From positions 1,116 through 65,115 of the forward strand of contig JAIRMA010000041.1 in the NCBI GenBank assembly GCA_031259085.1: DNA of 64,000 nucleotides, given 5' to 3'. Positions 1 through 64,000 of the stretch are shown one piece after another. A program made the translations under genes and the position numbers. The notes under the pieces were generated by a model. That model worked only from the letters and a program-made list of their open reading frames with translations. It was not told the origin of the DNA and did no database searches. This DNA is from Christensenellaceae bacterium (GTDB taxonomy: Bacteria > Bacillota > Clostridia > Christensenellales > DTU072). Positions within the stretch are counted from its first letter, which is position 1. Every line of letters starts with the position of its first letter.

Positions 1-1
1 G

Positions 2-1432
2 TCGTCTGATTACATTGTTCTCTCAGAAGATGAATTTGGACCATACGATGAATGTGGAATAATCGGTGCAATAACTAATTCTGAAAAAGAGCTCGCAAGA
101 GATATTTACTATGGTCTGTTTGCACTTCAACATAGAGGACAAGAAAGCGCTGGTATCGCGGTTCAGTATAATGAATCATCTATTGCATATTATAAAAACA
201 TGGGCCTGGTGAGTGAAGTATTCAGTGGTGAAGAATTGGAGCTCTTGCCTAAAACATTAGCAGGGATTGGTCACGTTAGATATAGTACAACAGGCTCTAG
301 CAACGTAATCAATGCACAACCAGTTGTATTTTATGGGCGTCACGGAAGAATGGCAGTAGCTCATAATGGAAATATTGCTAATGCTGGTGTTATAAAAGAT
401 AAGATGTTAAAAGCTGGACATATATTCCAAAGTTCAGTAGATAGTGAAGTCATTGCAGCACTGATAAATTATTATGGTGCTGATAATATAGTATCAGGTA
501 TAAGTAAGGCTTGTGAGGAATTGGTAGGCGCATATGCTTTAGTTTTGATATCCGAAAATAAATTATATGCCGCGCGTGATCCTCAAGGTCTAAAACCCTT
601 AGTCCTAGGGAAACGTGGTGATGATTATTTCTTTGCAAGTGAGTCATGTGGCTTAGATGCTATGGATGCTACTATGATAAGAGACGTATTACCAGGCGAG
701 ATTGTGATGATCGATATAAATGGCAATGTTGCGTCATCCTTCATGCCTAAGATTCGAAGGCGCTCTTGTATATTTGAGTACGTTTATCTTGCAAGAAGCG
801 ACTCTGTAATTGATGGAGTCGGTGTATATGAGGCCCGCTACGAATGTGGTAAACAACTGGCTAAACTTCATAAAATCGATGCAGATATTGTGGCGGGAGT
901 CCCTGATTCTGCCTTAGTCTCAGCCAGGGGTTATAGCGATGTGAGCGGGATTCCGTATGTGGATGCACTAGGTAAAAACCGATATGTCGGCAGGACATTT
1001 ATACAGCCGACACAAACAATGCGGGAGTCTGCAGTAAAGATCAAACTATCAGCCTTTAGAAATAATATAGTTGATAAAAGATTGATCCTTATAGAGGATT
1101 CTATAGTTAGAGGCACTACATGTAAGAAAATCATACGCCTTTTAAGACAGAGCGGTGCTCGTGAGATTCATATGTTAGTTGCATCTCCTATTGTAAAGTT
1201 CCCTTGTTATTTTGGCGTTGATATGGACACGCGAGAACAATTAATCGGCGCTTTTAAATCTGAGGAAGAAATCTGCAAAGAAATTGGTGCTGATAGTTTG
1301 CATTATATTCCATTGTCAAATTTGACATCTGCTTGCAAAGGCACGGGTGAAACTTATTGTAAAGGCTGTTTTGACGGGAAGTACCCACTTGATGTTGAAC
1401 AATATTATTGCAGGAAGGAGAGTCTTGAATGA
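2..1432 (+). CDS. purF: amidophosphoribosyltransferase (glutamine-PRPP amidotransferase); 5' end runs off the window
   Basis: The frame is open from base 2, upstream of the tracked ATG at 200. The translation reads ...DECGIIGAI, which holds the Ntn nucleophile Cys. Also present are QHRGQESAGI, the PRTase loop LIEDSIVRGTT and the C-terminal Cys cluster (CYFGVD, CKGCFDG). Confidence 0.93.
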   Translation, partial: SSDYIVLSEDEFGPYDECGIIGAITNSEKELARDIYYGLFALQHRGQESAGIAVQYNESSIAYYKNMGLVSEVFSGEELELLPKTLAGIGHVRYSTTGSSNVINAQPVVFYGRHGRMAVAHNGNIANAGVIKDKMLKAGHIFQSSVDSEVIAALINYYGADNIVSGISKACEELVGAYALVLISENKLYAARDPQGLKPLVLGKRGDDYFFASESCGLDAMDATMIRDVLPGEIVMIDINGNVASSFMPKIRRRSCIFEYVYLARSDSVIDGVGVYEARYECGKQLAKLHKIDADIVAGVPDSALVSARGYSDVSGIPYVDALGKNRYVGRTFIQPTQTMRESAVKIKLSAFRNNIVDKRLILIEDSIVRGTTCKKIIRLLRQSGAREIHMLVASPIVKFPCYFGVDMDTREQLIGAFKSEEEICKEIGADSLHYIPLSNLTSACKGTGETYCKGCFDGKYPLDVEQYYCRKESLE

Positions 1433-1493
1433 ACTATTTAAAAGCAATTTTACTTAATACAACGATATATTATTAAACTTTTATAAAACAGTT

Positions 1494-2441
1494 ATGTCTA
1501 TAAAAATTACCGCTAAGGAGCTATCACAAAAAATATTTCTATGGAAGAACAAAAACCGATCTGAAATCGGTTATGACATATTCCATGATAGAAACATAAT
1601 TGGAATTTGTGATATACATTTTGATAAGTCACTTCCTCGATATAATACTTTAGATATATATATTTCAAAACAACCTTCACAAAAACCCACGCTTTTTTAT
1701 GTCACCACTGACGAATCATCTAATAAAAATTATAAAAGACGTGGCTTATCTAGACGTGTTGCAAGTTTAAATTATAATGTTGTATCTGTGACATGCGGGC
1801 ACACGTTTCCACAAAACTTGCATGCATGCATGTCTGCACTTCAATGGGTATATGACAATAAGGATCGCTTTTCATTAGATCTTTATAGCTTAGTCCTAGC
1901 AGGGGACTCAAGCGGTGCATTTGTCTCTTTTTGCATTGCTACAGCAATAACACAACTTGATTATGCTCATGAATTAAAAGTAACTGTGCCAGATGTTAAA
2001 TTACTTGCAGAAGCATATTTTTGTGGCTTTTATGATATACCTGCCTTGTTATCATCAGATGATTTTAGATATGAGGCACATTCTATTGTTAAAAAGTTGC
2101 TCGGTAAAAAGATAAAACACATTAGTCACTTCGAAAAATTTAGTCACTTAGATGTTTTATCACCATTCAAATATTTTATCGAATCAAGAGGTCCTATATT
2201 TTTCTCACACACCGATTTTGATAACTTATTTTCAAGACAAGGTGAAGCTTTAATGCGAATGATTGTAAAGTTAGATATCCCTTATGTGGAGGTTAGGGCT
2301 ATTAAAGCTCAAATGAATCGCAACTGGCAATTGGATGTTAACAATAGTTTTGGAATGACTACAATCGATGCCTTCACAGATTTTTTAAGTGCGGTTCGTA
2401 TTGATAAGGACAACTTCATCTCTAAATATATAGACATATAA
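1494..2441 (+). CDS. alpha/beta-hydrolase fold protein (esterase/lipase-like)
   Basis: 315-aa ORF with the nucleophile elbow LAGDSSGA (a G-D-S-x-G type motif) in an HSL-like layout. Substrate is unknown. Confidence 0.6.
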   Translation: MSIKITAKELSQKIFLWKNKNRSEIGYDIFHDRNIIGICDIHFDKSLPRYNTLDIYISKQPSQKPTLFYVTTDESSNKNYKRRGLSRRVASLNYNVVSVTCGHTFPQNLHACMSALQWVYDNKDRFSLDLYSLVLAGDSSGAFVSFCIATAITQLDYAHELKVTVPDVKLLAEAYFCGFYDIPALLSSDDFRYEAHSIVKKLLGKKIKHISHFEKFSHLDVLSPFKYFIESRGPIFFSHTDFDNLFSRQGEALMRMIVKLDIPYVEVRAIKAQMNRNWQLDVNNSFGMTTIDAFTDFLSAVRIDKDNFISKYIDI

Positions 2442-2479
2442 AAATTATATAAGTACGCAAATTTTAGGAGTACAGATAA

Positions 2480-3859
2480 ATGAGTATTGATTTGAAAGAA
2501 ATCATGGAAAACACTGAATTGTTTTTCTTAAAAAAAGTTAAGCTTGAAGGTTGGATTCGATCCCATCGCAAACAAAAAACCTTTGGCTTTATTAACTTTT
2601 ACGATGGCACAACTTTAAATGAGATTCAAATAGTATATACAGATAAACTAGTGAATTTTACTAACATTCAAGAGTTATACGTAGGAACTGCTATCTCTGT
2701 AGAAGGGATTTTAGTGAAATCAGAGGGTGGGAGTCAGACATTCGAAATTTCTGCAGAAAATATAGTTTGCGAATGCGAGAGTTGTGCGGAATACCCAATA
2801 CAACCAAAGCGACACACTCTAGAATTTTTAAGAGAAGTAGGGCATTTGCGACCACGTACTAAATTGTTCCAAGCCATATTTAGAGTGAGATCAATTGCAT
2901 CATATGCCATTCATAAGTATTTTAAGGACAAAGGTTATGTATATGTTCATACCCCTATAATAACTGCTAATGACGGAGAAGGCGCAGGCGAGACGTTTTC
3001 TGTTAGTACAATTAATTATGCTCAGACAAAACCACCTATTGATTATGCTAGCGACTTCTTTGGTAAGAAAACATGCCTTGCTGTGACAGGGCAGCTAGAA
3101 GGCGAATGTTATGCCTTAGCATACAAAAAAATATATACATTCGGTCCGACATTCAGAGCAGAGAATTCGAATACAAAAACACATGCGGCTGAATTTTGGA
3201 TGATTGAGCCAGAAATTGCATTCTGTGATTTAAAAGGACTAATGTCAATTGAAGAAGATTTCTTGAAACATATTGTAAAATATATTTTAGTCCATGCCAG
3301 ACCCGAAATGGAGCATCTTAATAAGATAGCTCCAAACCTTAATCTTTTAACTCGCTTAGAGGCTTTAGTAGCATCCTCCGCTGTAAAAATCACGCACGAA
3401 GAAGCTATTAACTTGCTCTTAAAGGCTGATAAGAAATGGGAGATCCTACCAAAACATGGGAAAGATTTAGCGCGTGAGCACGAGAAGTATTTGACTGATG
3501 AATATTATAAAGCGCCTGTCTTTGTTTATAATTGGCCTAAAGATATAAAAGCATTTTATATGCGAATGAATGATGATGAAAAAACAGTGGCAGGTGTTGA
3601 TTTATTGGTGCCTGGTGCTGGCGAATTAATGGGTGGGAGCCAAAGAGAGGAGCGCATTGATAGACTTATATCACGTATGGATGAAATGCATATTCCAAAA
3701 GATGATCTTGATTGGTACGTTGATTTGAGGAGATATGGAGGATGCAGGCACGCTGGCTTTGGTATGGGATTTGAAAGACTATTAATATATATAACGGGTG
3801 TGGAGAACATTCGCGATGTAATCCCTTTCCCAAGAACACCAGGCAATTGTGAATTTTAA
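2480..3859 (+). CDS. asnS: asparagine--tRNA ligase
   Basis: 459 aa with an N-terminal OB anticodon-binding region and class IIb core motifs (FRAENSNTKTHAAEFWMIEPE, GGSQREER). The C-terminus FPRTPGNCEF is characteristic of AsnRS. Confidence 0.93.
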   Translation: MSIDLKEIMENTELFFLKKVKLEGWIRSHRKQKTFGFINFYDGTTLNEIQIVYTDKLVNFTNIQELYVGTAISVEGILVKSEGGSQTFEISAENIVCECESCAEYPIQPKRHTLEFLREVGHLRPRTKLFQAIFRVRSIASYAIHKYFKDKGYVYVHTPIITANDGEGAGETFSVSTINYAQTKPPIDYASDFFGKKTCLAVTGQLEGECYALAYKKIYTFGPTFRAENSNTKTHAAEFWMIEPEIAFCDLKGLMSIEEDFLKHIVKYILVHARPEMEHLNKIAPNLNLLTRLEALVASSAVKITHEEAINLLLKADKKWEILPKHGKDLAREHEKYLTDEYYKAPVFVYNWPKDIKAFYMRMNDDEKTVAGVDLLVPGAGELMGGSQREERIDRLISRMDEMHIPKDDLDWYVDLRRYGGCRHAGFGMGFERLLIYITGVENIRDVIPFPRTPGNCEF

Positions 3860-4118
3860 AATTTGAATAAATTTTATATGTCATTTGATTTCACTATTGA
3901 AAGATAATAGTTTTTATGTTAATATAATATATTATATCAATCTGTGAACAATTCTTTTTTGCATTCATTTGTAAAAAAGATCTAAATCCTAATACTAAAA
4001 TGCTGTGACCACATGCATATTAGTATTAAGACTTCATAATTTAATTATAATGTACCTGTATAAATCACAAATCATGAATTTACAGGATCGCACAATAAAA
4101 AATAGGTAGGATTTCTAT

Positions 4119-4694
4119 ATGTCTTATGAAATAATGGAAGTTGAAATAATATTCGACGAATTTAAAGCTAAGGCTGAAAAGAGCATAAAAGCATTTAAAG
4201 CTGAGTTGCTTGTTATGAAAGCTGGTCGTGCTAACGCACATATATTAGACAAAGTACAGGCTAACTATTATGGTACTCCAACACCAATTAATCAAATGGC
4301 TAACATAACTGTGCCTGAAGCTCGTGTTCTGCAAATATCTGTGTGGGATGTCACTGCCATGAAAGCTGTTGAAAAAGCGTTAATAGACGCAAATCTAGGG
4401 ATTACACCAACTAACGATGGAAAAGTAATTCGTTTAATCTTCCCGGAACTAACTGAGGAGCGCAGAAAATCCTTGGTTAAAGATATAAAAACATTATCTG
4501 AAACCACGAAAGTGGCTGTCAGAAACATACGCAGGGAGGCAATTGAACAGCTAAGAGTGTTAAAAAAAGACAGTACGATCACTGAGGATGAATTGCATAA
4601 TTATGAAAAGGATGCTGATAAGTTAACAAGTGAGCAAATAGCTGATATTGATAAGATTGCAACAGATAAAGAGAAGGAGATCATGTGCGTTTGA
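4119..4694 (+). CDS. frr: ribosome recycling factor
   Basis: 191 aa of typical Frr length, with sequence such as RANAHILDKVQANYYG, VIRLIFPELTEERRK and VAVRNIRREA. Confidence 0.93.
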   Translation: MSYEIMEVEIIFDEFKAKAEKSIKAFKAELLVMKAGRANAHILDKVQANYYGTPTPINQMANITVPEARVLQISVWDVTAMKAVEKALIDANLGITPTNDGKVIRLIFPELTEERRKSLVKDIKTLSETTKVAVRNIRREAIEQLRVLKKDSTITEDELHNYEKDADKLTSEQIADIDKIATDKEKEIMCV

Positions 4695-5389
4695 TCAAAC
4701 ATTTGGCTGTGATTATGGATGGCAATGGACGTTGGGCCGAAGAGCGAGGACTAGATCGCAAATATGGTCATATTAGAGGCGCACTCGCTACTCTCAAAAT
4801 AATTACGGCAGCAGATTCACTTGATATTAATTATCTCACATTATATGCATTTAGTACAGAAAATTTCAGCCGCCCACCCTCTGAGGTTTCATTTATTCTG
4901 GAAATAATATGTGATCATATTACTGAAAAAATATTACCTCTTGCGCTTGAGAATGATTATAGATTAAACTTTTTAGGAGATTTTAGCCTATTACCATCTA
5001 ATGTTGCATCAGTGTGCAAATCGATCCTGACTCAAACCTCTAAAAACGCGGGGATGGTAATTTCAATTGCAATTGGTTATGGTGGACGTTCTGAGATTGT
5101 GAATGCTGTGAACAAATATATTGCAAAGCTAAAATCTGAAAATAGCTATCTACCAATTACTTACGATGAATTATCATCTTTTCTATACACCTTTGATTTG
5201 CCAGATCCGGAATTAGTTATAAGATATGGTGGACATAGTCGTCTATCTAATTTTATGCCTTTGCAAACTGCATACTCTGATTTCATTTTTACCGACAAGT
5301 TATGGCCAGATTTTGTGTCTGGTGACCTGTCTAATTTTCTTCACGAATATTCTCTTATTACAAAAAAATATGGGAATATTTCTAAGTAG
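4685..5389 (+). CDS. uppS: isoprenyl transferase (undecaprenyl-diphosphate synthase)
   Basis: Contains the MDGNGRWA motif, YAFSTENFSRP and RYGGHSRLSNF. A GTG start overlaps the frr stop and is preceded by AAGGAGA. Confidence 0.9.
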   Translation: MRLIKHLAVIMDGNGRWAEERGLDRKYGHIRGALATLKIITAADSLDINYLTLYAFSTENFSRPPSEVSFILEIICDHITEKILPLALENDYRLNFLGDFSLLPSNVASVCKSILTQTSKNAGMVISIAIGYGGRSEIVNAVNKYIAKLKSENSYLPITYDELSSFLYTFDLPDPELVIRYGGHSRLSNFMPLQTAYSDFIFTDKLWPDFVSGDLSNFLHEYSLITKKYGNISK

Positions 5390-5548
5390 GAATAATATTA
5401 TCTATAGTTGCACTTATTCGAGTTTTCTTTAATGACGCATAAGGCATCCATCTCTCAATATATAATAGCTTTTGATATTAAATTATTTATCTAGATTCGA
5501 AAGTTGAATTAACTGTATATTTATTAATTTATAAGGCAGGAAGTTTTC

Positions 5549-6406
5549 ATGAAAAGGACATTAACTGGATTATCGTTACTAGTTGTTTTTTTAGGGATTT
5601 TATTTTTAACTAAGATTCATCAAGCCTTCTTTGATATCGCTGTATTTGCAGTCATTATGATTGCTCTATTTGAGATGATTAAATGTGGCAAAGCGTCTTC
5701 ATATAATCCTATTATAATACCACTAATTTTAACAACTATAGCAATGCTACCACTATCTATCATTTATGGATTGTTTGGATTTCTTATTGTGCTAGGCCTT
5801 GGAGTCCTTTTAATATTTAGTTTCTTCATCTTTGATCCGCGCATTGCATTTAAGGATTTTATTTACACTGTATTCATATTGATTTATCCAGTATCAATGC
5901 TATATTTAGCAATTGTAATCCCTCATTTCTATGTCTTATTTGAACCAGGAATGATACCAGTTTTAATAGCAATTGCTGCTGCATTATGTTCTGACACGTT
6001 TGCATATTATTTTGGCAGTTTTTTTAAAGGTCCACATATATTCCCAGCAATAAGTCCTAATAAAACTTATTCAGGTTGCATAATGGGCCTCATTGGGGGG
6101 ATGATTGGATCTATCCTCGTGTATGTATTGTTTGAACTTGTAAAGCTACCATTAAATGTAACATACGCTCTCGGGAACAAATTTAGCTACCCTCTGGTCA
6201 CATATGCGGCAATTGGTTTGCTAATGTCTTTTGTGTCTCAAATAGGTGACCTTGCTGCAAGTCGAATAAAACGAGAGCTGGAAATTAAAGATTTCAGTGG
6301 CATTTTAGGCTCTCACGGCGGTATGATGGATAGAATCGATAGTGTCATGTTCGCATTAGTTGCAATGACTGTAATTGTATTGTGTGGGAATGTGTTTGTT
6401 TTATGA
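5549..6406 (+). CDS. cdsA: phosphatidate cytidylyltransferase
   Basis: A polytopic membrane protein carrying the CTP-transferase 1 signature region: SQIGDLAASRIKRELEIKDFSGILGSHGGMMDRIDS. Confidence 0.9.
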   Translation: MKRTLTGLSLLVVFLGILFLTKIHQAFFDIAVFAVIMIALFEMIKCGKASSYNPIIIPLILTTIAMLPLSIIYGLFGFLIVLGLGVLLIFSFFIFDPRIAFKDFIYTVFILIYPVSMLYLAIVIPHFYVLFEPGMIPVLIAIAAALCSDTFAYYFGSFFKGPHIFPAISPNKTYSGCIMGLIGGMIGSILVYVLFELVKLPLNVTYALGNKFSYPLVTYAAIGLLMSFVSQIGDLAASRIKRELEIKDFSGILGSHGGMMDRIDSVMFALVAMTVIVLCGNVFVL

Positions 6407-7512
6407 AACGTCGTGTCGGGATTCTAGGATCTACTGGATCAATAGGAGTCCAAGCGCTCAATGTCATAGATAACTTAAAAAATGAATTTGATATTGTCTT
6501 TTTGACAGCAAATGCGAATAGTGATTTATTAAAGTCACAAATACAGAAATTCAAGCCTCAACGCGCGGCATTAAAGAATGGTAGCGGTAAATGTAATGAA
6601 ACTATATTATATCCTCTGTCAACATTAAATGATACATCGTTTTATAACAATACTGATATCGTTATCAATGGAATATCTGGCATTGCGGGGTTGCTCCCGA
6701 CTATCACTGTGCTCAAAACAGGTACAACTCTTGCCACTGCAAACAAGGAAAGTCTTGTAGCAGCTGGTAAATATATAATGGACATGAGTCAACTTTATGG
6801 ATCTAAAATAATACCTGTTGACAGCGAGCATTCTGCTTTGATGCAATGCATAGGAAATGACACTCCAAAAAAATTAATTTTAACAGCCTCTGGTGGTGCG
6901 TTTCGTGATTTTTCATTAGAAATGCTCAAGTCGGTTAATTATTTAGATGCTTTGAAACATCCAACTTGGAGTATGGGCCCTAAGGTTACCTTAGATAGTG
7001 CTACATTAATGAACAAGGTATTTGAAATATTAGAAGCTAAATGGTTGTTTGAAACAGATAATATTGGTATAATTATGCATAGAGAAAGTATTGTCCACGC
7101 AATGGTGGAATACAACGATGGCACATTAAAGATGTGTCTGTCTATCCCTGACATGAAATTACCAATACAATACGCATTAACATATCCAAACAGATATGAA
7201 TGTTTAGAACATCTAAGAATAGATGCGCTTAATAAACTATCATTTTGCGCTCCAGATGAAAATAAATACCCCTGTTTGAAAATGGCTAAGTATTTACTAA
7301 AGGAGCCCTGGCTAGGAGCTACTTTAACTGTTGCTGATGAGATTGCTATTGAATTGTTCAGATTAGGTCGGATAAATTTTTTGGAGATACATTCAGTAAT
7401 AGATCAAGTGCTTGACTACGCAAGTGAAGCAAAGCATGATTCTATAGATGATGTATTGAACGTTATAAAAGACACTAAAAGATATATGAATTTAAAATTT
7501 AAATTGATGTGA
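6403..7512 (+). CDS. dxr: 1-deoxy-D-xylulose-5-phosphate reductoisomerase
   Basis: MKRRVGILGSTGSIG is the NADPH-binding N-terminus; ANKESLV and PVDSEHSAL motifs are also present. I moved the start from the tracked 6382 to the ATG at 6403, which forms an ATGA overlap with the cdsA stop. Confidence 0.9.
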   Translation: MKRRVGILGSTGSIGVQALNVIDNLKNEFDIVFLTANANSDLLKSQIQKFKPQRAALKNGSGKCNETILYPLSTLNDTSFYNNTDIVINGISGIAGLLPTITVLKTGTTLATANKESLVAAGKYIMDMSQLYGSKIIPVDSEHSALMQCIGNDTPKKLILTASGGAFRDFSLEMLKSVNYLDALKHPTWSMGPKVTLDSATLMNKVFEILEAKWLFETDNIGIIMHRESIVHAMVEYNDGTLKMCLSIPDMKLPIQYALTYPNRYECLEHLRIDALNKLSFCAPDENKYPCLKMAKYLLKEPWLGATLTVADEIAIELFRLGRINFLEIHSVIDQVLDYASEAKHDSIDDVLNVIKDTKRYMNLKFKLM

Positions 7513-7523
7513 GGAGTAACTAA

Positions 7524-8630
7524 ATGTTAATTGCAGCCACTTTTTTACAATCTGCTGGATATATCGCTATAGCTATTGGCGCATTGCTCGCAATGATTGT
7601 TATACATGAATTTGGGCATTATTTAGCTGGTCGTCTTTTAGGATTTAAAATTTTGGAATTTTCCATCGGCTTTGGCCCAGCCATATTTAAAAGGAAAGGT
7701 AAGAAAAATGGTGTGGTGTTTTCTATAAGACCATTTCCGTTAGGTGGGTCCTGTCAATTTCTATCAGAAGATGCAAGTAGTGATGACCCAAGTGCATTTA
7801 ACAATAAAGAGCCATGGAAAAGGCTTATAGTTTTATTTGCTGGTGCATTTTTTAACTTTATTGCTGCTTTGATTATAATTACACTCATATTCACATTTTA
7901 TGGACAATTACTTCCAACTATTTCAAATGTATACGACGATTCATCAAATAAAGAAATTCTATTAGAAGGCGATGCAATTTTGACTATCAATGGCAAACAA
8001 ATGAATATCGTAATGGCAGATGATTTTCAAGAGGCATTTTCTAATGTAAATAATACTGTTGAATTAGGTGTCTTAAGAAATGGTAAGATAATAAAATTAA
8101 CGTTGACAAAAAGTGAGTGTGTGCTAGGTTCCTATGATGAAAATGGTGTTTTTACACCTGAACTTGACGAATCTGGAAATGAGCAAACAGCATTCATGTT
8201 TGGCTTTACTAGTGCAATAACAGCACAGAGGCTAAACTTTTTCCATGCCCTTGGGCGGTCATTTTCTTTTTCATTCTTTCTAGTTGGAAAAATTTTAGAA
8301 GCTTTTGCTATGCTGTTTACAGGTAAAATTGGTCTTGAAAATGCTGGAGGTCCAATTACTACAATTTCGCTTATGAGCACAGCAGCCTCATCAGGATTCG
8401 CTGTTTTTTCTTATGTTATTTGTTTAATATCTGCAAATCTTGCTGTAATGAATTTAATGCCATTACCAGCACTTGATGGTTCGCGAATGGTTTTTTGTCT
8501 AATTGAATGGATATTCAAAAAACCCGTCAAAAAGAGCATTGAAGCAGCAATACATGTCACTGGATTCTTTTTGTTAATTGGATTTGCTGTCTTTGCTGAT
8601 GTGTTTAGAATATTTACAGTGGGACTTTAA
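7524..8630 (+). CDS. rseP: RIP (site-2) zinc metalloprotease, M50 family, with PDZ-like insert
   Basis: HEFGHY zinc motif in the first TM helix, a C-terminal NLMPLPALDGSRM motif, and a multi-TM architecture. Confidence 0.88.
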   Translation: MLIAATFLQSAGYIAIAIGALLAMIVIHEFGHYLAGRLLGFKILEFSIGFGPAIFKRKGKKNGVVFSIRPFPLGGSCQFLSEDASSDDPSAFNNKEPWKRLIVLFAGAFFNFIAALIIITLIFTFYGQLLPTISNVYDDSSNKEILLEGDAILTINGKQMNIVMADDFQEAFSNVNNTVELGVLRNGKIIKLTLTKSECVLGSYDENGVFTPELDESGNEQTAFMFGFTSAITAQRLNFFHALGRSFSFSFFLVGKILEAFAMLFTGKIGLENAGGPITTISLMSTAASSGFAVFSYVICLISANLAVMNLMPLPALDGSRMVFCLIEWIFKKPVKKSIEAAIHVTGFFLLIGFAVFADVFRIFTVGL

Positions 8631-8655
8631 CACTAAGCTAATTAAAGGATTTATA

Positions 8656-9684
8656 ATGCTAAAGAAGCGTATAAGTGTAAAAAATTTAATAATTGGTGGT
8701 GGGGCACCTATAAGTGTTCAGTCAATGACAAACACTTTAACAGAAGATATAAACTCTACTATTAAACAAGTTATTAGACTCGAAGAAGCCGGCGCAGATA
8801 TCATTAGGGTGTCAATTCCTAATTCTAAAGCTGCTGTAGCATTAAAACAGATTGTAAAAGAATCAACCGTACCAATTGTCGCAGATATACACTACGATTA
8901 TAAATTAGCGCTTGCATCAATCGAGGCAGGGGCGCACAAAATACGAATCAATCCTTCCAATATTACACATAAACAGGGACTTAAAACCTTAGCACGTGTC
9001 GCTGGAGAAAAAAATATCCCGATTAGAATAGGTTTCAATCAAGGTGCGTTCAAGACTCGAATTAGTATAGATGAATTAGTTTCAAGAACACTTGAAGCAA
9101 TCAAAGACATGGAAGATTATGGTTGCACCAATTTGGTGTTAGCAGTGAAATGTTCTGACGTTAACATAACCATTGCATCATATAGAAAATTGTATGGGTT
9201 AACAAATTATCCACTCCACATTGGGTTGACCGAAGCAGGTGCTGGTGAAACTGCTATTATTAAATCGTCTATCGCAATTGGCACACTTTTAAGTGATGGA
9301 ATTGGTGACACGATACGTGTATCTTTAGCAGGAGATCCAGTACGTGAAGTTTTGGTTGGAAAAAAAATTCTTCAGTGTGCTGGTATCGTTAAAGATTTTG
9401 TGGAAATTATTGCATGTCCGACGTGTGCTAGAACAGTTTTACCTGTGGAAAAAATCGCTATGGAATTGGAGAACATGACTAGAAACACAAAAAAACCACT
9501 TAAGATCGCTGTGATGGGTTGTGCTGTTAATGGAATAGGTGAAGCTGGAAATGCTGATTTTGGAGTATGTGGGGGAAAAACACAGTCACTTCTATTTAAG
9601 AATGGTGAGCGCATAAAAAATGTTATTAATAGTGAGATCACCAATGAATTGTTAAAAATTTTAGAGGAATACACGAATGAATGA
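8656..9684 (+). CDS. ispG: 4-hydroxy-3-methylbut-2-en-1-yl diphosphate synthase (flavodoxin)
   Basis: Contains GGGAPISVQSMTNT and RINPSN, and a C-terminal Fe-S Cys motif (ACPTCART ... MGCAVNGIGEA). I chose the ATG at 8656 after AAAGGA; the tracked 8578 start would add a non-conserved extension overlapping rseP. Confidence 0.9.
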   Translation: MLKKRISVKNLIIGGGAPISVQSMTNTLTEDINSTIKQVIRLEEAGADIIRVSIPNSKAAVALKQIVKESTVPIVADIHYDYKLALASIEAGAHKIRINPSNITHKQGLKTLARVAGEKNIPIRIGFNQGAFKTRISIDELVSRTLEAIKDMEDYGCTNLVLAVKCSDVNITIASYRKLYGLTNYPLHIGLTEAGAGETAIIKSSIAIGTLLSDGIGDTIRVSLAGDPVREVLVGKKILQCAGIVKDFVEIIACPTCARTVLPVEKIAMELENMTRNTKKPLKIAVMGCAVNGIGEAGNADFGVCGGKTQSLLFKNGERIKNVINSEITNELLKILEEYTNE

Positions 9685-11236
9685 TCACGATTACTTCATG
9701 TATCATCTTAATGCACAACTATTACCAGAAGAACGAATCTTAAAATTATCAAGTAAGACTCAAGACAAAAAAGGCGTTTGGTCCATATCATTCATTCTCA
9801 ATGCTGATGACTATGATGCTTATCTTAACGCAAATTTAAAGAATAAAGTAGAAACCATTGTACAGCAACTTATGCCGTATCAGCACGATGCTGTAATATC
9901 TTACGAGAAAACTATCACATCCGAGGATTATATATCACATCTGATTCATGACTACTTATATAGATGTAAACCTGTTTTATATACACAGGTTAGTAACGCT
10001 GACATCAAAGTAAAAATGAACATAAATAACGTGAAAATTGAAATGACCCTGGCTCCATTTTTATGTGATCATATGCATAATAGTGGAACGAGTGAAAAAT
10101 TAACTGAACTTTTAAATTCTAAGATTATTGAGGATGTAGAATTGGAATTTGTCCCTGACGAGAAAGGCGATCCTGATTATAGCACATATGCTAATACTTT
10201 ACCAATAATAAAAACTTCACACTATTCTATTAAAACCTCTCCATATAGAATTAGCAAACATATAATAAGCTCAGTCCTGCACGATCCACGAATAATTGGA
10301 GAAGTAAACAATAAAGAAGCTGACATGTGTTCAGTCGCAGGTGTGGTTTCTTATTTTAAACAATTCATGAGAAAAACTGTACCTCTCCCATTTTATGTTT
10401 TTAAATTAAACGATGGTTCAGCAGAAATTCAAGTGAAATATTTTCCCAAAAGCGAAAAACAGGCCGATTTGTTCACTAAACATGTCGGAGATGGATGTCT
10501 CTTGTGTGTTGAAGGACCGATTAGATGGGATACTTATTCTAATCTCTTTGCATTAACATTATACCGCGCCGCAGAATGCATCTTAGTTCAAGAGGAATCT
10601 GTGCAGGAAGAGAAAATCCCAGAAAAAAAAGAATTGCCCTTATCTTATGTCAATATCCATCCAAAACCTTATGAGGGTGATTTGCAACTCGATATGTTTA
10701 AGATTGCGGATTCTAAATCTAAAAGAGCTGATGAATTCGCAAAGCAAGATTTTGTAGTATTTGATCTTGAAACTACTGGGATTAAAGCATCAGAATGCTG
10801 TATAATAGAGGTTGGTGCTGCTAAGATCAAGTCCGCTAAAATTGTTGAAACATTTTGGTCTTTCATAAAACCTACCCATTCTATCCCGCCTGACGTGACT
10901 AAAATTAATTCTATAACTAATAAAGATGTTGAATTTGCTCCTTGGTGGGGAGACGTCGTAGCTGACTTTTACAAATTCACATTTGGTACAACATTAGTAG
11001 CTCACAATGCAAATTTTGATATGGCCTTTTTGCGAAACCAGAGTGAACCACTGGGCTTTCATTTTGAAAATCCAGTCATAGACTCTCTAGCTTTAGCTCA
11101 ATCTAAACTTGCTTTGTCAAACTATAAACTAAATACTGTGTTAGAACATTTCGGATTACATAATACTAAAGCTCATCGTGCACTCCATGACGCAATATCC
11201 ACTGCTAAAATGTTTATTTTATTATCACAAATGTGA
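9677..11236 (+). CDS. PolC-N-terminus-like protein: N-terminal region + OB-fold-like region + DEDDh 3'-5' exonuclease domain. No PHP or polymerase domains.
   Basis: The C-terminal ~170 aa carry ExoI FDLETTG, ExoII HNANFDMAFL and ExoIII HRALHDA. The middle segment (VAGVVSYFKQ...FKLNDGSAEIQVKYFPK...VEGPIRWDT) resembles the PolC OB fold. The gene sits directly after ispG with an 8-nt overlap. Confidence 0.7.
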   Translation: MNDHDYFMYHLNAQLLPEERILKLSSKTQDKKGVWSISFILNADDYDAYLNANLKNKVETIVQQLMPYQHDAVISYEKTITSEDYISHLIHDYLYRCKPVLYTQVSNADIKVKMNINNVKIEMTLAPFLCDHMHNSGTSEKLTELLNSKIIEDVELEFVPDEKGDPDYSTYANTLPIIKTSHYSIKTSPYRISKHIISSVLHDPRIIGEVNNKEADMCSVAGVVSYFKQFMRKTVPLPFYVFKLNDGSAEIQVKYFPKSEKQADLFTKHVGDGCLLCVEGPIRWDTYSNLFALTLYRAAECILVQEESVQEEKIPEKKELPLSYVNIHPKPYEGDLQLDMFKIADSKSKRADEFAKQDFVVFDLETTGIKASECCIIEVGAAKIKSAKIVETFWSFIKPTHSIPPDVTKINSITNKDVEFAPWWGDVVADFYKFTFGTTLVAHNANFDMAFLRNQSEPLGFHFENPVIDSLALAQSKLALSNYKLNTVLEHFGLHNTKAHRALHDAISTAKMFILLSQM

Positions 11237-11439
11237 TCGCATCTTTTTTAAAACTAACAAAACAAAGCTAATGTCCATTGCATTTTTTTGTAAAGCTTTA
11301 GGTGAACAGTCAAGCATCTTAGACAAGCAAATTAAAGAATTTTTTAATTTCTGCTGGTTTTTCAAAAATTTGTTTAAAAGTCTTTGACTCATAATCATGA
11401 ATACTAAATCTAAAATATTATTAAATACGTGACTTAATT

Positions 11440-11468
11440 TTGACAAAATAGATTTTAAAAGCTATAAT
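11440..11468 (+). promoter_or_regulatory. sigma-70-type promoter, TTGACA-17 nt-TATAAT
   Basis: Exact consensus hexamers at 11440-11445 and 11463-11468 with a 17-nt spacer. It lies upstream of the repeated element and the second exonuclease gene. Confidence 0.55.
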
Positions 11469-11500
11469 AGTTAGGTAATAATAAAGATAGATTTGAATTA

Positions 11501-11663
11501 TGCATTGATAAAAATGTTTATAAATTCAAATAAAAATTGTGTACTATTTGTGCTAATTTTCATATCACACAAGAAAGCTTAAATATTTTGGCTAAAACTA
11601 CTATTATTTATTATTAGTATTTGATTATTGTCATCTTTTTTTGTCCTTTCTCAAAAACTCTGT
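11501..11663 (+). repeat. copy 1 of a dispersed intergenic element (partner at 53815-53979, inverted)
   Basis: By-eye alignment to the reverse complement of 53815-53979 shows colinear similarity from TGCATTGAT to AAAAACTCTGT with few indels. Weaker similarity continues to about 11700. Confidence 0.8.
11514..11582 (+). CDS. candidate 22-aa hydrophobic small ORF (MFINSNKNCVLFVLIFISHKKA) inside repeat copy 1
   Basis: ATG..TAA, 22 codons. The same-length ORF is kept in the second repeat copy. No obvious Shine-Dalgarno sequence, so translation is unproven. Confidence 0.3.
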   Translation: MFINSNKNCVLFVLIFISHKKA

Positions 11664-11699
11664 TAAATAAATTCATAACTCAACTAAGGAGATGCTACA

Positions 11700-12299
11700 A
11701 TGATGTCAACTCAATATTCACTGATATCCCCCATGCCATATCAAGATCAATCTGATCTTGATATAATTAAGTCTGGTCAATCTAAAAGGCCAAATAAATT
11801 TTTTCAAGAAGAATATGTGATCTTTGATTTTGAAACAACAGGCTTCAAGGCATCCGACTGTTGTATTATAGAAGTAGGCGCTGCCAAAATCAAATCTGGA
11901 AAAATTGTTGAAACTTTTTGGTCCTTTGTTCATCCAACTCACCCTATCCCACCTGAAATCACACGAATTACCTCTATTACAAACAATGATGTGGCGCATG
12001 CACCTTTATGGGAGGAGATAGTCCCAGACTTTCATAAATTTACTCTTAATACTACATTAGTAGCCCATAATGCTAGTTTTGATATGGCATTTTTAGAAAA
12101 GCAAAGCGAACCCGCGGGTTATTATTTTCGCAACCCTGTGCTAGACACTATTGCATTAGCTAAATCTAAAATTCATTTGACAAGCTACAAGTTAAATGTT
12201 TTGTTAGAACACCTCAATTTACATAACACAAATCCACATCGTGCACTTCACGATGCAATATCCACTGCTAAAATGTTCATTGTCCTATCTACGATGTAA
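11700..12299 (+). CDS. stand-alone DEDDh 3'-5' exonuclease (DnaQ/PolC-exo-like), tandem paralog of the C-terminus of 9677-11236
   Basis: FDFETTG, HNASFDMAFL and HRALHDA motifs, with RBS AAGGAG upstream. It aligns residue-for-residue with the last ~190 aa of the upstream protein and ends at the same position (...AKMFIVLSTM versus ...AKMFILLSQM). Confidence 0.85.
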   Translation: MMSTQYSLISPMPYQDQSDLDIIKSGQSKRPNKFFQEEYVIFDFETTGFKASDCCIIEVGAAKIKSGKIVETFWSFVHPTHPIPPEITRITSITNNDVAHAPLWEEIVPDFHKFTLNTTLVAHNASFDMAFLEKQSEPAGYYFRNPVLDTIALAKSKIHLTSYKLNVLLEHLNLHNTNPHRALHDAISTAKMFIVLSTM

Positions 12300-12384
12300 C
12301 CCATGCACCTCATTAAAACTCATAAACTTGTATTTAGCATAAACTGTTTTTTCTGTGCATATATTAAATTAATGAGGTTTGTTT

Positions 12385-13296
12385 ATGTCATTAATAAGGA
12401 AGAAACTGACACTTAAGAATGGCACAGTAACCATTGCTAGTTTGACAATTATCAAGATTGGTAATACGTGTGGTATAAAACTAATATTAGAAGATGAGCT
12501 TGAAAATTGTCCGTATGCTTTTATTAAAACAGCAGTAGATCCAATAGTGTTTTTCAAAATTGTGAATAAAAAAACAGAAATATCAAAAAGTCTAATGTTC
12601 TCTTTAAATGATGCAATAGACGCTGTAATTATAAATAATCAATACAGAATCTTAGGGCGTGGCGGTTATAAAAATCTAATTGATGTAAATGAATTAAAAT
12701 CATTAATCAACTGCGATGATAATTCGATTCAAAACTGCATTATCAGTGATACTTTATCATCAATCGACAATTCTAATACTGATAGCGTTGAGCCTCTACA
12801 TCATGATAATTCTGTTAACGGCAAGACAAAACCTACACAAACAGACTTGCATAGTAAAGCATCTAATAACAAATCACCCATTCAACCGAAAACTGTAAAA
12901 GATATACCTATACAATCAAATAACAATCCATTTGTATTAGCCTTAAATAATAATTTTAGTAGGCTTATTAAAACAAAACTCAATGAGTTATTTACAACGA
13001 ATCCACAAGACAGTACACTAGAAAAACACATTCCAAATAGTAAATGGGTAAAAATCAAGTATGATAGTGATGAATATTATTCGATAGGAATACTTAGCAA
13101 AAATGGAGCTTCAACACATCTTATTTATGCCGTGCCTGGAGTGCAGAACATAAAGCCACCGCAAGAGGCCCAAGAAATATGCAAGTTCTTAAAAATCGAT
13201 GGTGACGATGTTAAGGGCTATTGGTTAATGGCTCAAAGCCTCAAGGATGGGCTCATTGAAAAAAATTGCGCCTGTTTAAATTTAGATTTGTTTTAG
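12385..13296 (+). CDS. hypothetical protein with a low-complexity S/N/Q-rich linker
   Basis: Long ORF with native AT-rich composition, starting at an ATG after GAGG. The C-terminal block (WVKIKYDSDEYYSIGIL...IYAVPGV...KGYWLMAQS) looks like a conserved domain, but I cannot name the family. Confidence 0.6.
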   Translation: MSLIRKKLTLKNGTVTIASLTIIKIGNTCGIKLILEDELENCPYAFIKTAVDPIVFFKIVNKKTEISKSLMFSLNDAIDAVIINNQYRILGRGGYKNLIDVNELKSLINCDDNSIQNCIISDTLSSIDNSNTDSVEPLHHDNSVNGKTKPTQTDLHSKASNNKSPIQPKTVKDIPIQSNNNPFVLALNNNFSRLIKTKLNELFTTNPQDSTLEKHIPNSKWVKIKYDSDEYYSIGILSKNGASTHLIYAVPGVQNIKPPQEAQEICKFLKIDGDDVKGYWLMAQSLKDGLIEKNCACLNLDLF

Positions 13297-13460
13297 ATTC
13301 AGTTTCAAACTAATGGATTGCATTAAAATTATAGTTAGATCTTTTGGAATAATATGTTAAACTTAAAATCTATTCATCCCGCATCTAATCTTATAATAAA
13401 CGATTTGAATTTGAGGTTACATCGAAAAATCTAACAAATGAGCTTATAGACCTATTAAGC

Positions 13461-13891
13461 AACACCGACGCTAATTTTGGTGCCAAATCTAGTAAAAAAT
13501 TTGGTTTCGTTATAAGAAAACGGTTTTATTTGATATGGGATCAGGATTAATCGTTGATGTTTTTATAACATCTGTCAGCTACAAGATAAAAGCGGCAGAG
13601 CCAATATTACCTAAATCTGGAGCAATTGTTGCTGATAAGGGATATTTAGGGCTAAAACAAATGGCAAAGGAAAATGGCCTACATGCAATGGCAATTCAAC
13701 TAAGCAACATGAAGACACAAAATAAAGACTATGATAGATTCCTGACAAAACTCAGAGCACCGTATGAGAGTGTTTTTAGCAAAAGAGACAACTTAGAGCA
13801 AGATACAAAGGCAAAGAAAATAATCAAGGTGTCGAATATTTGGTCTCAAGTATCATATGATATGTCGAGGGCACTAAAACTAAATATTTAA
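13461..13891 (+). mobile_element. degraded IS5/IS1182-type DDE transposase remnant
   Basis: Fragments in shifting frames: DANFGAKSSKKFGF, then VADKGYLGLKQMAKENGLHAMAI...NKDYDRFLTKLRAPYESVFSK. This is the ADKGY and RxxxE..F pattern of IS5-family transposases. No intact ORF and no terminal repeats were recognised. Confidence 0.6.
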
Positions 13892-14163
13892 GAGAACAAA
13901 ATTAGTCCTAAATAGGATAATTTAATCACAAACAGGATAACTCCGCCCTTTTGCCGATTAATTAAACAAAAATTTAGATTTGAATAGTTAAATCTCTTAA
14001 GCGAGCGTTTTTGAGAAAAATTAGCATTTTCCACCAGATCCATTATACTAAACATAATAAGGAATATTTCGGGCTTTGACGCCCTATTGTTTTATCTCCC
14101 GACGTGTTTGCACCGTTCGTTCTCCTGCCATTTTTGCCGAATGCTCAAGCATTTTTTATATTA

Positions 14164-15189
14164 CTAGTCCTTTAAACACCCTATCGACACTACGAATACG
14201 CCATCGGAGCGACGGTAGGCGATGTCGGTAGCGGTCAACACCATTAAGAACACTGGATCTCTTTTTACTAACGATCGAAGCATTCTTAAGTTGTTTGCGC
14301 CGCCGTCAATTTCCCTGCTTCCCATTTTAACCTCGATCGCGCCCCAACGACTGTCTTTTAGTTGCACGACCGCATCGCACTCCAAGCCGTTCTTGTCGCG
14401 ATAGTGAAACACTTCGCCGTCTATCGCCTGTGTGCATACTCGCAGGTCGCGGACACATAACGATTCAAATAAAAGTCCGAATGTATTGAAATCTTGTAAT
14501 AACCTTTTCTGATTTACGCGAAGTGCGGCAGCCGCAATCGACGGATCTATGTAATGTCTTGTCGCCGTGGTTCTGATAGCGGTCTTTGACCTCAAGGCAG
14601 GATTCCATGCGGGCAAGTCCTCAATGACATGAATCCGTCTAAGGGAGTTAAGATAACTCGCGACGGTCGGCGCGGAAAGCGAAGCACCCTCGCTAACCAT
14701 GTCATTTCGAAGCGTTTCATTATTCGCCATAGACGCACTGCACCGCGCAAGGCTACGCATAAGCACGCGCATGGAATTAGGATTCTTTTCAACGCCGTCC
14801 ACGCGGTTTACGTCATGGTTGATAACCGCCTCGACATAATCGTAAACTCTGCGCAGTACGATATTCTCTTTTTCACCAATAGATTGCGGCCAACCGCCTC
14901 TTACAAGCGCATAAGCCAGTTCCTCTATCGTTAGCGATGAAAAGCCTTGTACATCATGTGCGCCGTCGAATAATGCTCCGAGACTAATTTGTCCGTTAGA
15001 TTCCCCCGATTCATAAAGACTCATAGTCCGCATTTTGAAACGTGATATTCTTCCAGTTCCCGTATGCAAATTTACGTCATCGAGCGGCACGGCGGAACCC
15101 GTAAGGATAAACTGCGCCGTATCCGAGCATTGGTCTACGGCAAAACGCACCGCGTCCCAAAGAATTGGCGTTGATTTGCACACATACAC
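14164..15189 (-). pseudogene. N-terminally truncated AAA ATPase with DUF4143 C-terminal domain (P-loop region missing)
   Basis: The ORF begins in the middle of the ATPase domain (...PILWDAVRFAVDQ....AQFILTGSAVP...GTGRISRFKMRTMSLYESG), so the Walker A segment is absent. An in-frame stop lies 6 codons upstream, and the methyltransferase remnant ends 28 nt away. GC-richer than the flanks. Confidence 0.6.
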
Positions 15190-15217
15190 TTTGTGAATTA
15201 CATATTATGTCATTTCA

Positions 15218-16241
15218 TTAACGCCGACTTACTTTCCGTTGTGTGCTGTTCTTCAAAGAAACCTCGTCGAAAGCCGTTTTTATCGCTTTTGCCATCTCAA
15301 ACGCCAAATTGACGAGTACGGCGTTTCCAATCAATTTGTATCCTGTATCGATATCTTTGTAGTAAAACATAAAATCGTCTGGAAAGCCTTGAACTCGCGC
15401 GCATTCTCTAACCGTTAAACGACGGTATAAATGCTCTTTGCCATCTTCAAAAATATTTTTGTCCGTTGATGCTTTTGGCATAGTCGGTGCCTTTGGATGA
15501 ATTTGGCACTGTCTACCCGAAGCCTGCACCGTAAAAGCGGGTTCGTTCCATTCCGAACCCTGTTTCTGCTCATGAAAATCGTTGAAAAATTTCCCGTGTA
15601 GTATTCGTGATTAGCAACCTTACATTTATTTCCCTGCGTCTTATTATTATCTGCGGCGGTTAATGCGTTGTCGATCAAATCCGCAATGACATCTCTAAAA
15701 ACTGGCTTGTATTTATGCGGCTCTGGCGGCTCAAATTTAAGCTTTAGGTCTTTTCTGAACCCTATATAAAAACGCGCAAACGGTCTTGCTCTACCCCATA
15801 ATCGTTCACATTGACGAGAAAGACCTTTACATCTTAGCCCGTTTTGTCAAACTGTCAGATAATTCCTTGCACCGCCGTATTGTGCCTTTGCTAAAGCATT
15901 CCTTTTGCGTTTAGGCAAGAAAAAATTTAGGTTGTTTGTCTTTGAGAATACATACGTATTCGTAAAATAATTTTCCGCGTGGGTCGTCTATCCCGCAAAA
16001 GCGCATCAGCCTCGCTCCACGACTGGCAAGGAGGACCACCGATTATTCCGTCGCAATCAGAGAATTTATCACTCTCGATTATGCAAATATCGCCCTTTAA
16101 CAAGGGCTTAGTATGGTTCTTTTCATATGTTTCCCAAATCGTATCGTCGTATTCGTTCGCGGCGACTATATCAAATCCCGCTTTTTCAAAACAAAGGTCA
16201 AATCCGCCTGCCCTGGAAAATAAGCTTAATATTTTCATCAA
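15218..16241 (-). pseudogene. HaeIII-type (GGCC-family) DNA cytosine-5 methyltransferase, multiply frameshifted
   Basis: Three ORF fragments in different frames. N-terminal: LFSRAGGFD (motif I with G to R) and [11 protein letters not shown] (motif IV). Middle: [25 protein letters not shown]-terminal: [11 protein letters not shown]...[18 protein letters not shown]...[10 protein letters not shown] (motifs IX/X). A stop falls where the ENV motif is expected (KFFLA-stop). The fragments are colinear with my recollection of M.HaeIII. Confidence 0.85.
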
Positions 16242-16686
16242 TGCCTCTTATTGCTTAATGTTATTCCTTGTCAACTGTTAAGCCATATTATACACCGTGT
16301 GCGTTTTCAATATAGCATAATTAGGGCAAAAACACAATGTTAATATAGGGGGTGAAATGTAAAACTTGTATGAGTTAATTATCCATGTTAAGTGCAGTTC
16401 CTTAAGAAAATCCTGCACTAAACTTCAGACGCTTAAAAAAACTGCATTTAATATGAGAAAATAGATATTTGTTTCTACCTAATTTTGATTGAGAACTTCT
16501 TGCAAATTTTTCAATATTATGATATATTTTATATAATTATTTCTACGTAATGTTTTACATAGTATGTTTTTATTGCTCAGTGAAAGCTGTAGTTATTATT
16601 TAAATATGCAACCATTACTGTTTTCTTACTTGTTAAAAAAACGAATAATTCTAGACGCTTATTTGACAAACAGGAGTCCATTATTA

Positions 16687-19083
16687 ATGAGCAATACTAA
16701 CTTCAATAACGATAGATACAATTTGTTCGATTTTGCTAACGAACAATTTGAATATGAATCGTTGATTGAGGAAGAACCTGACGAACGTTTCGATATTCCT
16801 CCAGAAGGTGTATGCCGAATATTAATCACAAGTATGTTCAAAAACGTTGTTGGCTCTTTGCAGAAAGAAAAACGCAACAAAATCAATTCTCTAATAAATG
16901 AATTAAGTCAATTATCATACGTTGAAATCAGAACACGCCTAGGAACAAAAAATTCGAAGAAATTCAAAGGTATCCAGCCTGCAACGTTTAAATTTAGAAC
17001 TAGTCCCTCTGAACGCATTGTTTATATATACGGAAACGCTGCTAATGTAGACAATGTGCGCATATGCGATGGAGATATAATATTTCTCACTTATGTGGAA
17101 ATTCACGATCAACAGAAAAATGATGCCATTGATGCTCTTAAAGAATTAAGACGTGGGAATTTAACTTTTTTTAATATTGTAGACAAAATCAAAAATGACG
17201 TAGCCATTTGCTATCGTGATATGAATGAAATCGAGTTTATACAACCCGTATATTTTGCTGATACTAATCGTCCTATTCTATCAAGCTCACAATTGAAGCT
17301 TTTAAATGAAAAGCCACCTGTAATATTCAGAGGTAGCGCTGGAAGCGGTAAAACAATCTTGAGTTTAGAATATTACGAGAATTTATCTAAGTCAGTTAAA
17401 TCCTTAGTTTATATAACTTTAACTGAAAACATGCGCAAATACGCAACGGATATACTAGAGCGAAGCAAAATAATGAATCCAAACTGTGTCACTTTCAATG
17501 AATTTTGTGGTGAAAAGACGATTCGAAACAAAATATTAGAGAAACGACCAGAGCGATTTGTAGAAGTCCCTGAAAAGGTTAGTCGTAGATACCCTAATTT
17601 ATCAGTAAATAACGTGTATACGTATATTCGTGGTGTAATAAAGGGTGGGGTTTTAAATGGTGAGCGTGGAAAATACAGTGGTTTAATATCCTTTGAGGAA
17701 TGGAAAAACTATGCAAAAAAAGAACAACTCATAGATGAAGAAATTCGTGAGATATATTTAATTGCACAAGAATATCAAAAAAAACTAGAAAAAGAAAGTA
17801 GATATGATGACAACGACAGTGCTTTTAATTTACTTAAGAATCCACAAATTTATGATTGCATGATTATTGATGAAGTGCAAGATTTGACCGAAATACAAAT
17901 TTTGGCACTCGCAGAGTGTTGTCCTAGCCATAATCTTTACTTTTTTGGGGATCCGAATCAAGTAATAAATCCAACTATTGTTGACTTTGGTAAAATTGGT
18001 GGTATTTTTTATAGAAAACGTGAAAATATTTTAAATATAGAACCCAGAATCCCTCAACACGTTTTAAAAGAAACCTGGCGCTGTGGCCCGCATTTAATCG
18101 AATATATAAATAGTTTGACAAAATTAAGACAGCAATTTATAGGGAAACAAGATTATAAAGATGACGCCGACGAAAGATCTATGCGCCTTGGCTTAGATGA
18201 GAGCTATTGGGCTTGCTATGTTACAAACCCTGAAATTATATATGATGTCTTAGATTTTGCAAACCAATCTACAGAATGCATCATCATTGTCAGTGATGAT
18301 GCTAGTGAAGCTCGATTAGAAGAACAGCTACCATCTTTGCGTGGACGCATTTTTACAGTACAAAGCATTAAAGGGCTTGAATACCGCGATGTAATTATTT
18401 ATAATCTAATATCTGATAATGAACACTCATTCCGCGATATGCTTGATGGCAATGCAAAACGTAGCACCCATCATAGAATGGTGTTTAACAAGTATTATGT
18501 CGCATGCACGAGAGCCCAGGACAGAATTTTTATTTGTGAAGATAAATTATATGACGAAAGGATAGAAAGGCATTTTTTTACAGAACAGCACATTTTGCCA
18601 AATAATGATATAAGTGCCTTGAGAAATCTCATTAGCGAAACTAAAAATAGTGAGGATTGGATAAAAGAAGCCTTACATCTCAAGAAAGAACACCGGTATA
18701 AACAAGCTAAAGAAGCATATCTCCGTGGAAAGGATGAGTTTGGGGCATCTGTAATGCAAATTTATATAGACTATCAAAATACCTTAGATATTTGTAGTGT
18801 TAATGAATTAGAGTTGGAAAAATTAAAATTTGCAAAATTGTTTTTTGATAGTTGTGAATACGATGTGTCAGAAGAGCTTTTTGTAGACACTGGTGACGAA
18901 TGGGGTGCTATTCTTTCTCAGAAGTGTAACGGAAAAAAAATAGATAACGAAAAAGTGAGAAAGGCTATAAATTATTACTCGAATTTTAACAAGCAAGCTT
19001 TCATAAACATCGGAAATAGTGATTACATTGATACTGAAACAAAAAAAATTACGAAGCTAATTGCGGAAATTAAACAATTATAG
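16687..19083 (+). CDS. SF1 (UvrD/Rep-like) helicase with an extra ~190-aa N-terminal module and a helical C-terminal tail
   Basis: Walker A RGSAGSGKT, Walker B IIDEVQDL, then FFGDPNQ, ETWRCGP, TVQSIKGLEYRDVIIYN and YVACTRAQDRIFI. I chose the ATG at 16687, about 10 nt after AGGAG; the tracked 16564 start adds an implausible leader. Confidence 0.85.
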   Translation: MSNTNFNNDRYNLFDFANEQFEYESLIEEEPDERFDIPPEGVCRILITSMFKNVVGSLQKEKRNKINSLINELSQLSYVEIRTRLGTKNSKKFKGIQPATFKFRTSPSERIVYIYGNAANVDNVRICDGDIIFLTYVEIHDQQKNDAIDALKELRRGNLTFFNIVDKIKNDVAICYRDMNEIEFIQPVYFADTNRPILSSSQLKLLNEKPPVIFRGSAGSGKTILSLEYYENLSKSVKSLVYITLTENMRKYATDILERSKIMNPNCVTFNEFCGEKTIRNKILEKRPERFVEVPEKVSRRYPNLSVNNVYTYIRGVIKGGVLNGERGKYSGLISFEEWKNYAKKEQLIDEEIREIYLIAQEYQKKLEKESRYDDNDSAFNLLKNPQIYDCMIIDEVQDLTEIQILALAECCPSHNLYFFGDPNQVINPTIVDFGKIGGIFYRKRENILNIEPRIPQHVLKETWRCGPHLIEYINSLTKLRQQFIGKQDYKDDADERSMRLGLDESYWACYVTNPEIIYDVLDFANQSTECIIIVSDDASEARLEEQLPSLRGRIFTVQSIKGLEYRDVIIYNLISDNEHSFRDMLDGNAKRSTHHRMVFNKYYVACTRAQDRIFICEDKLYDERIERHFFTEQHILPNNDISALRNLISETKNSEDWIKEALHLKKEHRYKQAKEAYLRGKDEFGASVMQIYIDYQNTLDICSVNELELEKLKFAKLFFDSCEYDVSEELFVDTGDEWGAILSQKCNGKKIDNEKVRKAINYYSNFNKQAFINIGNSDYIDTETKKITKLIAEIKQL

Positions 19084-19095
19084 AGGTAGGTAAAA

Positions 19096-19551
19096 GTGCA
19101 AATGGATAATAAAGATGAATTTAGAACTATTTTAGACAAATTCGCTAAAACTATTGATGAACTCAATCAATTCAAAACACAAGCGGCTGAGGTTCTCGGT
19201 TCTATAGATATCATTGATGACACTGTAACACGTATGCTGTTATTTGGTAAGCGAATTCAGAGAACACTGACTGAGCACAAAAATTCGCAAGACGAATTAA
19301 AAAACACCCTAAACTCTTTCGCGGAATCTCAAATTGCAAATACGGAGTTAGAAATCAGGATCGAACCTGCTTTATCATCACTTACTAGTAGTTATGATAC
19401 GATCCTTACTAGATTAAATCAGTTAGAGAGTTCTGTTATAAAAATGCAAAGTGTTATAGAGCTACAAACTAAAGTCAATATTGAAATGATAACTACTATG
19501 CGTGAAAATTCAGAGCTAGTTCTATCTTTAAAGAGATATCTTGCAACATAA
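19096..19551 (+). CDS. small coiled-coil protein, operonic with the helicase
   Basis: 151 aa, starting 13 nt after the helicase stop behind GAGGTAGG. Heptad-like, Q/E/L/T-rich, all-helical-looking sequence with no TM segment and no recognisable motif. Confidence 0.6.
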   Translation: MQMDNKDEFRTILDKFAKTIDELNQFKTQAAEVLGSIDIIDDTVTRMLLFGKRIQRTLTEHKNSQDELKNTLNSFAESQIANTELEIRIEPALSSLTSSYDTILTRLNQLESSVIKMQSVIELQTKVNIEMITTMRENSELVLSLKRYLAT

Positions 19552-19873
19552 ATAATTGGTTTATTTAAAAATTAAAGATCTTGTTTCATTTAGGCTTAAG
19601 AAGTAGTAATAAATTTGTTATCCTTAATTTAATCGATATGTTCTATATTGTTTTTAAGAATTGTCAAGCTTTCTTATTATTGATTATGAAATTGTCTCTC
19701 ATCACATTTTATGATTTCAGCACTCTCTAGAACAATACATGAGTTGATAAATTTGCACATTACTCATTGCTTTTTTACAATTTTATAGTACTAACTTTAC
19801 CCTAATTCCAATCGATTTTTCCTTATAAAATCTAACCACAGGGGCTGTTTCCCCTCCTATTTTGGCATAAGTC

Positions 19874-19903
19874 TTGACAAAACCCCTGCGCGCGTGTTAT
19901 ATT
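19874..19903 (+). promoter_or_regulatory. sigma-70-type promoter with TG-extended -10, upstream of the giant surface-protein gene
   Basis: TTGACA at 19874-19879, then an unusually GC-rich spacer (AAACCCCTGCGCGCGTG), then TGtTATATT. Confidence 0.45.
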
Positions 19904-20108
19904 ATATAACTAATGTAAACTAAAAGAAATAGAGATTTGCTACACGCGTGTCCCTGTTTTTTGACTCAGCAAAACTAGCTTCCAAATTTTGAGATTTTAG
20001 CGCTGTGCTTTATTCGAATTTTAATCTATATTTACAACATTAAAATTCGTTGGGCACTATTTTTGAGATTGCTTTTTAAGCTGTCAGTTGCAATAAGGAA
20101 GAGTTACA

Positions 20109-23100
20109 ATGAAATTTATAAAAGTCCTTACATTGATTATCTTAATAGCGTTGTTTGCACTGATGTTAATTTCTTGTGCAGAGGAAAACGATCCTGGATC
20201 TCAGATTTACTATATTTCTTTTGATACCAATGGTGGAGAGGGCACTTTCCATCGCGTCCCTACTCTCGGCAATGCAACATTTTCTATGCCTGCTCTCGCC
20301 CCTAAACGAGATGGTTATGTTTTTGACGGATGGTTTTTTGATCTTGATCGGTGGGAACGTCAATTAACAGCAACTTCTCTACTGCTCGACCCAATTTATG
20401 CTAATTGCACTGTTTATGCAAAATGGACTTTTAACACGCCTTCTGAGCCAATTGTCGTAGATCCAACACCTCCGACATTGAATTTTGAGCTTCAATTAAT
20501 ATCAGACGGACATCAAAATGTGGTTCGTCATATTTCAAAAGCTGCAATTGAGGAACAAGACGTAAATATTTTTAGCAAAGAAGGTTATTTGCTAGAAGGA
20601 TGGTATCTCGACTCGAAATTTCAAGGCTCATCAGTTAGCTTCCCTTTCGACAACGGCGGAGTTTCTGGTTCGGTTACTCTGTATGCAAAATGGGAAATAA
20701 TTACATATACTGTATCATACACCATCCCGAATCCTAATGTTACAATTCTACAAAATATACCTGATCAACAACGTTCAATCGGAGAAGTCTTTGTACTCCC
20801 AGATCTTACCACCTCACAAGCATATTATGTAAATTATGTGTTTTCTGGCTGGATTACTAGCTCTAATGATACTGTATTAAAGGCTGGCTCTCAATATGTT
20901 TTTACAGAAGTACCTACTGCAAACAGAATTACTTTTATAGCTAGCTGGACTCGAACTTACACTGCCTCTTTCGCTAAAAAACCGGAAGATAATGTACTTG
21001 GAAATCTTCCTTCAAGTATTTCGAGAACAGCAGGCTCAGAATACTCTCTCCCAGTAATTGATCAAATTAATTTCTCATACACAAGCCATCGTTTTATTGG
21101 TTGGTATGATGGAGTAAGTTTATATAAACCAACTACTGCTAATCCAGTTACTCTTACAATGGACACGAATAACATCGTCTATTATGCTACGTGGGAGCCT
21201 TTATTTGGTGTACAATACCTATTAGCAACTGGATTATCAGGATCTATCCCTGATGCAACATATGCTGCAGGAGAATCTTTTATTCTACCTTCTGCCACAA
21301 ATTTGGCTCTACCTGGTTATGAATTTATTTGTTGGCAATATAATGAAACTAACTATTTTGGTTTGCAATCATTTGTTATGCCTGCCTATAGCCTGATTTT
21401 TACTGCATATGTAAAAGAAAAGGATACATATACAGTCAAGTTTGATGCTAACAACGGCACGGGGGATACACCAACAGTTTCAAACAAAATTGAAAATGAG
21501 TCATTCATAATTCCAGACAACCCATCGACTTTTACTCGCACCTATTATGCCTTTGACCATTGGTCATATTCAATAGGTCAGGAAACATACATCGTATATA
21601 CAGGTGGCACTGTAGTTATGCCTGCCGAAAATTTAACTCTTGTTGCAGTTTGGCGTGCGCTTGATTATGTTGTGACCTATGATTATGGAACTACTCCAAC
21701 TTTATATTCACCAATTGTTAACAATAACCCAACAACATATAATGCAGATCTGACTCAAGACATATCTATTGAAAAAATAGCATGTGAGGGTTATCTTTTT
21801 GCTGGATGGTACGAAGACTCCGCCCGAACAAAACTAATCGATGATCCTTCACTAGACGTCACCACCCCAAAATCTGTTACCTTTTATGCAAAATTTGAAT
21901 TTATAAAATACAAAGTAAACTTAAATGATGGTTTGACGGACAATGGATACTACATTGCAAATTCTGATTTTATTTTAATTGATTCAAAACAAAAGTATTT
22001 CGTTATCAAGTACGGTGATTACATATCTGATATAATAGCATCTATTTCTTTAACTCATCCTTTATATATAATAGCATACTGGGACTTTAATGGATCAGTT
22101 TATGCCCCAACAACGCGTTGGGCAAACGATGGAGACATAAGTTTAACTGCAGTTTGGACCGAACCTGGGAGTGAGGGACTTGCTTTCTTAGTTAATTCAG
22201 ACGGCAAAAGCATGAGAGTTAAGGCCTATAATGGCAGTGAATCTAAAGTCGTTATACCCTCATACTACAATAGCTTGCCTGTTACCACGATCGATATTAA
22301 TGCGTTTAAAGATAACACAATAGTGACTGAACTAGTGATCCCTTCTACAATAAAAGAGATATCATCTAGCGCCTTTGAAAACAGTGTGATTAGCGAATTA
22401 ACATTAGGAGATGGAATAGAAGTAATTGCCCCTGATGCTTTTAAAAATGCGCTAAGTCTAAAGCGGGTTTATGCTAGTACCAATACTAAAATTTCTACTA
22501 TCGGGAGCAACGCTTTTTATGGTTGTACTAGTTTAGAATATGTTTTCCTCCCAGCTTCTGTCCTGACAATTGGACAAAATGCCTTTGCAAACACATCTGA
22601 AAAATTGAGAATTTACATGTCAGGTATGGGAACTCAATCTGGCTTTGCCAGTGATTGGGCTGACCTTGATAATGTTGTTTGGAACGTGCGTTTGGACACT
22701 TCAAATTTAGTATATACTTTTAGCAACAAGACTGTTGTTATAGTGGGTTACATTGGCGACTCAACTGAGGTAATAATACCTAAAAAAATTCAAAGTCTTG
22801 ACGTTTCAGGGATTTTCTCTTATGCGTTTGCAAATAATCAATCATTAAAGTCAGTGACCGTTAATTCCCAAGTATCAGTTGACTCTTATGCATTTGAGAA
22901 TTGTCTCTCTCTATATGCAGTGATTTTTAATTCTGCGCCGACCAGTATAGACAAAACCGCTTTTTATAATTCAATAAATACCGTAGTATATGTAATTGGA
23001 AATTATATAGGAGAAAATCCTCACAATTTCTTTTATAATGGAATCGCTAGTTTATCTGATATCGTCATTGTTCAAGATGTGTATCTGTTATCTCTTAATT

Positions 23101-26100
23101 CATCATGTTATTTGACGAAATATTTAGGTGATGCTACGGACTTTCATACCAATGATAGCGCATTAACTTCCTATCAGATAGCATATATTGGAGATGGGTC
23201 ATTTGCTGGATCACAAATTACAAATCTTTATTTGTATCAAGATATAAATATAGGAGCAAATTTATTTTACGGAACTAAAAATAATGTGGTATTGAATTTA
23301 ATGACCACTGTCGACTTTGAGAAATGGAATTCAAAATGGAATATAACAAAAAATAGTGCAACGGTCACAATTAATTTTCCAACTGGCGGCACTTGGACAT
23401 ATTCTAATGATGGATCCTTAGCTTTAGAATATTATGAAAAAGATAATCAGATTTATATAACAAACTATTATGGAACAAATCACGATTTCTCAATTTCATC
23501 AGAACTAATTTCGAACAAGACAATTAAGGGTATCGTTGGCACATTTAATAGCAAAAATCTTGAATATATCTTTATAGATGCAGGAATATCAATTATTGAC
23601 TCATTCATGAGTAATCCCGAATTAGTCGTTGTAGCAAGTACTCCTGCACAAGGCAGCTACTTCAGTAGCATTGGTGTTAACTACTATCAATCATCCGTAC
23701 AACCAACACGCACTATCCTTGACAATGTCAATTATTATACTTATACTAATGGTACTACTTCCTTAGTAAGAGCAGTTACTAGTTCTACTACAATTACCGT
23801 TCCTACAAATTTGGGCATTAATAATGTTTCAGATTTTGCATTTAACACATCAACACTAATGAGAATAACCTTTTTACCAGAACACCCCGTACAAATTAAA
23901 ACAAAAGCCTTCTCTAGCAATCCTGGTCTCATTATCTACTATTCAAATGATCTCAATTTCACTGATAATGTACATCCAAACGCATATATCCAGAGCACTT
24001 TAAATGTATCTGATAATTCTTACTATTACACTGATTCTAATAATGATGTTGTTTTAGTGGATTTTACAGGCTCTGGTATTGTGTCATTGCCAAATAATAT
24101 TACAATAATAAAAAGTGGAACGTTCACAAGAGGTCAATCGATTAGCAATATTACGGTGCCCTGGACAGTTCATACATTCCCTCAGAGTGCAGTAAACTCA
24201 AATGTCCCAATATATGTTTATTCGACAAGCAACCCAGGATGGGAAATTTCTAATCCATTATATAAAAAAGAAGATTTAAGTTACTCATCTACCACAGAAT
24301 TTACTTATTTTGTCGAAAATTCCAAGGCTTATATCGTTGGTGCATCCTCTAATAACATTAATAATAAGAATGGGATTCTGACTATCCCAACAACGTTTAG
24401 CGGAAACACCGTGGCTGGAATATTAGATCCATTTGCATTAAATGCAAACGGTCTAGTTAAATTTTTATATGTGACACCTGCAAGTGGCTATTTCATTGGC
24501 TTGTTGAATTCCTTATCCCCTGATGCCGTTGTGATATTTGCAGGGCCTAACCAAAATTATTCTTTGTATGACTCAAATCCATCTACAACTAATTTGTTTT
24601 TTGGATTAACTTTAAAAACAGACCAGCCGGATGATGATGGCAATACATTAACAGGCTATTATGATAACAGCAATAACCTGATTGTACTCTCTTCATTGAC
24701 TGTTAACGCTGATTCATATAAATATGTTTTGCCATCCACTCTGAAGTTTATTTTACAGAACGCCTTGTCAAACACAAAAATAAATATACTTGTTGTCCCA
24801 TCAGGATGCAAAATTTCTGCAGGCTCTTTTGACAATGCCTATGTGGGAATGCGTATAATTATCGAGGATGATTTAGACCTAGATTATTCACAAATTTTCC
24901 CAGGCCGTATTATTTATGACAACACCAAAAATTCTGAAATCTTAGTATTTAATAATTTTATATATATAGTGAATCAGAATTCTATTATCATAATTGGTAT
25001 CTCTACTCAAAATTTATCTGACGTTGTCTATATCCCATTATCCATGCCTTTATCAACAAATTTATCTGGACTATATGTTCCATTGACTGCAATAGATAAT
25101 TATGCGTTCGATGCTTTTGATGGAGATAATGATGTAACGGTAATTTCTATTCCCTCAACAATAACAAATATTTATGCAAACTCTTTTGCAAGTGTTAGTG
25201 ATGTAGAATTGCAACTACAAGGAAATGTCTCATCTGATTGGGAGTCAAATTGGAATAATAATCTAGCGTATAAAACTTATTATGGTATAGAAAAAGATAA
25301 TTTCAAATTCTATGTTTCAAATCAACAAGCCTACATCACTTCATATATCACAACTATTCCTATGAGTGTTACAATTCCAGTTTCATTCGATGTTGATGGT
25401 AATACTTATTCTGTTGTTTCATTAGGAAGTGCATTTGCAGGATCAAAGACTCTTGAAACTTTAATTATAAATGCACAAATTACAGAGTTTGCAGATGCTA
25501 TAAAAGGTTGTACTTCTTTAACAACTATAGTCCTACCTGACAGTGTAACTAGAATACCTGATTATGCATTTGCTAATTTATCCGCATTGACATCTGTCAC
25601 AATCACTTATAATGGTCAATCTATCAGCATAGGCAATTATGCTTTTGCTAATCTCGTAAAATTGGAAACCTTAAGTTTGCCAGATATTTCTGCTCTTGGT
25701 ATTTATGTCTTTAGCGGGTGTAAGGCACTCACATCTTTCACAAGTTACCTCCCAAATGGTATAATAACGGACGGTTTGTTTTCTGAATGTATTAATTTGG
25801 AATTTAATTTGTATGGTTATGTTGAAATTGGGGCTTATGCGTTCTATAAAAACCAAAAATTTGAATCTATAGATATCCCAAATACTATAACATCCATAGG
25901 CGCTTATGCGTTTGCCAATATCCCTACATTGCTATCTGTAAATTTTTCAACAAATTCCTATTTATCGAGTCTGCCTTCTGGCATTTTTTCTGACTCTTTA
26001 GCACTTAGGGAGGTCGTCCTTCATGAAAATATAACAAAAATAGATTCTGCTGCATTTAAGAACTCTGTCAATTTGTCAAATATTACTCCCTTTAACCAAG

Positions 26101-27716
26101 TCACTATTATTGGTGATAGTGCTTTTGATGGATGCACCTCGTTGACCCTTTTAAATATTTCCGATGACCTAACATATATCGGGGCAAGAGCGTTCTTTGG
26201 TGTATATTACATGGGGGATGTTAAATTAAATTCAGCCGAATCAATTGGAGTAGCTGCGTTTGCTTATGCAGGCGTCAATAGTTTCATAATTATTAGTAGC
26301 CCCTATTACTCCGTAGATAATGGCGTTTTATATTCAAATAATACATTAATTCAATATCCAGTACTCAAGAGTTCTACTGCTTTGTTAGAATTATCTGATC
26401 TATCAGCTATTTCGCCTTATGCCTTTGCTGGAGCTAATTCTCTGTCAAGAGTTAATATCTCTAATGTCCCTTCAATAGGCGAATATGCTTTTACAACTGG
26501 CAATAGTTTGACTATTTATGCTTCTTATACTAGCAAACCATCAGGTTGGAGTGATACATGGGCTGACGCATATGTAACTTGGCTTAGCACTCAATCAATC
26601 TATTTTGATAACGGTTTTTCTTATCAATTAAATCCTGATAATACTCTTTCACTAATAAATTTCAGTGGGGATAATAAAATAACTATTCCTACTAGTTTTG
26701 ACGCAAAACTTATAACCTCAATCGGTGATAACGCATTTGCTAACAAAAACATGACTTGGATTAAAATAGAATCAACAATAACTTTTATTGCAAGTACAGC
26801 TTTTAATAACAATCCAAATTTAACTGTCTGGTATGCTGGGGATCCTGCTTATTTAACCTACGAAAAAGTATCGTCACATGAATTTTATACAGGTGCTAAT
26901 ACACTTACCCATAATGAAATCACAAGTATCGATGATGGTTATACATATTACTATTACAAGACGCCTTCTAATCAAGTTGTTTTAGTTAAATTATTAACAT
27001 CTGAGCTGTATTTAAATCTAAATGGTGTTATTGCCTCTGAATTGCATTTGTACCCATTTGTGTTTGCAGGAAGTTCTCTTCTTGCTATTTCCCTTCCAAA
27101 TGTTGTAGGAATCGCAAGCACGGCTTTCTCTGGAATATCACATTTGGTTGTGACAACTGCTAGCACTAAGAGTAGTGGATGGGAAACAGGATATGATAGC
27201 AATGCTACAATTCATCAAAATACTACGCCTACTATGGAATCAGATTATCTGCAATATGAGGATGCTGAAAATTTATATATAATAAGATATTTAGGCAATG
27301 ACAATTCTATTATTATACAAAACACGCAAACCGAAAAAAAGAAAATTATAGCGCCGTTTGCTTTTGCTAATATTTCTAGTATTAATGAAATAACAATTGT
27401 TGATTTTGACATCTCTGAGTATGCATTCTCTAATATGTCAAGACTTTATGCTTTCAAATTAATAACATCCTCACATGTAAATATTGGTAGTTATGCTTTT
27501 GCTAATTCATCTCTTTTACATACGTTTGTTATTTATGACACTAATAATAACTTGTCATTCAAGAATGCAACTGTACAGGATAATATATTTAGTGATTGTA
27601 TCTCATTAGTATCAATAACCACAGAGCATAACGGCACTGTCGATTGGTCTAAATTCTGGAATCGAATTAAAATGCAAACTTCATCTATGCCTGTACAAGT
27701 TTTGGTTAAAACTTGA
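20109..27716 (+). CDS. giant surface lipoprotein: Listeria-Bacteroides (Flg_new-type) repeats followed by many BspA-type leucine-rich repeats
   Basis: 2535 aa. The signal peptide has the lipobox LISC. The N-terminal third has repeated F(D/A)xNGG...GYxFxGW units. The remainder has repeated IPxxVxxIgxxAFxxCxxLxxIxl units (LRR_5/BspA-like). Confidence 0.85.
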   Translation: MKFIKVLTLIILIALFALMLISCAEENDPGSQIYYISFDTNGGEGTFHRVPTLGNATFSMPALAPKRDGYVFDGWFFDLDRWERQLTATSLLLDPIYANCTVYAKWTFNTPSEPIVVDPTPPTLNFELQLISDGHQNVVRHISKAAIEEQDVNIFSKEGYLLEGWYLDSKFQGSSVSFPFDNGGVSGSVTLYAKWEIITYTVSYTIPNPNVTILQNIPDQQRSIGEVFVLPDLTTSQAYYVNYVFSGWITSSNDTVLKAGSQYVFTEVPTANRITFIASWTRTYTASFAKKPEDNVLGNLPSSISRTAGSEYSLPVIDQINFSYTSHRFIGWYDGVSLYKPTTANPVTLTMDTNNIVYYATWEPLFGVQYLLATGLSGSIPDATYAAGESFILPSATNLALPGYEFICWQYNETNYFGLQSFVMPAYSLIFTAYVKEKDTYTVKFDANNGTGDTPTVSNKIENESFIIPDNPSTFTRTYYAFDHWSYSIGQETYIVYTGGTVVMPAENLTLVAVWRALDYVVTYDYGTTPTLYSPIVNNNPTTYNADLTQDISIEKIACEGYLFAGWYEDSARTKLIDDPSLDVTTPKSVTFYAKFEFIKYKVNLNDGLTDNGYYIANSDFILIDSKQKYFVIKYGDYISDIIASISLTHPLYIIAYWDFNGSVYAPTTRWANDGDISLTAVWTEPGSEGLAFLVNSDGKSMRVKAYNGSESKVVIPSYYNSLPVTTIDINAFKDNTIVTELVIPSTIKEISSSAFENSVISELTLGDGIEVIAPDAFKNALSLKRVYASTNTKISTIGSNAFYGCTSLEYVFLPASVLTIGQNAFANTSEKLRIYMSGMGTQSGFASDWADLDNVVWNVRLDTSNLVYTFSNKTVVIVGYIGDSTEVIIPKKIQSLDVSGIFSYAFANNQSLKSVTVNSQVSVDSYAFENCLSLYAVIFNSAPTSIDKTAFYNSINTVVYVIGNYIGENPHNFFYNGIASLSDIVIVQDVYLLSLNSSCYLTKYLGDATDFHTNDSALTSYQIAYIGDGSFAGSQITNLYLYQDINIGANLFYGTKNNVVLNLMTTVDFEKWNSKWNITKNSATVTINFPTGGTWTYSNDGSLALEYYEKDNQIYITNYYGTNHDFSISSELISNKTIKGIVGTFNSKNLEYIFIDAGISIIDSFMSNPELVVVASTPAQGSYFSSIGVNYYQSSVQPTRTILDNVNYYTYTNGTTSLVRAVTSSTTITVPTNLGINNVSDFAFNTSTLMRITFLPEHPVQIKTKAFSSNPGLIIYYSNDLNFTDNVHPNAYIQSTLNVSDNSYYYTDSNNDVVLVDFTGSGIVSLPNNITIIKSGTFTRGQSISNITVPWTVHTFPQSAVNSNVPIYVYSTSNPGWEISNPLYKKEDLSYSSTTEFTYFVENSKAYIVGASSNNINNKNGILTIPTTFSGNTVAGILDPFALNANGLVKFLYVTPASGYFIGLLNSLSPDAVVIFAGPNQNYSLYDSNPSTTNLFFGLTLKTDQPDDDGNTLTGYYDNSNNLIVLSSLTVNADSYKYVLPSTLKFILQNALSNTKINILVVPSGCKISAGSFDNAYVGMRIIIEDDLDLDYSQIFPGRIIYDNTKNSEILVFNNFIYIVNQNSIIIIGISTQNLSDVVYIPLSMPLSTNLSGLYVPLTAIDNYAFDAFDGDNDVTVISIPSTITNIYANSFASVSDVELQLQGNVSSDWESNWNNNLAYKTYYGIEKDNFKFYVSNQQAYITSYITTIPMSVTIPVSFDVDGNTYSVVSLGSAFAGSKTLETLIINAQITEFADAIKGCTSLTTIVLPDSVTRIPDYAFANLSALTSVTITYNGQSISIGNYAFANLVKLETLSLPDISALGIYVFSGCKALTSFTSYLPNGIITDGLFSECINLEFNLYGYVEIGAYAFYKNQKFESIDIPNTITSIGAYAFANIPTLLSVNFSTNSYLSSLPSGIFSDSLALREVVLHENITKIDSAAFKNSVNLSNITPFNQVTIIGDSAFDGCTSLTLLNISDDLTYIGARAFFGVYYMGDVKLNSAESIGVAAFAYAGVNSFIIISSPYYSVDNGVLYSNNTLIQYPVLKSSTALLELSDLSAISPYAFAGANSLSRVNISNVPSIGEYAFTTGNSLTIYASYTSKPSGWSDTWADAYVTWLSTQSIYFDNGFSYQLNPDNTLSLINFSGDNKITIPTSFDAKLITSIGDNAFANKNMTWIKIESTITFIASTAFNNNPNLTVWYAGDPAYLTYEKVSSHEFYTGANTLTHNEITSIDDGYTYYYYKTPSNQVVLVKLLTSELYLNLNGVIASELHLYPFVFAGSSLLAISLPNVVGIASTAFSGISHLVVTTASTKSSGWETGYDSNATIHQNTTPTMESDYLQYEDAENLYIIRYLGNDNSIIIQNTQTEKKKIIAPFAFANISSINEITIVDFDISEYAFSNMSRLYAFKLITSSHVNIGSYAFANSSLLHTFVIYDTNNNLSFKNATVQDNIFSDCISLVSITTEHNGTVDWSKFWNRIKMQTSSMPVQVLVKT

Positions 27717-27776
27717 CTTTTATACCTAACTAGATTATAGGAGAAAAGGTTAAATAGCAACCGTATTGCTACACCT

Positions 27777-30035
27777 GTGAATAATATGAATTCTAAAATT
27801 AAATCCTTCTTAATGTTTATTTTGTTACCGCTCGCACTAGCCGTGGCAACTTTTATTGTTTGCTTTAATCCTAGCATTAGCGCATATGCAGCAACTAACA
27901 GTTTTTCAATTTCTTGTTTGATTGACGGGTCAACAAGCACTATTACAGGTGACTTTCATGAAGCTGAGACTATATATGGGAGAGATTCAGCTCTTGAAAA
28001 CCAAAATTATATTAGATATAGTGTAGTTATAAATGGAAGTTATTCAGTCATCACGTGGGCTAAGGCAGATTCACCTGAGGGCCCTTTTGATTTTGAAAAT
28101 AGCGCTATCAAAGGTTATTCATATGAACTAACAGATGTGCTTCAGTCAGGTTATTATAAGGCTCGTGTCACTTTTGAAAATGAGGAGTATATCGATTCTG
28201 ACGTTACCCTCCACGCGATAATTAATCCTCGCGAAGTTTCTGTAAACTGGAATACTGTATCTTTTGTGTATAATGGAACGCCAAGAATACCGACCGCTTC
28301 AGCTAAAGACTCTCTCATGAAAGATAAAGGCGATGACGGCAATGAATATGACCATATAGTGCCTTTGTCTTTATCAGGGGAGGCTATTAACGCATGTCCC
28401 GTTAATGAGCCATATATTGCAACAGCTGAATCTACTGATCCAAATTATACGATAAAACCTAGTTCTTATCAAAGATCATTTATAATAACAAAAGCCTCTG
28501 TTTCTGTTGATTGGAGCCAAGATAAGGTTGATGGTATTATAGTATTGACATACACATCAGATCCAATATCTCCCACGGCTAACGCCACTACGTTATCAGC
28601 AGATGGGTCAAAGCAAATTTCTATCATAACCACTAAATATACTGATGTTAATCCCACTGAAATTGATTATGTTTCAACCGCATCAATCGATCCTGACGCT
28701 GATCCTACTATATATCTCAATTATTCATTATCAAATGCTACCCAAACTTTCAGAATCTCTCCTAAAACGATTGATTTAACTTGGGATGGATATGAAAAAG
28801 ATAAGATTATAGAATTGACATACAACGGTACACGACAATTCCCAGTACCTATTGCATTATTCAAGGACAATAATTATGCAATTATAGCTGATGATATAAA
28901 TTATGGGGGTGCTGATGTAGGAACGTATCGCGCTAAAGCTATCCCTAGTAGCAATAATTTTGTTTTCGCGGATGCTTATGAAACTTCTGAGCTGAACGTC
29001 ATTAGCTTCAGTATAATACCACTCCCGCGTTTAATAACCTGGTACGACGCTACAGACTCTAATAACAAGGTGTTGGCTACCATAGATAACAATGGATATA
29101 TTGCAATTGATTTAACATATAATAACACTGATCAAATTCAAAATATTGTCGCTGCTCTTCTCGATCTCAATGACAACGAATTAACTTTACTTGTGAGGTC
29201 TGTTGATAACTCTGTTTTCAGAAATGCTGGCGAGTATGAATTAACAGCTGTGACATCTGCATATGATAGTTCATCTAACTATACTGTTGATGTTAACTCT
29301 ATAACAAAGATAAAAGCAATAATTAAAAAAGCTAATGCTCAAATATCTGTAGGAACAAGTGTCTCCTTTATCTATGATGGATTATCTAAAAGCATAGATG
29401 TTCAAAACACAGGTGATGGGGAACTAAAATTTCGCATTAATGACAGTGAAGTGTCAAATTCATTTCTCTATCCTGGGATTTATAATGTGGAAATTTTTTC
29501 TTTGGAATCAGTCAATTTCTTTGCCTCACCGACTGTGCATACAACTATCACTATAAACGCTACGGAACTATCAACTAGCGATAATGACATAGCTGCTATT
29601 ATTGAATTACCAGAAGGTATATCACCAGTTGCAACAATAAAAATATCTGATAAAACTGCTTCTAAAGACACAGCATATTCTAGCACTATTGTTCGTAGTA
29701 TTGATAAGCTCTATAAAATTGACCTTTTTGACGAGTATTCTCAAATTGACTTTACAACCCCTGTCAAGGTGAAAGTCCAACTCAATGGCTATAATAACGA
29801 TGATACAATACGTATTGTTACTCTAGATGGCGATAAATTAATCGAGCAAACTGTAACAATGAAGGATGGTTATTTTACATTCACATTGTATGAGGATGGC
29901 TATTTCGCCTTGACTAGCATTGACGCTGACTCTCTCTTCCTGTGGTGGGTAATTGTTATTGGCGCGATTGCTTTAGTTGGGATAGTCCTGTTAATTGCCT
30001 GGCACAAAAAGCACGTAAGAACTGCACCGTTCTAA
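27777..30035 (+). CDS. repetitive membrane-anchored surface protein (MBG/YDG-like Ig-type modules)
   Basis: Signal peptide, then recurring modules marked by VSFVYNGTPRIP, LTYTSDPISP, LTYNGTRQFP, LTYNNTDQ and VSFIYDGLSKS. The C-terminal TM helix and basic tail read WWVIVIGAIALVGIVLLIAWHKKH. The start is GTG at 27777 or ATG at 27786. Confidence 0.7.
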   Translation: MNNMNSKIKSFLMFILLPLALAVATFIVCFNPSISAYAATNSFSISCLIDGSTSTITGDFHEAETIYGRDSALENQNYIRYSVVINGSYSVITWAKADSPEGPFDFENSAIKGYSYELTDVLQSGYYKARVTFENEEYIDSDVTLHAIINPREVSVNWNTVSFVYNGTPRIPTASAKDSLMKDKGDDGNEYDHIVPLSLSGEAINACPVNEPYIATAESTDPNYTIKPSSYQRSFIITKASVSVDWSQDKVDGIIVLTYTSDPISPTANATTLSADGSKQISIITTKYTDVNPTEIDYVSTASIDPDADPTIYLNYSLSNATQTFRISPKTIDLTWDGYEKDKIIELTYNGTRQFPVPIALFKDNNYAIIADDINYGGADVGTYRAKAIPSSNNFVFADAYETSELNVISFSIIPLPRLITWYDATDSNNKVLATIDNNGYIAIDLTYNNTDQIQNIVAALLDLNDNELTLLVRSVDNSVFRNAGEYELTAVTSAYDSSSNYTVDVNSITKIKAIIKKANAQISVGTSVSFIYDGLSKSIDVQNTGDGELKFRINDSEVSNSFLYPGIYNVEIFSLESVNFFASPTVHTTITINATELSTSDNDIAAIIELPEGISPVATIKISDKTASKDTAYSSTIVRSIDKLYKIDLFDEYSQIDFTTPVKVKVQLNGYNNDDTIRIVTLDGDKLIEQTVTMKDGYFTFTLYEDGYFALTSIDADSLFLWWVIVIGAIALVGIVLLIAWHKKHVRTAPF

Positions 30036-30342
30036 ATCCAATCTATTTAACACTACTTAAAAAACAGTGTTTTCCATTTCTCTCCAAAATAAATCAAATT
30101 TGTTTAGAATACTGCAGGCTTTAACAATGCAAAAACAGCATTGCCACATGCTCATGGAACACTTTTTTAATTTCTAATTTTAAGTGTTTTCTACTCAGGT
30201 TTATTGCCCTATAGTTATATATCCCCCAATTTACCATTCGCTTTAAAAAGTGGCAAAATCAGCCTCAATATAATCACAACACAGAATAAATGATCTATAT
30301 GGTTTTGACCATGTAACATAATATGCTACACTAAATCTAATA

Positions 30343-31791
30343 CTATCTCTGATACGATTTTGGGCTGAATAACATTACGATTGGCAATATTTCAAGTCTG
30401 CCTATAAACATATTTAACACTAATATTATTTTTGAAAAGGCAGAATAATCTGAAAAATTAATCATTTGTCCATTACCTATTGCTGGCCCAATATTATTCA
30501 TAGTAGAAACGGCAACAGAAAAATTGCTGAACAAATCAAAACTTGAATCGAGTGAAAGTAAGAGCCATGATGCAAATATTATTAATATATACATCCCAAA
30601 ATAGCTTGCTACACTAGCAGTTATTGTGTTAGATATCAATTTGCCATCCATTTTTACACCTGTGATAGCGCGTGGTGATATGCTTTTCTTTATATCACAA
30701 ATCCCAGTTTTTATTAGTATTGCAAATCTCGAAACTTTAAACCCACCTGCTGCGGAACCTGCTGAGCCACCTATAAACATCAAGAATAATAAAATTGTTT
30801 GTGAAAAAACAGGCCATTTTGAGAAATCTGCAGTTAAAAACCCACTCGACGAGCTTATCGAGACAACTTGAAATATCGAATGCCTGAATGATTCACTAAA
30901 AGTATCATACGTGGATTCTATAAAATTAGTCACTGTGATTGCACTTGTTGCAAAAATTATAATAAGAAACATCCACCTTAACTCTTCGTTTTTGATTGCT
31001 TGTTTGAAATGCCCTATTAATACAAAATAAAAGAGGTTAAAATTAATCGAAAATATAAACATGAAAACAGTTATGATCGACTCAATGTACAAATTATTAT
31101 ACGTCGCAATGCTTGCTATTTTATATGAATACCCGCCAGTCGATGCTGTGCCAAAGGCCAGTGTAAAACTATCAAAAACAGATACACCTCCACACAATAA
31201 AAGTATTACTAAGAGTGCAGTGAGAGCTATGTATATAGCATATAATATTCTCGCAGAAAATTTTAGTTTACTAACTAGTTTACCAAATTGTGGACCTGGT
31301 GTTTCGGCTCTAAGCAAATGTACCGCTGCAGGCTCATTTTTTGGTATAATTGCTACAACAAAAACCAAAACCCCCATGCCACCTATCCATTGAGTGATTA
31401 CTTGCCAAAATATCAATGAGGAAGGAATCACTTCAGGATTTGCTATTAAACTTATACTCGTCGTGGTAAATCCAGATACTGATTCAAAAAACGCATCAAT
31501 TACATTTGGCAATACCCCGCTTATAATAAAAGGCATTGCTCCAAATATTGATAATTGAATCCATGCTAGAGCTACTACTACAAACCCGCCTCTAGCGCGA
31601 TAAGAGCGATTTTTAGGCCTTTTAATGATGAGTGGTACTGAGTAGGCTACTAATACACCAATAGTTATTAGAAAGGCAGAATATGTTGTAGTCTCGCCTA
31701 ATACTAATGCAATTCCAAACGGGATTAACAGCAAAACCGCTTCCAATGCTGCGATCAAACCTAATATATATGCTGTCATACGATAGTTCAT
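30343..31791 (-). CDS. trkH: TrkH/KtrB-family potassium uptake membrane subunit
   Basis: 482-aa polytopic protein with repeated selectivity-filter-like segments (SGFTTTS, TASTGGYS, SSSGF, MNNIGP). It lies immediately downstream of trkA. Confidence 0.85.
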   Translation of the reverse strand: MNYRMTAYILGLIAALEAVLLLIPFGIALVLGETTTYSAFLITIGVLVAYSVPLIIKRPKNRSYRARGGFVVVALAWIQLSIFGAMPFIISGVLPNVIDAFFESVSGFTTTSISLIANPEVIPSSLIFWQVITQWIGGMGVLVFVVAIIPKNEPAAVHLLRAETPGPQFGKLVSKLKFSARILYAIYIALTALLVILLLCGGVSVFDSFTLAFGTASTGGYSYKIASIATYNNLYIESIITVFMFIFSINFNLFYFVLIGHFKQAIKNEELRWMFLIIIFATSAITVTNFIESTYDTFSESFRHSIFQVVSISSSSGFLTADFSKWPVFSQTILLFLMFIGGSAGSAAGGFKVSRFAILIKTGICDIKKSISPRAITGVKMDGKLISNTITASVASYFGMYILIIFASWLLLSLDSSFDLFSNFSVAVSTMNNIGPAIGNGQMINFSDYSAFSKIILVLNMFIGRLEILPIVMLFSPKSYQR

Positions 31792-31795
31792 TATT

Positions 31796-33154
31796 TTATA
31801 CCAATATATCGTTCAAATCGTCTACGACTTCATCTGACACAACCACTATTACATTATCTCCTATTTCTATTGTGTCTACTCCGCATGGGGTAATTGCATG
31901 GGTTCCTCTTAATATGCCAACGACAAGTGTATTAGTCTTTGTAGGCACCTGTGATAATGGAACAGATATGGCCTTAAAACTTGATGTTGCTAGAAACTCT
32001 ACAATTTCCGCTCTGTTATTTAAACTCCTATATAATTTTTTTATTGAGCTCCCGAATGAATTTTCTTTTTCTCTAACGTAGCGCACTATCTCATTTGCGG
32101 TTGTGGCTTTCGTGCTAATTATGCTATCTATGCCACTTGCTTCTAACAATCTCATGTATGAGACATCATCTATCTTTGTTATAATTTTATTTAAACCCGT
32201 TGTATTGGCAAACAACGATACCAAAATGTTTTGTTCATCTCTACCTGCTAGCGCAACAAAAGCATCACATGATTCTAATCCTTCTTCTATTAGTAAGTCA
32301 TGATTTGTTCCATCTCCATTTATGATTTCTACACCTTTTGAAACATCGTCTAGACTATGACATTTTTCTTCACTAATTTCAATTATTTTAATATGCATGC
32401 CAGATTTTGTTAATTCTTTTAATAAGTAATAGCTTATCCGTCCTCCTCCAACAATTAAAATCCGTTTAGCAGCTTTTGTCATTTTTGAGAGTTTTAAAAA
32501 CATTAATAAATCTGAATCATTAGCAGTAATAAAAATAATGTCGTCAGCCAAAAGTTGAAATGTTCCAGATGGAATAAATATTTCGTCTTTTCTGCGCACC
32601 ACGCACACTAATAATTTAATGTTCAATTTAGAATAAATATCCTTCAAAAATAAATTTGCAAGTGGTGATTTTTCAGAGATCTTCATTTCAACTATATTTA
32701 TTTTGCCATCAAAAAAAGGTTCAATTTTTATCGCCTTAGGATATTTTAAAATCCTTGATATCTCTTTGGCTACTTCATATTCCGGATTAATCATAACGCT
32801 TAATCCTAATTCGCGACCTATAAAAAGACTAAAATACTCTGGATTTCTGACTCTTGCTATAGTATCTCTAACCCCGAGTTTTTTCCCAACAAGTCCACAC
32901 AAAATATTGACTTCGTCATGCGCTGTACAAGAGATTAGCAAATCAGCATGCTGAACGCCAGCTTGTAATTGAATTTCAGAGCTTGCTCCGTTCCCATAAA
33001 CACCTTTAACGTCACAACTTTCAACCGCTAACTCTAGCGTTTTTCGGTCGTTATCTATGACTATTATGTTATGCCCCTCACCAGACAAGCGATGTGTTAA
33101 TTCACGCCCAACACCACCAGCGCCGATAATGATTATGTTCACATTCGTCTCCAT
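31796..33154 (-). CDS. trkA: Trk system NAD-binding subunit (tandem RCK domains)
   Basis: Two Rossmann motifs (IIIGAGGVGREL and ILIVGGGRISYYL), each followed by an RCK_C-like region. Confidence 0.88.
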   Translation of the reverse strand: METNVNIIIIGAGGVGRELTHRLSGEGHNIIVIDNDRKTLELAVESCDVKGVYGNGASSEIQLQAGVQHADLLISCTAHDEVNILCGLVGKKLGVRDTIARVRNPEYFSLFIGRELGLSVMINPEYEVAKEISRILKYPKAIKIEPFFDGKINIVEMKISEKSPLANLFLKDIYSKLNIKLLVCVVRRKDEIFIPSGTFQLLADDIIFITANDSDLLMFLKLSKMTKAAKRILIVGGGRISYYLLKELTKSGMHIKIIEISEEKCHSLDDVSKGVEIINGDGTNHDLLIEEGLESCDAFVALAGRDEQNILVSLFANTTGLNKIITKIDDVSYMRLLEASGIDSIISTKATTANEIVRYVREKENSFGSSIKKLYRSLNNRAEIVEFLATSSFKAISVPLSQVPTKTNTLVVGILRGTHAITPCGVDTIEIGDNVIVVVSDEVVDDLNDILV

Positions 33155-33216
33155 CCTAAATTGCTACCAAACTTTGTAAAGGAATATCCAATTTAATTAT
33201 ACAGCAATTCTAGTTA

Positions 33217-33245
33217 ATATTATCAAATGTTATTTAACCTGTCAA
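33217..33245 (-). promoter_or_regulatory. sigma-70-type promoter for trkA-trkH, TTGACA-17 nt-TAATAT
   Basis: Read on the minus strand, TTGACA is at 33245-33240 and TAATAT at 33222-33217. It lies about 60 nt upstream of the trkA start. Confidence 0.5.
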
Positions 33246-33570
33246 CAAAATCTTACTCTCAATATGAGTGTTCCTCATTCATCTTATGCTCATGCATTGT
33301 TGTGCTTCAATATCTATGTCAGTAGGGAGCAGAACCAAAAACTTAAATTCAATTCGCAAATTTCCGATTTTCAGGAAGATCAGGTTATATTCTATTAACT
33401 GTTGCACTTTTTGCGAGATTTCATTATATTTTTCCTGTTTTGAACTTGTTTTTTCTAGTTTATTTTTAGTGTTTATTGATTCTTTTATCATCTTGGACAT
33501 AATTATGTCCAGAATTTGATATCGTTATTAGTTCTACCTTCCTTTTTCAAACTTAAAGACGCCTCTCTTT

Positions 33571-33798
33571 TTAAACAAGGCTTTTGAGGTATATGTATCT
33601 GTTGATATTGTACAGCAAATTCTTACCTACAATTTCATTTCTTACTTTTTCAGACCAATACTTTGTACCTTTGTCTTTTTGAATGTCATATTCATCCAAC
33701 CAAATTTGCTCCACCCTAGCCCTTATTCTTGAACGCTCTCTGTTTATTTCTTTCTCCTCTGCTGTTAACTCCCGATTCCTATATGCTCTGTTAATCAT
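33571..33798 (-). mobile_element. C-terminal fragment of an IS5-family transposase
   Basis: The 75-aa ORF ...ELTAEEKEINRERSRIRARVEQ... follows the typical IS5 tail pattern (N..xSxxRxxVE). Nothing upstream corresponds to the catalytic core. Confidence 0.5.
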
Positions 33799-33848
33799 AT
33801 GTAGTACAACACTATTAACTAATTTTTTAAATTTTTAATGAAAAATGT

Positions 33849-33877
33849 TTGACAGAGAATTAGGAAGTATCTATACT
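33849..33877 (+). promoter_or_regulatory. sigma-70-type promoter, TTGACA-17 nt-TATACT, in front of the thrS pseudogene
   Basis: Hexamers at 33849-33854 and 33872-33877. Confidence 0.45.
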
Positions 33878-33889
33878 ATACAATGTGCG

Positions 33890-34932
33890 CCTTTTAGTGC
33901 CTATTTAAAGAAAAGCTATTGCTCGACAACAAGTAAAGACCAATGTTGATGTGCAACATGGACGGATGACAGAGTATAGCTATCATTTTGCCAACACGAT
34001 TAAGACAAACTGCGGTGGTAGAGATGTATATTCTTTGGTAGGGTCAACTGCAAAACTGGTATGTATTATAGCGCTAGCGGGCCATAAAACCGGTCAGCGA
34101 TAAGCTAAACATATGCTTTGAGAGCGAGCCGTTTAATTCATTCGTTCCTACAAAAGAAAAATGGTTTGTTTGGGTTGATGGAACCCAGAATAAAGTAAGG
34201 AAGATTGAACAGGTTTTTCTTTTTCAATCTTATGTCTTCATTGATGCGGCCTGGTGTCCCAGAATTGATATTTGATCTCAAAGAGTTTCTGCCCACCTAT
34301 AGTGATACTTGCCGAATATTGATTTATAGTAGAATCACGGGGAGCGTTATGGATACACGCAGGAGCAATTAAACGCACTTAAAAAGCATGACGATGAGCA
34401 AAACGAAACGAGCAGGCTTTCAGTGGTTACTTGGGGCAGGAAAATTGTAAAAAATTCAACCAGGACCATAGATGTAGCAATCAAATACATATCGAATTTG
34501 GACGGTTAAAATGGCAAGAGGCAGATCCTAAGGCTTGACTGACATAAGAGATGTGCAGAGATTATTTTGATATTATAGGCGCCCGAGTACTGTGACTGTG
34601 CTACTTATGATGACATCAAAAGTTATCAATTTATGGATAAAAAGTATATAATCGTTTCAATTTCCGACGTTAAACATGGTGCGTATTGTAAAGCATTGAG
34701 TAAACAACTGTTTATTTAGGCTTTGGATTCGAAATTAATAATGATAGTGAAACTCGGGGCGGGAATTCGCAAACTAGAAATAGAAAAGGTTCCTATTATA
34801 TTTATGTTGGGAATAATGAATTGAGCTATAATACCATTTCTGTGCGCACCAGAGGATTGGGCGATTGGAGAATATGTCTATTGAGGAGTTTATAAAAAAT
34901 ATTGAACCAATATTGGCGCTGGGGACTCCAAA
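33890..34932 (+). pseudogene. heavily decayed threonine--tRNA ligase paralog (many stops and frameshifts; catalytic core largely deleted)
   Basis: No ORF of 60 aa or more in about 1 kb, but ThrRS-like pieces appear in order in shifting frames. These are KNGLFGLME (compare ENGFYYD), YTQEQLNALKKHDDEQ, FGRLKWQ (compare GRxWQ), INLWI (compare FPxWLAP), DKKYIIVSISD, and VPIIFMLGNNELSYNTISVRTRGLGD....SIEEFIKNI (compare IPYMLVVGDKE...VSVRxRxxxDxGxMxxxEF). Confidence 0.55.
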
Positions 34933-35436
34933 ATACCAGAGCTTAGATGATTAATCTACTAGTGAGGTTCCGCCCTTGCTGGGATGTTTTGTGAATGATA
35001 CTCATGATAGCATGGGTTTCTACCCATTCCAGGGCAAATTAATTTTTTCCACTTTAACAGAAATAGCTCTGAAATAGACTCAAAGCTAGATTTGATCCTT
35101 AGGTGTCCATACTAGCAAATAATATAGACTTCTTGTATTAAAATTAAAGGGTTATGAACTGAAAAGTCTAGAAGAATTCTATAAAAATTTCATAGTAGCC
35201 CAAGGAGTGGTACAAATCAAAAATGATTAGATAGGGGTCATTATTAACCGAAGTAAAAGTTTGCCTCTTTTGCTCACATGCATGCGAAACAACAATTTAA
35301 AATACGGTTGGATAGGAAATAAATCACTTTAATTTATACCTAACATCACCTAATCAATTGGATATAATTTTGTCTATAAAGATCTATGTTGAATATGTTT
35401 TTTGGTTTAGGCTCACTAACCTTGGGAGGATCTGTC

Positions 35437-36525
35437 ATGTTTGATGTCATTATAGTAGCAAGTGGGAAAAGCTCACGAATGGGAACTATAAATAAATTAC
35501 TTTTTGAAATTGGCAGTGAATCTGTTTTATCAAAATCAATACGAGCCTTTATATCACATCCAAAAATCACTTCAATAATAATCGTAACTAATAGTGATAG
35601 TATACGGGATGTTCTATCAGCATTCCCACAAGAAAAAGTGATTTGTGTGGCAGGTGGAGAAACACGCTCGGACTCTGTCGAGTCTGGATTAAAATGTGCA
35701 CAAAGTGACTATGTTTTAATTCATGATGCGGCTCGCCCTTTTGTATCATCAGATTTAGTTTCTAGAATAATGGAGAGTGTTGAGAAGAAAGGAAGTGGGA
35801 TTCCTGTTTTACCAATCTCAGATAGTGTGGGCGAAATCTCCAATACAGGAGAATTAGTAGGCCGTGCAAAAAATAAACATGTATCAATACAGACGCCTCA
35901 AGGTTTTATAACAACTGAAATCAAAAAGGCTTATGAACTAAGAAATGGCATAACTTACCCAGATGAAAGCTCTCTGTATATTAGCACATTAAACAAACAA
36001 CCTCTAACAGTTATTGGCGACTCTAATAATATAAAATTAACAACACCTGCTGATTTGTTTGGATTGAATTCGCTCATTGGAATCGGATACGATTTGCACA
36101 GATTGATTCCTAATCGGAAGCTTGTACTAGGAGGAATAGAAATAGCATCTGATCTTGGACCGTTAGCCCATTCCGATGGTGACGCTTTAATACACGCGCT
36201 TATAGATGCTTTATTGTCAGCGATGGGCTCAGTTGACATCGGCACACATTTCCCTAATACTTCACCACAATTCAAAGACGCTGATAGCACTATATTATTA
36301 TCTAATGTATATGAAATGCTCAAGTCAAAACACTTAACTGTTTCAAATATCTCATTAATTGCTATTCTGGATTCACCAAAGTTATCTGATTACATTCCAC
36401 TCATGAAAATCAAAATTTCTAATTTGTTAAACATTAGTCAAGACATGATAGGTATTTCAGCTAAAACAAGCGAAGGTACTCATCTTAATATGCTCGAGGC
36501 ATTTGCCGCTGTAAAATTGCTATGA
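35437..36525 (+). CDS. ispDF: bifunctional 2-C-methyl-D-erythritol 4-phosphate cytidylyltransferase / 2,4-cyclodiphosphate synthase (IspD-IspF fusion)
   Basis: The N-terminal half has IspD motifs (VIIVASGKSSRMG, VLIHDAARPF). The C-terminal half has IspF motifs (IGIGYDLHRL, AHSDGDALIHALIDALL). I chose the ATG at 35437 after GGGAGGA. Confidence 0.88.
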   Translation: MFDVIIVASGKSSRMGTINKLLFEIGSESVLSKSIRAFISHPKITSIIIVTNSDSIRDVLSAFPQEKVICVAGGETRSDSVESGLKCAQSDYVLIHDAARPFVSSDLVSRIMESVEKKGSGIPVLPISDSVGEISNTGELVGRAKNKHVSIQTPQGFITTEIKKAYELRNGITYPDESSLYISTLNKQPLTVIGDSNNIKLTTPADLFGLNSLIGIGYDLHRLIPNRKLVLGGIEIASDLGPLAHSDGDALIHALIDALLSAMGSVDIGTHFPNTSPQFKDADSTILLSNVYEMLKSKHLTVSNISLIAILDSPKLSDYIPLMKIKISNLLNISQDMIGISAKTSEGTHLNMLEAFAAVKLL

Positions 36526-36870
36526 TACTGATTCTTTTCTTAAAATCAGCATCATCAATAATGCAATTTTCATTGTTTTATATATTTTGTAAACTAATTT
36601 TTTTACCGTTTGTTATATGAGTACTAAGCGCATATAATCTATAGGCTCATCAGAAATAACTTTTCTTAGTCCTGTTAGACAATCATCTTTAAAGAACACA
36701 GAGTTGCGATGGATTTTTATGCGCTTTTATTCTATTCAATCCCAAAATTTAATGTTTCCCCTTAAATCAATACTACTAATAAATGTTTTTGTCCCTTACC
36801 ATAACTGGAAATTTCATTAAATTTTTAAAATGATTTGAATAGTTAATTATTTGTGATGCCTTAAAATCTC

Positions 36871-37416
36871 CTAAAAATACCTCTTTAAAAGTCCTTCGAA
36901 TGCACAACCATGGCGCGCTTCATCTTTGCACATTTCGTGTACTGTGTCATGGATTGCATCGTATCCTAGTTTTTTGGCTTCCACAGCTATTTTCATTTTA
37001 CCTTCAGTAGCTCCGTGTTCAGCCATCACCCTTAATTCTAAATTCTTTTTTGTGCTCGCGGTCACAACTTCACCTAATAATTCAGCAAATTTTGCTGCAT
37101 GTTCTGCTTCCTCAAAAGCTATCCTTTTATATGCTTCTGCAATCTCAGGATATCCCTCACGATCAGCTTGCCTACTCATTGCTAAATACATCCCTACTTC
37201 AGTACATTCACCAGTAAAGTTAGCACGCAAACCCTCGATTATAGATGGCTCCACATCTTTTGCAACACCAATACGATGTTCATCAGCCCATGCCAATTTA
37301 GAATCACTAGTTTGCTCTATAAATTTACTGGATGGAGCTTTGCATTGTGGACATTTTTCGGGTGCGCTATCACCCTCATGTACAAATCCGCAGATTGAAC
37401 AAATAAATTTTTTCAT
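36871..37416 (-). CDS. reverse rubrerythrin (N-terminal rubredoxin-like Cys4 + ferritin-like diiron domain)
   Basis: CSICG...CPQC at the N-terminus, then ExxH diiron ligands ([20 protein letters not shown]). The start at 37416 follows AGGAG. Confidence 0.85.
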
Positions 37417-37444
37417 GAATAAATTCTCCTTATTGTATATATTA

Positions 37445-37873
37445 TTAATTTTCATCGCATTTATTACAGTATGGGCATTTCCCATACACAAACAAATCGC
37501 GCCGAATTTCTTTAAACCCTGATGGCAGAACTATATTGTGAGTTTGTGGATCTAGATTTAGATCAAATATTTGCCCACATTCTGAACATCTAAAATGTCC
37601 ATGGTCTGGCATCGTTGCATCAAACCTCATCACATCACCATCAATACTAACGCTCCTGAGTAACCTCGCTCCTGTTAGAAGTAGTAATGTATTATAAATT
37701 GAAGTGCGCGATAATGTAGGGATCTCGCTCGCTAACTCTTTATAAATCATATCCACTGTCGGATGGCTAGTAACACTCTTTACAAATGAGAGTATCTTAA
37801 GCCTTACTAATGACGGTTTGATTCCTGCTTCTTTTAAAAGCAAAATGTTTTCTGTGTTCATTTTTGTACTCAT
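37445..37873 (-). CDS. Fur-family transcriptional regulator (PerR-like)
   Basis: wHTH N-terminus ([16 protein letters not shown]), [10 protein letters not shown] and a C-terminal CPYC zinc site. It lies upstream of rubrerythrin on the same strand. The start is at 37873 or 37861. Confidence 0.82.
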
Positions 37874-37883
37874 TACAATACTG

Positions 37884-37912
37884 ATTATATAACAAAAAAT
37901 AACCCTTGTCAA
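37884..37912 (-). promoter_or_regulatory. perfect consensus promoter TTGACA-17 nt-TATAAT for the Fur-family/rubrerythrin operon
   Basis: On the minus strand, TTGACA is at 37912-37907 and TATAAT at 37889-37884. The first ATG (37873) is only 10 nt past the -10 box, implying a near-leaderless mRNA. Confidence 0.6.
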
Positions 37913-38112
37913 CTAAATTACAAGGGTTTAATAAAATTTTTACTTGTTTTGCCTATTTTTCATAGTTTTTATACAATTGCCCCGCTTAATGTTATTTAAC
38001 GCGTATATTTGATTTGATTATCTTTGTTAAATAAGCTAGCAGTAAGGGTTATAAGTTATTTATTAATAAACTGCTTTATATTTAAGATAAAAACTGCGTA
38101 TTTACTTTTGAC

Positions 38113-38361
38113 CTATTCGTTCAATAGTTCGTATAATTCATCAGCTTTTTCTTTTGAAACATTTCCATTTGGAATTTCTTTAACCTTGAATTTAGCTATT
38201 TTATCACCAAAACGAATGGATATAATATCACCAACTTTTACAACTCTAGATGGTTTTGCGGGAAGTGCATTTATCAGAACCCGATTCACATCGCATGCTT
38301 CGTTAGCTACTGTGCGCCTCTTTATAATTCTTGAGACTTTTAAAAATTTATCTAATCTCAT
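38113..38361 (-). CDS. rqcP: S4-domain RNA-binding protein, RqcP/YabO (Hsp15-like) family
   Basis: The 82-aa protein MRLDKFLKVSRIIKRRTVANEA... closely mirrors the B. subtilis YabO/RqcP N-terminus (MRLDKFLKVSRLIKRRT). Confidence 0.8.
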   Translation of the reverse strand: MRLDKFLKVSRIIKRRTVANEACDVNRVLINALPAKPSRVVKVGDIISIRFGDKIAKFKVKEIPNGNVSKEKADELYELLNE

Positions 38362-39594
38362 ATAATACCTCCATACTTTAAAAATTATGATTTTATCTTA
38401 ACTTAAATTAATTTAATACATTGTATCCTATTTCTGAAAAACATCTTCACTTAATTCATCTCCATGATTATTCTCTCTAAAACACACGTCTTAAAGATTG
38501 CTAATTCTCATGAATGATGTATAACCATTATAACCGCAGGAGCTAAAAGCATCATGTTATTTTGCTTTGCAATATAAAATATATCGTGACTATAGCATAT
38601 ATTTATTTTTAAACATTTTGCTGGCAATCATACTTGTTTAGTACTGTTTATGACCTGTATTTTACAGTTGAATTGTTCATACCATTCCTAAATATCTTTA
38701 AAAATTTAGACATATAAAAGAATATTAAATTTAATTAACATCAAAATTTCAGATTTCTTCATTCTATAATAGTGCCCTCTTAACTTGGGGTTTTTATTCC
38801 TTTGTTAATTTTACAAGCGTCCAAATTCTGCGATGTAATTGAAATCCCATTTTTGTTACCACCGCATCAATTACACAGTCACAAAAGATGGATTATCATA
38901 AATATCAATATGCTCCTTAAGATATCCAATATCATGGATGGATTTAAACTGTTTTTATTTGTATGCTATTAACATACTACTCTATTACTCACAAATAAAC
39001 GCTCTTTTTTCGGTTACATACGTTGAGATACATACTAAAACCCCAGATGTTATTGAATGATTATTTCTACACAACAAATCAATATTTATAGCGCAAATTT
39101 GTCTTATTATTATAACATAAAATGCGAATTAAGCTATACAATTATCATAATTAAGGCGGATTTAGGCGCTTTTTCAGTTTTGTCCAAGTAGTACTCATGC
39201 CTTTCTTCTTGCTCCGCATTATCCCACTGCCCTCTGTTCTCAGATTCAAGCCTCCAACTACTGTTGTAACTGCCCGAATTAAACCAAATACCCGTAGTAT
39301 AATCCTTGTCAGTCAATGAAGCGGCATGCTCAGTAGTGCCACCCTATCAACATGATTATATAACAAAATTCTTTATATTGTTGGTTTGTGTTTTAGCATT
39401 AATAAATCAGTATTGTTATTATTATAATTATATGTTATAATAAAGCAAAATTAATTTTAATTAATTTTGTGCTGATATTTCACACTAAAAGCACGTTTTT
39501 TGTTTTAACTAGTGTAACTATTGTATTGCTACTAATCTCTACCTGAAAATATCCCTAACCATGTTTGCCATGTTCATAAAGGAGTTTGCATATC

Positions 39595-41002
39595 ATGACT
39601 GATGAAAAGCTTTCTTTTAGAAAAGAACATAAATTCCTTATTGATCAAACTCAAAAATGTAAACTAGTTAATTTGTTATCTTGCATTTCTATAAACGGCG
39701 ATTCTCCTCGTTGTTATGCAATCAAATCAATCTATATTTCAACATACAAAAGTGCTGATAGTTCAGGCAAATTAAGACTAAGAATTTATATGGATCCTAA
39801 AAACAATGATCACATACATAACATATTTTTAGAGGAAAAATTCAAGGTTAGCTCTAAATCTTCCAAAAAAAGATGGGAAATCTCAACTGACACTTTCACT
39901 AAAATTATTCAAGCAAAAACATTGAATATTGTAAAATCTATTTTGGGTGAATTGAATATAACTATATCTGACTTGTATTTTTTAGATGAAAATATAAATT
40001 TCATTTCATTTCAATATGTGCGCAATGCTTTTATTATAAAAAAAAGAGCTGATTTTGTATATAGAATCACAATAGATTCAGATTTTAAATATTATCTCAA
40101 AAATGAAGAAATCAATCTCGCCAATCCCTTAACTATTTTAGAAATTAAAAGCGATAAACCTCTTGAACTTTTAGAATTAGATACAGATATTAATTTATTC
40201 AAAACTAAATTTTCTAAATACTCGTATTTTTCCAATCTTGTTAATGCAGAGCAACCCTTGTCGCTAGTACAATATGATGGATTCGAAGATGAAATTAAGA
40301 TATTAGTCTCCAACCACCAAAATTATTACACTGAGATGCTAAAAGCCTTAGATCAATACGGTTTTATTCTAAAAAAATTTAAAAATAAACATTATAACGA
40401 CATTTATTTCGATCCTGATGATGATTTCTTATACAAAAACAATTACACATACAGAATCCGAAATTATATTTCCTCGGCAGAGAATATTTTGAATTTTAAA
40501 ACTCCACCGCCCCCCCGAAATTAATGATTATCTTGAAAGGCGCGAACACAAATGTATTTTATCACCAATTGAAAAAGACTTTGATGACGTTTTTTCAATG
40601 GATTGCAAAATTAACCAACTTTTAAAAACAATATTAACAGAACACAATCATGATCTGAATTTGCATAAACATTTTATAATTGAAACAAACCGTGAGGCTT
40701 TTCGTTTATTTGATAAGTTTAAATGGATGGAGGATGGCACCGAATATGGATTAGGAGTGCTTACAATTGATCACGGAAAAATTATAACAAACGAAAAAAT
40801 TGTTAAACTCCCTATTCATATAGAGATAGAGTTTTTAATGAGTTTTTACAGCAACCATAATTGGACTGATGAAAGCCTGCGACATATAGAGCGATTAAAT
40901 AAAGTCATCAGTGCACTTGCTCAAAAAGGGATAAATACTACAAAAACTAATAAATACACCATAGCGTGCAAGCTATTAAAAGGTGAAAATTATGAAATTT
41001 AG
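39595..41002 (+). pseudogene. VTC-like + CYTH (triphosphate tunnel metalloenzyme) two-domain gene, interrupted by a +1/-1 frameshift at a C7 tract
   Basis: ORF 39586-40524 carries VTC-type features (FRKEHKFLI, KSIYISTY, LRLRIY, FLEEKFK, RITIDSDF, TILEIKSD, FSKYSY). A second domain then opens with an ExExK motif (FEDEIKI) and YFDPDDDFLYKNNYTYRIRN. The ORF stops just after CCACCGCCCCCCC. The next frame is open across the junction (RPPEINDYLERREHKC...) and continues into ORF 40598-41002 (...LTIDHGKI...IHIEIEF). Confidence 0.6.
40510..40516 (+). other. homopolymeric C7 tract at the frameshift point
   Basis: A run of seven C at 40510-40516 in an otherwise AT-rich gene. Removing one C fuses the two ORFs in frame. 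Confidence 0.8.
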
Positions 41003-41648
41003 AACAGAAAATGAAATTACATTTATCTTTAATAATGACTGCAACCAGTTAATTCTAGACAAACTAAAGGAATTAGAGGTAAGTTATAGTGTCAAGTTTA
41101 CAAACAAAACAATCCTCGAGATTTATATTAACACTGCTGAGTATTTCAAGGAAAAATTTGTTGTTTCAAAAAATGGTCAATTTTTTGAGGGTAAATACAT
41201 AACAAAAAAACTAATCCCTAATAGCAATGTTATGAGCTATACTGAAAATTCCATATCAAAATGGGAGCCTTTTATTTTTAATGGTATATCAACAAATTGT
41301 ATTATATTAAAAAGGAAAACCCAACTCCTAACAAACTCAGGATATGTCATAACTTTCACTGAACTGCTTAATCCAACGATTCCTGAACGTAAATATTATT
41401 ATGTAGAAATAGAATCTAGAGAATTATTTTCTCCTGACAATTCTATTGTGAATATTCTTTATAATGTTATGCAAACAACTGGCGGACACGAATTAACTGT
41501 TGCTGATTCAAAAATATCTAAATGCAAAATGCATACTACATTCATACCTTTATCAAGTTATCAAGACGTTATTGAATTCTTTAATAAATATTCTGCCTGT
41601 GAAAGAGATGATGCGTTATTATGGATAAACAAACAAAAAAATGTCTAG
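40983..41648 (+). CDS. hypothetical protein, possible third CYTH-like domain
   Basis: 221 aa overlapping the preceding ORF end. The N-terminal FRTENEITF is a degenerate ExExK position, and YYYVEIESRE resembles the late EIE strand of CYTH folds. The assignment is weak. Confidence 0.45.
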   Translation: MKIMKFRTENEITFIFNNDCNQLILDKLKELEVSYSVKFTNKTILEIYINTAEYFKEKFVVSKNGQFFEGKYITKKLIPNSNVMSYTENSISKWEPFIFNGISTNCIILKRKTQLLTNSGYVITFTELLNPTIPERKYYYVEIESRELFSPDNSIVNILYNVMQTTGGHELTVADSKISKCKMHTTFIPLSSYQDVIEFFNKYSACERDDALLWINKQKNV

Positions 41649-41803
41649 TCAAAGGCAAAATTATAGTCCATGGAAAACTCAGTAAAATTGCATTTTCCAC
41701 GAAAAGCAAGCCTGGCGACGGTTTATATGCTTGTTAGAAAAAAGGCGGCCGTCAAATCTAATTTGTATACCTTTTTATAAACAGCTTTTTGTAAGAATTT
41801 CTT

Positions 41804-42700
41804 TTGCTTGCATTTTTTCAAATGACATTCTCTAATCTAATTGACAAATATGCAAGACCGAATGAAGCAGTCACCATCACATTAAGCGGTGAATTAGATT
41901 CAGCTGTTGTTCTAGTACCAACAATTGACACAGGTTATTCCAATACAGAAGCTTTTAATTTATCATTCAAAGATAGTAAAATGGCACGACTTTCTGATGA
42001 AGTTATAGTAGAAAAGTTAGCGTCTCATTTTGACATAAAGCTTCATATCTTATATGGTGATGATAATTTTCATTATGATTTCCTTGATGTCGACGAAATA
42101 TAAACCAATTGCATCGAAGAAATTAACGGACCAGCTCAATTAGGTTGTTCAAGGTTTTATGGAGAAATTTCAAAACTAATTAGAAACCGCTGTGAAATTG
42201 TGTCTGGTGGTGATGGAGGTGATATACTATTTAATGGTACTAAATTTTGCGGAGACTATTTGATTAAAAACAGCCATTTTAGAGTTGCTAAAGAAAGAAG
42301 TTCCTATCTTTCACAGAAAAAAATAATTAGGAGGTTCATCAAATATAATGTAATCCCTTTTGTGCCCTTTATAAAAGATTGTTTTTACACTAAATATTTC
42401 TGGAGCGATGAAATTTCTTATCCAAATCCCAAATTCATGAATAATAAAAACTATAAACTAAAGACTTTTTTAAAAGACAAAAATAAACTCATTAAAAGTA
42501 GTGCATTTTGCAACACTTGAGCACAAAGATACATTTACAATTTTACGTTCTTTGTAGCTCCTACCAAAAATGATTTCTTTTATTTCAATCATTCCAATCC
42601 GCTCCTTGATTATGAAATTTTTAACTTTGCTTTCAAAATCTCCCCTTATCTCCATTATCCTATTTTCTTAGTGATATGATTTCGACGAAAATACCGCTTT
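41804..42700 (+). pseudogene. asparagine-synthetase-like PP-loop ATP pyrophosphatase domain, disrupted (in-frame TAA plus a later frameshift; no glutaminase domain seen)
   Basis: VTITLSGELDSAVVL is a degenerate SGGxDS PP-loop. The same frame resumes after a single TAA at 42104-42106 with VSGGDGGDILFNG (compare GxGGDELFgGY). After 42520 further AsnB-like text appears only in another frame. Confidence 0.5.
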
Positions 42701-42852
42701 ATAAACTGACGCGCATATTTAACTTAGATGATATTTGCAACAGTGTTAAATTAAAAAACACCACTATGGTATAAGAGTTTTGACAATCCTATATAATATT
42801 AATAATTATTTTAGAAATCGATGGAAAACTTTTGAAACATCATTTATATTTC

Positions 42853-42881
42853 TTGACAAAAAGTAAAGTTTTCATTACAAT
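42853..42881 (+). promoter_or_regulatory. sigma-70-type promoter TTGACA-17 nt-TACAAT of the aromatic amino acid operon
   Basis: Hexamers at 42853-42858 and 42876-42881. Confidence 0.6.
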
Positions 42882-42888
42882 AGTAAGT

Positions 42889-42957
42889 ATGATTTCATAT
42901 TCAAACTTTTTTTCACGCACATATTTTTCTTTCTGGGGCTACTTTAGTAACTTCTAA
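42889..42957 (+). CDS. candidate aromatic-rich leader peptide MISYSNFFSRTYFSFWGYFSNF
   Basis: A 22-codon ORF starting 7 nt after the -10 box. It has 7 Phe, 3 Tyr and 1 Trp, and ends in TAA at 42955-42957. It is followed by a terminator hairpin and then aroF. Confidence 0.55.
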   Translation: MISYSNFFSRTYFSFWGYFSNF

Positions 42958-43004
42958 TTTTGTGCGCGGTGATTTTTTGGATATACTATGTTTTAGAAAA
43001 TTTG

Positions 43005-43030
43005 AGCCGCTAATAGCGGCTTTATTTATA
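43005..43030 (+). terminator. intrinsic terminator / attenuator hairpin in the aro leader
   Basis: AGCCGCT-AAT-AGCGGCT gives a 7-bp GC-rich stem, followed by TTTATTTATAT. It lies about 60 nt before the aroF start. Confidence 0.55.
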
Positions 43031-43088
43031 TATTGCTTATTCTAGAGGGAAAATAATCTAAACAACATACTTATTTTTGGAGGCAGTC

Positions 43089-44105
43089 ATGATTCTTGTT
43101 ATAAAGAATGACAGTCAGACTCGACAATTAGATAATCTTATATCCTGGATTAAAAGTCTTGGGCTTAACGTACATCTAAGTCATGGTGAAAATTGTACAA
43201 TAATGGGCATAATTGGTGATACATCTCTTTTAGATATTGATCTTATTAACTCTCTAGACATTGTTGAAACAGTTAAACGTATTTCAGAACCCTATAAAAA
43301 ATCAAATAGAAAATTCCATCCTCAGGACACAATAATCGAAGTTGATCAAGCTAAATTTGGTGGTAAAAACTTTGCTGTAATTGCAGGACCTTGTTCTGTT
43401 GAAAGTGAAGAACAGATAATATCTATTGCTAGAGACGTAAAAGCCGCAGGGGCTACCGCGTTGCGTGGTGGTGCGTTTAAGCCAAGAACATCTCCTTATG
43501 CATTTCAAGGGCTCCGCGCGGACGGAATCCGTTTGCTTTTACTAGCAAAAAAAGAATGTGGTCTGCCAATTGTAACCGAAATCATGAGTGTCACGCATCT
43601 AGATATGTTTTCTGATGTTGATATTATTCAGATCGGCGCCCGCAATATGCAAAACTTTGAGCTCCTAAAAGAAGTGGGGAGGCTAAATAAGCCCATACTT
43701 TTAAAACGCGGACTTGCCAATACAATGGAAGAATGGATCATGAGTGCAGAATATATCATGGCAGAAGGCAATAGTAGAGTGATTTTATGTGAACGCGGGA
43801 TACGCACTTTTGAACATTACACACGTAACACGCTGGATTTATCTGCTATTCCTTTAGTAAAGGAGTTCACTCATTTGCCTGTAATCGTCGATCCATCACA
43901 TGCGTCTGGGCTTTCTAGACTTGTCAGACCATTATCCTTAGCATCCGCTGGCGTTGGTAGTGACGGATTGATCATTGAAGTTCACAACAATCCAGAAAAG
44001 GCTCTTTGTGATGGGCCTCAATGCATAAGACCAGCGCAATTTGCTGATATTATGAATAGAATAAAAGTAATTCTTCCACTTGTTGGTAAGGAGTGTTCTT
44101 TTTAA
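43089..44105 (+). CDS. aroF: 3-deoxy-7-phosphoheptulonate (DAHP) synthase, type I-beta, with an N-terminal ferredoxin-like regulatory domain
   Basis: The catalytic core has AGPCSVES, RGGAFKPRTSPY, KRG and DPSH motifs, preceded by a ~75-aa extra domain. The start at 43089 follows GGAGG. Confidence 0.9.
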   Translation: MILVIKNDSQTRQLDNLISWIKSLGLNVHLSHGENCTIMGIIGDTSLLDIDLINSLDIVETVKRISEPYKKSNRKFHPQDTIIEVDQAKFGGKNFAVIAGPCSVESEEQIISIARDVKAAGATALRGGAFKPRTSPYAFQGLRADGIRLLLLAKKECGLPIVTEIMSVTHLDMFSDVDIIQIGARNMQNFELLKEVGRLNKPILLKRGLANTMEEWIMSAEYIMAEGNSRVILCERGIRTFEHYTRNTLDLSAIPLVKEFTHLPVIVDPSHASGLSRLVRPLSLASAGVGSDGLIIEVHNNPEKALCDGPQCIRPAQFADIMNRIKVILPLVGKECSF

Positions 44106-44965
44106 TGAACATTGGAATCATCGGCTTAGGGTTAATCGGAGGTAGCATAGGGCGCGCCTTAATCAAGAAAACTGATCATGTCGTATATGGTTATGACACT
44201 TCATCTGATACTATGCTAAAAGCTAGTTTTCTGCCTGCAATCAACCATCCACTAACCGATTCTGATTATATTTGTCTAGATGTCTTAATTATCGCACTCA
44301 ACCCAGATGCTTTCGTGTCAGTTGCTAAAAACATTATACCAAAGTTAAAAAATGATGCCATAGTTATTGATATAGCTGGTAACAAAAGTAAGGTCTTAAA
44401 CGAAATGCGAAAGCTTGCTCTTGATTATCCTCTGATTAATTTTATAGGGACACATCCAATGGCAGGCAGGGAATATAGTGGAATCAATCATTCAACCCCA
44501 TACTTGTTTGAAAAGGCATCAATATTATTAATACCTCTGTCACAAGAGATATCCAAAATATCACTTTTGAAAATGCTTTTGTTATCAATCGGATTTAGTG
44601 ATGTTATAATAACAACCGATAAGATTCATGACAAAATAATCGCATATACGTCCCAGTTAGCACACATTATTTCTTCTAGTTATATTAAGTCTCCTACCGC
44701 AATAATTCATGACGGATATTCAGCTGGAAGTTTCAAGGATATATCTAGGGTAGCTCGTTTAAACGCTGACATGTGGGCAGAACTAATGACAGATAATTCG
44801 GATAATTTATTGTTTGAATTAGATCATTTTATTGCGAGTTTGAACGAATATAGACAAGCACTTACATCAAATAAGCGAGATCAACTTCGAGATCTTTTAC
44901 AGACTGGATCAGATATAAAGACTGCCATAGATAAGACTTCACGTGAATATAAAAGGAAATTATAG
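44105..44965 (+). CDS. tyrA: prephenate dehydrogenase
   Basis: MNIGIIGLGLIGGSIG Rossmann motif and GTHPMAGRE catalytic His region. The start forms a TAATG overlap with the aroF stop. Confidence 0.88.
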   Translation: MNIGIIGLGLIGGSIGRALIKKTDHVVYGYDTSSDTMLKASFLPAINHPLTDSDYICLDVLIIALNPDAFVSVAKNIIPKLKNDAIVIDIAGNKSKVLNEMRKLALDYPLINFIGTHPMAGREYSGINHSTPYLFEKASILLIPLSQEISKISLLKMLLLSIGFSDVIITTDKIHDKIIAYTSQLAHIISSSYIKSPTAIIHDGYSAGSFKDISRVARLNADMWAELMTDNSDNLLFELDHFIASLNEYRQALTSNKRDQLRDLLQTGSDIKTAIDKTSREYKRKL

Positions 44966-44973
44966 GAACATCA

Positions 44974-46017
44974 ATGGAAAAAATACTTGTAACCACATCA
45001 TCTGAAAATTATCAAGTAACTATAGGACCAGATCTCCTAAAAATGGCTTCGGATTTTACAGGCGTGAAGCTACATGCTTTTTCTAAAGTAGCAATTCTAA
45101 CTGACACTACAGTTGATCCTCTTTATTCTAATACACTTATCTCATCACTAAATTCAACTCAATGTGCTGTTTATAAATATATCATACCAAGTGGCGAGCG
45201 CAGTAAATCAATTATACAATATGAAAAGATATTGAATTTCCTAGCTGACAATAATTTTACACGACAAGATGTCCTTTTAGCTCTTGGTGGAGGCGTTGTT
45301 GGTGATTTAGGTGGATTTGTTGCAGCGACATTCAAGAGAGGCATAAATTATATCCAGGTGCCAACTACGCTTCTATCCATGATAGATTCATCAGTAGGCG
45401 GTAAAACTGGAATTAACCTCTCTAGTGGCAAAAATTTTGTAGGTGCTTTTTATCAGCCTCGATCAGTCATAGCAGACACAAATACTTTAAAAACCCTACC
45501 AGCTATAGAATTGATTAATGGATTAGGGGAATTGATTAAGTATGGGATATTAGCTGGTTATAATATATTCAGTGCTATTACTAAAGACAATTATTTGTCA
45601 CAAGAAACTCTAGCTAAATGCATTCAATATAAGGCAGAAATCGTACGCATCGATGAAAAAGAAAAAAATCAGAGAATGCTTCTTAATTTGGGGCATACAA
45701 TTGGCCATGCTATAGAAAGACTGTCTGAATACACAATCCCACACGGGCTTGCGGTTGGCATTGGTATTTCAATAATTGCCAAAGCTTGTTATAAGAACTC
45801 TCTTTTATCAAAAAGCGATTATCTTAAAATCTCAGATTGTCTTACAATATTTAATATCCCATTGGAATCTGAATTTGATATGAAGAGTCTAATAAATGCA
45901 AGCTTAGGAGACAAAAAGGTTATAAATAATAATTTTAATTTAGTTATTATACGGCAGATTGGTGTTTGCGAAATATTGCCTTTATCACTAGATGACTTTA
46001 GGGAGTTCTTTTTATGA
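44974..46017 (+). CDS. aroB: 3-dehydroquinate synthase
   Basis: GGGVVGDLGGFVAATFKRGI, DSSVGGKTGIN and LNLGHTIGHAIE motifs. Confidence 0.9.
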   Translation: MEKILVTTSSENYQVTIGPDLLKMASDFTGVKLHAFSKVAILTDTTVDPLYSNTLISSLNSTQCAVYKYIIPSGERSKSIIQYEKILNFLADNNFTRQDVLLALGGGVVGDLGGFVAATFKRGINYIQVPTTLLSMIDSSVGGKTGINLSSGKNFVGAFYQPRSVIADTNTLKTLPAIELINGLGELIKYGILAGYNIFSAITKDNYLSQETLAKCIQYKAEIVRIDEKEKNQRMLLNLGHTIGHAIERLSEYTIPHGLAVGIGISIIAKACYKNSLLSKSDYLKISDCLTIFNIPLESEFDMKSLINASLGDKKVINNNFNLVIIRQIGVCEILPLSLDDFREFFL

Positions 46018-47273
46018 TACTAAAATTTAATCCAGCGTTCCTCTCTGGTGTCGTTAACATGCCACCCTCTAAATCATATCTACACAGGCTTTTGATCGTC
46101 GCGGCTCTCTCCGACAAATCAACACAAATAATAGGTAAATCCGACGCAGAAGACGTCCTTGCTACCATATCTTGTTTGAGATCCCTTGGTGTAATTATAA
46201 CTGAAAATTCAACTGGTTATATAGTTAATCCAATTTGGAATAATTTGCAAAATATTACTCAGTTAGATGCAAACGAGAGTGGATCCACTTTTCGATTTTT
46301 AATCCCCGTCATAGCATCATTGAATTTGAAAAGTTGCCATTTCACAGGTAGCGAGCGATTATTAGAGCGTCCAATATTGGATTTGATACAATCACTAAAA
46401 GCGCACAATGCCAATATTGAATATGATCAGACTGGAATATATATATCATCAAGACTATCGCCTGGTAGATTCATAATTCGCGGGGACATAAGCTCACAAT
46501 TCATAACAGGTGTCCTTTTTGCCTGCCCTTTACTTAATGGCGATAGCGAAATAGTTATCACGGGGAAGAGACAAAGCCAGAGTTATATTGATTTAACAAT
46601 TGAGATTATGCAGAAATTCGGAATCAAAATTTCAACAACACCTGATGGTTATTATATTGCAGGTGGGCAAGTATATACATCCCCCTATTTTGTAAAAGCT
46701 GAGGGAGATTGGTCTAATGCGGCATTCTGGTTAGTGGCTGGCGCACTAAACGGAGACATTATTGTAAACGGATTAAATTTGCACTCAACCCAAGGAGATC
46801 GTGCCATTTTTAATATATTAAAAGCTGGAGGGGTTAATATTTTTATAACCGAAACTAATGGTGTGCATGTAAAACAGTCTGTCGTTTATCCGTTTTCTTG
46901 TGACCTCGCAAATATTCCTGATTTGGGTCCAATATTGTCAATATTAGCAACTGCAATCATTGGTAATTGTACACTCACAAATATCGAAAGACTACGTCTA
47001 AAGGAATGTGATCGAGTAATGGCTATAGAGGAAACTTTAGATCGCTTAAAAATTCATGCCTTTACTGATGTAAATAGCTTAACCATAACAGGCGGTCAAA
47101 TGCAAGGAGCCACTTTGAAAGGTTATAACGATCATCGAATGGTTATGAGTGCAGCAGTGGCGGGCTCAGTAGTGCCCATTATTCTAACTGGTGCTAATGC
47201 TTTCAAAAAGAGTTATCCCTCTTTTTTTGAGGTATATGAGAGTCTAGGAGGCAATTATGAGACTATGGAATAA
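46014..47273 (+). CDS. aroA: 3-phosphoshikimate 1-carboxyvinyltransferase (EPSP synthase)
   Basis: PPSKSYLHR, ESGSTFRF, LKECDR and DHRMVMS motifs. 4-nt overlap with aroB. Confidence 0.9.
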   Translation: MILKFNPAFLSGVVNMPPSKSYLHRLLIVAALSDKSTQIIGKSDAEDVLATISCLRSLGVIITENSTGYIVNPIWNNLQNITQLDANESGSTFRFLIPVIASLNLKSCHFTGSERLLERPILDLIQSLKAHNANIEYDQTGIYISSRLSPGRFIIRGDISSQFITGVLFACPLLNGDSEIVITGKRQSQSYIDLTIEIMQKFGIKISTTPDGYYIAGGQVYTSPYFVKAEGDWSNAAFWLVAGALNGDIIVNGLNLHSTQGDRAIFNILKAGGVNIFITETNGVHVKQSVVYPFSCDLANIPDLGPILSILATAIIGNCTLTNIERLRLKECDRVMAIEETLDRLKIHAFTDVNSLTITGGQMQGATLKGYNDHRMVMSAAVAGSVVPIILTGANAFKKSYPSFFEVYESLGGNYETME

Positions 47274-48357
47274 TGGGCTGGCTTTACATATTTATGGTGA
47301 ATCCCATGGTCCTGAGATTGGGTTGATATTAGAAGGAATTCCAAAAGGTTGTAGTATTAACCTAGATGAGTTGCAAAATTTTGTAAACCGACGTAAAAGC
47401 CAAAATTCTAACTATTCGACAAAGCGTGCTGAACCAGATTCAATAACCGTGCAGAGTGGTATAACGGACGGGATTACAAGTGGATCTATTAAAATATCAA
47501 TAAAAAACACTGATGTTAGAGAAGTGGATTATGAAAATTTAAATTCGATTCCTAGGCCATCACACGCAGATTATCCTGCATATATTAAATACGCTGGAAA
47601 TCTTAACATGTCTGGCGGTGGTCCGTTTTCTGGCAGATTGACAGCACCCATAGTGATCGCTGGTGGCATCGCATCACAAATCCTTAAATCCTATTTCAAT
47701 ATCCCTCTTTTCTCTCATATTACGAGCATTGGGCCTGTATCAAGTGATAATTTTGAATACAGTAAATTACCTTTTGAAGAATTAAATGCCCTTAAATACA
47801 ATAATTTTCCCGTACTGGACGATAACAAAAAGCTTGAAATGTGTGAAGTCATAAATAATGCTAGCTTAAAAGGTGATTCCATAGGTGGTGTCATAGAAGG
47901 CGTTGCTTTTAATTTACCAGTTGGCTGGGGCGGGCCTCTGTTTGATGGTATCGAATCTAGATTAGCAGCATTATTGTTTGGTATTCCTGCAGTTAAAGGG
48001 GTCGAATTCGGTGCAGGATTTGCAATATCTAAGATGTTAGGATCTAAAGCCAATGATCAGTTTGAGTTCAATAATGGTAAGGTTGTTTTATTATCAAATA
48101 ACAATGGTGGGCTAACAGGCGGCATGACAAATGGTATGCCAGTTATAGTGAGAGTAGCATTCAAGCCAACCCCGTCTATATCCATCCCACAGAAAAGTGT
48201 TAATCTTAAGACAAAGGAAAATGTTATATTGCAAATCAAAGGCAGACATGATGTCTGTTTTGTTCCACGTGCAGTAGTTGTAGTTGAAAGTGCACTAGCA
48301 ATAGCATTGTTAGATGTTGCTTTAGAGAATGGAACTTTTAACAACCAAATTATGTGA
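47257..48357 (+). CDS. aroC: chorismate synthase
   Basis: YGESHG, RPSHADY and GRHDVC(F)VPRA motifs. Confidence 0.9.
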   Translation: MRLWNNGLALHIYGESHGPEIGLILEGIPKGCSINLDELQNFVNRRKSQNSNYSTKRAEPDSITVQSGITDGITSGSIKISIKNTDVREVDYENLNSIPRPSHADYPAYIKYAGNLNMSGGGPFSGRLTAPIVIAGGIASQILKSYFNIPLFSHITSIGPVSSDNFEYSKLPFEELNALKYNNFPVLDDNKKLEMCEVINNASLKGDSIGGVIEGVAFNLPVGWGGPLFDGIESRLAALLFGIPAVKGVEFGAGFAISKMLGSKANDQFEFNNGKVVLLSNNNGGLTGGMTNGMPVIVRVAFKPTPSISIPQKSVNLKTKENVILQIKGRHDVCFVPRAVVVVESALAIALLDVALENGTFNNQIM

Positions 48358-48529
48358 TAATATTTGTGTTGTATAACATGAATAAATTAAGTGCGCTTGA
48401 CTTTAGCGTAATGCCACTGAACATAAAACCCCAACACTTAGTCTAAAACATTAAGCGAGGCATTTGGTAGAATGTGGAATAAAGTCACAAATCATAATGA
48501 TTTTATTAAATTAGATAGAGGTATTGTTT

Positions 48530-49669
48530 ATGTCTGACATCGAACAAAAACGTCATCTGTTAGACAAAATAGATGACAAAATAGCCAAATTATACGCCGA
48601 ACGTATGGCTATTGTAAAAGAAATTGGAATTGCTAAAAGTATTGCTAAAATCAATATAATTGATGAAGCTCGGGAACAAAGTATCATATGCCGAGTTACA
48701 AAACCACTTGATAGTGATTTAAAAATTTTCACCAAGCAATTATTTATGACAATATTAGACACGTCCAAAGCTTATCAGAGTCGTTACACATGCCCTGACA
48801 CTAAACTAAGTTCAGCCCTTGAAATTGCTTTAACGGAAAAAGCTAAACCTCCAGTTGATGCTGTGATCGCGTGTCAAGGGGTGGAAGGCTCTTACTCTAG
48901 CATAGCAGCCGAGAAATTGTTTCAAATACCAGATATAACATATTTCAAAACATTTGATGGCGTTTTCAATGCAGTAGAATCTGGGCTTTGTCAATTTGGC
49001 GTGTTGCCTATTGAAAATAGTACTGCAGGATCTGTCAATGCGGTGTATGACTTAATGCGTAAATATAATTTTCATATTGTGAGATCAGTTAAGTTGCCAG
49101 TTAGACACAGTCTGTTAGCAAAAAAGGGAACTACTAAAAATGGTATTCGTGAAATTTTCTCTCATGAACAAGCTATTAATCAGTGTAGTGAATATCTGAA
49201 ACAATTCAAGAATGTGAAAATAACCGTTTGTGAGAATACCGCAGTAGCAGCAAAATTAGCAGCTGAACATCCTGATATGAATGTTGCATCTCTGTCGGCA
49301 CCACGATGCGCTGAAATGTATGGATTGATTGCACTAGAGGCCGACGTGCAAGATAACGATCGAAACTACACTAGGTTTATTTGTATAACTAAGAAGTTAA
49401 CTATCTATTCAGGGGCAGATAAGATTAGTATAATGATCAATCTACCACATGAACCTGGCAGCCTTAACAGACTACTATCTAAGTTTTCTGCAATCGGATT
49501 AAATCTAACTAAACTTGAATCTAGACCTTCAACTGGCACAAATTTCGAATTCTTGTTTTATTTTGACTTCGTAGGCGATCTCGAAAACCCTGAAGTCTTC
49601 AGTTTGATAACTGACCTCTCAAACAGAGCTGATAAATTTGTTTTCTTGGGCTGTTATAGAGAAGAATAG
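48530..49669 (+). CDS. pheA: bifunctional chorismate mutase / prephenate dehydratase (P-protein) with C-terminal ACT domain
   Basis: N-terminal AroQ-type CM helix (IDDKIAKLYAERMAIVKEIG), PDT core (GVEGSYS, GVLPIENSTAGSV, NYTRF) and ACT region (PGSL...LTKLESRP). Confidence 0.88.
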   Translation: MSDIEQKRHLLDKIDDKIAKLYAERMAIVKEIGIAKSIAKINIIDEAREQSIICRVTKPLDSDLKIFTKQLFMTILDTSKAYQSRYTCPDTKLSSALEIALTEKAKPPVDAVIACQGVEGSYSSIAAEKLFQIPDITYFKTFDGVFNAVESGLCQFGVLPIENSTAGSVNAVYDLMRKYNFHIVRSVKLPVRHSLLAKKGTTKNGIREIFSHEQAINQCSEYLKQFKNVKITVCENTAVAAKLAAEHPDMNVASLSAPRCAEMYGLIALEADVQDNDRNYTRFICITKKLTIYSGADKISIMINLPHEPGSLNRLLSKFSAIGLNLTKLESRPSTGTNFEFLFYFDFVGDLENPEVFSLITDLSNRADKFVFLGCYREE

Positions 49670-49685
49670 GTGCAACGTGCAAGGA

Positions 49686-50918
49686 ATGAAATTTTGCTTA
49701 ATTGGCAGATCTTTAGGGCATAGCTACTCACCCAAAATTCATCGTCATTTTGGTTATACATACGACATTGTTGAACTGGAAATAGGAGAGCTCGAGCGCT
49801 TTGTCAAAACCACTACCTATGATGGGTTTAATGTAACTATTCCATACAAATTAGAGATTATGAAATATTTAGATTGTCTAGATAGATCAGCAATTCAAGC
49901 GGGCTCAGTCAATACTGTAATCAAATCTCAGAGCGGCTGGATAGGGTTTAATACTGATGTTAAAGGTCTTGACTATTTAGTATGTGATTCTAACATTTCA
50001 TTAACTAATAAAAAGGTTATAATTTTTGGGAGTGGTGGCACATCCAAAACAGCGTGTACCTTAGCTAGTATTAAAGGAGCTTCAGAAATCGTTGTTGTTA
50101 GTCGAAATGGGATTAACAATTATAACAATCTGAAAAAACATTTTGATGCAGAAATTATTATAAACACTACACCAGTAGGGATGTATCCTAATAATATGGA
50201 ACGCTTAGTAGATATATCTAACTTTTCTAAAGTGTCTGGGGTCATTGATGTTATATATAACCCTACTATCACTGATTTAATATTTCAGGCTCGTTCATTA
50301 AATATTAATTGTTCGAGTGGTTTAAAGATGTTGGTAGCACAAGCCAAATACGCACGTGACCTGTTTTTAAAAAATGAGTCTGATAATTCTTTAATAGAAA
50401 ATATATATTCTATTATCTCAATGCAAACCACAAATATTGTTTTAATAGGTATGCCATCATGTGGCAAATCTTTAATTGGTCGCAAATTGGCAAGTATCCT
50501 AAATAGAGAATTTGTTGATACTGACACTGAAACTGAGACCCTGATGGGGATTAGTATCCCAGATGCTTTTAATAAACATGGTGAGGCATATTTTAGGGAA
50601 TCAGAACGTTATTGTATTGATCTAATAGGAAAAAGACAAGGATTAGTGATAGCAACAGGAGGCGGAGCAGTCTTTAATTCTGATTGTTATAAATATCTAA
50701 AACAAAACGGTGTAATTGTACTTTTGACAAGAGATTTATCTAAAGCCGTTTGTGACGGCAGACCTCTTTTGAGGGACAAAAGCTCCCTTGTAACCTTGTT
50801 TAATGAAAGATTTCCTAAATATCAACTCTTATCTGATACAACTATTTCTAATGACTTAGATCCAAATAAGACGATACAAAATATTATGAGGTGGCTTAAT
50901 GAATATTACAATAATTAA
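49686..50918 (+). CDS. aroE/aroK: shikimate dehydrogenase - shikimate kinase fusion
   Basis: The N-terminal ~260 aa are AroE-like (GHSYSPKIH, FNVTIPYK, NTD..G, GSGGTSK). The C-terminal ~165 aa are AroK-like (LIGMPSCGKS P-loop, VIATGGG). Confidence 0.85.
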   Translation: MKFCLIGRSLGHSYSPKIHRHFGYTYDIVELEIGELERFVKTTTYDGFNVTIPYKLEIMKYLDCLDRSAIQAGSVNTVIKSQSGWIGFNTDVKGLDYLVCDSNISLTNKKVIIFGSGGTSKTACTLASIKGASEIVVVSRNGINNYNNLKKHFDAEIIINTTPVGMYPNNMERLVDISNFSKVSGVIDVIYNPTITDLIFQARSLNINCSSGLKMLVAQAKYARDLFLKNESDNSLIENIYSIISMQTTNIVLIGMPSCGKSLIGRKLASILNREFVDTDTETETLMGISIPDAFNKHGEAYFRESERYCIDLIGKRQGLVIATGGGAVFNSDCYKYLKQNGVIVLLTRDLSKAVCDGRPLLRDKSSLVTLFNERFPKYQLLSDTTISNDLDPNKTIQNIMRWLNEYYNN

Positions 50919-51342
50919 CGGACCTAATCTTAACATGCTCGGCGTTAGAGAACCCACTTTATATGGAAGCGGCACGCTAAAAGATCTTGAAAATTATATT
51001 ATGGAATCTTCTAAAAGATTTAATAATGTACATCTTGAATTTTTTCAAACTAACCATGAAGGCACCATTATTGATATAATTCAAAATTTGGTCGGGGTTG
51101 CAAATGGCTTGATAATCAATGCAGGGGCATACACTCACACTAGTATTGGGATCTTAGATGCAATTAAAGCAGTAAATATCCCTACCGTAGAAGTTCATTT
51201 AACAGATGTAGAAAACCGGGAGGTTTTTAGACATATCAGTTATATTTCACTAGTAGCAAAAAAAATAATTAGTGGTAAGGGTTTTGACGGGTACGTTGAG
51301 GGCCTTGAATTTTTGGTTGCTAACTTTTCTGAACAACAATAA
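50899..51342 (+). CDS. aroQ: type II 3-dehydroquinate dehydratase
   Basis: INGPNLNMLG..EP..YG, FFQTNHEG, INAGAYTHTS and VEVHL motifs. Confidence 0.9.
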   Translation: MNITIINGPNLNMLGVREPTLYGSGTLKDLENYIMESSKRFNNVHLEFFQTNHEGTIIDIIQNLVGVANGLIINAGAYTHTSIGILDAIKAVNIPTVEVHLTDVENREVFRHISYISLVAKKIISGKGFDGYVEGLEFLVANFSEQQ

Positions 51343-51347
51343 TCCTA

Positions 51348-51941
51348 TTAGCTTTCTGGTAATTTCTCATCTAAATAAGAGGCCTGGACGTCAGCTAAAT
51401 GGAGCATTAGTGCAATTGGATAATTATAGTAGACTTTTGATAATGCGCCTGCTCCAGCTCCTTTAATTCTATCATCAAAGCCTCCCATGTGCCAATTAAT
51501 CGCGAGAGCCTCCTTTCTAGTCAATCTCATAAACCCATTTATTATATATACTGATTTTTCGCCATGCCCAAATGGCAAATCATCATCAATTACATAATAT
51601 GGTTTTTTAGACCAGTTACCATTTGCATCTTTAAAATTTCTATATTCTATTTTATACATGTTTGTTTTACAGACATCATGCAATAGTCCACAAATTGCAA
51701 CCGTTTCATGGGAACATTGATCTTCCCAATTTTCCCCATATTCTAGTTCAACTAATTTTACCAATCTGTTATATACGTTTATGCTATGCAAGCAAAGCCC
51801 ACTAACCTCAGCTGAATGGAACTTTGTGCTTGCAGGAGCAGTAAAAAAATCACTGGACTTTAAATATTCCAGAAGTTTTTCAGCCCCAGCGCGTTCAATG
51901 AACGTTTCATAAATTTCTATAAAGGATTCTTTGACATCCAT
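51348..51941 (-). CDS. HD-domain metal-dependent phosphohydrolase
   Basis: 197 aa carrying H...HD (LHSINV...GLLHDVCK) and a later HLAD. Substrate is unknown. Confidence 0.7.
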   Translation of the reverse strand: MDVKESFIEIYETFIERAGAEKLLEYLKSSDFFTAPASTKFHSAEVSGLCLHSINVYNRLVKLVELEYGENWEDQCSHETVAICGLLHDVCKTNMYKIEYRNFKDANGNWSKKPYYVIDDDLPFGHGEKSVYIINGFMRLTRKEALAINWHMGGFDDRIKGAGAGALSKVYYNYPIALMLHLADVQASYLDEKLPES

Positions 51942-51955
51942 TTTTATCTCCTTTG

Positions 51956-53098
51956 CTAACCAAACACAGCTAAGAGTACACCTGCAGCAACCGCAGAACC
52001 TATAACGCCAGCGACGTTAGGCCCCATTGCATGCATTAACAAGTAATTGCCTGGATTAGCCTTTTGCCCCTCAATTTGTGATATTCTAGCAGCCATTGGT
52101 ACTGCTGACACTCCAGCAGAGCCAATTAGAGGATTTACTTTTCCCTTTGTTATTACATACATAAGCTTACCAAATAATAGACCTCCCACTGTGCTGAACA
52201 TAAATGCAGCAAGCCCAAGTCCAATTATCGATAATGTCTGTGTTTGTAAAAATGTTTCCCCATTTGCTGTGACCCCTACAGACACTCCTAAAAATATTGT
52301 CACTATGTTTATAAGCGCATTTTGTGCAGTTGATGAGAGCCGTTCAACAACACAGGACTCTTTAAATAAATTCCCCAACATTAACATCCCAATAAGAGGT
52401 GCTACTGATGGCAAAAGCAGAACACAAATTACAGTTACAATGATAGGAAAACAAATTTTTTCTATTTTACTAACCTTGCGTGGGGTCTGCATTATTGTTT
52501 GACGTTCTTTCTTTGTAGTGAGGAGCCTCATGATAGGGGGCTGTATCATTGGAATTAACGCCATGTAAGAATAGGCTGCGATTGCAATTGCTGGCAATAA
52601 TTCTGGCTTTAATTTTGTTGTTAAGAAAATAGCGGTTGGGCCATCTGCTCCCCCTATAATAGCAATCGATGCTGCCGCTTGATCATCAAAACCTATTTGC
52701 GTGGCAATAACAAAGGCAATAGCTATTCCAAGCTGAGCCCCAGCACCTAATAACAATGAGGATGGTCTAGCTAAAAGTGGACCAAAATCAGTCATTGCTC
52801 CAATTCCTAAAAATATTATCGATGGATAAATTCCATATTCAACCCCTAAGTGTAAATAATATAATAGACCCTTATTAGTAGTAGTAGCATCGTAAATGCC
52901 TGTGTTGGGAAAGTTTGCAAGGAGCATACCAAATGCGATTGGCAATAAAAGCATAGGTTCAAACTTTTTAGCTATTGCTAAGAATATTAAAATAAAAGCA
53001 ATCCCCATCATAATTGCTTGCTGTATGCTTAACGTTGCAAATCCAGATTCTGACCATAGTTGTATAATTGTCTCTTTTATTTGCATAAGTCCCTCCAT
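51956..53098 (-). CDS. sodium ion-translocating decarboxylase, beta subunit (OadB/GcdB/MmdB family)
   Basis: A ~375-aa polytopic protein with typical family segments (IGGADGPTAI, LIGSAGVSAVPMAAR, HAMGPNVAGVIGSA). Confidence 0.85.
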   Translation of the reverse strand: MEGLMQIKETIIQLWSESGFATLSIQQAIMMGIAFILIFLAIAKKFEPMLLLPIAFGMLLANFPNTGIYDATTTNKGLLYYLHLGVEYGIYPSIIFLGIGAMTDFGPLLARPSSLLLGAGAQLGIAIAFVIATQIGFDDQAAASIAIIGGADGPTAIFLTTKLKPELLPAIAIAAYSYMALIPMIQPPIMRLLTTKKERQTIMQTPRKVSKIEKICFPIIVTVICVLLLPSVAPLIGMLMLGNLFKESCVVERLSSTAQNALINIVTIFLGVSVGVTANGETFLQTQTLSIIGLGLAAFMFSTVGGLLFGKLMYVITKGKVNPLIGSAGVSAVPMAARISQIEGQKANPGNYLLMHAMGPNVAGVIGSAVAAGVLLAVFG

Positions 53099-53143
53099 TT
53101 ATTAAAATTAATAGTACAGGTTTTCATTGAAAAATCTTTGAAC

Positions 53144-53404
53144 TTAACTATTAACTTTTTCGTCTTTTGTTTGAAGATCATCATTTACCTTTGTTTTCGT
53201 TTTTTTGTTGCTGAGTTTCGTTTTTATTTTGGCTGTAAATTTATTGCATGCGCCTCTTATTTCGGCTTCTTTAGCAAAAACTATTGATAATAATTTGAAA
53301 AACATCCCAAGAAACGCAAGCACAAGAACGACAGTGCCAAACAAAAACAATGCTGTTACTACACTATCACCAAACGACATTGCAGATATTAAAAACATGG
53401 ACAT
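53144..53404 (-). CDS. small single-TM protein, OadG-like gamma subunit candidate
   Basis: 86 aa with one N-terminal TM helix and a charged tail. It lies directly upstream of the beta subunit on the same strand behind an AAGGAG RBS. Confidence 0.55.
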   Translation of the reverse strand: MSMFLISAMSFGDSVVTALFLFGTVVLVLAFLGMFFKLLSIVFAKEAEIRGACNKFTAKIKTKLSNKKTKTKVNDDLQTKDEKVNS

Positions 53405-53594
53405 TTAACTCCTTAACAGATTGTTTATAAAAACCATAGATCATATCTCATATTATACAATATGTTAATCACTAGCAAATTAATTTGTCATTAGCTACAC
53501 GAGACTTATCTGATGCTTTTGACAATAAATTATTGATTTTTATATAAATAGCTCTATGAAAAATGATATTTTTCAACCTCTATATTAATTTAAT

Positions 53595-53623
53595 ATAATA
53601 CAATAAAGATAGCCTGTTGTCAA
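53595..53623 (-). promoter_or_regulatory. sigma-70-type promoter TTGACA-17 nt-TATTAT upstream of oadG-oadB
   Basis: On the minus strand, TTGACA is at 53623-53618 and TATTAT at 53600-53595. Confidence 0.5.
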
Positions 53624-53814
53624 ATTAATAATGCCGTTTTGATAACTAACTATCTTTATACGTGGTAAAAACTACTTGATTGTGAATCAAATATTACATG
53701 TAATAATGCTTACATTTTTATAATTATTGCATGATATAACATCAATGAATCTTTTATTTGTTGCGTTTTTTTGATGCCCTCTAGTATTAGGCTTATGTTA
53801 ATCCTGTTTTATGC

Positions 53815-53979
53815 ACAGAGTTTTTGCGGAATTAGAAAAAAAGGATGACAATAATCAAATACAAATAAAAGATAAAAGTGGCTTTAGCCAAAATTTTTAA
53901 GCTCCCTCGTGTGATATAAAAATTAGCACAACCAGTACACAACTTTTATTGGAATATATAACCATTTTTAATCAATGCA
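53815..53979 (-). repeat. copy 2 of the dispersed intergenic element (partner 11501-11663)
   Basis: The reverse complement aligns colinearly with 11501-11663. Weaker similarity extends to about 53765, corresponding to the RBS region of the exonuclease gene at copy 1. Confidence 0.8.
53897..53965 (-). CDS. candidate 22-aa small ORF MVIYSNKSCVLVVLIFISHEGA in repeat copy 2
   Basis: Same length, start and stop positions as the sORF in copy 1. There are 10 nucleotide differences in 69 nt: 3 in synonymous codon changes and 7 in six amino-acid changes. Confidence 0.25.
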   Translation of the reverse strand: MVIYSNKSCVLVVLIFISHEGA

Positions 53980-54134
53980 AAAGATTGACTTATGACACCT
54001 TCTCGTGTTTTCAAATTTATAAGTGTTCGACACTTCTGTGATTTTTATGCCATCTTTTCTCTCGTTCTGATTGTCGCTTTCACGTGCAAAAATAAGTTAG
54101 TTTTTTTTTAATCTATTCTACCTGCATAAATACA

Positions 54135-55613
54135 TTAAAAAATATAGGGCATAACTGGATCCTCAAATATCATATCATCATTAATACTATTCGCCTTATT
54201 AATAATTATTCGGTATCCGCTATTATTGTTGTCCTCATTAATGGTCATATTTGAAGCAAAACCTGCTATTCCCCCACAATGGACAGTGCCTTTAGCAAAA
54301 ATATCCATAACACCCTCAACAATCGATTTTTCAATATACATATTCAATGTTGATACACTGTCTGATTTGGTTGCATAACCAATTATACCACCTGCATATA
54401 AATGCCCACTCCCACTTATGATTTCTATCAATCCCCGCGCCTCACAATTTGTAATTGATGTATTTAATACTTCACCAAAAATACCACCAATTTTGTTAGT
54501 TGTCTTGTTTAAAATATCTTTAATGATTATACTGCCATCATTTATTAATGTGTCGCCATTTATAAATTCATTTGTCAACAACCCAGCAATTGGAACTCTG
54601 TTATTGACATAGCCTACTATCCCGCCAATCGTCATTTCCAACGCGTCATCATCATAATTTGCAATAGTAATGATCCCAGAATAGGTACAATTCTTTATTG
54701 ATAAATTAACTAAACTACCTACAATTCCACCTGTAAGTATTTTGCCATTCGTCTTAATATTAATATTAATTTGAGATAAACAATCAGATGCGGCGTAAGG
54801 ATCTGTAGCATTCAAATACTCAGTCGTTCTGTCATCATACTCAAGTGTGCCAAATAAAGAACCTATATTAAAAATAGCTGTATCAGGCAATTCGAAACTT
54901 ATACTGCCACTCGCCTCAATCCCATAGAAGTGCGATGCATATGCATTATTAACTAGCGCCCCAAAGAAAATTCTAGTAATATCCGTTACTTTGCCTTGCA
55001 CTTTATCTAATTTAACACCAGAAATTCGCGCATTTAATAGATTATTAAACAAACCACTATTATTTGAAACATCTAAACCACTTATTGCAAAATAATTTCC
55101 GTAGTACTTACCACTAAAATCATCAATCATCGTGTTTGATTTTACGATGAAATCTTGTGTTTGGATGCACAGATCATATTTTTCAATACTTTTAAAATCA
55201 TCAGCACTACTTATATACTTAGGATTACTGAATATATCTATTATATAAACTGCGATAACCTTGTTATCGTACAATATTTTTAACTCTGTTTGTCCCTCTT
55301 CTTGAGGATCTAGAATATAATCACTGTTCATAACAACAAGGCTACCTTTTTGAACAACGTCAAAATCGTTAAATTTAAGACCTTGAACCCAGGTTGAGTC
55401 TACTTTTAATGGAACGTTGATTGTTGCCCCATAATAAAATGTTTTTGGCAAATCAAAATTAAAGTCTTCGTTTTTATCTATGTTTTTTATTAGAACTACT
55501 GCTACAATTGTAACAATGGCTAAAAATACTAAAAAGCTAATAAATAAAATAATGGTTTTTGCCTTGCGCGTCAATTTTCTTTTTTCTAAAACAAAACCAC
55601 TATTATCGATCAT
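54135..55613 (-). CDS. membrane-anchored protein with GLUG-motif-like repeats
   Basis: N-terminal TM anchor. The C-terminal half has a recurring GGI(V/I/F/A)G...N.(S/T)I.NC pattern (TGGIVGSLVNLSIKNC, IGGIVGYVNN, IGGIFGEVLNTSITNC, AGGIIGYA, CGGIAGFASN). Confidence 0.65.
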   Translation of the reverse strand: MIDNSGFVLEKRKLTRKAKTIILFISFLVFLAIVTIVAVVLIKNIDKNEDFNFDLPKTFYYGATINVPLKVDSTWVQGLKFNDFDVVQKGSLVVMNSDYILDPQEEGQTELKILYDNKVIAVYIIDIFSNPKYISSADDFKSIEKYDLCIQTQDFIVKSNTMIDDFSGKYYGNYFAISGLDVSNNSGLFNNLLNARISGVKLDKVQGKVTDITRIFFGALVNNAYASHFYGIEASGSISFELPDTAIFNIGSLFGTLEYDDRTTEYLNATDPYAASDCLSQININIKTNGKILTGGIVGSLVNLSIKNCTYSGIITIANYDDDALEMTIGGIVGYVNNRVPIAGLLTNEFINGDTLINDGSIIIKDILNKTTNKIGGIFGEVLNTSITNCEARGLIEIISGSGHLYAGGIIGYATKSDSVSTLNMYIEKSIVEGVMDIFAKGTVHCGGIAGFASNMTINEDNNNSGYRIIINKANSINDDMIFEDPVMPYIF

Positions 55614-55762
55614 ATTGAAATTATATCAGGTTTCACCTGTAAACGCAAGTAAAATCAATATTTACCATGTCTGTTAAATACATGATAATATATCTCGCTA
55701 AATTTTGTTTTGAGAACATTTAAAGTAAAATTAGGTATTTGTTCTATGTCTATGTATGACAT

Positions 55763-56851
55763 TTAAACAAATGCAATCGTATTCATTATAGCATTGTATA
55801 TGCTCACCCAATCATTACCCACTGGGAATGCAAACGAAAAAATTATTGCGCTTGATTCATGAAAAACCCAAACAAAATTTCCAGATCCCACTGTTTCAGA
55901 GAGCTCATAATAGACTATTGCACCGTCAAACCCATTGATTTTTTTCTTTTCAAACGAAGTTATCTCAATATCACTACTAGAGTTTAGAGAATTAACATAC
56001 TGAATAAAAAAGTATTCATTAAAGTCAGCATAACTCACTTCATCAACAAAATAAGTAAAGTGTGCAAAGACATCTTCCGATTGAGTGACAAAGCAATACT
56101 GGTCAAACGGGAAATCATCCGTAGCCGCATTATCAGCTTCATATATTGACGCTTCAAAAGTATTTGGATAATAAAAACTTACACCTGCACCACTTTTAGA
56201 ATCCTCATATAGCTTATAACCGACACCTGGCGAAACTGAATAAGGAATTTTTAATGTCTCATTTTCGCATGAAATTTGCAAATATTTAAGACCTGACATT
56301 TTAGAAGTATCAAATCCAGTTACATGTGAAGAATCTATGTTGACAAATGTCTCGGTGCCATCACTGTACGTTTTCAGTAATTTTACTTCATTATAATTAA
56401 AGCTTTCATTAATTTGATATTCTTTTTTATCTATATCATTTTCAAAAACAAACTGACGAGACACCACTACAGGTTTTATAATTACATTATATGCTAGTTC
56501 AGCAGTACCTATAAAGTTGTCCCCACCTTCTATCTTAATAATGATTTGTAAACTATCACTAACTTCAGAGCTGTCAAAACCACTCATTGTCAAAATTAAT
56601 CCATCTTTCTTCGCATCGGTGTCTAGATTATACATAAAAAAAGTTGTCTCTTGTTTGTCTATAATAAATTTAATTTCGACTATTACTTGACTAAAATCAA
56701 ATTCATCACCTACATAATATTCTATTTGTGTACCATCATTAAGTGTAACAGAGATTATTTTATTTTTTTCCTTTTCACATGCGTTTAACATGATTAAGAG
56801 TACTATAAAAATAATAATGATAATTGGTATGATTAAATATTTTTTTTTCAT
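55763..56851 (-). CDS. putative lipoprotein, function unknown
   Basis: MKKKYLIIPIIIIIFIVLLIMLNAC is a signal peptide with a lipobox. The start at 56851 follows GGAGA. Confidence 0.65.
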   Translation of the reverse strand: MKKKYLIIPIIIIIFIVLLIMLNACEKEKNKIISVTLNDGTQIEYYVGDEFDFSQVIVEIKFIIDKQETTFFMYNLDTDAKKDGLILTMSGFDSSEVSDSLQIIIKIEGGDNFIGTAELAYNVIIKPVVVSRQFVFENDIDKKEYQINESFNYNEVKLLKTYSDGTETFVNIDSSHVTGFDTSKMSGLKYLQISCENETLKIPYSVSPGVGYKLYEDSKSGAGVSFYYPNTFEASIYEADNAATDDFPFDQYCFVTQSEDVFAHFTYFVDEVSYADFNEYFFIQYVNSLNSSSDIEITSFEKKKINGFDGAIVYYELSETVGSGNFVWVFHESSAIIFSFAFPVGNDWVSIYNAIMNTIAFV

Positions 56852-58427
56852 ATTGTCTCCATAATTAGATGCTTTGTAGCGCAAGATCAGCTCCTTTAGC
56901 CAATCTGAACTACAAGATTCTTAACAGTATTCGTATTAGATAGCTATAACGTTATTTTTTCAGTGTGTATTTCCCATTCTCATTTTCTAAGCTCTTTGAT
57001 TTAAACGAAGAAGCCTGTCTATAACAAGTGCTCTCCGTTAATTCATAAAACTTTAACTTTAGTTTATATAGCTTGATGATTTTAGTCCATCTCGCTACTC
57101 CAATCATGAACTTTTTATTTCATAGGTATCGCAGAATTGGCTTTATTTCAAACATATAATATCATTCTGGCTTTAATTCAGTTGACGCATAATCAAAATG
57201 TTTAACCACTAAATCTTGCAATAGATAACAAAATTTACACAAACTCGCTGGTACAACTAATTAGAGCTAGACAATATTAAGGAATAAAAATATCAAACCA
57301 TATAGCAATATCCTTTTCTCCACTATGTGAATTCAAATAGTCATTTTAGTATGATTGTCATTTATAACTCCTCAAAAGCCACGTGAGACACTGTTTGAAT
57401 GGACAACATTTACAAAAGTAATAGCACTTTTTTACGAGATTATATATTATCAGCCTCAATATAATAACACATGAGCTCAGTACTTATATGAAGTATTCTT
57501 TTGCAAGAACGTTCAAGTTAATGCAAATTGCATCATGCTAATATATTGACTTAAAAATACTGTTATTTCAAACTAAGTTTTAAAGTTAACATGAAAATCA
57601 CTGCTTAGATGTTATGTGAACTTAATACACTTATATTTCGAAGAATTTTTATTAATCCTTATAACCTATCGTTTCAACAATTATAACCCTAAAATTACAG
57701 TAAGTCAATATCTATTGTTATTGTTATGCTCCAATACATGCGTGATTTTCAGAAAGTTAATTATAATAGTATTTCCACCACGTAATTTATGGATTTTGTG
57801 AGAGTAGGCTAACTCTCGTTATCACTCCCGTTTTATTTCTGAATGTCAAGCTCCTTCATTCCACGGTCAAAATCACTTACCAACCCTTTCATTTCACGCT
57901 TCCGAATCAGGAGCAAGGTTTCTATATTTAGCGTAGTTGAAAGCCTTCATACATAATATCTCCTTAGTGTTAGCATAAGTTTAACACAAAATTATAGCGA
58001 AAGCAATCGGAGCTATGTAAATGCAAAAATTTACATTTCAAGGGTAGTATCCTTAAAAAGCAAGTGGACAGAGCGGGACAGATTTTTGCTCGATTTCTCC
58101 CGCGTTCTCACTGAATTTAACAGGCGGAATATTTAAGGGACTTAAATAGAAAAGTAAAGCAGCACACGTCTAAGTGGCGTTTTTCAATAAAACACAAAAA
58201 ATTTAAAAAGTGGGATAGAGAATGGTAAAAAACGACGCGTGGCGCACGCGATACAAAACATAAGTCTAGCTGATAGAGCGGATCTATTTTTCTAATTTTA
58301 CGCAGGTTTTCAAAACAATACAAAATAAAAAGCAATCAATGGGATACTTTCTAACCACGCAGAAAAAACTTGGAGAGATGCTTCTTAAAAAAGTAAGCAA
58401 ATGGGATAAAAGTGGCGAACGGTATAG

Positions 58428-58460
58428 GTAAAAAACAAAAAAGCCGTAAATAAACGGCTT
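58428..58460 (-). terminator. intrinsic terminator (minus strand)
   Basis: Read on the minus strand: AAGCCGT-TTATTT-ACGGCTT followed by TTTTTGTTTTTT. It lies about 125 nt downstream of the ORF ending at 58586. Confidence 0.65.
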
Positions 58461-58585
58461 CCCTACAAACAAAAACACGGCTTAACATGTTTCCTTTGTA
58501 TCCTATATGCCTTGAACAACTGATTTTGATACAATCAGACGCACTTTCAAGTTGCGTATGATTGTTTGCTCAAGGGTGCATTTTA

Positions 58586-59360
58586 TCATTTGGTATCACA
58601 CTTGTTGCTCTTGTGCTGTCCCAACCAGATGGGAAATAGCGACGAAATCCACTCCGACGCTTTACGTCTGCCCTCAAACGGGACATAGCCTTTGTATTTG
58701 TACTGATAATCAATCTTCCACTCGTTTGGCGCAACCTGTTTTTCTTTCAATAGCCGCGTGACACTCGCGGCACCGAACTCTTCCTTGAGCCCCGTTTTGC
58801 CGATAATGTAAACAATGTCAGTAAGTGAAAGCGCGTAGCTTTGAGGCATCATAATATCGGTGATATGCCGACAAATCGGCGTATCGGAGGATAACCGCAA
58901 GTACATATTATGGCGAAGCATATAGTCAGCACCTTGCTTAATTAGTGCGTTTACCTTGGAATCATTCAAGCGCTCCGCATAATCAATAAGCGCCAAAACA
59001 GTTTTGCCAATACCGATATAACACGGCGTTGTAGCAGGACACAAGTTCCTTCACGCCACCAAGCGGTGCAAAGCCCTCATTGGTGGCAATGCTCTTGTTT
59101 ATATACTCAATCAACCGCTGCGTATACGGCAACCGCTCCACATAGGGGATTTCACTGATACCCACAATCCGAAACACGGCGAATAAAGGATGTTCCATAT
59201 AATCTGCAGTGAGTTTTTTCACCAATTCGGAGGATTCCAAATGCTCTTCGATTGCCATATCGTTAAGCGATATATTCTGTTCAAACGCGAGCCTTAAGCG
59301 TAGCGCACTATCCATGTCCATTTCAGCGGCGATGTTGGGTAATGTTGGTGCTTCTCTCAT
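58586..59360 (-). pseudogene. frameshifted gene of unknown function (two overlapping ORF halves)
   Basis: ORFs 58983-59360 and 58586-59044 lie on the same strand in different frames and overlap by about 60 nt. Together they would make one ~255-aa protein. GC-rich composition. Confidence 0.5.
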
Positions 59361-59379
59361 CGTCCCACCTCATTCTTTC

Positions 59380-59913
59380 TCAGCAGTGCCATTTGCAGAC
59401 TGCTGGGTTTGGCTCGCTCTCCACAGCAACAGCCCGAAGTGCGGCGGTGTAGTCTGCGCAGACATCTTCGGCTATGACCTCGTACTCTTCTTTGTTTGCC
59501 TCAAATCCCAAGCGGTCGTAACCGACTGCCGCAGCGGCATAAAAAAGCAACCCGAGTGAATGCGGCGCGGCGTGTATGCTCCCTGCTGACTGCCCGATGG
59601 CTCTTGCGGCGGCCTGCGCAACAGGGTTATCGTTCAGTTCGCGGGCTGCCGCATGACATTCGTTCAGAATTATATTCTTCACATACGGCAGCTTTATCTT
59701 GCCGTCAAGCCACTCGCGAGCGGCGGCAATGGCATGAGCCGGACGATTGTCGTCCAGGCAATGACTCAAGAAAAGCGGCAACATTGTCCGCTCAGCGTAA
59801 TCAAGCGTCCAATTTGCGATGGTCGTCTTGCTCTGAGTTTCAATCAAGCGCATAAGTGCGACGGTTGAGGGAGCGTCAGCTTTTCCGTATGTTTTTCGTA
59901 GTTTTTTGTTCAT
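59380..59913 (-). CDS. hypothetical helical, Ala-rich protein
   Basis: 177-aa ORF in the GC-rich block with a 4-nt overlap with the upstream gene. No motif that I can name with confidence. Confidence 0.55.
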   Translation of the reverse strand: MNKKLRKTYGKADAPSTVALMRLIETQSKTTIANWTLDYAERTMLPLFLSHCLDDNRPAHAIAAAREWLDGKIKLPYVKNIILNECHAAARELNDNPVAQAAARAIGQSAGSIHAAPHSLGLLFYAAAAVGYDRLGFEANKEEYEVIAEDVCADYTAALRAVAVESEPNPAVCKWHC

Positions 59914-60698
59914 AAGCCAGCCATTTCCTTCTTAATTAGTGTCAACGCGACCTTCAACGCGGCGATCCTGTTGCGCTGTAATGTGTGCTGCGAAGTTCCC
60001 TCCGCAAACTTTCCAATAACCGCTTCGGCGCGGCGCAGAGCGTCAGAAAGCACGGCAAACGCTTCATTGAGTGTCGTATGTTCAATCGCCACAGCAGACG
60101 TTCCGTCTATCAGGGCAAGCGCGATGCCGCAAGCCTTCACGTTGTCGGTCATCATCCGATATTGCCATGTGTCAGCATTCAACTTACTTGACGCTTTCTC
60201 CGACTTGCTTTGCAGGGATAGTATCGCGCGGCGGGTTTCGCGGAGTTCTGCTTCACTGAAATAGCCCGTACCTTCGAGTGCCGCCGCATCTTCGATAATG
60301 GCCTTTGCCCACGTTGTGATACTGTCACAATATTCTTGTGCTGTATTATGTTTGACATCGGCTATTGTGACTCGCCATTTCACATCTTCTACTCCCAACA
60401 ATTTCTCGCCCTTTGTGATACTCGAGTCCCGCTTTGAATTAAAGCTGTTTTGCAGCATCTGTCTTGCAGCTTCCAGTTTCAATCCATCCTGTATGAATTG
60501 CGCGAGCAAATGGTAAGCGTCTATCCAGCCCGTCCTTGAATATCTGTTATGTTGCAGCATAAAACAAGGAACGCTGAGATGATGGACAACAAAATATTCA
60601 GGCACTTCCAGTTCTTTTGCTTGAAGCATATTGAATCTGTCATCACAAGTTTCATCTCCGATAAAAACCGCCCCGCATTTTTCACAGGTACATGCCAT
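59910..60698 (-). CDS. hypothetical protein with N-terminal Cys-pair (zinc-ribbon-like) segment
   Basis: 262 aa starting MACTCEKCGAVFIGDETCDDRF. The family is uncertain (possibly DUF5946-like). Confidence 0.55.
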   Translation of the reverse strand: MACTCEKCGAVFIGDETCDDRFNMLQAKELEVPEYFVVHHLSVPCFMLQHNRYSRTGWIDAYHLLAQFIQDGLKLEAARQMLQNSFNSKRDSSITKGEKLLGVEDVKWRVTIADVKHNTAQEYCDSITTWAKAIIEDAAALEGTGYFSEAELRETRRAILSLQSKSEKASSKLNADTWQYRMMTDNVKACGIALALIDGTSAVAIEHTTLNEAFAVLSDALRRAEAVIGKFAEGTSQHTLQRNRIAALKVALTLIKKEMAGL

Positions 60699-60708
60699 AA
60701 TGAATCCC

Positions 60709-61155
60709 TCAATATTTATCGTTTCCAGGCGCGAGTGTTTCTCCTTGCGGCGCTTCCTCTGCGACTACGTTCCAATTTACACCGAACCTGTCTGTAACGG
60801 CGGCGTGGAATACGCTGTAAAACGTATCCGTTGGCGGCAATGTCACCTCGCCATCCTTGCACAACGCTTTGAATGCTGCTTCTCCTTCGTTCCCTGTCGG
60901 AACAGTTACGGATAGCTTAATGTTGCCGCCGATAGCATGCGGAGGAGTTTCGTCCGCGAACCACACATTCGTGCCGCAGATGACCATTTCTCCGTGCATA
61001 ATCCAATCACTCAAACCCTGCGGCGGCGTTTGCGAACCCTCCGGGATGTAGTTGCCGTAATGCATAACTTTTGGTTCGTCGCAGTTAAACACAGTGCGAT
61101 AGAAGTCAAGCACCACTCTACACTTGCCATTAAACGTCAGATATGGTGTTACCAT
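60709..61155 (-). CDS. VOC-superfamily protein, PhnB-like
   Basis: MVTPYLTFNGKC...DFY...F, MHGEM and DRFGVNWNV match the PhnB / 3-demethylubiquinone-9 methyltransferase-domain pattern. Confidence 0.75.
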   Translation of the reverse strand: MVTPYLTFNGKCRVVLDFYRTVFNCDEPKVMHYGNYIPEGSQTPPQGLSDWIMHGEMVICGTNVWFADETPPHAIGGNIKLSVTVPTGNEGEAAFKALCKDGEVTLPPTDTFYSVFHAAVTDRFGVNWNVVAEEAPQGETLAPGNDKY

Positions 61156-61742
61156 TATGAATTCCCTCCTTGTTTCTTTTCGGCATTGGTCGTTGCTCTG
61201 TCCTGCACCTTCAACGCCTTAATCTGCGCTTTAATCTTCTTCATCGCCCAGTTGTAGTGGCTCGATGTAGCCGAAGCACAGTAGCTGCCAAGGTTTGTCG
61301 CGCCAGTCCATGCGAAGTGCTTTTTCTCGAATAATTCCTCATTACTGAACTGTTCAATCAGAGCGATGACCTTAGCATGGCTTTGTTTCAACATTTCACG
61401 GGATTGTTCGTAGTCGGTGGATTGATGTTGCTCCCAAAAGCCCACGTTCATATCGCCGTAAGTTTTCCATGTGTACGGATCCGGCAGGAAGGGCTTGCTT
61501 TCGCCGCTTTGGTTGGCGTTCACCCAGTTCAGCAAAAGCTGATGCCATTCGTAAAGATGAACAAGCACGTCACGGATATTCTGGTCGCGGCTCCAGTGAG
61601 CCTCTTTGCCCGCCGCTTCCGCATCAAAGCAAAACGGCGTGGTTTGGTCACTTTCCGGCATTGCGTTGATCAGCGCGAACAGCTTATCAAAGCCTGTGTT
61701 CGCAGCGGTCAGCAGTTCGTTTTTTGTTGTTGGTCTTGGCAT
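61155..61742 (-). CDS. ClbS/DfsB-family four-helix-bundle protein (DUF1706)
   Basis: PRPTTKNELL...F.KL..LI, WSRDQNIRDVLVHLYEWHQLLLNWV and SSHYNWAMKKIK are typical of the family. Confidence 0.75.
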   Translation of the reverse strand: MPRPTTKNELLTAANTGFDKLFALINAMPESDQTTPFCFDAEAAGKEAHWSRDQNIRDVLVHLYEWHQLLLNWVNANQSGESKPFLPDPYTWKTYGDMNVGFWEQHQSTDYEQSREMLKQSHAKVIALIEQFSNEELFEKKHFAWTGATNLGSYCASATSSHYNWAMKKIKAQIKALKVQDRATTNAEKKQGGNS

Positions 61743-61749
61743 AATAAAA

Positions 61750-62362
61750 TCAATCTCCCTTCATGAAAACCATGCAGTATGCCTTGCCGTCTGCTCCCGT
61801 CTGTGACTTGACGGAAAAGCCACATCGTTTGCTAGCGTCGGTTAACTGCATGAGACTATATTTCTTATATCCCTGCCGTGTCATTGGCAGTCTGTCGAGC
61901 GTGTCCTTTGTGTAGAGCGTATTTACGAACATGCCGCCCAGCTTGAGGATGCGGTGCATCTCGGCAAGCCCTTTGTCCAAATCATCCCAGAAATATAGAG
62001 TGTTGACTGTATAGACTTTGTCAAAAAGCCCATTCTCGAATCCCGTGCACAGCGCATCCGCCAAGGATAGCTCCATGCGCCCGCTCTGAATAGATCGACG
62101 ATTGCGCTTGGTTGCCAAAGCGAGGCTGTCCGGGAAGTGTCGATACCGCAAAGCTCGCCCCGTACCGCTTTGCTATATGCTCTAAAAGCCAGCCATTCCC
62201 GAAGCCGACATCGAGGACTTTATCTGCGGGCATTGGTGCAAGCACCGCTTTGGTAGCATCGTAGAGTGCCCGATTCTGGACATTCATTATCCATGTCGCC
62301 AATCTGCCGAAGGCGCCTGTCGGATTGTGGAATTGCCGACCGATATAGTCAATTAGGCTCAT
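61750..62362 (-). pseudogene. class I SAM-dependent methyltransferase, frameshifted
   Basis: The N-terminal ORF has VLDVGFGNGWLLEHI (motif I). After a frame change near 62100-62150 the second ORF continues with FENGLFDKVYTVNTLYFWDDL...LKLGGMFV. Confidence 0.7.
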
Positions 62363-63933
62363 TCCCTACCCCCGGGCTTATAACTCGTATACCGCCTGTC
62401 GCCGACTTTCTCAATCGTTCCGTCGGTGGCCATCTCACGAAGCAATGCTCGCATATACCCGTCGCTCAGTCCAAAAGCCTTGACCAAGTCCGCCGTTTTC
62501 ACCTCTCCGTGTTCTTGAATGAAGTTTTTGACTGCGATTTTTCTATCGGTTGTCGCCACCGATTGACCACCGATAGACCTCCGATAGACCTCCGATAACT
62601 TCGTACCTTCAACGATTCCAAGCTCCGCGAGATGTGCGAATTTTTCAGGCGAGATATCGACAATCTCGTCTTTGTTGTAGAACTTTGAAATCAATATATA
62701 GTCCTCGGTGGTGAGCTTCTCCAAACGCTCCTCTCCGATTTTATGAAACATCGTGAGTATGCGTTTTGCCGCGACCTGCCCGCTTATTGTCAGCTTCACG
62801 AAATAAGCGTCCGTACCCTTGAAGTCAGGCAGAGCCTTCGCTTCGCGGACGGCAAGCTCGTATATCAGATTCATGCCTTGCCCCGAGCGTTCCACAAGCC
62901 CGCAAAGCTGAAAAATCTTAGCGATGAGCAGGTTGCGGGGCGACTGCCTGTCGAGGATGTTGTCGACCGTTATTCCATAGGGGAAACCGCCGGGGCTTTC
63001 TATCACGAGCTTGTCGCGGTATTGGCGCACAAACACGCTTCCCGCGAGTTGATAATCGCGATGTGAAATCGCGTTAAGCAACGCCTCCCTGACGACGCGC
63101 TCGTTGAACGTGTCAATCGGAAAGACGAACATGCCGTCTTGGTAGTGCTGCTTGTCATTGCGGAGGTTGACGAGTTCCCAAATGCGGTCGTTGTAGTTGA
63201 AGAAGCCCTCGGTGAACTCCTCGCGCTGCGCCGCCGGACCCGACGCCTCTGATGAGCGGTACTCAAAGATTACCTCGGAGCGCGGGAGGTATTTTCGCAC
63301 AGCTTTTCTCGTTCCGAACAATATAAGGGCTGCGTATGTGACGCCGGTATCCGTTATGGCGTCGCAGTCGCGGAGAAGCTGCTCCGCGGATAAGGTTGCT
63401 ATGCGCTTGTTACCGCTGTACGTCGCCCACGTCTTGCGGAATGCGGAAATGGCCTTCTCGTCAAGGTCGGTGAGCGTTGCGCCACGGCAAACCTCGCCCG
63501 AGAAGTCAAAGCCGTTCTCGGCGTATATGCCTCGCCGAACATCCTCTGGCATTGGGATAAGGCTGTCCGCCTCATACCACCAAGCAATGCCGTCGACTTG
63601 CACGGGCAAGCCCACGGGGCGGCTTGCTACGTTGAACACAAGTACGCGCTTGCTTTCGCTCTCAAGAATCTCAAAGTCCACCATGACGTGGAGCTTGTCT
63701 ATCAGCCCCTTGCGTGTGCGCTCTGGCTGATCGAAAGCAGTGCTACCCACCACTTTGCGGGGGCGTTTGTCGCTTATGCCCATCACCAGTTTGCCGCCAC
63801 CTCGATTGGCGAGCGCACAGCAAATCCTCGCCGCTCCGCCGGAGTCAAAGCGGTTTTTCGCTTCCTTAAACTGTATATGCTCGCCTTCCGTAGCGACCAG
63901 CAACTCTTCAATGGTTGCGTGATTATTGCTCAT
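62359..63933 (-). CDS. AlbA_2 (Schlafen-like) DNA-binding + HATPase_c_4-like + C-terminal wHTH protein (RecG-like putative regulator family)
   Basis: N-terminal EGEHIQFKEAK...ALANRGGGKLVMGI, central REALLNAISHRDY, and a C-terminal HTH-like tail (TADLVKAFGLSDGYMRALLREM). Confidence 0.75.
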   Translation of the reverse strand: MSNNHATIEELLVATEGEHIQFKEAKNRFDSGGAARICCALANRGGGKLVMGISDKRPRKVVGSTAFDQPERTRKGLIDKLHVMVDFEILESESKRVLVFNVASRPVGLPVQVDGIAWWYEADSLIPMPEDVRRGIYAENGFDFSGEVCRGATLTDLDEKAISAFRKTWATYSGNKRIATLSAEQLLRDCDAITDTGVTYAALILFGTRKAVRKYLPRSEVIFEYRSSEASGPAAQREEFTEGFFNYNDRIWELVNLRNDKQHYQDGMFVFPIDTFNERVVREALLNAISHRDYQLAGSVFVRQYRDKLVIESPGGFPYGITVDNILDRQSPRNLLIAKIFQLCGLVERSGQGMNLIYELAVREAKALPDFKGTDAYFVKLTISGQVAAKRILTMFHKIGEERLEKLTTEDYILISKFYNKDEIVDISPEKFAHLAELGIVEGTKLSEVYRRSIGGQSVATTDRKIAVKNFIQEHGEVKTADLVKAFGLSDGYMRALLREMATDGTIEKVGDRRYTSYKPGGRE

Positions 63934-64000
63934 ACATCATTTCTCCTGACTTGTTTTGAACCAAATCTCGGGGCGCCGTGTCTCAGGGCGGACTTGAATT

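Follow-up and report, generated by a model that had tools for sequence, protein, structure and literature searches.

The window analysed is a stretch of 64,000 nt from contig JAIRMA010000041.1 of a Christensenellaceae bacterium (assembly GCA_031259085.1). It carries the gene order frr-uppS-cdsA-dxr-rseP-ispG, followed by an ORF of 519 aa whose start overlaps the stop of ispG by 8 nt and which we refer to as the PolC relic gene. A second ORF of 199 aa begins 463 nt downstream of it. The following features were assigned:

8578–9684, + strand: ispG, the conserved upstream neighbour (NCBIfam NF001540, 395 bits, above the cut-off)
9677–11236, + strand: PolC relic gene, 519 aa, with N-terminal domain, OB fold, linker with a clamp-binding-type motif and DEDDh exonuclease
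9677–10171, + strand: relic N-terminal domain, aa 1–165, two tandem alpha-beta-beta-alpha-alpha-beta modules, type II KH-like
10241–10585, + strand: relic OB-fold domain, aa ~189–303, homologue of the PolC OB
10685–10699, + strand: QLDMF, aa 337–341, pentapeptide of the beta-clamp-binding type in the flexible linker, ~20 residues N-terminal to the exonuclease
10748–11233, + strand: relic DEDDh 3'-5' exonuclease domain, aa 358–519, catalytic D363, E365, D448, H500 and D505
11237–11699, no strand assigned: AT-rich inter-paralog spacer with a sigma-70 consensus, a dispersed repeat copy and a Shine-Dalgarno sequence (11688–11693)
11700–12299, + strand: exonuclease-only paralog, 199 aa, DEDDh intact, without N-terminal domain and OB fold

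Pfam detects an RNase_T domain at aa 360–513 of the 519-aa protein (PF00929, E 3e-30, 106 bits versus a cut-off of 24) and, weakly, an OB fold at aa 221–283, while neither a PHP domain nor a polymerase part gave a Pfam match. The DEDDh motifs read FDLETTG, HNANFDMAFL and HRALHDA, and the ORF ends 14 residues past D505 of the last of these, the ExoIII motif. ORF check and Pfam search therefore confirm what a preliminary description had said of this gene with regard to its length, its overlap with ispG, its DEDDh motifs and the missing PHP and polymerase parts. The AF2 model of the protein comprises three confident domains, with a pLDDT of 53–68 in the linker around QLDMF. When modelled alone, the N-terminal domain reached a pLDDT of 94.7 and a pTM of 0.85.

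The 199-aa ORF is 64% identical to relic aa 324–519 and colinear with it to the last residue. The two exonuclease copies are ~70% identical at the DNA level in a register of 1063 nt and share a 23-nt identical run (~11192–11214 and 12255–12277). The tandem arrangement had been described in this way before, and its reading as a duplication is borne out by the identity and by the tree, in which the short paralog, the relic gene and the relic ortholog of the same genus form a trichotomy. The short gene is a duplicate of the linker-plus-exonuclease part, dating to about the divergence of the species of the genus. Its dN/dS of 0.12–0.19 indicates purifying selection, its five catalytic residues are present, and the protein also passes the DnaQ-family models TIGR00573 and PF00929. 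At the position of the clamp motif it reads DLDII, with Q and F lost. Since the tethering parts are missing, its sequence suggests that it is probably a free DnaQ-like exonuclease. A copy of this type was found in this genome only, and a search among 5.8 billion proteins returned no close short homolog. The gene caller's version of the ORF has 188 aa, but the start of the 199-aa version has the better Shine-Dalgarno sequence (AAGGAG, 11688–11693). The spacer contains a perfect sigma-70 consensus at 11440–11468 (12/12 matches in a promoter scan), which gives the short gene a promoter-like site of its own, and, at 11496–11668, one copy of a dispersed repeat of ~170 nt that occurs at least 11 times in the genome; an Rfam match was not found in the spacer.

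Descent of the relic from PolC

In a profile-profile comparison relic aa 15–518 aligned colinearly with PolC residues 31–596 at an E value of 1e-72. Taken alone, the N-terminal domain matched the N-terminal domain of PolC (hhalign, 93%, E 2.8e-7) and the OB fold matched the PolC OB domain (98.8%, E 5.6e-17), while neither showed a match to the remaining PolC, including the controls from its C-terminal part. The OB region also gave a profile match to the OB of the PolC structure 3f2b (E 9e-8), and PF01336 (OB) was found in 38 of 40 family members. Full-length PolC (9qpc_A) was the best Foldseek match of the relic (E 3.7e-18). The exonuclease is nearest to that of PolC, scoring 210 bits against 2p1j compared with 95 bits against E. 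coli epsilon. When other Clostridia were searched with the N-terminal-plus-OB profile of the relic family, the matches were PolC N-termini only. The topology that has been predicted for the PolC N-terminal domain (PMC3919608, citing its ref. 18) agrees with that of the relic. The polC-derived origin of the relic, which the preliminary description had proposed, is thus secure.

As a whole protein the relic stays below the curated cut-offs for PolC (NF001688, 160.9 versus 873 bits; TIGR01405, 132 versus 1043 bits). It passes the model for DEDDh exonucleases of the DnaQ/epsilon family (TIGR00573, 98.1 versus 71.5 bits) but not those for epsilon of the proteobacterial type (TIGR01406, 79.6 versus 222.7; PRK05711, 84 versus 196). 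Current annotations of family members are misleading and read exoribonuclease, epsilon subunit or, in one case, 'polymerase alpha, Gram-positive type'.

Distribution and genomic context of the relic family

We determined the occurrence of PolC in 161 genomes with a completeness of at least 90% from 39 families of the host's order. PolC was present in 80 and absent in 81 genomes, this split being consistent within families, and in 17 families it was found in none of the sampled genomes. Each of the 81 genomes without PolC encodes a relic protein of ~500–560 aa (81/81), whereas none was detected in the 40 PolC-containing genomes that were checked; the relic family and PolC are mutually exclusive in presence. 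In a sample of 300 Clostridia genomes the relic family was absent from the other orders. It forms a single clade in the tree (support 100) on a long stem and comprises at least 331 clusters at 50% identity; it is a conserved protein family confined to the host's order. Among the records examined, the relic-family genomes that bear names are all MAGs or metagenome scaffolds, and none is a named cultured isolate.

The relic gene is housed in the ispG-[gene]-rimP-nusA slot that is normally occupied by polC, which follows ispG or proS and precedes rimP-nusA. An ispG match was obtained upstream of the relic gene at 66 of 80 loci of the family, and in 8 of 10 PolC-containing relatives ispG is located directly upstream of polC, in agreement with the earlier view of this position as the syntenic polC slot. 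The gap between ispG and rimP is shorter than 2.3 kb in 55 of 57 relic loci (median 1.7 kb). The full slot is thus kept in these 55 loci. In the genome studied here, an assembly of 112 contigs that is 92% complete, rimP-nusA has moved to another contig, while the upstream synteny is kept in the window.

The preliminary description had concluded that a full polC must lie elsewhere. This did not hold: the single C-family polymerase core (PF07733) of the genome belongs to DnaE1, and PolC is missing from the sampled genomes of the 17 families mentioned. All nine PHP metal ligands are conserved in this DnaE1, and its C-terminal domain is tandemly duplicated. The relic and the 199-aa ORF are the only RNase_T-type exonucleases above the cut-off in the genome.

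Taken together, the data show that polC was cut down in place to a gene of ~1.5 kb in an ancestor of roughly half the families of the order. The reduced gene retained the N-terminal domain, the OB fold and the DEDDh exonuclease of PolC and lost the N-terminal PHP segment as well as everything beyond the exonuclease, i.e. the rest of PHP, the polymerase core, HhH and the C-terminal clamp motif. Between the relic linker (aa 300–358) and the N-terminal PHP segment of PolC no significant similarity was seen.

Conserved parts and comparison with known systems

The five catalytic residues of the exonuclease are invariant in 40/40, 70/70 and 124/125 members of three alignments, the last of which consists of representatives retrieved by a profile without the exonuclease part. 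The N-terminal domain is the least conserved part of the family and has no invariant column. A pentapeptide of the form Q-x-[DGNS]-[LMIF]-F precedes the exonuclease at a fixed distance in 116 of 119 members; in alignment A1, Q337 and F341 are each conserved in at least 90%, while the surrounding linker is variable. In its flexible linker the family has gained a Qxx[LM]F pentapeptide that nearly all members conserve and that by its sequence would be of the clamp-binding type. In two sublineages the exonuclease is dead and the long protein is still kept. In genus g55 of f39 ExoI reads LHVNSTG, and in part of f25 ExoI-III and the clamp motif are lost, but the N-terminal domain and the OB fold are still recognisable in both (E 1e-26 to 1e-68). 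At least part of the selected function therefore needs no catalysis.

The N-terminal third of PolC shows the same order of two-module N-terminal domain, OB fold and DEDDh exonuclease as the relic. Both are located between ispG and rimP-nusA and carry a clamp-type motif Qxx[LM]F, and the relic exonuclease is most similar to that of PolC (2p1j, 9qpc). Both PHP halves are missing from the relic, as are polymerase core, HhH motif and C-terminal end. The relic exonuclease is terminal, whereas that of PolC is an insertion in PHP, and its clamp-type motif lies in the linker between OB fold and exonuclease and not, as in the PolCs of its relatives, at the C-terminus or within a few residues of it. PolC-like DEDDh domains closely similar to that of the relic also occur in DinG-family exonuclease-helicase fusions (S. 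aureus DinG, PDB 8zef) and in the short 3'-5' exonucleases PRK06807 / PRK08517. These proteins, however, have other partner domains and no PolC N-terminal domain plus OB fold, and the relic stays below the NCBIfam cut-offs of both groups.

With regard to its proposed role, the relic resembles E. coli DnaQ (epsilon), a stand-alone DEDDh proofreader for a DnaE-type polymerase. Epsilon carries the clamp-binding motif QTSMAF, and polymerase, clamp and exonuclease form a tripartite complex. The clamp motif follows the exonuclease in epsilon but precedes it in the relic, and epsilon has neither the N-terminal domain nor the OB fold. Since the relic ends right after ExoIII, it lacks the C-terminal peptide by which epsilon binds the PHP domain of alpha; the PHP site of the DnaE1 studied here is intact, unlike that of E. 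coli alpha. A PolC-type exonuclease that corrects the products of a separate DnaE has been reported for B. subtilis, where PolC proofreads DnaE in trans (PMC11890065, PMC12926913). There, however, the exonuclease resides within an active PolC beside DnaE3, whereas in the relic the polymerase part is gone and the partner would be DnaE1.

Some Clostridia are known to possess a single DnaE1 only, and the architecture of clostridial PolC is variable (Timinskas et al. 2014, PMC3919608). That survey discarded fragments without a polymerase active site, and neither it nor a survey of 2026 (PMC12926913) describes a retained relic made up of N-terminal domain, OB fold and exonuclease. The reciprocal variant, a PolC that has no exonuclease, is already known; in the literature searched we found no case of the exonuclease kept in the absence of PolC.

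Possible roles in a DnaE1-only replisome

The findings suggest that DnaE is the only replicative polymerase of these bacteria and that what is left of PolC serves them as a separate accessory or proofreading subunit. We favor, with a probability of about 0.6, a polC-derived, clamp-tethered accessory proofreader, the mechanism of which we infer as follows. In a replisome that has DnaE1 only, the relic would act as a separate accessory subunit. It would be anchored to the beta sliding clamp through the linker pentapeptide and would grip template ssDNA with its OB fold, and its N-terminal domain would touch the clamp loader, DnaE1 or both; the PolC N-terminal domain is related to tau domain V and has been proposed to contact the clamp loader (PMC3919608). 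The exonuclease would then remove 3' mismatches made by DnaE1 in trans. Because all nine PHP metal ligands are present, DnaE1 may also proofread its own products, and the relic exonuclease need not be the main proofreader.

A more far-reaching version is conceivable, although we hold it only tentatively. Here the relic would be an obligatory non-polymerase subunit of the replisome that reveals the role of the PolC front end, with the tau-domain-V-like N-terminal domain docked on the C-terminal domain of DnaE1, the OB fold on the template and the internal clamp motif replacing the C-terminal one of PolC. The duplicated C-terminal domain of DnaE might offer one copy to tau and one to the relic. 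On this view two separable machines would be naturally fused in PolC, and in the Clostridia with PolC+DnaE1 the bulk of replication would always have been the work of DnaE1.

The long proteins with a dead exonuclease in g55 and f25 could also mean that selection acts chiefly on a structural or regulatory role within the replisome. Together with the N-terminal domain and the OB fold, the exonuclease fold would serve as a scaffold, for example bridging clamp loader or DnaE1 to template ssDNA, a non-catalytic job inherited from the PolC front end, and exonuclease activity would be a secondary benefit. The proposed contact of the PolC N-terminal domain with the clamp loader (PMC3919608) and the intact PHP site of DnaE1 are consistent with such a role. 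We nevertheless consider it rather unlikely, as DEDDh is intact in all but one of the 125 representatives retrieved without the exonuclease, the other alignments likewise show no change at the catalytic positions, and the supposed scaffold includes the least conserved part of the protein, the N-terminal domain without an invariant column. Less probable still is a repair exonuclease that is recruited by the clamp for mismatch-repair excision, processing of 3' flaps or blocked 3' ends, or maturation of Okazaki fragments. Many repair steps that depend on the clamp could be served by a clamp-binding-type motif combined with an OB fold of the ssDNA-binding type and a DEDDh nuclease, and other jobs of the DnaQ family may fall to the only two RNase_T-type ORFs of the genome. 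The direct descent from the proofreading module of a replicase, with the replisome-facing domains of PolC kept, argues against repair, as do the strict alternation with PolC (81/81 versus 0/40) and the fact that the gene has stayed within the housekeeping ispG-rimP-nusA cluster.

The relic superficially resembles the first third of PolC, and the assembly is fragmented and incomplete, so that one might suspect a polC that is broken, collapsed or decaying, through misassembly or as a pseudogene, or else a split PolC whose polymerase half lies elsewhere. Architecture and end point recur, however, in independent assemblies of many studies, including a scaffold of 2.39 Mb, and the gap between ispG and rimP has room for ~1.5 kb only. 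A second polymerase core is missing from this genome, as is PolC from the 81 genomes of at least 90% completeness, and the family is strongly conserved. Distribution and synteny thus refute a broken or split gene, to which we assign practically no weight, and the remnants of a rearranged polC considered in the preliminary description turn out to be a conserved and selected family rather than a product of decay or assembly breakage.

PolC is treated as a hallmark and essential replicase of low-GC Gram-positive bacteria, and how labour is divided in the clostridial PolC+DnaE1 system has yet to be settled (PMC3919608). In a large clade of gut Clostridia the polymerase of PolC has been given up, while N-terminal domain, OB fold and exonuclease have been kept under selection; DnaE1 can serve as the sole replicase in Clostridia. 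PolC-targeting drugs of the ibezapolstat type have been described as sparing PolC-less organisms (PMC12592400), and their spectrum within Bacillota is narrower than expected (PMC13003532). To such drugs the relic-bearing commensals offer no PolC target. The PolC front end together with the proofreader constitutes a separable and selectable function, so that the relic family represents a natural separation-of-function experiment and a handle on the unexplained N-terminal domain of PolC.

Descent of the relic gene from the front third of polC

The genes frr-uppS-cdsA-dxr-rseP-ispG lie in this order on the + strand of the window and are followed by an ORF, here called the relic, and a shorter paralog of its exonuclease:

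9677-11236, + strand: relic ORF, 519 aa, its ATG overlapping the ispG stop codon by 8 nt
11700-12299, + strand: paralog ORF, 199 aa, 463 nt downstream of the relic

In the relic, Pfam detected a DEDDh exonuclease at aa 360-513 (RNase_T, E 3e-30) and, weakly, an OB fold at aa 221-283; it found no PHP or polymerase domain, and no Pfam model matches the N-terminal domain. The top NCBIfam model is PolC, which reaches 161 bits (cut-off 873) and aligns just over model positions 415-584. The AlphaFold2 model has a mean pLDDT of 87.7, with confident domains at aa 1-165, 190-303 and 350-519 and low-confidence linkers. Every element of the preliminary description, a polymerase-less PolC N-terminus, OB fold and exonuclease followed by a stand-alone exonuclease, was borne out by the ORFs, Pfam, NCBIfam and the paralog comparison. 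Database labels of the family range from "3'-5' exo(ribo)nuclease" and "epsilon subunit family" to "hypothetical".

We compared a family alignment of 40 homologs with ten full-length PolCs of the same order. Profile-profile comparison showed aa 15-518 of the relic to be colinear with PolC residues 31-596 (100%, E 1e-72). Tested alone by hhalign, the N-terminal domain (aa 1-175) matched PolC 36-175 (93%, E 2.8e-7) and the OB segment matched PolC 231-337 (98.8%, E 5.6e-17), so that the proposed likeness of this region to PolC is significant for both parts separately; neither matched PolC's last 850 residues. For the linker (aa 300-358) hhalign found no match in PolC, which gives no support to its derivation from an N-terminal PHP segment or to the apparent likeness of "V.P.PY" to "VQAFPDAY".

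Among PDB structures, the relic model is most similar to full-length PolC of E. faecium (9qpc_A; Foldseek, E 3.7e-18, 376 columns). By sequence the exonuclease scores higher against the PolC exonuclease 2p1j (210 bits) than against E. coli epsilon (95 bits), and the OB fold matches G. kaustophilus PolC 3f2b. No PolC structure is known to resolve the N-terminal domain: it is flexible and not visible in 9qpc/9qrn (PMC12592400), and it is deleted in 3f2b. Modelled alone, the relic N-terminal domain (pLDDT 94.7, pTM 0.85) consists of two tandem alpha-beta-beta-alpha-alpha-beta modules; this modelled topology agrees with the published prediction for the N-terminal domain of PolC, a "pair of type II KH-like, tau-domain-V-related" modules (PMC3919608, its ref. 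18). Foldseek with this model returned only weak tandem-module matches (dual-BON proteins; NusA KH, E 2e-3), and tau domain V was not among its top 50. As an independent check, 300 Clostridia genomes were searched in six frames with a profile restricted to N-terminal domain and OB fold. Matches outside the family were confined to the N-termini of full-length PolCs, several across both domains, and 40 PolC-containing genomes of this order gave the same result. The PolC-derived nature proposed for the 519-aa protein is thus backed by the colinear profile match, by its parts separately and by the top structural match, and we consider its architecture and origin as a polC-derived front third very secure.

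Polymerase content, distribution and synteny

It had been expected that a full polC must lie elsewhere in the genome. The window's genome, 2.35 Mb at 92% completeness, contains no PolC above cut-off and exactly one C-family polymerase core, that of a DnaE on the same contig:

G000:C35:86231-90088 (L005:6232-10089), outside the window: DnaE, 1285 aa

The preliminary reading is thus supported in part: the PolC-derived accessory protein was retained, and the polC elsewhere, for want of a second C-family core, was dropped. The only RNase_T-type exonucleases above cut-off in this genome are the relic and the paralog. Aligned with the DnaE1 structures of T. aquaticus and M. tuberculosis, the DnaE conserves all nine PHP metal ligands, and its PHP site looks competent. 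The DnaE is this long because the domain C-terminal to its OB fold is duplicated in tandem (26% identity over 76 aa, E 3e-9). Stop-to-stop DnaE frames average ~1216 aa in PolC-lacking and ~1173 aa in PolC-containing genomes, a difference of ~43 aa; because the ranges overlap (1160-1290 versus 1160-1206), DnaE length was discarded as a weak signal of co-evolution.

The order-wide sample comprised 161 genomes of at least 90% completeness from 39 families. PolC is present in 80 and absent from 81 of them, each family being consistent throughout; one PolC has an 1818-aa frame (G156). A frame of ~500-560 aa with a PolC-like exonuclease occurs in 73 of the 81 PolC-lacking genomes, and in the other eight the long protein was detected by the family profile, so that all 81 carry it; recurrence in related genomes was a check that the preliminary description had suggested. 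No family protein was found in 40 PolC-containing genomes of the order. Several PolC-lacking genomes are assembled into just 3-10 contigs, and a 2.39-Mb metagenome scaffold with identical upstream synteny carries one family member. By their record titles, related loci in NCBI come from MAGs of uncultured Christensenellaceae, Christensenella and Clostridia, from Candidatus Coproplasma, Gallimonas, Scatosoma and Onthoplasma, and from "Subdoligranulum sp. CAG:314"; all named family genomes are MAGs or metagenome scaffolds. Among 1.84 billion representatives searched at E <= 1e-30, the family accounts for at least 331 clusters (50% identity).

The assignment of the locus to the syntenic polC slot agrees with the gene order of relatives: ispG lies directly 5' of polC in eight of ten PolC-containing relatives, and the family locus reads (rseP-)ispG-[~1.5-kb gene]-rimP-nusA. 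Of the 57 loci where both neighbours are present, 55 have ispG and rimP less than 2.3 kb apart (median 1.7 kb), a gap into which a 4.3-kb polC cannot fit. Adjacency of ispG and polC in relatives, together with the same slot and small gap in the family, shows that the relic gene is a polC cut down in place. In trees of the exonuclease alone, and of N-terminal domain, OB fold and exonuclease with outgroup PolCs, the family forms a single clade (SH-aLRT 98 and 100), whose stem is long (1.07 substitutions per site). Its position among Clostridia PolCs is an unresolved polytomy, to which all nine PolCs sampled from this order also belong. The trees indicate one origin followed by accelerated change.

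Timinskas et al. (2014) described some Clostridia with a single DnaE1 and excluded fragments that lack a polymerase active site (PMC3919608). A 2026 survey, covering >3000 complete genomes, assigns PolC+DnaE1 to Clostridia and makes no mention of such a relic (PMC12926913), and a full-text literature search for PolC loss, or for Christensenellales with PolC, found nothing relevant.

The short paralog and its surroundings

Downstream synteny of the relic is broken in this species. In nearly all relatives rimP-nusA-ylxR follows the relic gene; in the window's genome these genes lie on another contig (C76:24113-25418, minus strand), so a rearrangement has split rimP-nusA from the ispG-relic cluster. 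The region around and beyond the paralog contains:

11440-11468: perfect sigma-70 consensus TTGACA-17-TATAAT (12/12), ~230 nt 5' of the paralog
11496-11668: dispersed repeat of ~170 nt, also at 53815-53979 (minus strand) and on other contigs of the genome
12379-13296: 305-aa ORF directly 3' of the paralog, no Pfam, NCBIfam or PADLOC match
13535-13891: weak DDE-transposase remnant
14164-15189, minus strand: DUF4143 gene

The paralog is 64% identical to relic aa 324-519 and colinear through the final residue; the DNA copies share ~70% identity at a register of 1063 nt. In the tree, the branching order of paralog, relic and the relic's same-genus ortholog is unresolved, the three forming a trichotomy with support 98. 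No close copy of the paralog occurs in the two other genomes sampled from the genus, and 5.8 billion proteins contained no close short homolog, the next best being 42% identical. With dN/dS of 0.12-0.19 against the relic and saturated dS, the paralog is old enough and constrained. It keeps DEDDh and has DLDII at the clamp-motif position, where the relic has QLDMF; the shifted QSDLDI could, with some uncertainty, be a weak hexapeptide variant of the clamp motif. A good Shine-Dalgarno sequence precedes the paralog, and the predicted promoter points to a transcript of its own with a long leader. Most simply, the paralog would be a free DnaQ-like exonuclease. A defence system formed with the 305-aa ORF was rejected, PADLOC having returned generic DEDDh matches alone.

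The spacer between relic and paralog has no Rfam match. The ~170-nt repeat, likewise without one, occurs in at least 11 genome copies of 76-88% identity, one between the two exonuclease genes and one 5' of a membrane-protein operon at ~53400, and is apparently MITE- or REP-like.

Catalysis, clamp motif and proposed role

The five DEDDh residues do not vary among the 40 aligned homologs or among the locus-derived sequences (70 of 70), and 124 of 125 representatives found by an exonuclease-free profile have them intact; catalysis is therefore under selection. In an otherwise variable linker of low pLDDT, some 20 residues N-terminal to the first strand of the exonuclease, 116 of 119 members carry a pentapeptide Q-x-[D/G/N/S]-[L/M/I/F]-F, most commonly QADLF, also QSDLF and QADMF, and QLDMF in the window's relic. 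Judged by its sequence, this pentapeptide conforms to the beta-clamp-binding consensus. PolCs of relatives (L006-L015), in contrast, have the clamp motif (QLSLF, QISLF, QLDLF) at the C-terminus or a few residues from it, as in ...QISLF* and ...QLSLFDF*. The relic has thus lost the PolC motif and carries one of this type at a new site.

The main rival to a catalytic role is that the relic was selected as a structural or scaffold protein. It draws on two sublineages in which the long protein persists with a dead exonuclease and N-terminal domain and OB fold remain recognisable. In family f39, genus g55 (548-552 aa), ExoI reads LHVNSTG, ExoII lacks the Asp and ExoIII the His; part of family f25 (500-541 aa) lacks ExoI-III and the clamp motif. 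These relics are L103, L105, L107-L109 and L112 (genomes G090, G062, G105, G161, G176, G168). Inactivation appears to have occurred at least twice independently, and persistence of the long protein means that part of its selected function is independent of catalysis. Two f39 genomes also encode a separate divergent exonuclease of 203-207 aa with intact DEDDh. Short exonuclease-only ORFs beside the long relic, L110, L111 and L113 (G090, G152, G088; 203, 207 and 261 aa; DEDDh intact), belong to PolC-lacking lineages other than that of the window and are independent of the window's paralog.

Selection on catalysis and the clamp-type motif, the reported proofreading of DnaE products in trans by the PolC exonuclease of B. 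subtilis (PMC11890065; PMC12926913) and the description of clostridial DnaE1 as having all properties of a self-sufficient replicase (PMC3919608) together support a clamp-tethered accessory proofreader. We regard this trans-proofreader mechanism as plausible, with a probability of roughly 0.55-0.6. The OB fold would bind template ssDNA, and the N-terminal domain might contact the clamp loader or DnaE1. The relic would then act in a replisome with DnaE1 only and, since the PHP site of DnaE1 itself looks competent, may be its second proofreader.

Follow-up and report, generated by a model that had tools for sequence, protein, structure and literature searches.

Two adjacent genes on the + strand of a Christensenellaceae DNA stretch of 64,000 nucleotides (referred to here as the window) code for an SF1A UvrD-like helicase (16687..19083), with a predicted RelE-like domain at its N-terminus and a helical-repeat tail at its C-terminus, and for a small conserved partner protein (19102..19551). 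Judged from sequence and structure prediction, there is about an even chance that the pair is a two-gene conflict module of the defence or abortive-infection type, in which the RelE-like domain would be the effector. The helicase-partner observation itself is far beyond chance, because full-length homologues of the helicase reach E = 0 (68% identity, 98% coverage) and the pair is syntenic in other contigs, namely a related MAG contig (L001 and L015, which are one contig fetched twice) and a second assembly (L002).

The open reading frame at 16564-19083 (+) corresponds to 839 amino acid residues counted from its first ATG. The true start is almost certainly the ATG at 16687, since GGAG is located 11 nt upstream of it and the resulting 798-residue product (plus stop) shares 100% of its residues with P0001, an NCBI protein predicted from the MAG of a Christensenellaceae bacterium. 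The preliminary description of this DNA had claimed a helicase of about 798 residues with a complete UvrD/Rep-like motor, and this was found at 16687-19083 with all the quoted motor motifs (GSAGSGKT, IIDEVQDL, FFGDPNQ, WRCGP, SIKGLEYRDVIIYN and YVACTRAQDRIFI) and the quoted N-terminal strings. The proposed division into a front part of about 190 residues, a motor and a helical tail was recovered as well.

The chain begins with an acidic leader (aa 1-42, 16687..16812, +), delineated by alignment, composition and the AF2 model, which contains 12 D/E and 2 K/R residues. In the alignment it is confined to the closest, Christensenellaceae-type homologues, and its residues 21-40 are modelled with pLDDT 87-91. 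The following segment (aa 43-157, 16813..17157, +) is predicted to have the fold of the RelE/ParE superfamily, as the AF2 model, Foldseek, the PDB-sequence profile search and hhalign agree. Its AF2 model has a pLDDT of 93.1 and the topology β-α-α-α-β-β-β-β-α. The best Foldseek matches in the PDB are RelE2, RelE, YoeB, HigB, YafQ and Cami1, and the top 50 are RelE, YoeB, HigB, YafQ, ParE, Cami1 and similar proteins. Probabilities range from 0.63 to 1.00 (best 1.00) with a modest best E-value of 1.5e-3, target TM-scores are mostly 0.5-0.7, identity to the known toxins is 9-17%, and the highest query TM-score belongs to Cami1. When PDB sequences were searched with a profile built from 51 N-domains, the matches were aRelE 1wmi (2e-4), RelE3 3bpq (9e-4) and YoeB (4e-3), with E. 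coli RelE at 0.3, and hhalign gave 72% probability for the N-domain profile against E. coli RelE. The Pfam gathering score was reached by no single member of this family, whose N-domain gives 863 clusters at 50% identity. A RelE/ParE-like module had been suspected in the preliminary description with a NERD-type or other nuclease fold as the alternative; the former is supported, and the fold is not of the NERD or another nuclease type.

The conserved basic and histidine positions of the domain are K91, K92, K102, R104, R110 and H140. R110 (codon 17014-17016) is retained in 85 of 87 sequences and H140 (codon 17104-17106) in 83 of 87. In the hhalign alignment R110 is paired with the catalytic residues RelE R61 and YoeB R65, and K102/R104 with RelE K52/K54, while H140 corresponds to YoeB H83 by manual ungapped alignment and topology rather than by a tool alignment. 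Thus aligned, the Arg/His/basic constellation appears conserved at the catalytic positions of RelE and YoeB. Manual alignment also places a 12-residue hairpin insertion in the domain relative to the known toxins.

Residues 158-185 (17158..17241, +), modelled by AF2 with low confidence (pLDDT below 50), probably form a flexible linker that joins the N-domain to the motor. The SF1A helicase/ATPase core extends from aa 186 to about 650 (17242..18636, +) and is defined by motifs, Pfam, the PDB profile and Foldseek. It contains Q202, the Walker A lysine K222 (G216-T223), the DExQ residues D395/E396, GDxNQ at 421-425 (D422/Q425), R465, KGLE at 562-565 (K562-E565) and TR at 608-609 (R609), and the SF1 motif columns are invariant or nearly so in 87 homologues. 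The Pfam UvrD-helicase model PF00580 is matched with 45.6 bits (cut-off 23), while the UvrD_C models score under their cut-offs. The motor profile matches HelD (7.5e-12), PcrA (1.6e-11) and GajB (2e-10) in the PDB, and Foldseek returns PcrA/UvrD/Rep/HelD at 6e-11 with TM-scores of 0.37-0.47 and 12% identity. The motor is SF1A, UvrD/Rep/PcrA-like, with intact ATPase motifs. The TPR-like tail (aa about 651-798, 18637..19080, +) is predicted by AF2 to be helical across residues 655-797 with pLDDT around 90, in a full-length model of pLDDT 87. There is a weak profile match (6e-4) to a TPR protein of engineered origin. In more distant homologues this position is occupied by Pfam TPR, ankyrin or Sel1 repeats, and the tail searched alone against Pfam gave zero matches.

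The partner gene (19102..19551, +) codes for 149 residues from its ATG, as annotated in P0115, or 151 from a GTG at 19096. Its start is thus 18 (ATG) or 12 (GTG) nt past the helicase stop, behind the ribosome-binding site AGAGGTAGG, in agreement with the 13 nt and separate ribosome-binding site first given for a helical small ORF. The protein is poor in Pro and Gly and is predicted to be helical or coiled-coil. Its only family matches are weak and of coiled-coil type, including DruC and LeoBC in PADLOC at E about 1e-3, and no recognisable antitoxin or DNA-binding family was found in it with Pfam, PADLOC or NCBIfam. In the clade of Bacillota, Tenericutes and Elusimicrobia 22 loci were sampled, which come down to 16 to about 20 once duplicate contigs and syntenic loci are removed. 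In 21 of the 22 an adjacent, co-oriented coiled-coil partner lies directly downstream of the helicase, at a spacing of -47 to +16 nt; in the lone exception (L007) a 122-residue ORF is located between the two genes. The small ORF is therefore a conserved, coupled partner and not a chance ORF, as had been supposed for the window. Alignment of the partners from these 22 loci (16 to about 20 independent) reveals a conserved amphipathic N-terminal helix, DEFRTILDKFAKTIDELNQFKTQAAEVL. The rest is variable: lengths range from 146 to 355 residues and the C-termini are highly diverse, which in other lineages carry a membrane anchor, repeats of Sel1-like type or beta-rich domains. A homologue search with the partner returned the query itself as the sole match, and the protein is fast-evolving. 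In the ankyrin/TPR clade of helicases, which includes the gene on Shigella pINV, a conserved partner was not found.

The combination of N-domain, helicase and helical tail recurs, scattered, in many phyla. Close homologues of the helicase are rare, with five clusters at at least 54% identity among 5.8 billion proteins. Family members are present on plasmids (Shigella pINV and Bacillus plasmids), and no phage-borne copies were found. The genomic context differs even among homologues of 61-68% identity. Neighbouring genes include type I R-M (L009), a Mokosh-like helicase (L011), and TOTE-like TPR-OB, PDC-M16A and GajB-like genes (L061), and in the 64-kb window the dead C5 methylase and what is left of a PDC-S01 gene. 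In total, defence or defence-remnant neighbours occur at roughly 4 of about 17 loci, the window counted in. The defence association expected at the outset is plausible: enrichment of the partner clade in defence islands is modest, because many of its neighbours are housekeeping genes (tRNA synthetases, ABC transporters, antiporters).

In the window, the pair has a GC content of 33-35%, as in the remaining sequence, while the degraded genes to its left have 43-47% and are on the opposite strand. The C5 DNA methylase at 15218-16241 is broken into fragments, and the DUF4143/PDC-S01-type ATPase at 14164-15189 is without its N-terminus. The initial picture of an intact, AT-rich pair beside dead genes therefore stands, except that the supposed IS remnant (13535-13891) gave zero Pfam matches.

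The closest known relative is ArmD, which belongs to ARMADA type II (WP_000218177.1 of E. coli NCTC 12900; bioRxiv 2025) and which the preprint describes as a RelE-like domain joined to a UvrD-like helicase (PMC12458937). According to the preprint, type II ARMADA does not defend without ArmD, the Walker A mutation K266A abolishes protection, and the mechanism is direct and non-abortive (PMC12458937). In both proteins the N-terminal RelE-like domain is followed by a UvrD-family SF1 motor. The ArmD N-domain aligns along the whole of the family's N-domain profile, including the conserved Arg and His-Asp (E = 3e-6 in a three-sequence search). The architecture is therefore not unprecedented, contrary to the first impression that it resembled no known helicase system. 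However, ArmD has 704 residues and no helical tail, compared with 798 residues and a tail in the window protein; its motor is strongly GajB-like by PADLOC score (2e-36, against 1e-7), and BLASTP aligns the two with 24% identity over aa 195-438 (244 residues, E = 7e-6). In the text available from the preprint the RelE-like domain of ArmD does not appear among the tested parts (PMC12458937). As it does not, and as the action is described as non-abortive, this precedent is no proof that the domain acts as a suicide RNase.

ArmD acts as part of a four-gene operon alongside ArmA, ArmB and ArmC and has no coiled-coil partner; in E. coli, proteins of about 950, 1,640 and 2,110 residues are encoded upstream of it, and ArmB, with its roughly 1,640 residues, is a PglX-like N6 methyltransferase. 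In ARMADA type II the operon is strict and also codes for two helicases, one BrxHII-like and one YprA-like, and for a PglX-like methyltransferase. ArmA, ArmB and ArmC are absent from the window, where the only other ORFs of at least 750 residues code for a 2,535-residue LRR/Flg_new surface protein (its Pfam families taken from the syntenic homologue in L001) and a 752-residue protein. Upstream of the pair are just the dead C5 methylase and the truncated DUF4143 ATPase, and a complete ARMADA type II operon was ruled out. No published description was found of a two-gene version in which the helicase ends in a TPR-like tail and is paired with a coiled-coil protein.

It is also important to compare the pair with other known systems. 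Fold, topology and profile similarity relate the N-domain to the toxins RelE, YoeB, HigB and YafQ and to the CARF-RelE protein Cami1, and its conserved basic residues pair with K52, K54 and R61 of RelE and R65 of YoeB, a correspondence suggested by sequence. The known toxins stand alone at about 90 residues, whereas here some 640 residues of helicase are attached to the domain, and unlike type II toxins the module has no classical antitoxin bearing a DNA-binding domain. Cami1 demonstrates that a RelE-type domain can function fused to a large sensor domain. Gabija GajB is likewise a UvrD-like SF1A defence motor with weak PADLOC and PDB matches to the helicase, but it has about 494-499 residues in solved structures and neither a RelE-like domain nor a tail. 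The PADLOC GajB matches are partial (best 28.9 bits), and no GajA/OLD/TOPRIM protein was present among the scanned ORFs of the window (ten neighbours with PADLOC and others with Pfam, located between the ORFs at 200-4694 and position 36.5 kb), so that Gabija was rejected. PADLOC-DB 2.0.0 has no specific model for either gene, and the defence-system check suggested at the outset gave only weak GajB-type and coiled-coil-type matches.

By profile and structure alike, the motor is matched best by the housekeeping helicases HelD, PcrA and UvrD. However, the N-terminal secondary-channel domain of HelD is replaced here by the RelE-like domain, and the helicase reaches 12.5 bits with NCBIfam motor_HelR, whose cut-off is 750. 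The HelD/HelR family was rejected for both reasons; as close homologues are also rare, the protein is not a housekeeping HelD or PcrA. Nhi and NERD-UvrD nuclease-helicases were rejected in view of the RelE-like N-domain fold and the lack of a match to the Nhi model; C3a187 'NERD+UvrD' matches the Walker A region alone (21 bits, aa 254-316 in the 839-residue numbering). In CnuH of CoCoNuT type II/III-A, an SF1 helicase is joined to an 'RTL' domain that resembles RelE and colicin D; the system, which includes coiled-coil components as well, is predicted to defend by targeting RNA (PMC11090510). CnuH was set apart by description, being Upf1-like (SF1B) and located within McrBC-type operons with HEPN nucleases, none of which occur at the window.

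RelE, YoeB, HigB and Cami1 cleave mRNA on the ribosome. An RNase activity, its dependence on the ribosome, a trigger, a role for the partner and a connection with phages are what we infer for the pair. The SF1A ATPase and the TPR-like tail would serve as a sensor or switch that engages nucleic acid or protein derived from an invader. ATP binding or translocation might then release the RelE-like domain, tethered by the flexible linker of about 30 residues, and the released domain could cleave mRNA, most likely on the ribosome, and arrest translation. The translationally coupled partner may use its conserved N-terminal helix to bind the helicase, and would either restrain the nuclease like an antitoxin or supply localisation or sensing through its variable C-terminus. 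An anti-phage or abortive-infection role is plausible because of the patchy distribution, the plasmid-borne members and the defence neighbours at some loci. If active, the pair would be a compact two-gene system in which a motor acting on DNA or RNA is linked to a nuclease of the RelE type that arrests translation. Such a system would offer insight into the silencing and release of fused toxin domains, a testable role for the RelE-like domain of ArmD in ARMADA, and a function for relatives in many phyla such as the conserved, unstudied pINV gene; the hypervariable partner could reveal a new mode of sensing or localising such effectors. More tentatively, and with rather less than even odds, the whole family, the gene on Shigella virulence plasmids included, might be a widespread and so far unrecognised group of self-contained immune proteins, in which an ATP-driven UvrD-type SF1 motor with a repeat-domain sensor gates and licenses a ribosome-targeting RelE-like RNase. 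In one clade sensing or localisation would have moved to the hypervariable coiled-coil partner, and ArmD would be a recruited offshoot and not the prototype.

The RelE-family fold together with a small, tightly coupled downstream gene could also indicate a selfish module of the toxin-antitoxin or addiction type, without a dedicated phage trigger. The RelE-like domain would then be the toxin and the partner, and perhaps also the acidic leader, the labile antitoxin, in the reversed HigBA-like order, and the helicase would modulate or target the toxin. The plasmid members and the fast evolution of the partner are in keeping with this. However, no DNA-binding antitoxin domain could be recognised in the partner, which is variable in length and has C-termini that include membrane segments; the large ankyrin/TPR clade has no conserved partner, and a simple toxin-antitoxin pair needs no conserved ATPase of about 450 residues. 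We consider this explanation unlikely.

Slightly less probable again is a protein that is not an immune effector but an accessory nucleic-acid remodelling factor, comparable to HelD with RNAP or Upf1 in mRNA surveillance, whose RelE-like domain is a non-catalytic adaptor binding RNA, the ribosome or gyrase. ParE-type proteins have the same fold as RelE and are not RNases, HelD and PcrA are the closest solved motors by sequence profile, and many loci have housekeeping neighbourhoods. The non-abortive action reported for ARMADA points the same way (PMC12458937). On the other side are the nearly universal basic/His constellation at what align as the catalytic positions, the unmatched HelD/HelR family, the very patchy distribution with rare close homologues, and the varying genomic context. 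An inactive or non-catalytic domain would mean that a toxin fold has been re-used on a helicase as an RNA or ribosome adaptor. It is very improbable that the helicase is an orphaned ArmD-like component left from a larger, decayed ARMADA-type system. Such an origin would fit the N-domain family and UvrD-like motor held in common with ArmD and the dead genes immediately upstream, but these genes differ in GC (43-47% vs 33%) and strand and are not of the ArmA, ArmB or ArmC types. Moreover, the helicase-partner pair recurs alone in many lineages, and the tail and low motor identity separate the helicase from ArmD.

Possible expression signals flank the two genes. Promoter-like sites 5' of the helicase gene (16500..16537, +) comprise TTGCAA-17-TATATT with a TG extension and TTTTCA-18-TATAAT, and are pattern matches from a consensus scan in AT-rich DNA (29 found vs 18.6 expected). 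A terminator-like hairpin with a T-run (19840..19865, +), likewise a pattern match (3 found vs 2.1 expected), is located about 290 nt 3' of the partner stop.

The helicase gene is located on the forward strand of the window. Its longest open reading frame covers positions 16564-19083 (839 codons), and the functional start is the ATG at 16687, preceded by GGAG, so that the gene proper (16687-19083) codes for 798 amino acid residues. The product is identical to the NCBI protein P0001 from a Christensenellaceae MAG. The partner gene, on the same strand, begins 12-18 nt past the helicase stop, after the ribosome-binding site AGAGGTAGG, and runs to 19551, with GTG 19096 or ATG 19102 as its start codon; the ATG form of 149 residues is the one annotated by NCBI. 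The two-gene region seen in the preliminary description is confirmed: all of the helicase motifs and N-terminal strings quoted there were located in the protein, the second small frame is present, and the AT-rich composition is native, the pair having 33-35% GC as in the window background.

The full-length AlphaFold2 model, based on an alignment of 87 sequences (pLDDT 87.3, pTM 0.84), consists of an N-terminal domain (about residues 45-155), a low-confidence linker (158-185), the SF1 core and an all-helical repeat tail (655-797). The basic N-terminal domain is preceded by an acidic leader of 42 residues (12 Asp/Glu versus 2 Lys/Arg), which is common to the closest homologues. The SF1 motifs are invariant across the homologue alignment. 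Among solved motors, profile comparison puts HelD, PcrA and GajB closest (E = 1e-10 to 1e-12), and structural comparison PcrA, UvrD, Rep and HelD (E = 6e-11, TM 0.37-0.47); the motor is a divergent SF1A helicase. The tail alone gave no matches in a Pfam search, and in more distant homologues ankyrin, TPR or Sel1 repeats take its place.

It had been suggested that the N-terminal domain has a RelE/ParE toxin fold, with a NERD-type or other nuclease fold as the alternative. A set of 51 non-redundant homologues was aligned over the N-terminal region (alignment A2). A profile search of PDB sequences with this alignment matched the Txp40 toxin in its C-terminal domain (9e-6), archaeal RelE (1wmi, 2e-4), RelE3 (3bpq, 9e-4), YoeB (4e-3) and E. 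coli RelE (0.3). Residues 43-161 were modeled by AlphaFold2 with pLDDT 93.1 and pTM 0.87 in the topology b-a-a-a-b-b-b-b-a. The best 50 Foldseek matches of this model in the PDB all belong to the RelE/ParE superfamily, including RelE2, T. thermophilus RelE, YoeB, HigB, YafQ, ParE, the CARF-RelE ribonuclease Cami1 and Txp40 (best E 1.5e-3, probabilities 0.63-1.00, target TM mostly 0.5-0.7). Single N-terminal domains gave scattered sub-threshold Pfam matches of RelE type (HigB-like at 0.006, Gp49, ParE_like, YoeB).

The putative catalytic residues were compared by hhalign with the sequences of RelE and YoeB. Arg110 falls on RelE Arg61 and YoeB Arg65, and Lys102/Arg104 fall on RelE Lys52/Lys54. 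Among the 87 full-length homologues Arg110 is conserved in 85 and His140, located 2-3 residues beyond the last strand, in 83, while positions 91, 92, 102 and 104 are basic for the most part. Aligning GDIIFLTYVEIHD with DDSLLIAACRYHY by hand, without gaps, suggests that His140 could be the equivalent of YoeB His83. Judged from sequence, the pattern of conservation looks like an active site of the RelE/YoeB type and not of the ParE type. The profile, structure and conservation results therefore support the RelE/ParE reading, and the NERD or other nuclease fold is rejected, every structural and profile match being of RelE/ParE type.

The gene neighborhoods divide the helicase family into two groups, a partner clade and an ankyrin/TPR clade. 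The partner clade, to which the window belongs, includes proteins of 780-950 residues from Bacillota, Tenericutes and Elusimicrobia together with Intestinibacter proteins of 1,250 residues; it was sampled at 22 loci including the window, or 16 to about 20 independent ones after removal of duplicate contigs and syntenic loci. A directly adjacent, co-oriented frame of 146-355 residues is found in 21 of the 22, at a spacing of -47 to +16 nt, the exception being L007, where a frame of 122 residues intervenes. In the ankyrin/TPR clade no conserved downstream gene was seen in the sampled neighborhoods; xseB-ispA lies downstream of one homologue, P0024, and LysR-type genes at other loci. The two-gene module is thus both real and specific to the partner clade.

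The partners are poor in Pro and Gly across the first 100 residues or more and share an N-terminal amphipathic helix that can be aligned loosely. Their C-termini contain membrane segments (L007, L018), Pro-rich basic tails (L019-22, L075), beta-rich regions (L049, L059, L087) or Sel1-like repeats (L024, L029). A search for homologues of the partner found nothing but the query, and an HMM of the N-terminus recovered only the nearer loci; kinship is therefore argued from gene position and alignment of the N-terminal motif, a weaker basis than an HMM match. Two partner paralogues are found in tandem at L022 (3635-4778). In L007 (8454-8822 region) a helicase of 794 residues is followed by the 122-residue frame and then the partner, while in L018 a helicase of 940 residues overlaps an identical partner directly. 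Identical partners beside helicases of different length and gene layout suggest a frameshift or truncation in either L007 or L018.

The closest known relative of the helicase is ArmD of the four-gene ARMADA type II system. According to PMC12458937, ArmD is needed for ARMADA defence, and the mechanism is given by this preprint as direct and non-abortive. The ArmD sequence, taken from an E. coli O157:H7 genome, matches the N-terminal profile of the window family over the full length of the domain, with the Arg and His-Asp positions aligned. However, the motors share only 24% identity over 244 residues, that of ArmD is far more GajB-like, and ArmD has neither the tail nor the partner. A RelE-like domain is also carried by CoCoNuT CnuH helicases (PMC11090510); these two were the helicase and RelE-like architectures found in the literature. 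The earlier statement that the module does not resemble known helicase systems must be tempered because of ArmD, which combines a RelE-like domain with a UvrD-like motor. PADLOC-DB 2.0, used for the defence-system models, has no model for either gene, and the ARMADA operon of four genes is absent from the window. Gabija is excluded, no GajA being found among the window frames scanned.

The most likely reading, held with about even confidence, is that the pair is a conflict or defence module, in which the SF1 motor and repeat tail would control a RelE-type RNase and the helical partner would serve as regulator or adaptor. An addiction module of toxin-antitoxin type, favored by the toxin-like fold and the adjoining gene but not by the large motor, seems improbable. 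Slightly less probable still is a non-catalytic adaptor attached to an accessory helicase, a reading against which the conservation of Arg110 and His140 speaks. As for ARMADA, membership is excluded since ArmA, ArmB and ArmC are absent from the window, and an orphaned ARMADA-like remnant, despite the shared N-terminal domain, is very unlikely. A housekeeping helicase of HelD/PcrA type, allowed for at the outset, is excluded by the NCBIfam score, the rarity of close homologues, the patchy taxonomy and the changing context.

The defence or conflict reading was compared with the surroundings of related pairs. Pooled PADLOC and Pfam scans covered 136 neighbors from 16 partner-clade loci; some of these are defence genes, and many have housekeeping functions. 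At three loci the surroundings are clearly those of defence: L009 adjoins a type I R-M system, L011 adjoins a Mokosh-like helicase, and in L061 (140-9611, Paenibacillus sp. 2TAB19) the pair is followed by three co-oriented, tightly spaced genes for a TOTE-like TPR and cold-shock OB protein (9e-60), a PDC-M16A RecD-like helicase (2e-183) and a GajB-like UvrD helicase (1e-57), which may form a larger composite defence operon. With the window counted as a fourth for its PDC-S01 remnant and dead methylase, this gives 4 of about 17 loci, a rough estimate, as gene calling relied on a basic ORF finder and pooling the scans left counts without positions. In L007 an intact AAA_14/DUF4143 gene is located just upstream of the helicase. 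The homologue with 68% identity is syntenic with the window; one with 61% identity occurs in a different context.

The flanking gene content shows that the module occupies a small variable segment bounded by core genes. To its left, on the minus strand, a patch of higher GC at 14164-16241 (43-47% GC against 33% for the genome) contains a PDC-S01-type DUF4143 ATPase, truncated by about 90 residues at the N-terminus, together with a C5 DNA methylase in at least two fragments, in agreement with the dead R-M and ATPase genes reported there. The supposed IS remnant, a frame of 118 residues at 13535-13891, has no Pfam matches at E ≤ 1e-3, and its transposase identity is not upheld. Farther left are the housekeeping genes uppS, cdsA, dxr, M50 protease and ispG, which polC follows in many Bacillota. 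Here they are followed directly by a gene (9677-11236) for a protein of 519 residues that combines an OB fold with a DEDDh (RNase_T) exonuclease domain but has no polymerase domain. A stand-alone DEDDh exonuclease of 199 residues, its paralogue, lies downstream (11700-12299); both match PADLOC DEDDh and PDC-S48 models at the domain level. To the right of the pair, a frame of 2,535 residues (20109-27716) has a signal-peptide-like N-terminus, and its syntenic homologues in L001/L002, from which the families were read, contain Pfam LRR_5 (BspA-type)/Flg_new repeats. An Rfam scan found no RNA families anywhere in the window. In the region 58500-64000, likewise free of rRNA and other Rfam families, GC climbs to 49-56% where the background is about 33%, and several frames lie on the minus strand; this block, too, may have been gained by horizontal transfer.

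A word-indexed search gave 114 relatives of the helicase, the close ones forming only 5 clusters at 54-68% identity with 1-3 member sequences each. The N-terminal profile matched 863 clusters at E ≤ 1e-3 among 1.84 billion representatives; the majority are 780-1,250 residues long and hence helicase fusions. In GTDB species genomes 189 relatives were confirmed among the first 600 pattern matches, from Bacillota, Tenericutes, Elusimicrobia, Fusobacteriota, Bacteroidota, Pseudomonadota, Verrucomicrobiota and other phyla. No relatives were found in the phage genomes searched, and literature searches found nothing on this helicase family or on its Shigella pINV member. Plasmid-borne members exist, 101 Shigella pINV records among them. 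On the one such plasmid examined, from Shigella flexneri (NZ_CP020343.1; L095, 5536-8448), the ankyrin-type protein WP_011114777.1 of 970 residues matches the N-terminal profile at 1e-13, and its gene adjoins the virulence genes virK, lpxM and ospG.

Follow-up and report, generated by a model that had tools for sequence, protein, structure and literature searches.

The window, that is, the whole stretch of 64,000 nucleotides analysed here, encodes on its + strand the operon aroF-tyrA-aroB-aroA-aroC-pheA-aroE-aroK fusion-aroQ, between positions 43089 and 51342. Pfam assigned its eight genes, in order, to DAHP synthase, prephenate dehydrogenase, DHQ synthase, EPSP synthase, chorismate synthase, chorismate mutase-prephenate dehydratase (CM-PDT), a shikimate dehydrogenase-kinase fusion and type II dehydroquinase, which confirms the original prediction, made from the sequence alone, that aroF is the first of eight genes including tyrA and pheA. 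The aroF start codon (ATG, 43089) is preceded by the expected Shine-Dalgarno sequence, GGAGG, read directly at 43079-43083 of the + strand.

Upstream of aroF, and likewise on the + strand, a sigma-70-type promoter occupies 42853-42881 (TTGACA at 42853-42858, a spacer of 17 nt and TACAAT at 42876-42881). It matches the consensus at 11 of 12 positions, and ties for the best-scoring promoter-like site of the + strand in 42000-52000. Only 7 nt (42882-42888) separate its -10 box from the ATG of a small open reading frame (sORF) of 22 codons, at 42889-42957, which encodes MISYSNFFSRTYFSFWGYFSNF, ends with TAA at 42955-42957 and lacks a Shine-Dalgarno sequence. Promoter and sORF are as first described, with the exception of the aromatic content, which had been miscounted as 11 residues including seven Phe: read codon by codon, 10 of the 22 residues are aromatic (45%; six Phe, three Tyr and one Trp). 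No other among the 606 ATG-initiated ORFs of 15-40 amino acids in the window reaches 40% aromatic residues, the 99th percentile being 29%, and searching the window for further sORFs in which one amino acid is repeated in runs yielded noise only. The enrichment matches the operon, whose products include Phe and Tyr.

Between this sORF and the first structural gene lies an intrinsic terminator, as is the case in attenuators. The GC-rich hairpin and U-rich tail that had been noticed downstream of the sORF correspond to a hairpin at 43004-43022, GAGCCGCT-AAT-AGCGGCTT, with a folding energy of -12.1 kcal/mol (z=-4.12 with respect to shuffled sequence), followed at 43023-43031 by the U-tract TATTTATAT, which is interrupted (UUUAUUUAUAU).

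Alternative RNA structures in the leader

Folding of the leader resolved four regions, all on the + strand. Region 1 (42897-42921) lies within the sORF, spanning codons 3-11, and sits between or beside the codons for Phe7/Phe8 and Tyr12/Phe13; in MFE folds it provides the 5' strand of an anti-antiterminator. Region 2 (42961-42984) begins 4 nt past the stop codon and has two possible partners, namely, region 1 or, through 42966-42981, region 3 (42992-43011). The latter contributes 42992-43002 and 43006-43010 to the antiterminator, and 43004-43011 as the 5' arm of the terminator. Region 4 (43015-43031) comprises the 3' arm of the terminator (43015-43022) and the U-tract.

The pairing of regions 1 and 2 (42897-42921 with 42961-42984) reaches -17.6 kcal/mol (z=-3.17 versus shuffles), and the MFE structure contains the proposed helix between TCACGCACA (42913-42921) and TGTGCGCGGTGA (42961-42972). 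The 2:3 antiterminator (42966-42981 with 42992-43010) reaches -13.3 kcal/mol (z=-2.48 versus shuffles). Its core, located at +11 to +15 from the stop codon, pairs GCGGT (42966-42970) with GCCGC (43006-43010) in the nascent-RNA fold, where it is extended by 42971-42981 with 42992-43002; this GC core has 5 bp only, one of them G-U. The alternative pairing with the left arm and flank of the terminator, on which the original prediction relied, is therefore present, and the folding check of the three mutually exclusive structures that it had envisaged, 1:2, 2:3 and 3:4, gave z scores of -3.2, -2.5 and -4.1 versus shuffles, respectively.

Constrained folds, in which the footprint of a ribosome was masked, suggest how these structures may be coupled to translation. 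First, region 1 is covered for stalls at codons 8-15, and not for stalls at codons 18-19; the 5' strand of the predicted anti-antiterminator would thus be occupied whenever translation halts on the regulatory codons. Second, a ribosome at the stop codon covers the RNA to approximately 42969, and the 2:3 helix is lost, so that the stop codon appears to be positioned for the terminating ribosome to occlude region 2. The antiterminator itself uses the 5' arm of the terminator, and the two structures are mutually exclusive.

At equilibrium, the terminator hairpin stayed in place under all the ribosome masks tested, and together with an adjacent AU hairpin it is more stable (-17.1) than the antiterminator (-14.6), which appears only in folds of the nascent transcript. 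A purely thermodynamic switch was rejected on these grounds. Since the terminator persists at equilibrium, only kinetics can favour the antiterminator, which is also how classical attenuators work. When the nascent RNA is folded with no ribosome on it, a partial 1:2 helix is present together with the 2:3 helix, and the state without translation is therefore not cleanly off in silico.

Conservation upstream of aroF orthologs

The original prediction had staked itself beforehand on the conservation of the sORF and hairpin upstream of aroF orthologs. Within a sample of 80 such loci, from Christensenellales, Oscillospiraceae, Anaerovoracaceae and others, a Phe/Tyr-rich sORF and a strong intrinsic terminator were found just upstream of aroF in 55 under a strict filter, and a Phe/Tyr-rich sORF is visible by eye in at least 11 more. 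Enrichment of the sORF in codons for the operon's own amino acids, a hallmark of attenuators, is accordingly present in 55-66 of the 80 loci. The sORFs of the 55 loci have a median length of 22 amino acids, with 20% Phe, 16% Tyr and 0.6% Trp, and the ORF is conserved at lengths of 9 to 44 amino acids; the distance from sORF to terminator is 17-58 nt, and the terminators range from -10 to -28 kcal/mol. Phe/Tyr-rich leaders include examples of about 50% GC, a composition at which T-rich ORFs would not be expected to arise by chance. Carriers include the cultured gut isolates Anaerovorax odorimutans, Hominibacterium faecale, Flintibacter faecis, Pseudoflavonifractor capillosus, Yeguia hominis and Miniphocaeibacter massiliensis.

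Alignment of 15 whole leaders with MAFFT and RNAalifold gave no consensus structure, because this alignment is structurally inconsistent. Pairing was evaluated instead by constrained folds of each locus versus shuffles, by comparison of cognate and non-cognate duplexes, and on a narrower alignment (A3) with named structures. First, in nascent-RNA folds of the family the 5' arm of the terminator pairs upstream at 77% versus 54% in shuffles (Wilcoxon p=4.7e-7). The partner of this arm lies around the sORF stop codon, at +6 to +21 from the stop in the closest relatives, and in turn pairs with ORF sequence adjoining the aromatic run at 66% versus 51% (p=3e-5). Second, cognate duplexes of region 2 and terminator arm are stronger than non-cognate ones (permutation p=0.0035), and complementarity is kept in at least five sequence classes, examples of which are GCGGU/GCCGC, UGCGAU/AUCGCA, GCGUGG/CCACGC and GGUGUGCG/CGACACC. 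Third, on alignment A3 the antiterminator pairs are 88.7% paired versus at most 56.5% when slid; the terminator is 92% paired in the relatives, which also keep the region 2 motif GTGCG(C)GG.

The anatomy of the leader and its three alternative structures are thus conserved, and their pairing strands co-vary, with compensatory changes in the region 2 and arm pairing of one locus (L002). Covariation is thin in the closest subgroup, where three core pairs are invariant and a single double change occurs, and the window's own values in the family test are individually not significant (z=-1.5, with 5 of 8 arm nucleotides paired versus 4.5 in shuffles).

Spacing between promoter and start codon

Seventeen of 56 leaders, the window included, have a strong -35/-10 promoter that ends 6-9 nt before the ATG and no Shine-Dalgarno sequence, a geometry encountered for 10 of 5448 other ATGs (0.18%; p=3e-33). 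These 17 loci are otherwise very diverged, with 25-53% GC. Given this recurrence over a background of 0.2%, the sORF is probably translated from a leaderless mRNA, and this reading appears to be conserved in the 17 loci; the original description of the sORF as apparently leaderless is consistent with this geometry.

The same Phe/Tyr leader-peptide attenuator could also operate on a leadered transcript, with transcription starting further upstream or a few nucleotides before the AUG, and the sORF being initiated by an A/U-rich mechanism independent of a Shine-Dalgarno sequence. A second promoter-like site, TTGACA-18-AATTAT (42780-42809; 10 of 12 positions), located 80 nt upstream, could give such a transcript, and the purines at 42885-42886 are possible start sites that would leave a 5' UTR of 3-4 nt. 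Moreover, most relatives outside the Christensenellales-like group use a Shine-Dalgarno sequence in a 5' UTR of 21-37 nt (27 loci). However, the upstream site is conserved in neither of two related loci (L001 and L002), and the spacing of 6-9 nt is held in all 17 diverged loci, none of which has a Shine-Dalgarno sequence. We consider a leadered transcript unlikely for the window.

A proposed attenuation mechanism

We propose, with a probability of roughly 0.8, that the leader is a ribosome-mediated leader-peptide transcription attenuator, which would sense charged tRNA-Phe and tRNA-Tyr and govern read-through into the aroF-aroQ operon. From the features described above we infer the start site, the stalling of the ribosome and the response to amino acid supply, as follows. 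Transcription would begin at, or a few nucleotides from, the AUG of the sORF and yield a leaderless mRNA, on which a ribosome translating the 22 codons is proposed to follow RNA polymerase closely. With ample Phe and Tyr, this ribosome would reach the UAA codon at 42955-42957, and its footprint would extend over the first part of region 2, as far as about 42969; the terminator at 43004-43022 would then form, and transcription would end at the U-tract. The terminator would also form if no ribosome is loaded, as region 1 (42897-42921) would pair with region 2. Under shortage of Phe or Tyr, a translating ribosome would stall at Phe7/8, Tyr12, Phe13 or Phe15 and cover region 1, so that region 2 (42966-42981) could pair with 42992-43010 once transcribed; the 5' arm of the terminator would be sequestered, and the polymerase would read through. 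In this respect, the Phe/Tyr-sensing attenuator of the aromatic operon that had been predicted is supported by every test that sequence data allow.

Matches to known regulatory RNAs were also sought. No Rfam family was found at the gathering threshold in the window or in 36 related loci; the best match below threshold in the window was to Trp_leader (17.5 bits versus a gathering score of 41; E 0.94), and the covariance model of Phe_leader had no match in the window. Membership of a known Rfam leader family (Phe_leader, Trp_leader, leu-phe, or the His, Thr and Leu leaders) was rejected, as none scored at gathering level. A T-box was likewise rejected, with no match of the covariance model in 42500-43200 even at E<=10, and none in the 36 related loci.

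It is conceivable, albeit very improbable, that the hairpin is an ordinary terminator that insulates the operon from upstream transcription, or that a trans-acting factor, for instance an RNA-binding protein or a tRNA, determines its read-through, the sORF being incidental. The thermodynamic dominance of the terminator in all folds, and the terminator score that the hairpin also obtains on the minus strand, would fit such a role. Nevertheless, the upstream ORF ends at 42520, and the promoter follows it ahead of the terminator; in at least 55 loci the terminator is accompanied by an aromatic-biased sORF, with region 2 located at the stop codon; and the searches just described returned neither a T-box nor another Rfam element. 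It is barely credible that a small aromatic or hydrophobic peptide made from the sORF has a function of its own, so that the product and not the act of translation would matter, for despite an ATG start and conservation as an ORF of 9-44 amino acids the sORF is conserved in composition and not in sequence (MISYSNFFSRTYFSFWGYFSNF versus MKTRLFNIYTWNFYGYYYSC versus MLNKFNTFAAEYFYFYFTFFFKSKVNFAAMG), the conserved non-aromatic residues (FAA, AAQ) overlap RNA pairing segments, and aroF and a terminator invariably accompany the sORF.

Implications and relation to known attenuators

Amino acid operons of Bacillota are usually ascribed to T-boxes or RNA-binding proteins, leader-peptide attenuators being rarities (PMC2965389, PMC5314783). 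A broader reading, which we hold to be slightly less likely than not, is that the window element is one of a large uncatalogued family of Phe/Tyr-sensing leader-peptide attenuators that, instead of T-boxes, would control the entry of the shikimate pathway across a large part of the Clostridia (Christensenellales, Oscillospirales, Anaerovoracaceae and others), and that a Christensenellales-like branch has made it leaderless. If this is true, the sensing ribosome must load on a 5'-terminal AUG directly behind RNA polymerase, and these leaders would be the first family of leaderless transcription attenuators in Bacillota. One design of sORF and terminator precedes aroF in at least two thirds of the 80 sampled clostridial genomes, such that aromatic amino acid regulation in these abundant gut anaerobes becomes predictable from sequence. 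As no Rfam model exists, a missing annotation is supplied. The natural variants of one attenuator, Shine-Dalgarno-led and leaderless, could be used to relate the mode of ribosome loading to transcription-translation coupling. The mechanism itself is textbook, and the conceptual gain is therefore moderate.

The element is apparently undescribed for Clostridia. A targeted, partial literature search, in which absence is not proof, returned no description of a Phe/Tyr leader-peptide attenuator of aroF from this class, and to this extent the original view that the arrangement is not known stands. It does not extend to Phe/Tyr leaders of aroF in general, of which Corynebacterium offers known and Acholeplasma predicted examples, nor to leaderless leader peptides, which are known in Actinobacteria.

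T-box leaders occupy the same regulatory position and have the same output, terminator versus antiterminator according to tRNA charging, but they bind tRNA directly, whereas the window leader would sense it through translation and has no T-box sequence or structure. Among Bacillota, a leu/phe leader in Lactococcus (Rfam) is another leader-peptide attenuator. Premature termination in the 5' UTR of C. difficile aroF has been reported (PMC8237595), and is a precedent for the proposed mechanism. A His leader of hisZ/hisS in bacilli (PMC2965389) and a leuL-like leader in Streptococcus (PMC5314783) have been described. From these His, leuL-like and leu/phe leaders it is evident that Bacillota use classical attenuation as well as T-boxes; the leaders differ in their amino acids and genes and in their narrow distribution, and none is leaderless or associated with aroF.

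Leaderless leader peptides have been described in Streptomyces lividans (trpL1, ilvL and leuL2; PMC8079986) and in C. glutamicum (ilvL; PMC11857589), and leaderless polycysteine sORFs in mycobacteria, which act on translation of the next gene and not via an intrinsic terminator (bioRxiv 10.1101/834739). As proposed for the window, these actinobacterial sensory sORFs start at the 5' end of the transcript, and several are then followed by a hairpin and U-tract; they differ in belonging to another phylum, where leaderless mRNAs are common, and in the amino acids sensed.

In Acholeplasma, aroF and an intrinsic terminator are preceded by the bioinformatically predicted motif uORFC-13-1 (Brewer et al. 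2021; PMC8632094), a uORF that contains Phe codons. It is described as having an RBS and a U run that supplies 'at least one' Phe codon, and its 24 representatives come only from Acholeplasma and environmental sequences. Compared by verbal description only, it shares with the window a uORF with Phe codons directly before a terminator and aroF in a Bacillota-related lineage, and differs in its RBS, as the window leader has no Shine-Dalgarno sequence.

The enterobacterial pheL-pheA and trpL attenuators share with the window the four-region logic of 1:2, 2:3 and 3:4 pairing, regulatory codons that overlap or abut region 1, a stop codon just before region 2, and a terminator more stable than the antiterminator. 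They differ in being Shine-Dalgarno-led, in sensing one amino acid and in controlling a terminal branch, whereas the window leader precedes the common pathway and has no covariance-model match to Phe_leader or Trp_leader.

The attenuator of aroR-aroF in C. glutamicum was reportedly studied by Neshat et al. 2014. According to the summaries in three reports (PMC11802643, PMC4046766, PMC3890552), it consists of a leader peptide with Phe and Tyr codons upstream of the DAHP synthase gene aroF; the aro operon is transcribed more strongly when ribosomes stall there, and the response to Phe limitation was shown experimentally. A Phe/Tyr leader peptide before aroF is common to both systems. The two have no detectable sequence relationship. 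The aroR leader is actinobacterial, and its motif is only Phe-Tyr-Phe, whereas the window leader has 10 aromatic codons. Furthermore, the operon of the window carries in addition to aroF tyrA, pheA and the whole shikimate pathway.

Leader anatomy and operon content

Upstream of aroF, on the forward strand, lies a promoter made of TTGACA (42853-42858), a 17 nt spacer and TACAAT (42876-42881), an 11/12 match and the joint-best promoter-like site of that strand between 42000 and 52000. On the same strand, 7 nt after the -10 box and without a Shine-Dalgarno (SD) sequence, an ATG opens a short ORF (sORF), MISYSNFFSRTYFSFWGYFSNF* (42889-42957; codons atg att tca tat tca aac ttt ttt tca cgc aca tat ttt tct ttc tgg ggc tac ttt agt aac ttc taa). 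Read by codons, ten of its 22 residues are aromatic (6 Phe, 3 Tyr and 1 Trp), and not 11 with 7 Phe as in the original prediction; in everything else sequence reading confirmed what had been observed, and the leader coordinates were upheld by our reading of 42600-43300. An intrinsic terminator, GAGCCGCT-AAT-AGCGGCTT (43004-43022, forward strand) followed by TATTTATAT, was recognized by its terminator scan score, and the ribosome-binding site GGAGG (43079-43083, forward strand) lies upstream of the aroF ATG at 43089. Two small ORFs upstream of the leader, 41804-42103 (99 aa) and 42200-42520 (106 aa), have no Pfam match.

Eight co-directional, closely spaced genes follow, with products assigned by Pfam, namely, DAHP synthase, prephenate dehydrogenase, DHQ synthase, EPSP synthase, chorismate synthase, chorismate mutase-prephenate dehydratase (pheA), a shikimate dehydrogenase-kinase fusion and type II dehydroquinase. 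The operon thus covers the complete common pathway and both the Phe and the Tyr branch; trp genes are absent. The aroE-aroK fusion (49638-50918) joins a shikimate dehydrogenase N-terminal domain and a shikimate kinase domain in one ORF. The 166-nt non-coding gap between the chorismate synthase and pheA genes (48358-48523) has no terminator; its promoter-like TTGACT-17-AACATA (around 48397-48425) may drive pheA-aroEK-aroQ from inside the operon. A terminator-like hairpin within the aroF coding region, GCGGACGGAATCCGTTTGC plus TTTTAC (43518-43536), is probably a chance match.

Conservation of the leader peptide

The window has 606 ATG-ORFs of 15-40 aa, counting both strands; the 99th percentile of their aromatic share is 29%, and the leader sORF alone reaches 40% or more. 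An AroF protein scan, taking one genome per species, gave 80 ortholog loci (62-92% identity; L001, L002 and so on), mostly MAGs labelled Christensenellaceae, Clostridia, Oscillospiraceae or Anaerovoracaceae, with isolates including Anaerovorax odorimutans, Hominibacterium faecale, Flintibacter faecis, Yeguia hominis, Pseudoflavonifractor capillosus and Miniphocaeibacter massiliensis. In 55 of the 80, aroF is preceded by an sORF that opens with ATG, carries its Phe and Tyr residues in a dense cluster and is followed, 17-58 nt past its stop, by a strong hairpin and U-tract (examples are MKTRLFNIYTWNFYGYYYSC, MKENFAQFAYYFYFGYIA and MLNKFNTFAAEYFYFYFTFFFKSKVNFAAMG). Of the other 25, at least 11 also have a similar sORF, though below thresholds. 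Lack of conservation, named beforehand as grounds for rejecting the original prediction, is clearly not the case, since the sORF is found upstream of aroF in relatives. Composition, position and terminator are kept, the peptide sequence being otherwise poorly conserved: over 51 non-redundant peptides Phe makes up 20% of residues, Tyr 16% and Trp 0.6%, and 49 of them have at least two Phe and at least two Tyr. T-rich drift cannot account for the relatives' sORFs, because many of their leaders have 45-53% GC.

Alternative RNA structures

The alternative pairings that had been proposed, namely, 1:2 (anti-antiterminator), 2:3 (antiterminator) and 3:4 (terminator), were folded separately, and each proved more stable than its dinucleotide shuffles. 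First, 1:2 (42897-42921 with 42961-42984) has -17.6 kcal/mol (z -3.2). Second, 2:3 (42966-42981 with 42992-43002 plus 43006-43010) has -13.3 kcal/mol (z -2.5). Third, 3:4 has -12.1 kcal/mol (z -4.1). When folded freely, the leader adopts a long 1:2 structure together with the terminator (-30.1 kcal/mol, z=-3.05). When ribosome stalls were modelled by a mask of about 30 nt, an A site at codons 8, 12, 13 or 15 hid region 1 and freed region 2; 1:2 stayed intact under stalls at codons 18-19, and the mask at the stop codon reached about 42969. In full-length equilibrium folds the terminator was retained under every mask. In a nascent transcript ending at the terminator loop, with the 3' arm not yet made, region 2 pairs with the terminator 5' arm, and this pairing is lost when the ribosome occupies the stop codon; the ribosome-free nascent fold has a blemish, a partial 1:2 helix alongside 2:3. 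Overall, the terminator state is slightly more stable than the antiterminator state, the same ordering as in classical attenuators such as the E. coli trp leader, which work kinetically.

Across the 51 non-redundant loci, the folded RNA started immediately 3' of a ribosome stalled within the aromatic cluster and ended at the terminator loop (mean energy z = -1.18); on average 77% of the terminator 5' arm paired with upstream sequence versus 54% in shuffles (Wilcoxon p=4.7e-7). In short-peptide Christensenellales-like leaders region 2 is found at +6 to +21 relative to the stop codon, and in Oscillospiraceae/Anaerovoracaceae leaders, whose peptides are longer, it falls within the final 35 nt of the ORF; its nucleotides pair back into the ORF directly beside the aromatic run (66% versus 51%, p=3e-5). 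This pairing accounts for the small set of conserved non-aromatic residues that flank the F/Y run: 'FAA', 'AAQ' and 'AAE' correspond to GCUGC/GCAGC pairing segments. Oscillospiraceae/Anaerovoracaceae-type leaders, about 100-250 nt upstream of aroF, have a second 'FAA' near the C-terminus, and their 'FAA', 'AAQ' and 'AAE' match complementary GCUGC/GCAGC (L033, L035, L047-L050, L055, L060, L062, L063, L068, L071, L074 and L075). In our model these segments act as regions 1 and 2 of such leaders, and RNA structure would drive peptide conservation.

Region-2/arm sequences vary between loci yet remain complementary: GCGGU/GCCGC in the window, L001, L006, L007 and L010; UGCGAU/AUCGCA in L002; GCGUGG/CCACGC in L013; AUCGGU/GCCGAU in L016; and GGUGUGCG/CGACACC in L020-L029 and L057. 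Swapping cognate for non-cognate duplexes had a significant but modest effect (p=0.0035), modest because CCGC-type arms are common to many terminators. When nine sequences of the closest subgroup were aligned, the antiterminator was 88.7% paired versus at most 56.5% with a slid partner, and the terminator 92.1%; covariation within this subgroup alone is thin, with one clean double change in the antiterminator (G-C to A-U in L002).

Known RNA families

Membership in a catalogued leader family was rejected, as neither the window nor any of 36 related loci matched an Rfam 15 model at gathering thresholds, and the sole relevant match at E<=10, Trp_leader, scored 17.5 bits where the gathering score is 41. 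A T-box was likewise rejected, none being found by Rfam upstream of aroF in the window or the 36 loci.

Leaderless-looking and SD-led leaders

The TTGACA-17-TAnnAT promoter is kept in the window, L001 and L002, ending 7, 6 and 9 nt before the ATG, respectively. A promoter with at least 5/6 matches in the -35 box and at least 10/12 in total, ending 5-10 nt before an ATG that lacks an SD, was found for 17 of 56 leaders versus 10 of 5448 other ATG triplets of the same loci (binomial p=3e-33). Among these 17 (window, L001, L002, L004, L006-8, L010, L013, L020-22, L024, L029, L032, L042 and L057) are the relatives nearest to the window in AroF identity (66-92%). Judged by promoter geometry, the window's sORF is probably leaderless, as had been suggested. 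Another 27 leaders (for example L009, L012, L016, L018, L033, L047, L062 and L077) combine the same F/Y peptide and terminator with a clear GGAG-type SD, a -10 box located 21-37 nt upstream and a 5' UTR of 21-37 nt, which together with the 17 promoter-adjacent leaders argues for two initiation modes of one attenuator design. Judging from sequence, SD-led and leaderless-looking versions of this design coexist in related lineages, the window having the latter.

A weaker promoter-like site, TTGACA-18-AATTAT (42780-42809), lies 80 nt upstream of the sORF and is not conserved in L001 or L002. Elsewhere, a 142-aa ORF at 37873 on the reverse strand is preceded by TTGACA-17-TATAAT (around 37883-37911), with only 10 nt (cagtattgta) from -10 box to ATG and without an SD; this second leaderless-looking gene hints at more general leaderless initiation in the source organism.

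Comparison with known systems

Upstream of Corynebacterium glutamicum aroF, the experimentally studied aroR leader peptide (Phe-Tyr-Phe) is reported to respond to Phe limitation (Neshat et al. 2014 via PMC11802643; PMC4046766, PMC3890552). A uORFC-13-1 motif is predicted upstream of aroF in Acholeplasma (PMC8632094), and the C. difficile aroF 5' UTR shows unexplained premature termination (PMC8237595). Leaderless examples are leader peptides followed by a hairpin and U-tract in Streptomyces lividans (PMC8079986), ilvL of C. glutamicum (PMC11857589) and Cys-sensing sORFs of mycobacteria (10.1101/834739). Reported as exceptions within Bacillota are a His leader peptide in bacilli (PMC2965389) and a Leu leader in streptococci (PMC5314783). 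Our targeted literature search, of incomplete coverage, turned up no account of Phe/Tyr leader peptides before aroF in Clostridia, nor of a leaderless attenuator in Bacillota.

The comparative evidence is strong that the window leader is a Phe/Tyr-sensing ribosome-mediated attenuator, a reading to which we give a probability of roughly 0.8, and it apparently belongs to a widespread, uncatalogued clostridial family with a leaderless sub-branch. Leader-peptide attenuation is a textbook mechanism; its spread in Clostridia and the pairing of SD-led and leaderless-looking variants are useful and mildly surprising. The window leader has the testable defining features of a classical leader-peptide attenuator and would work like one.
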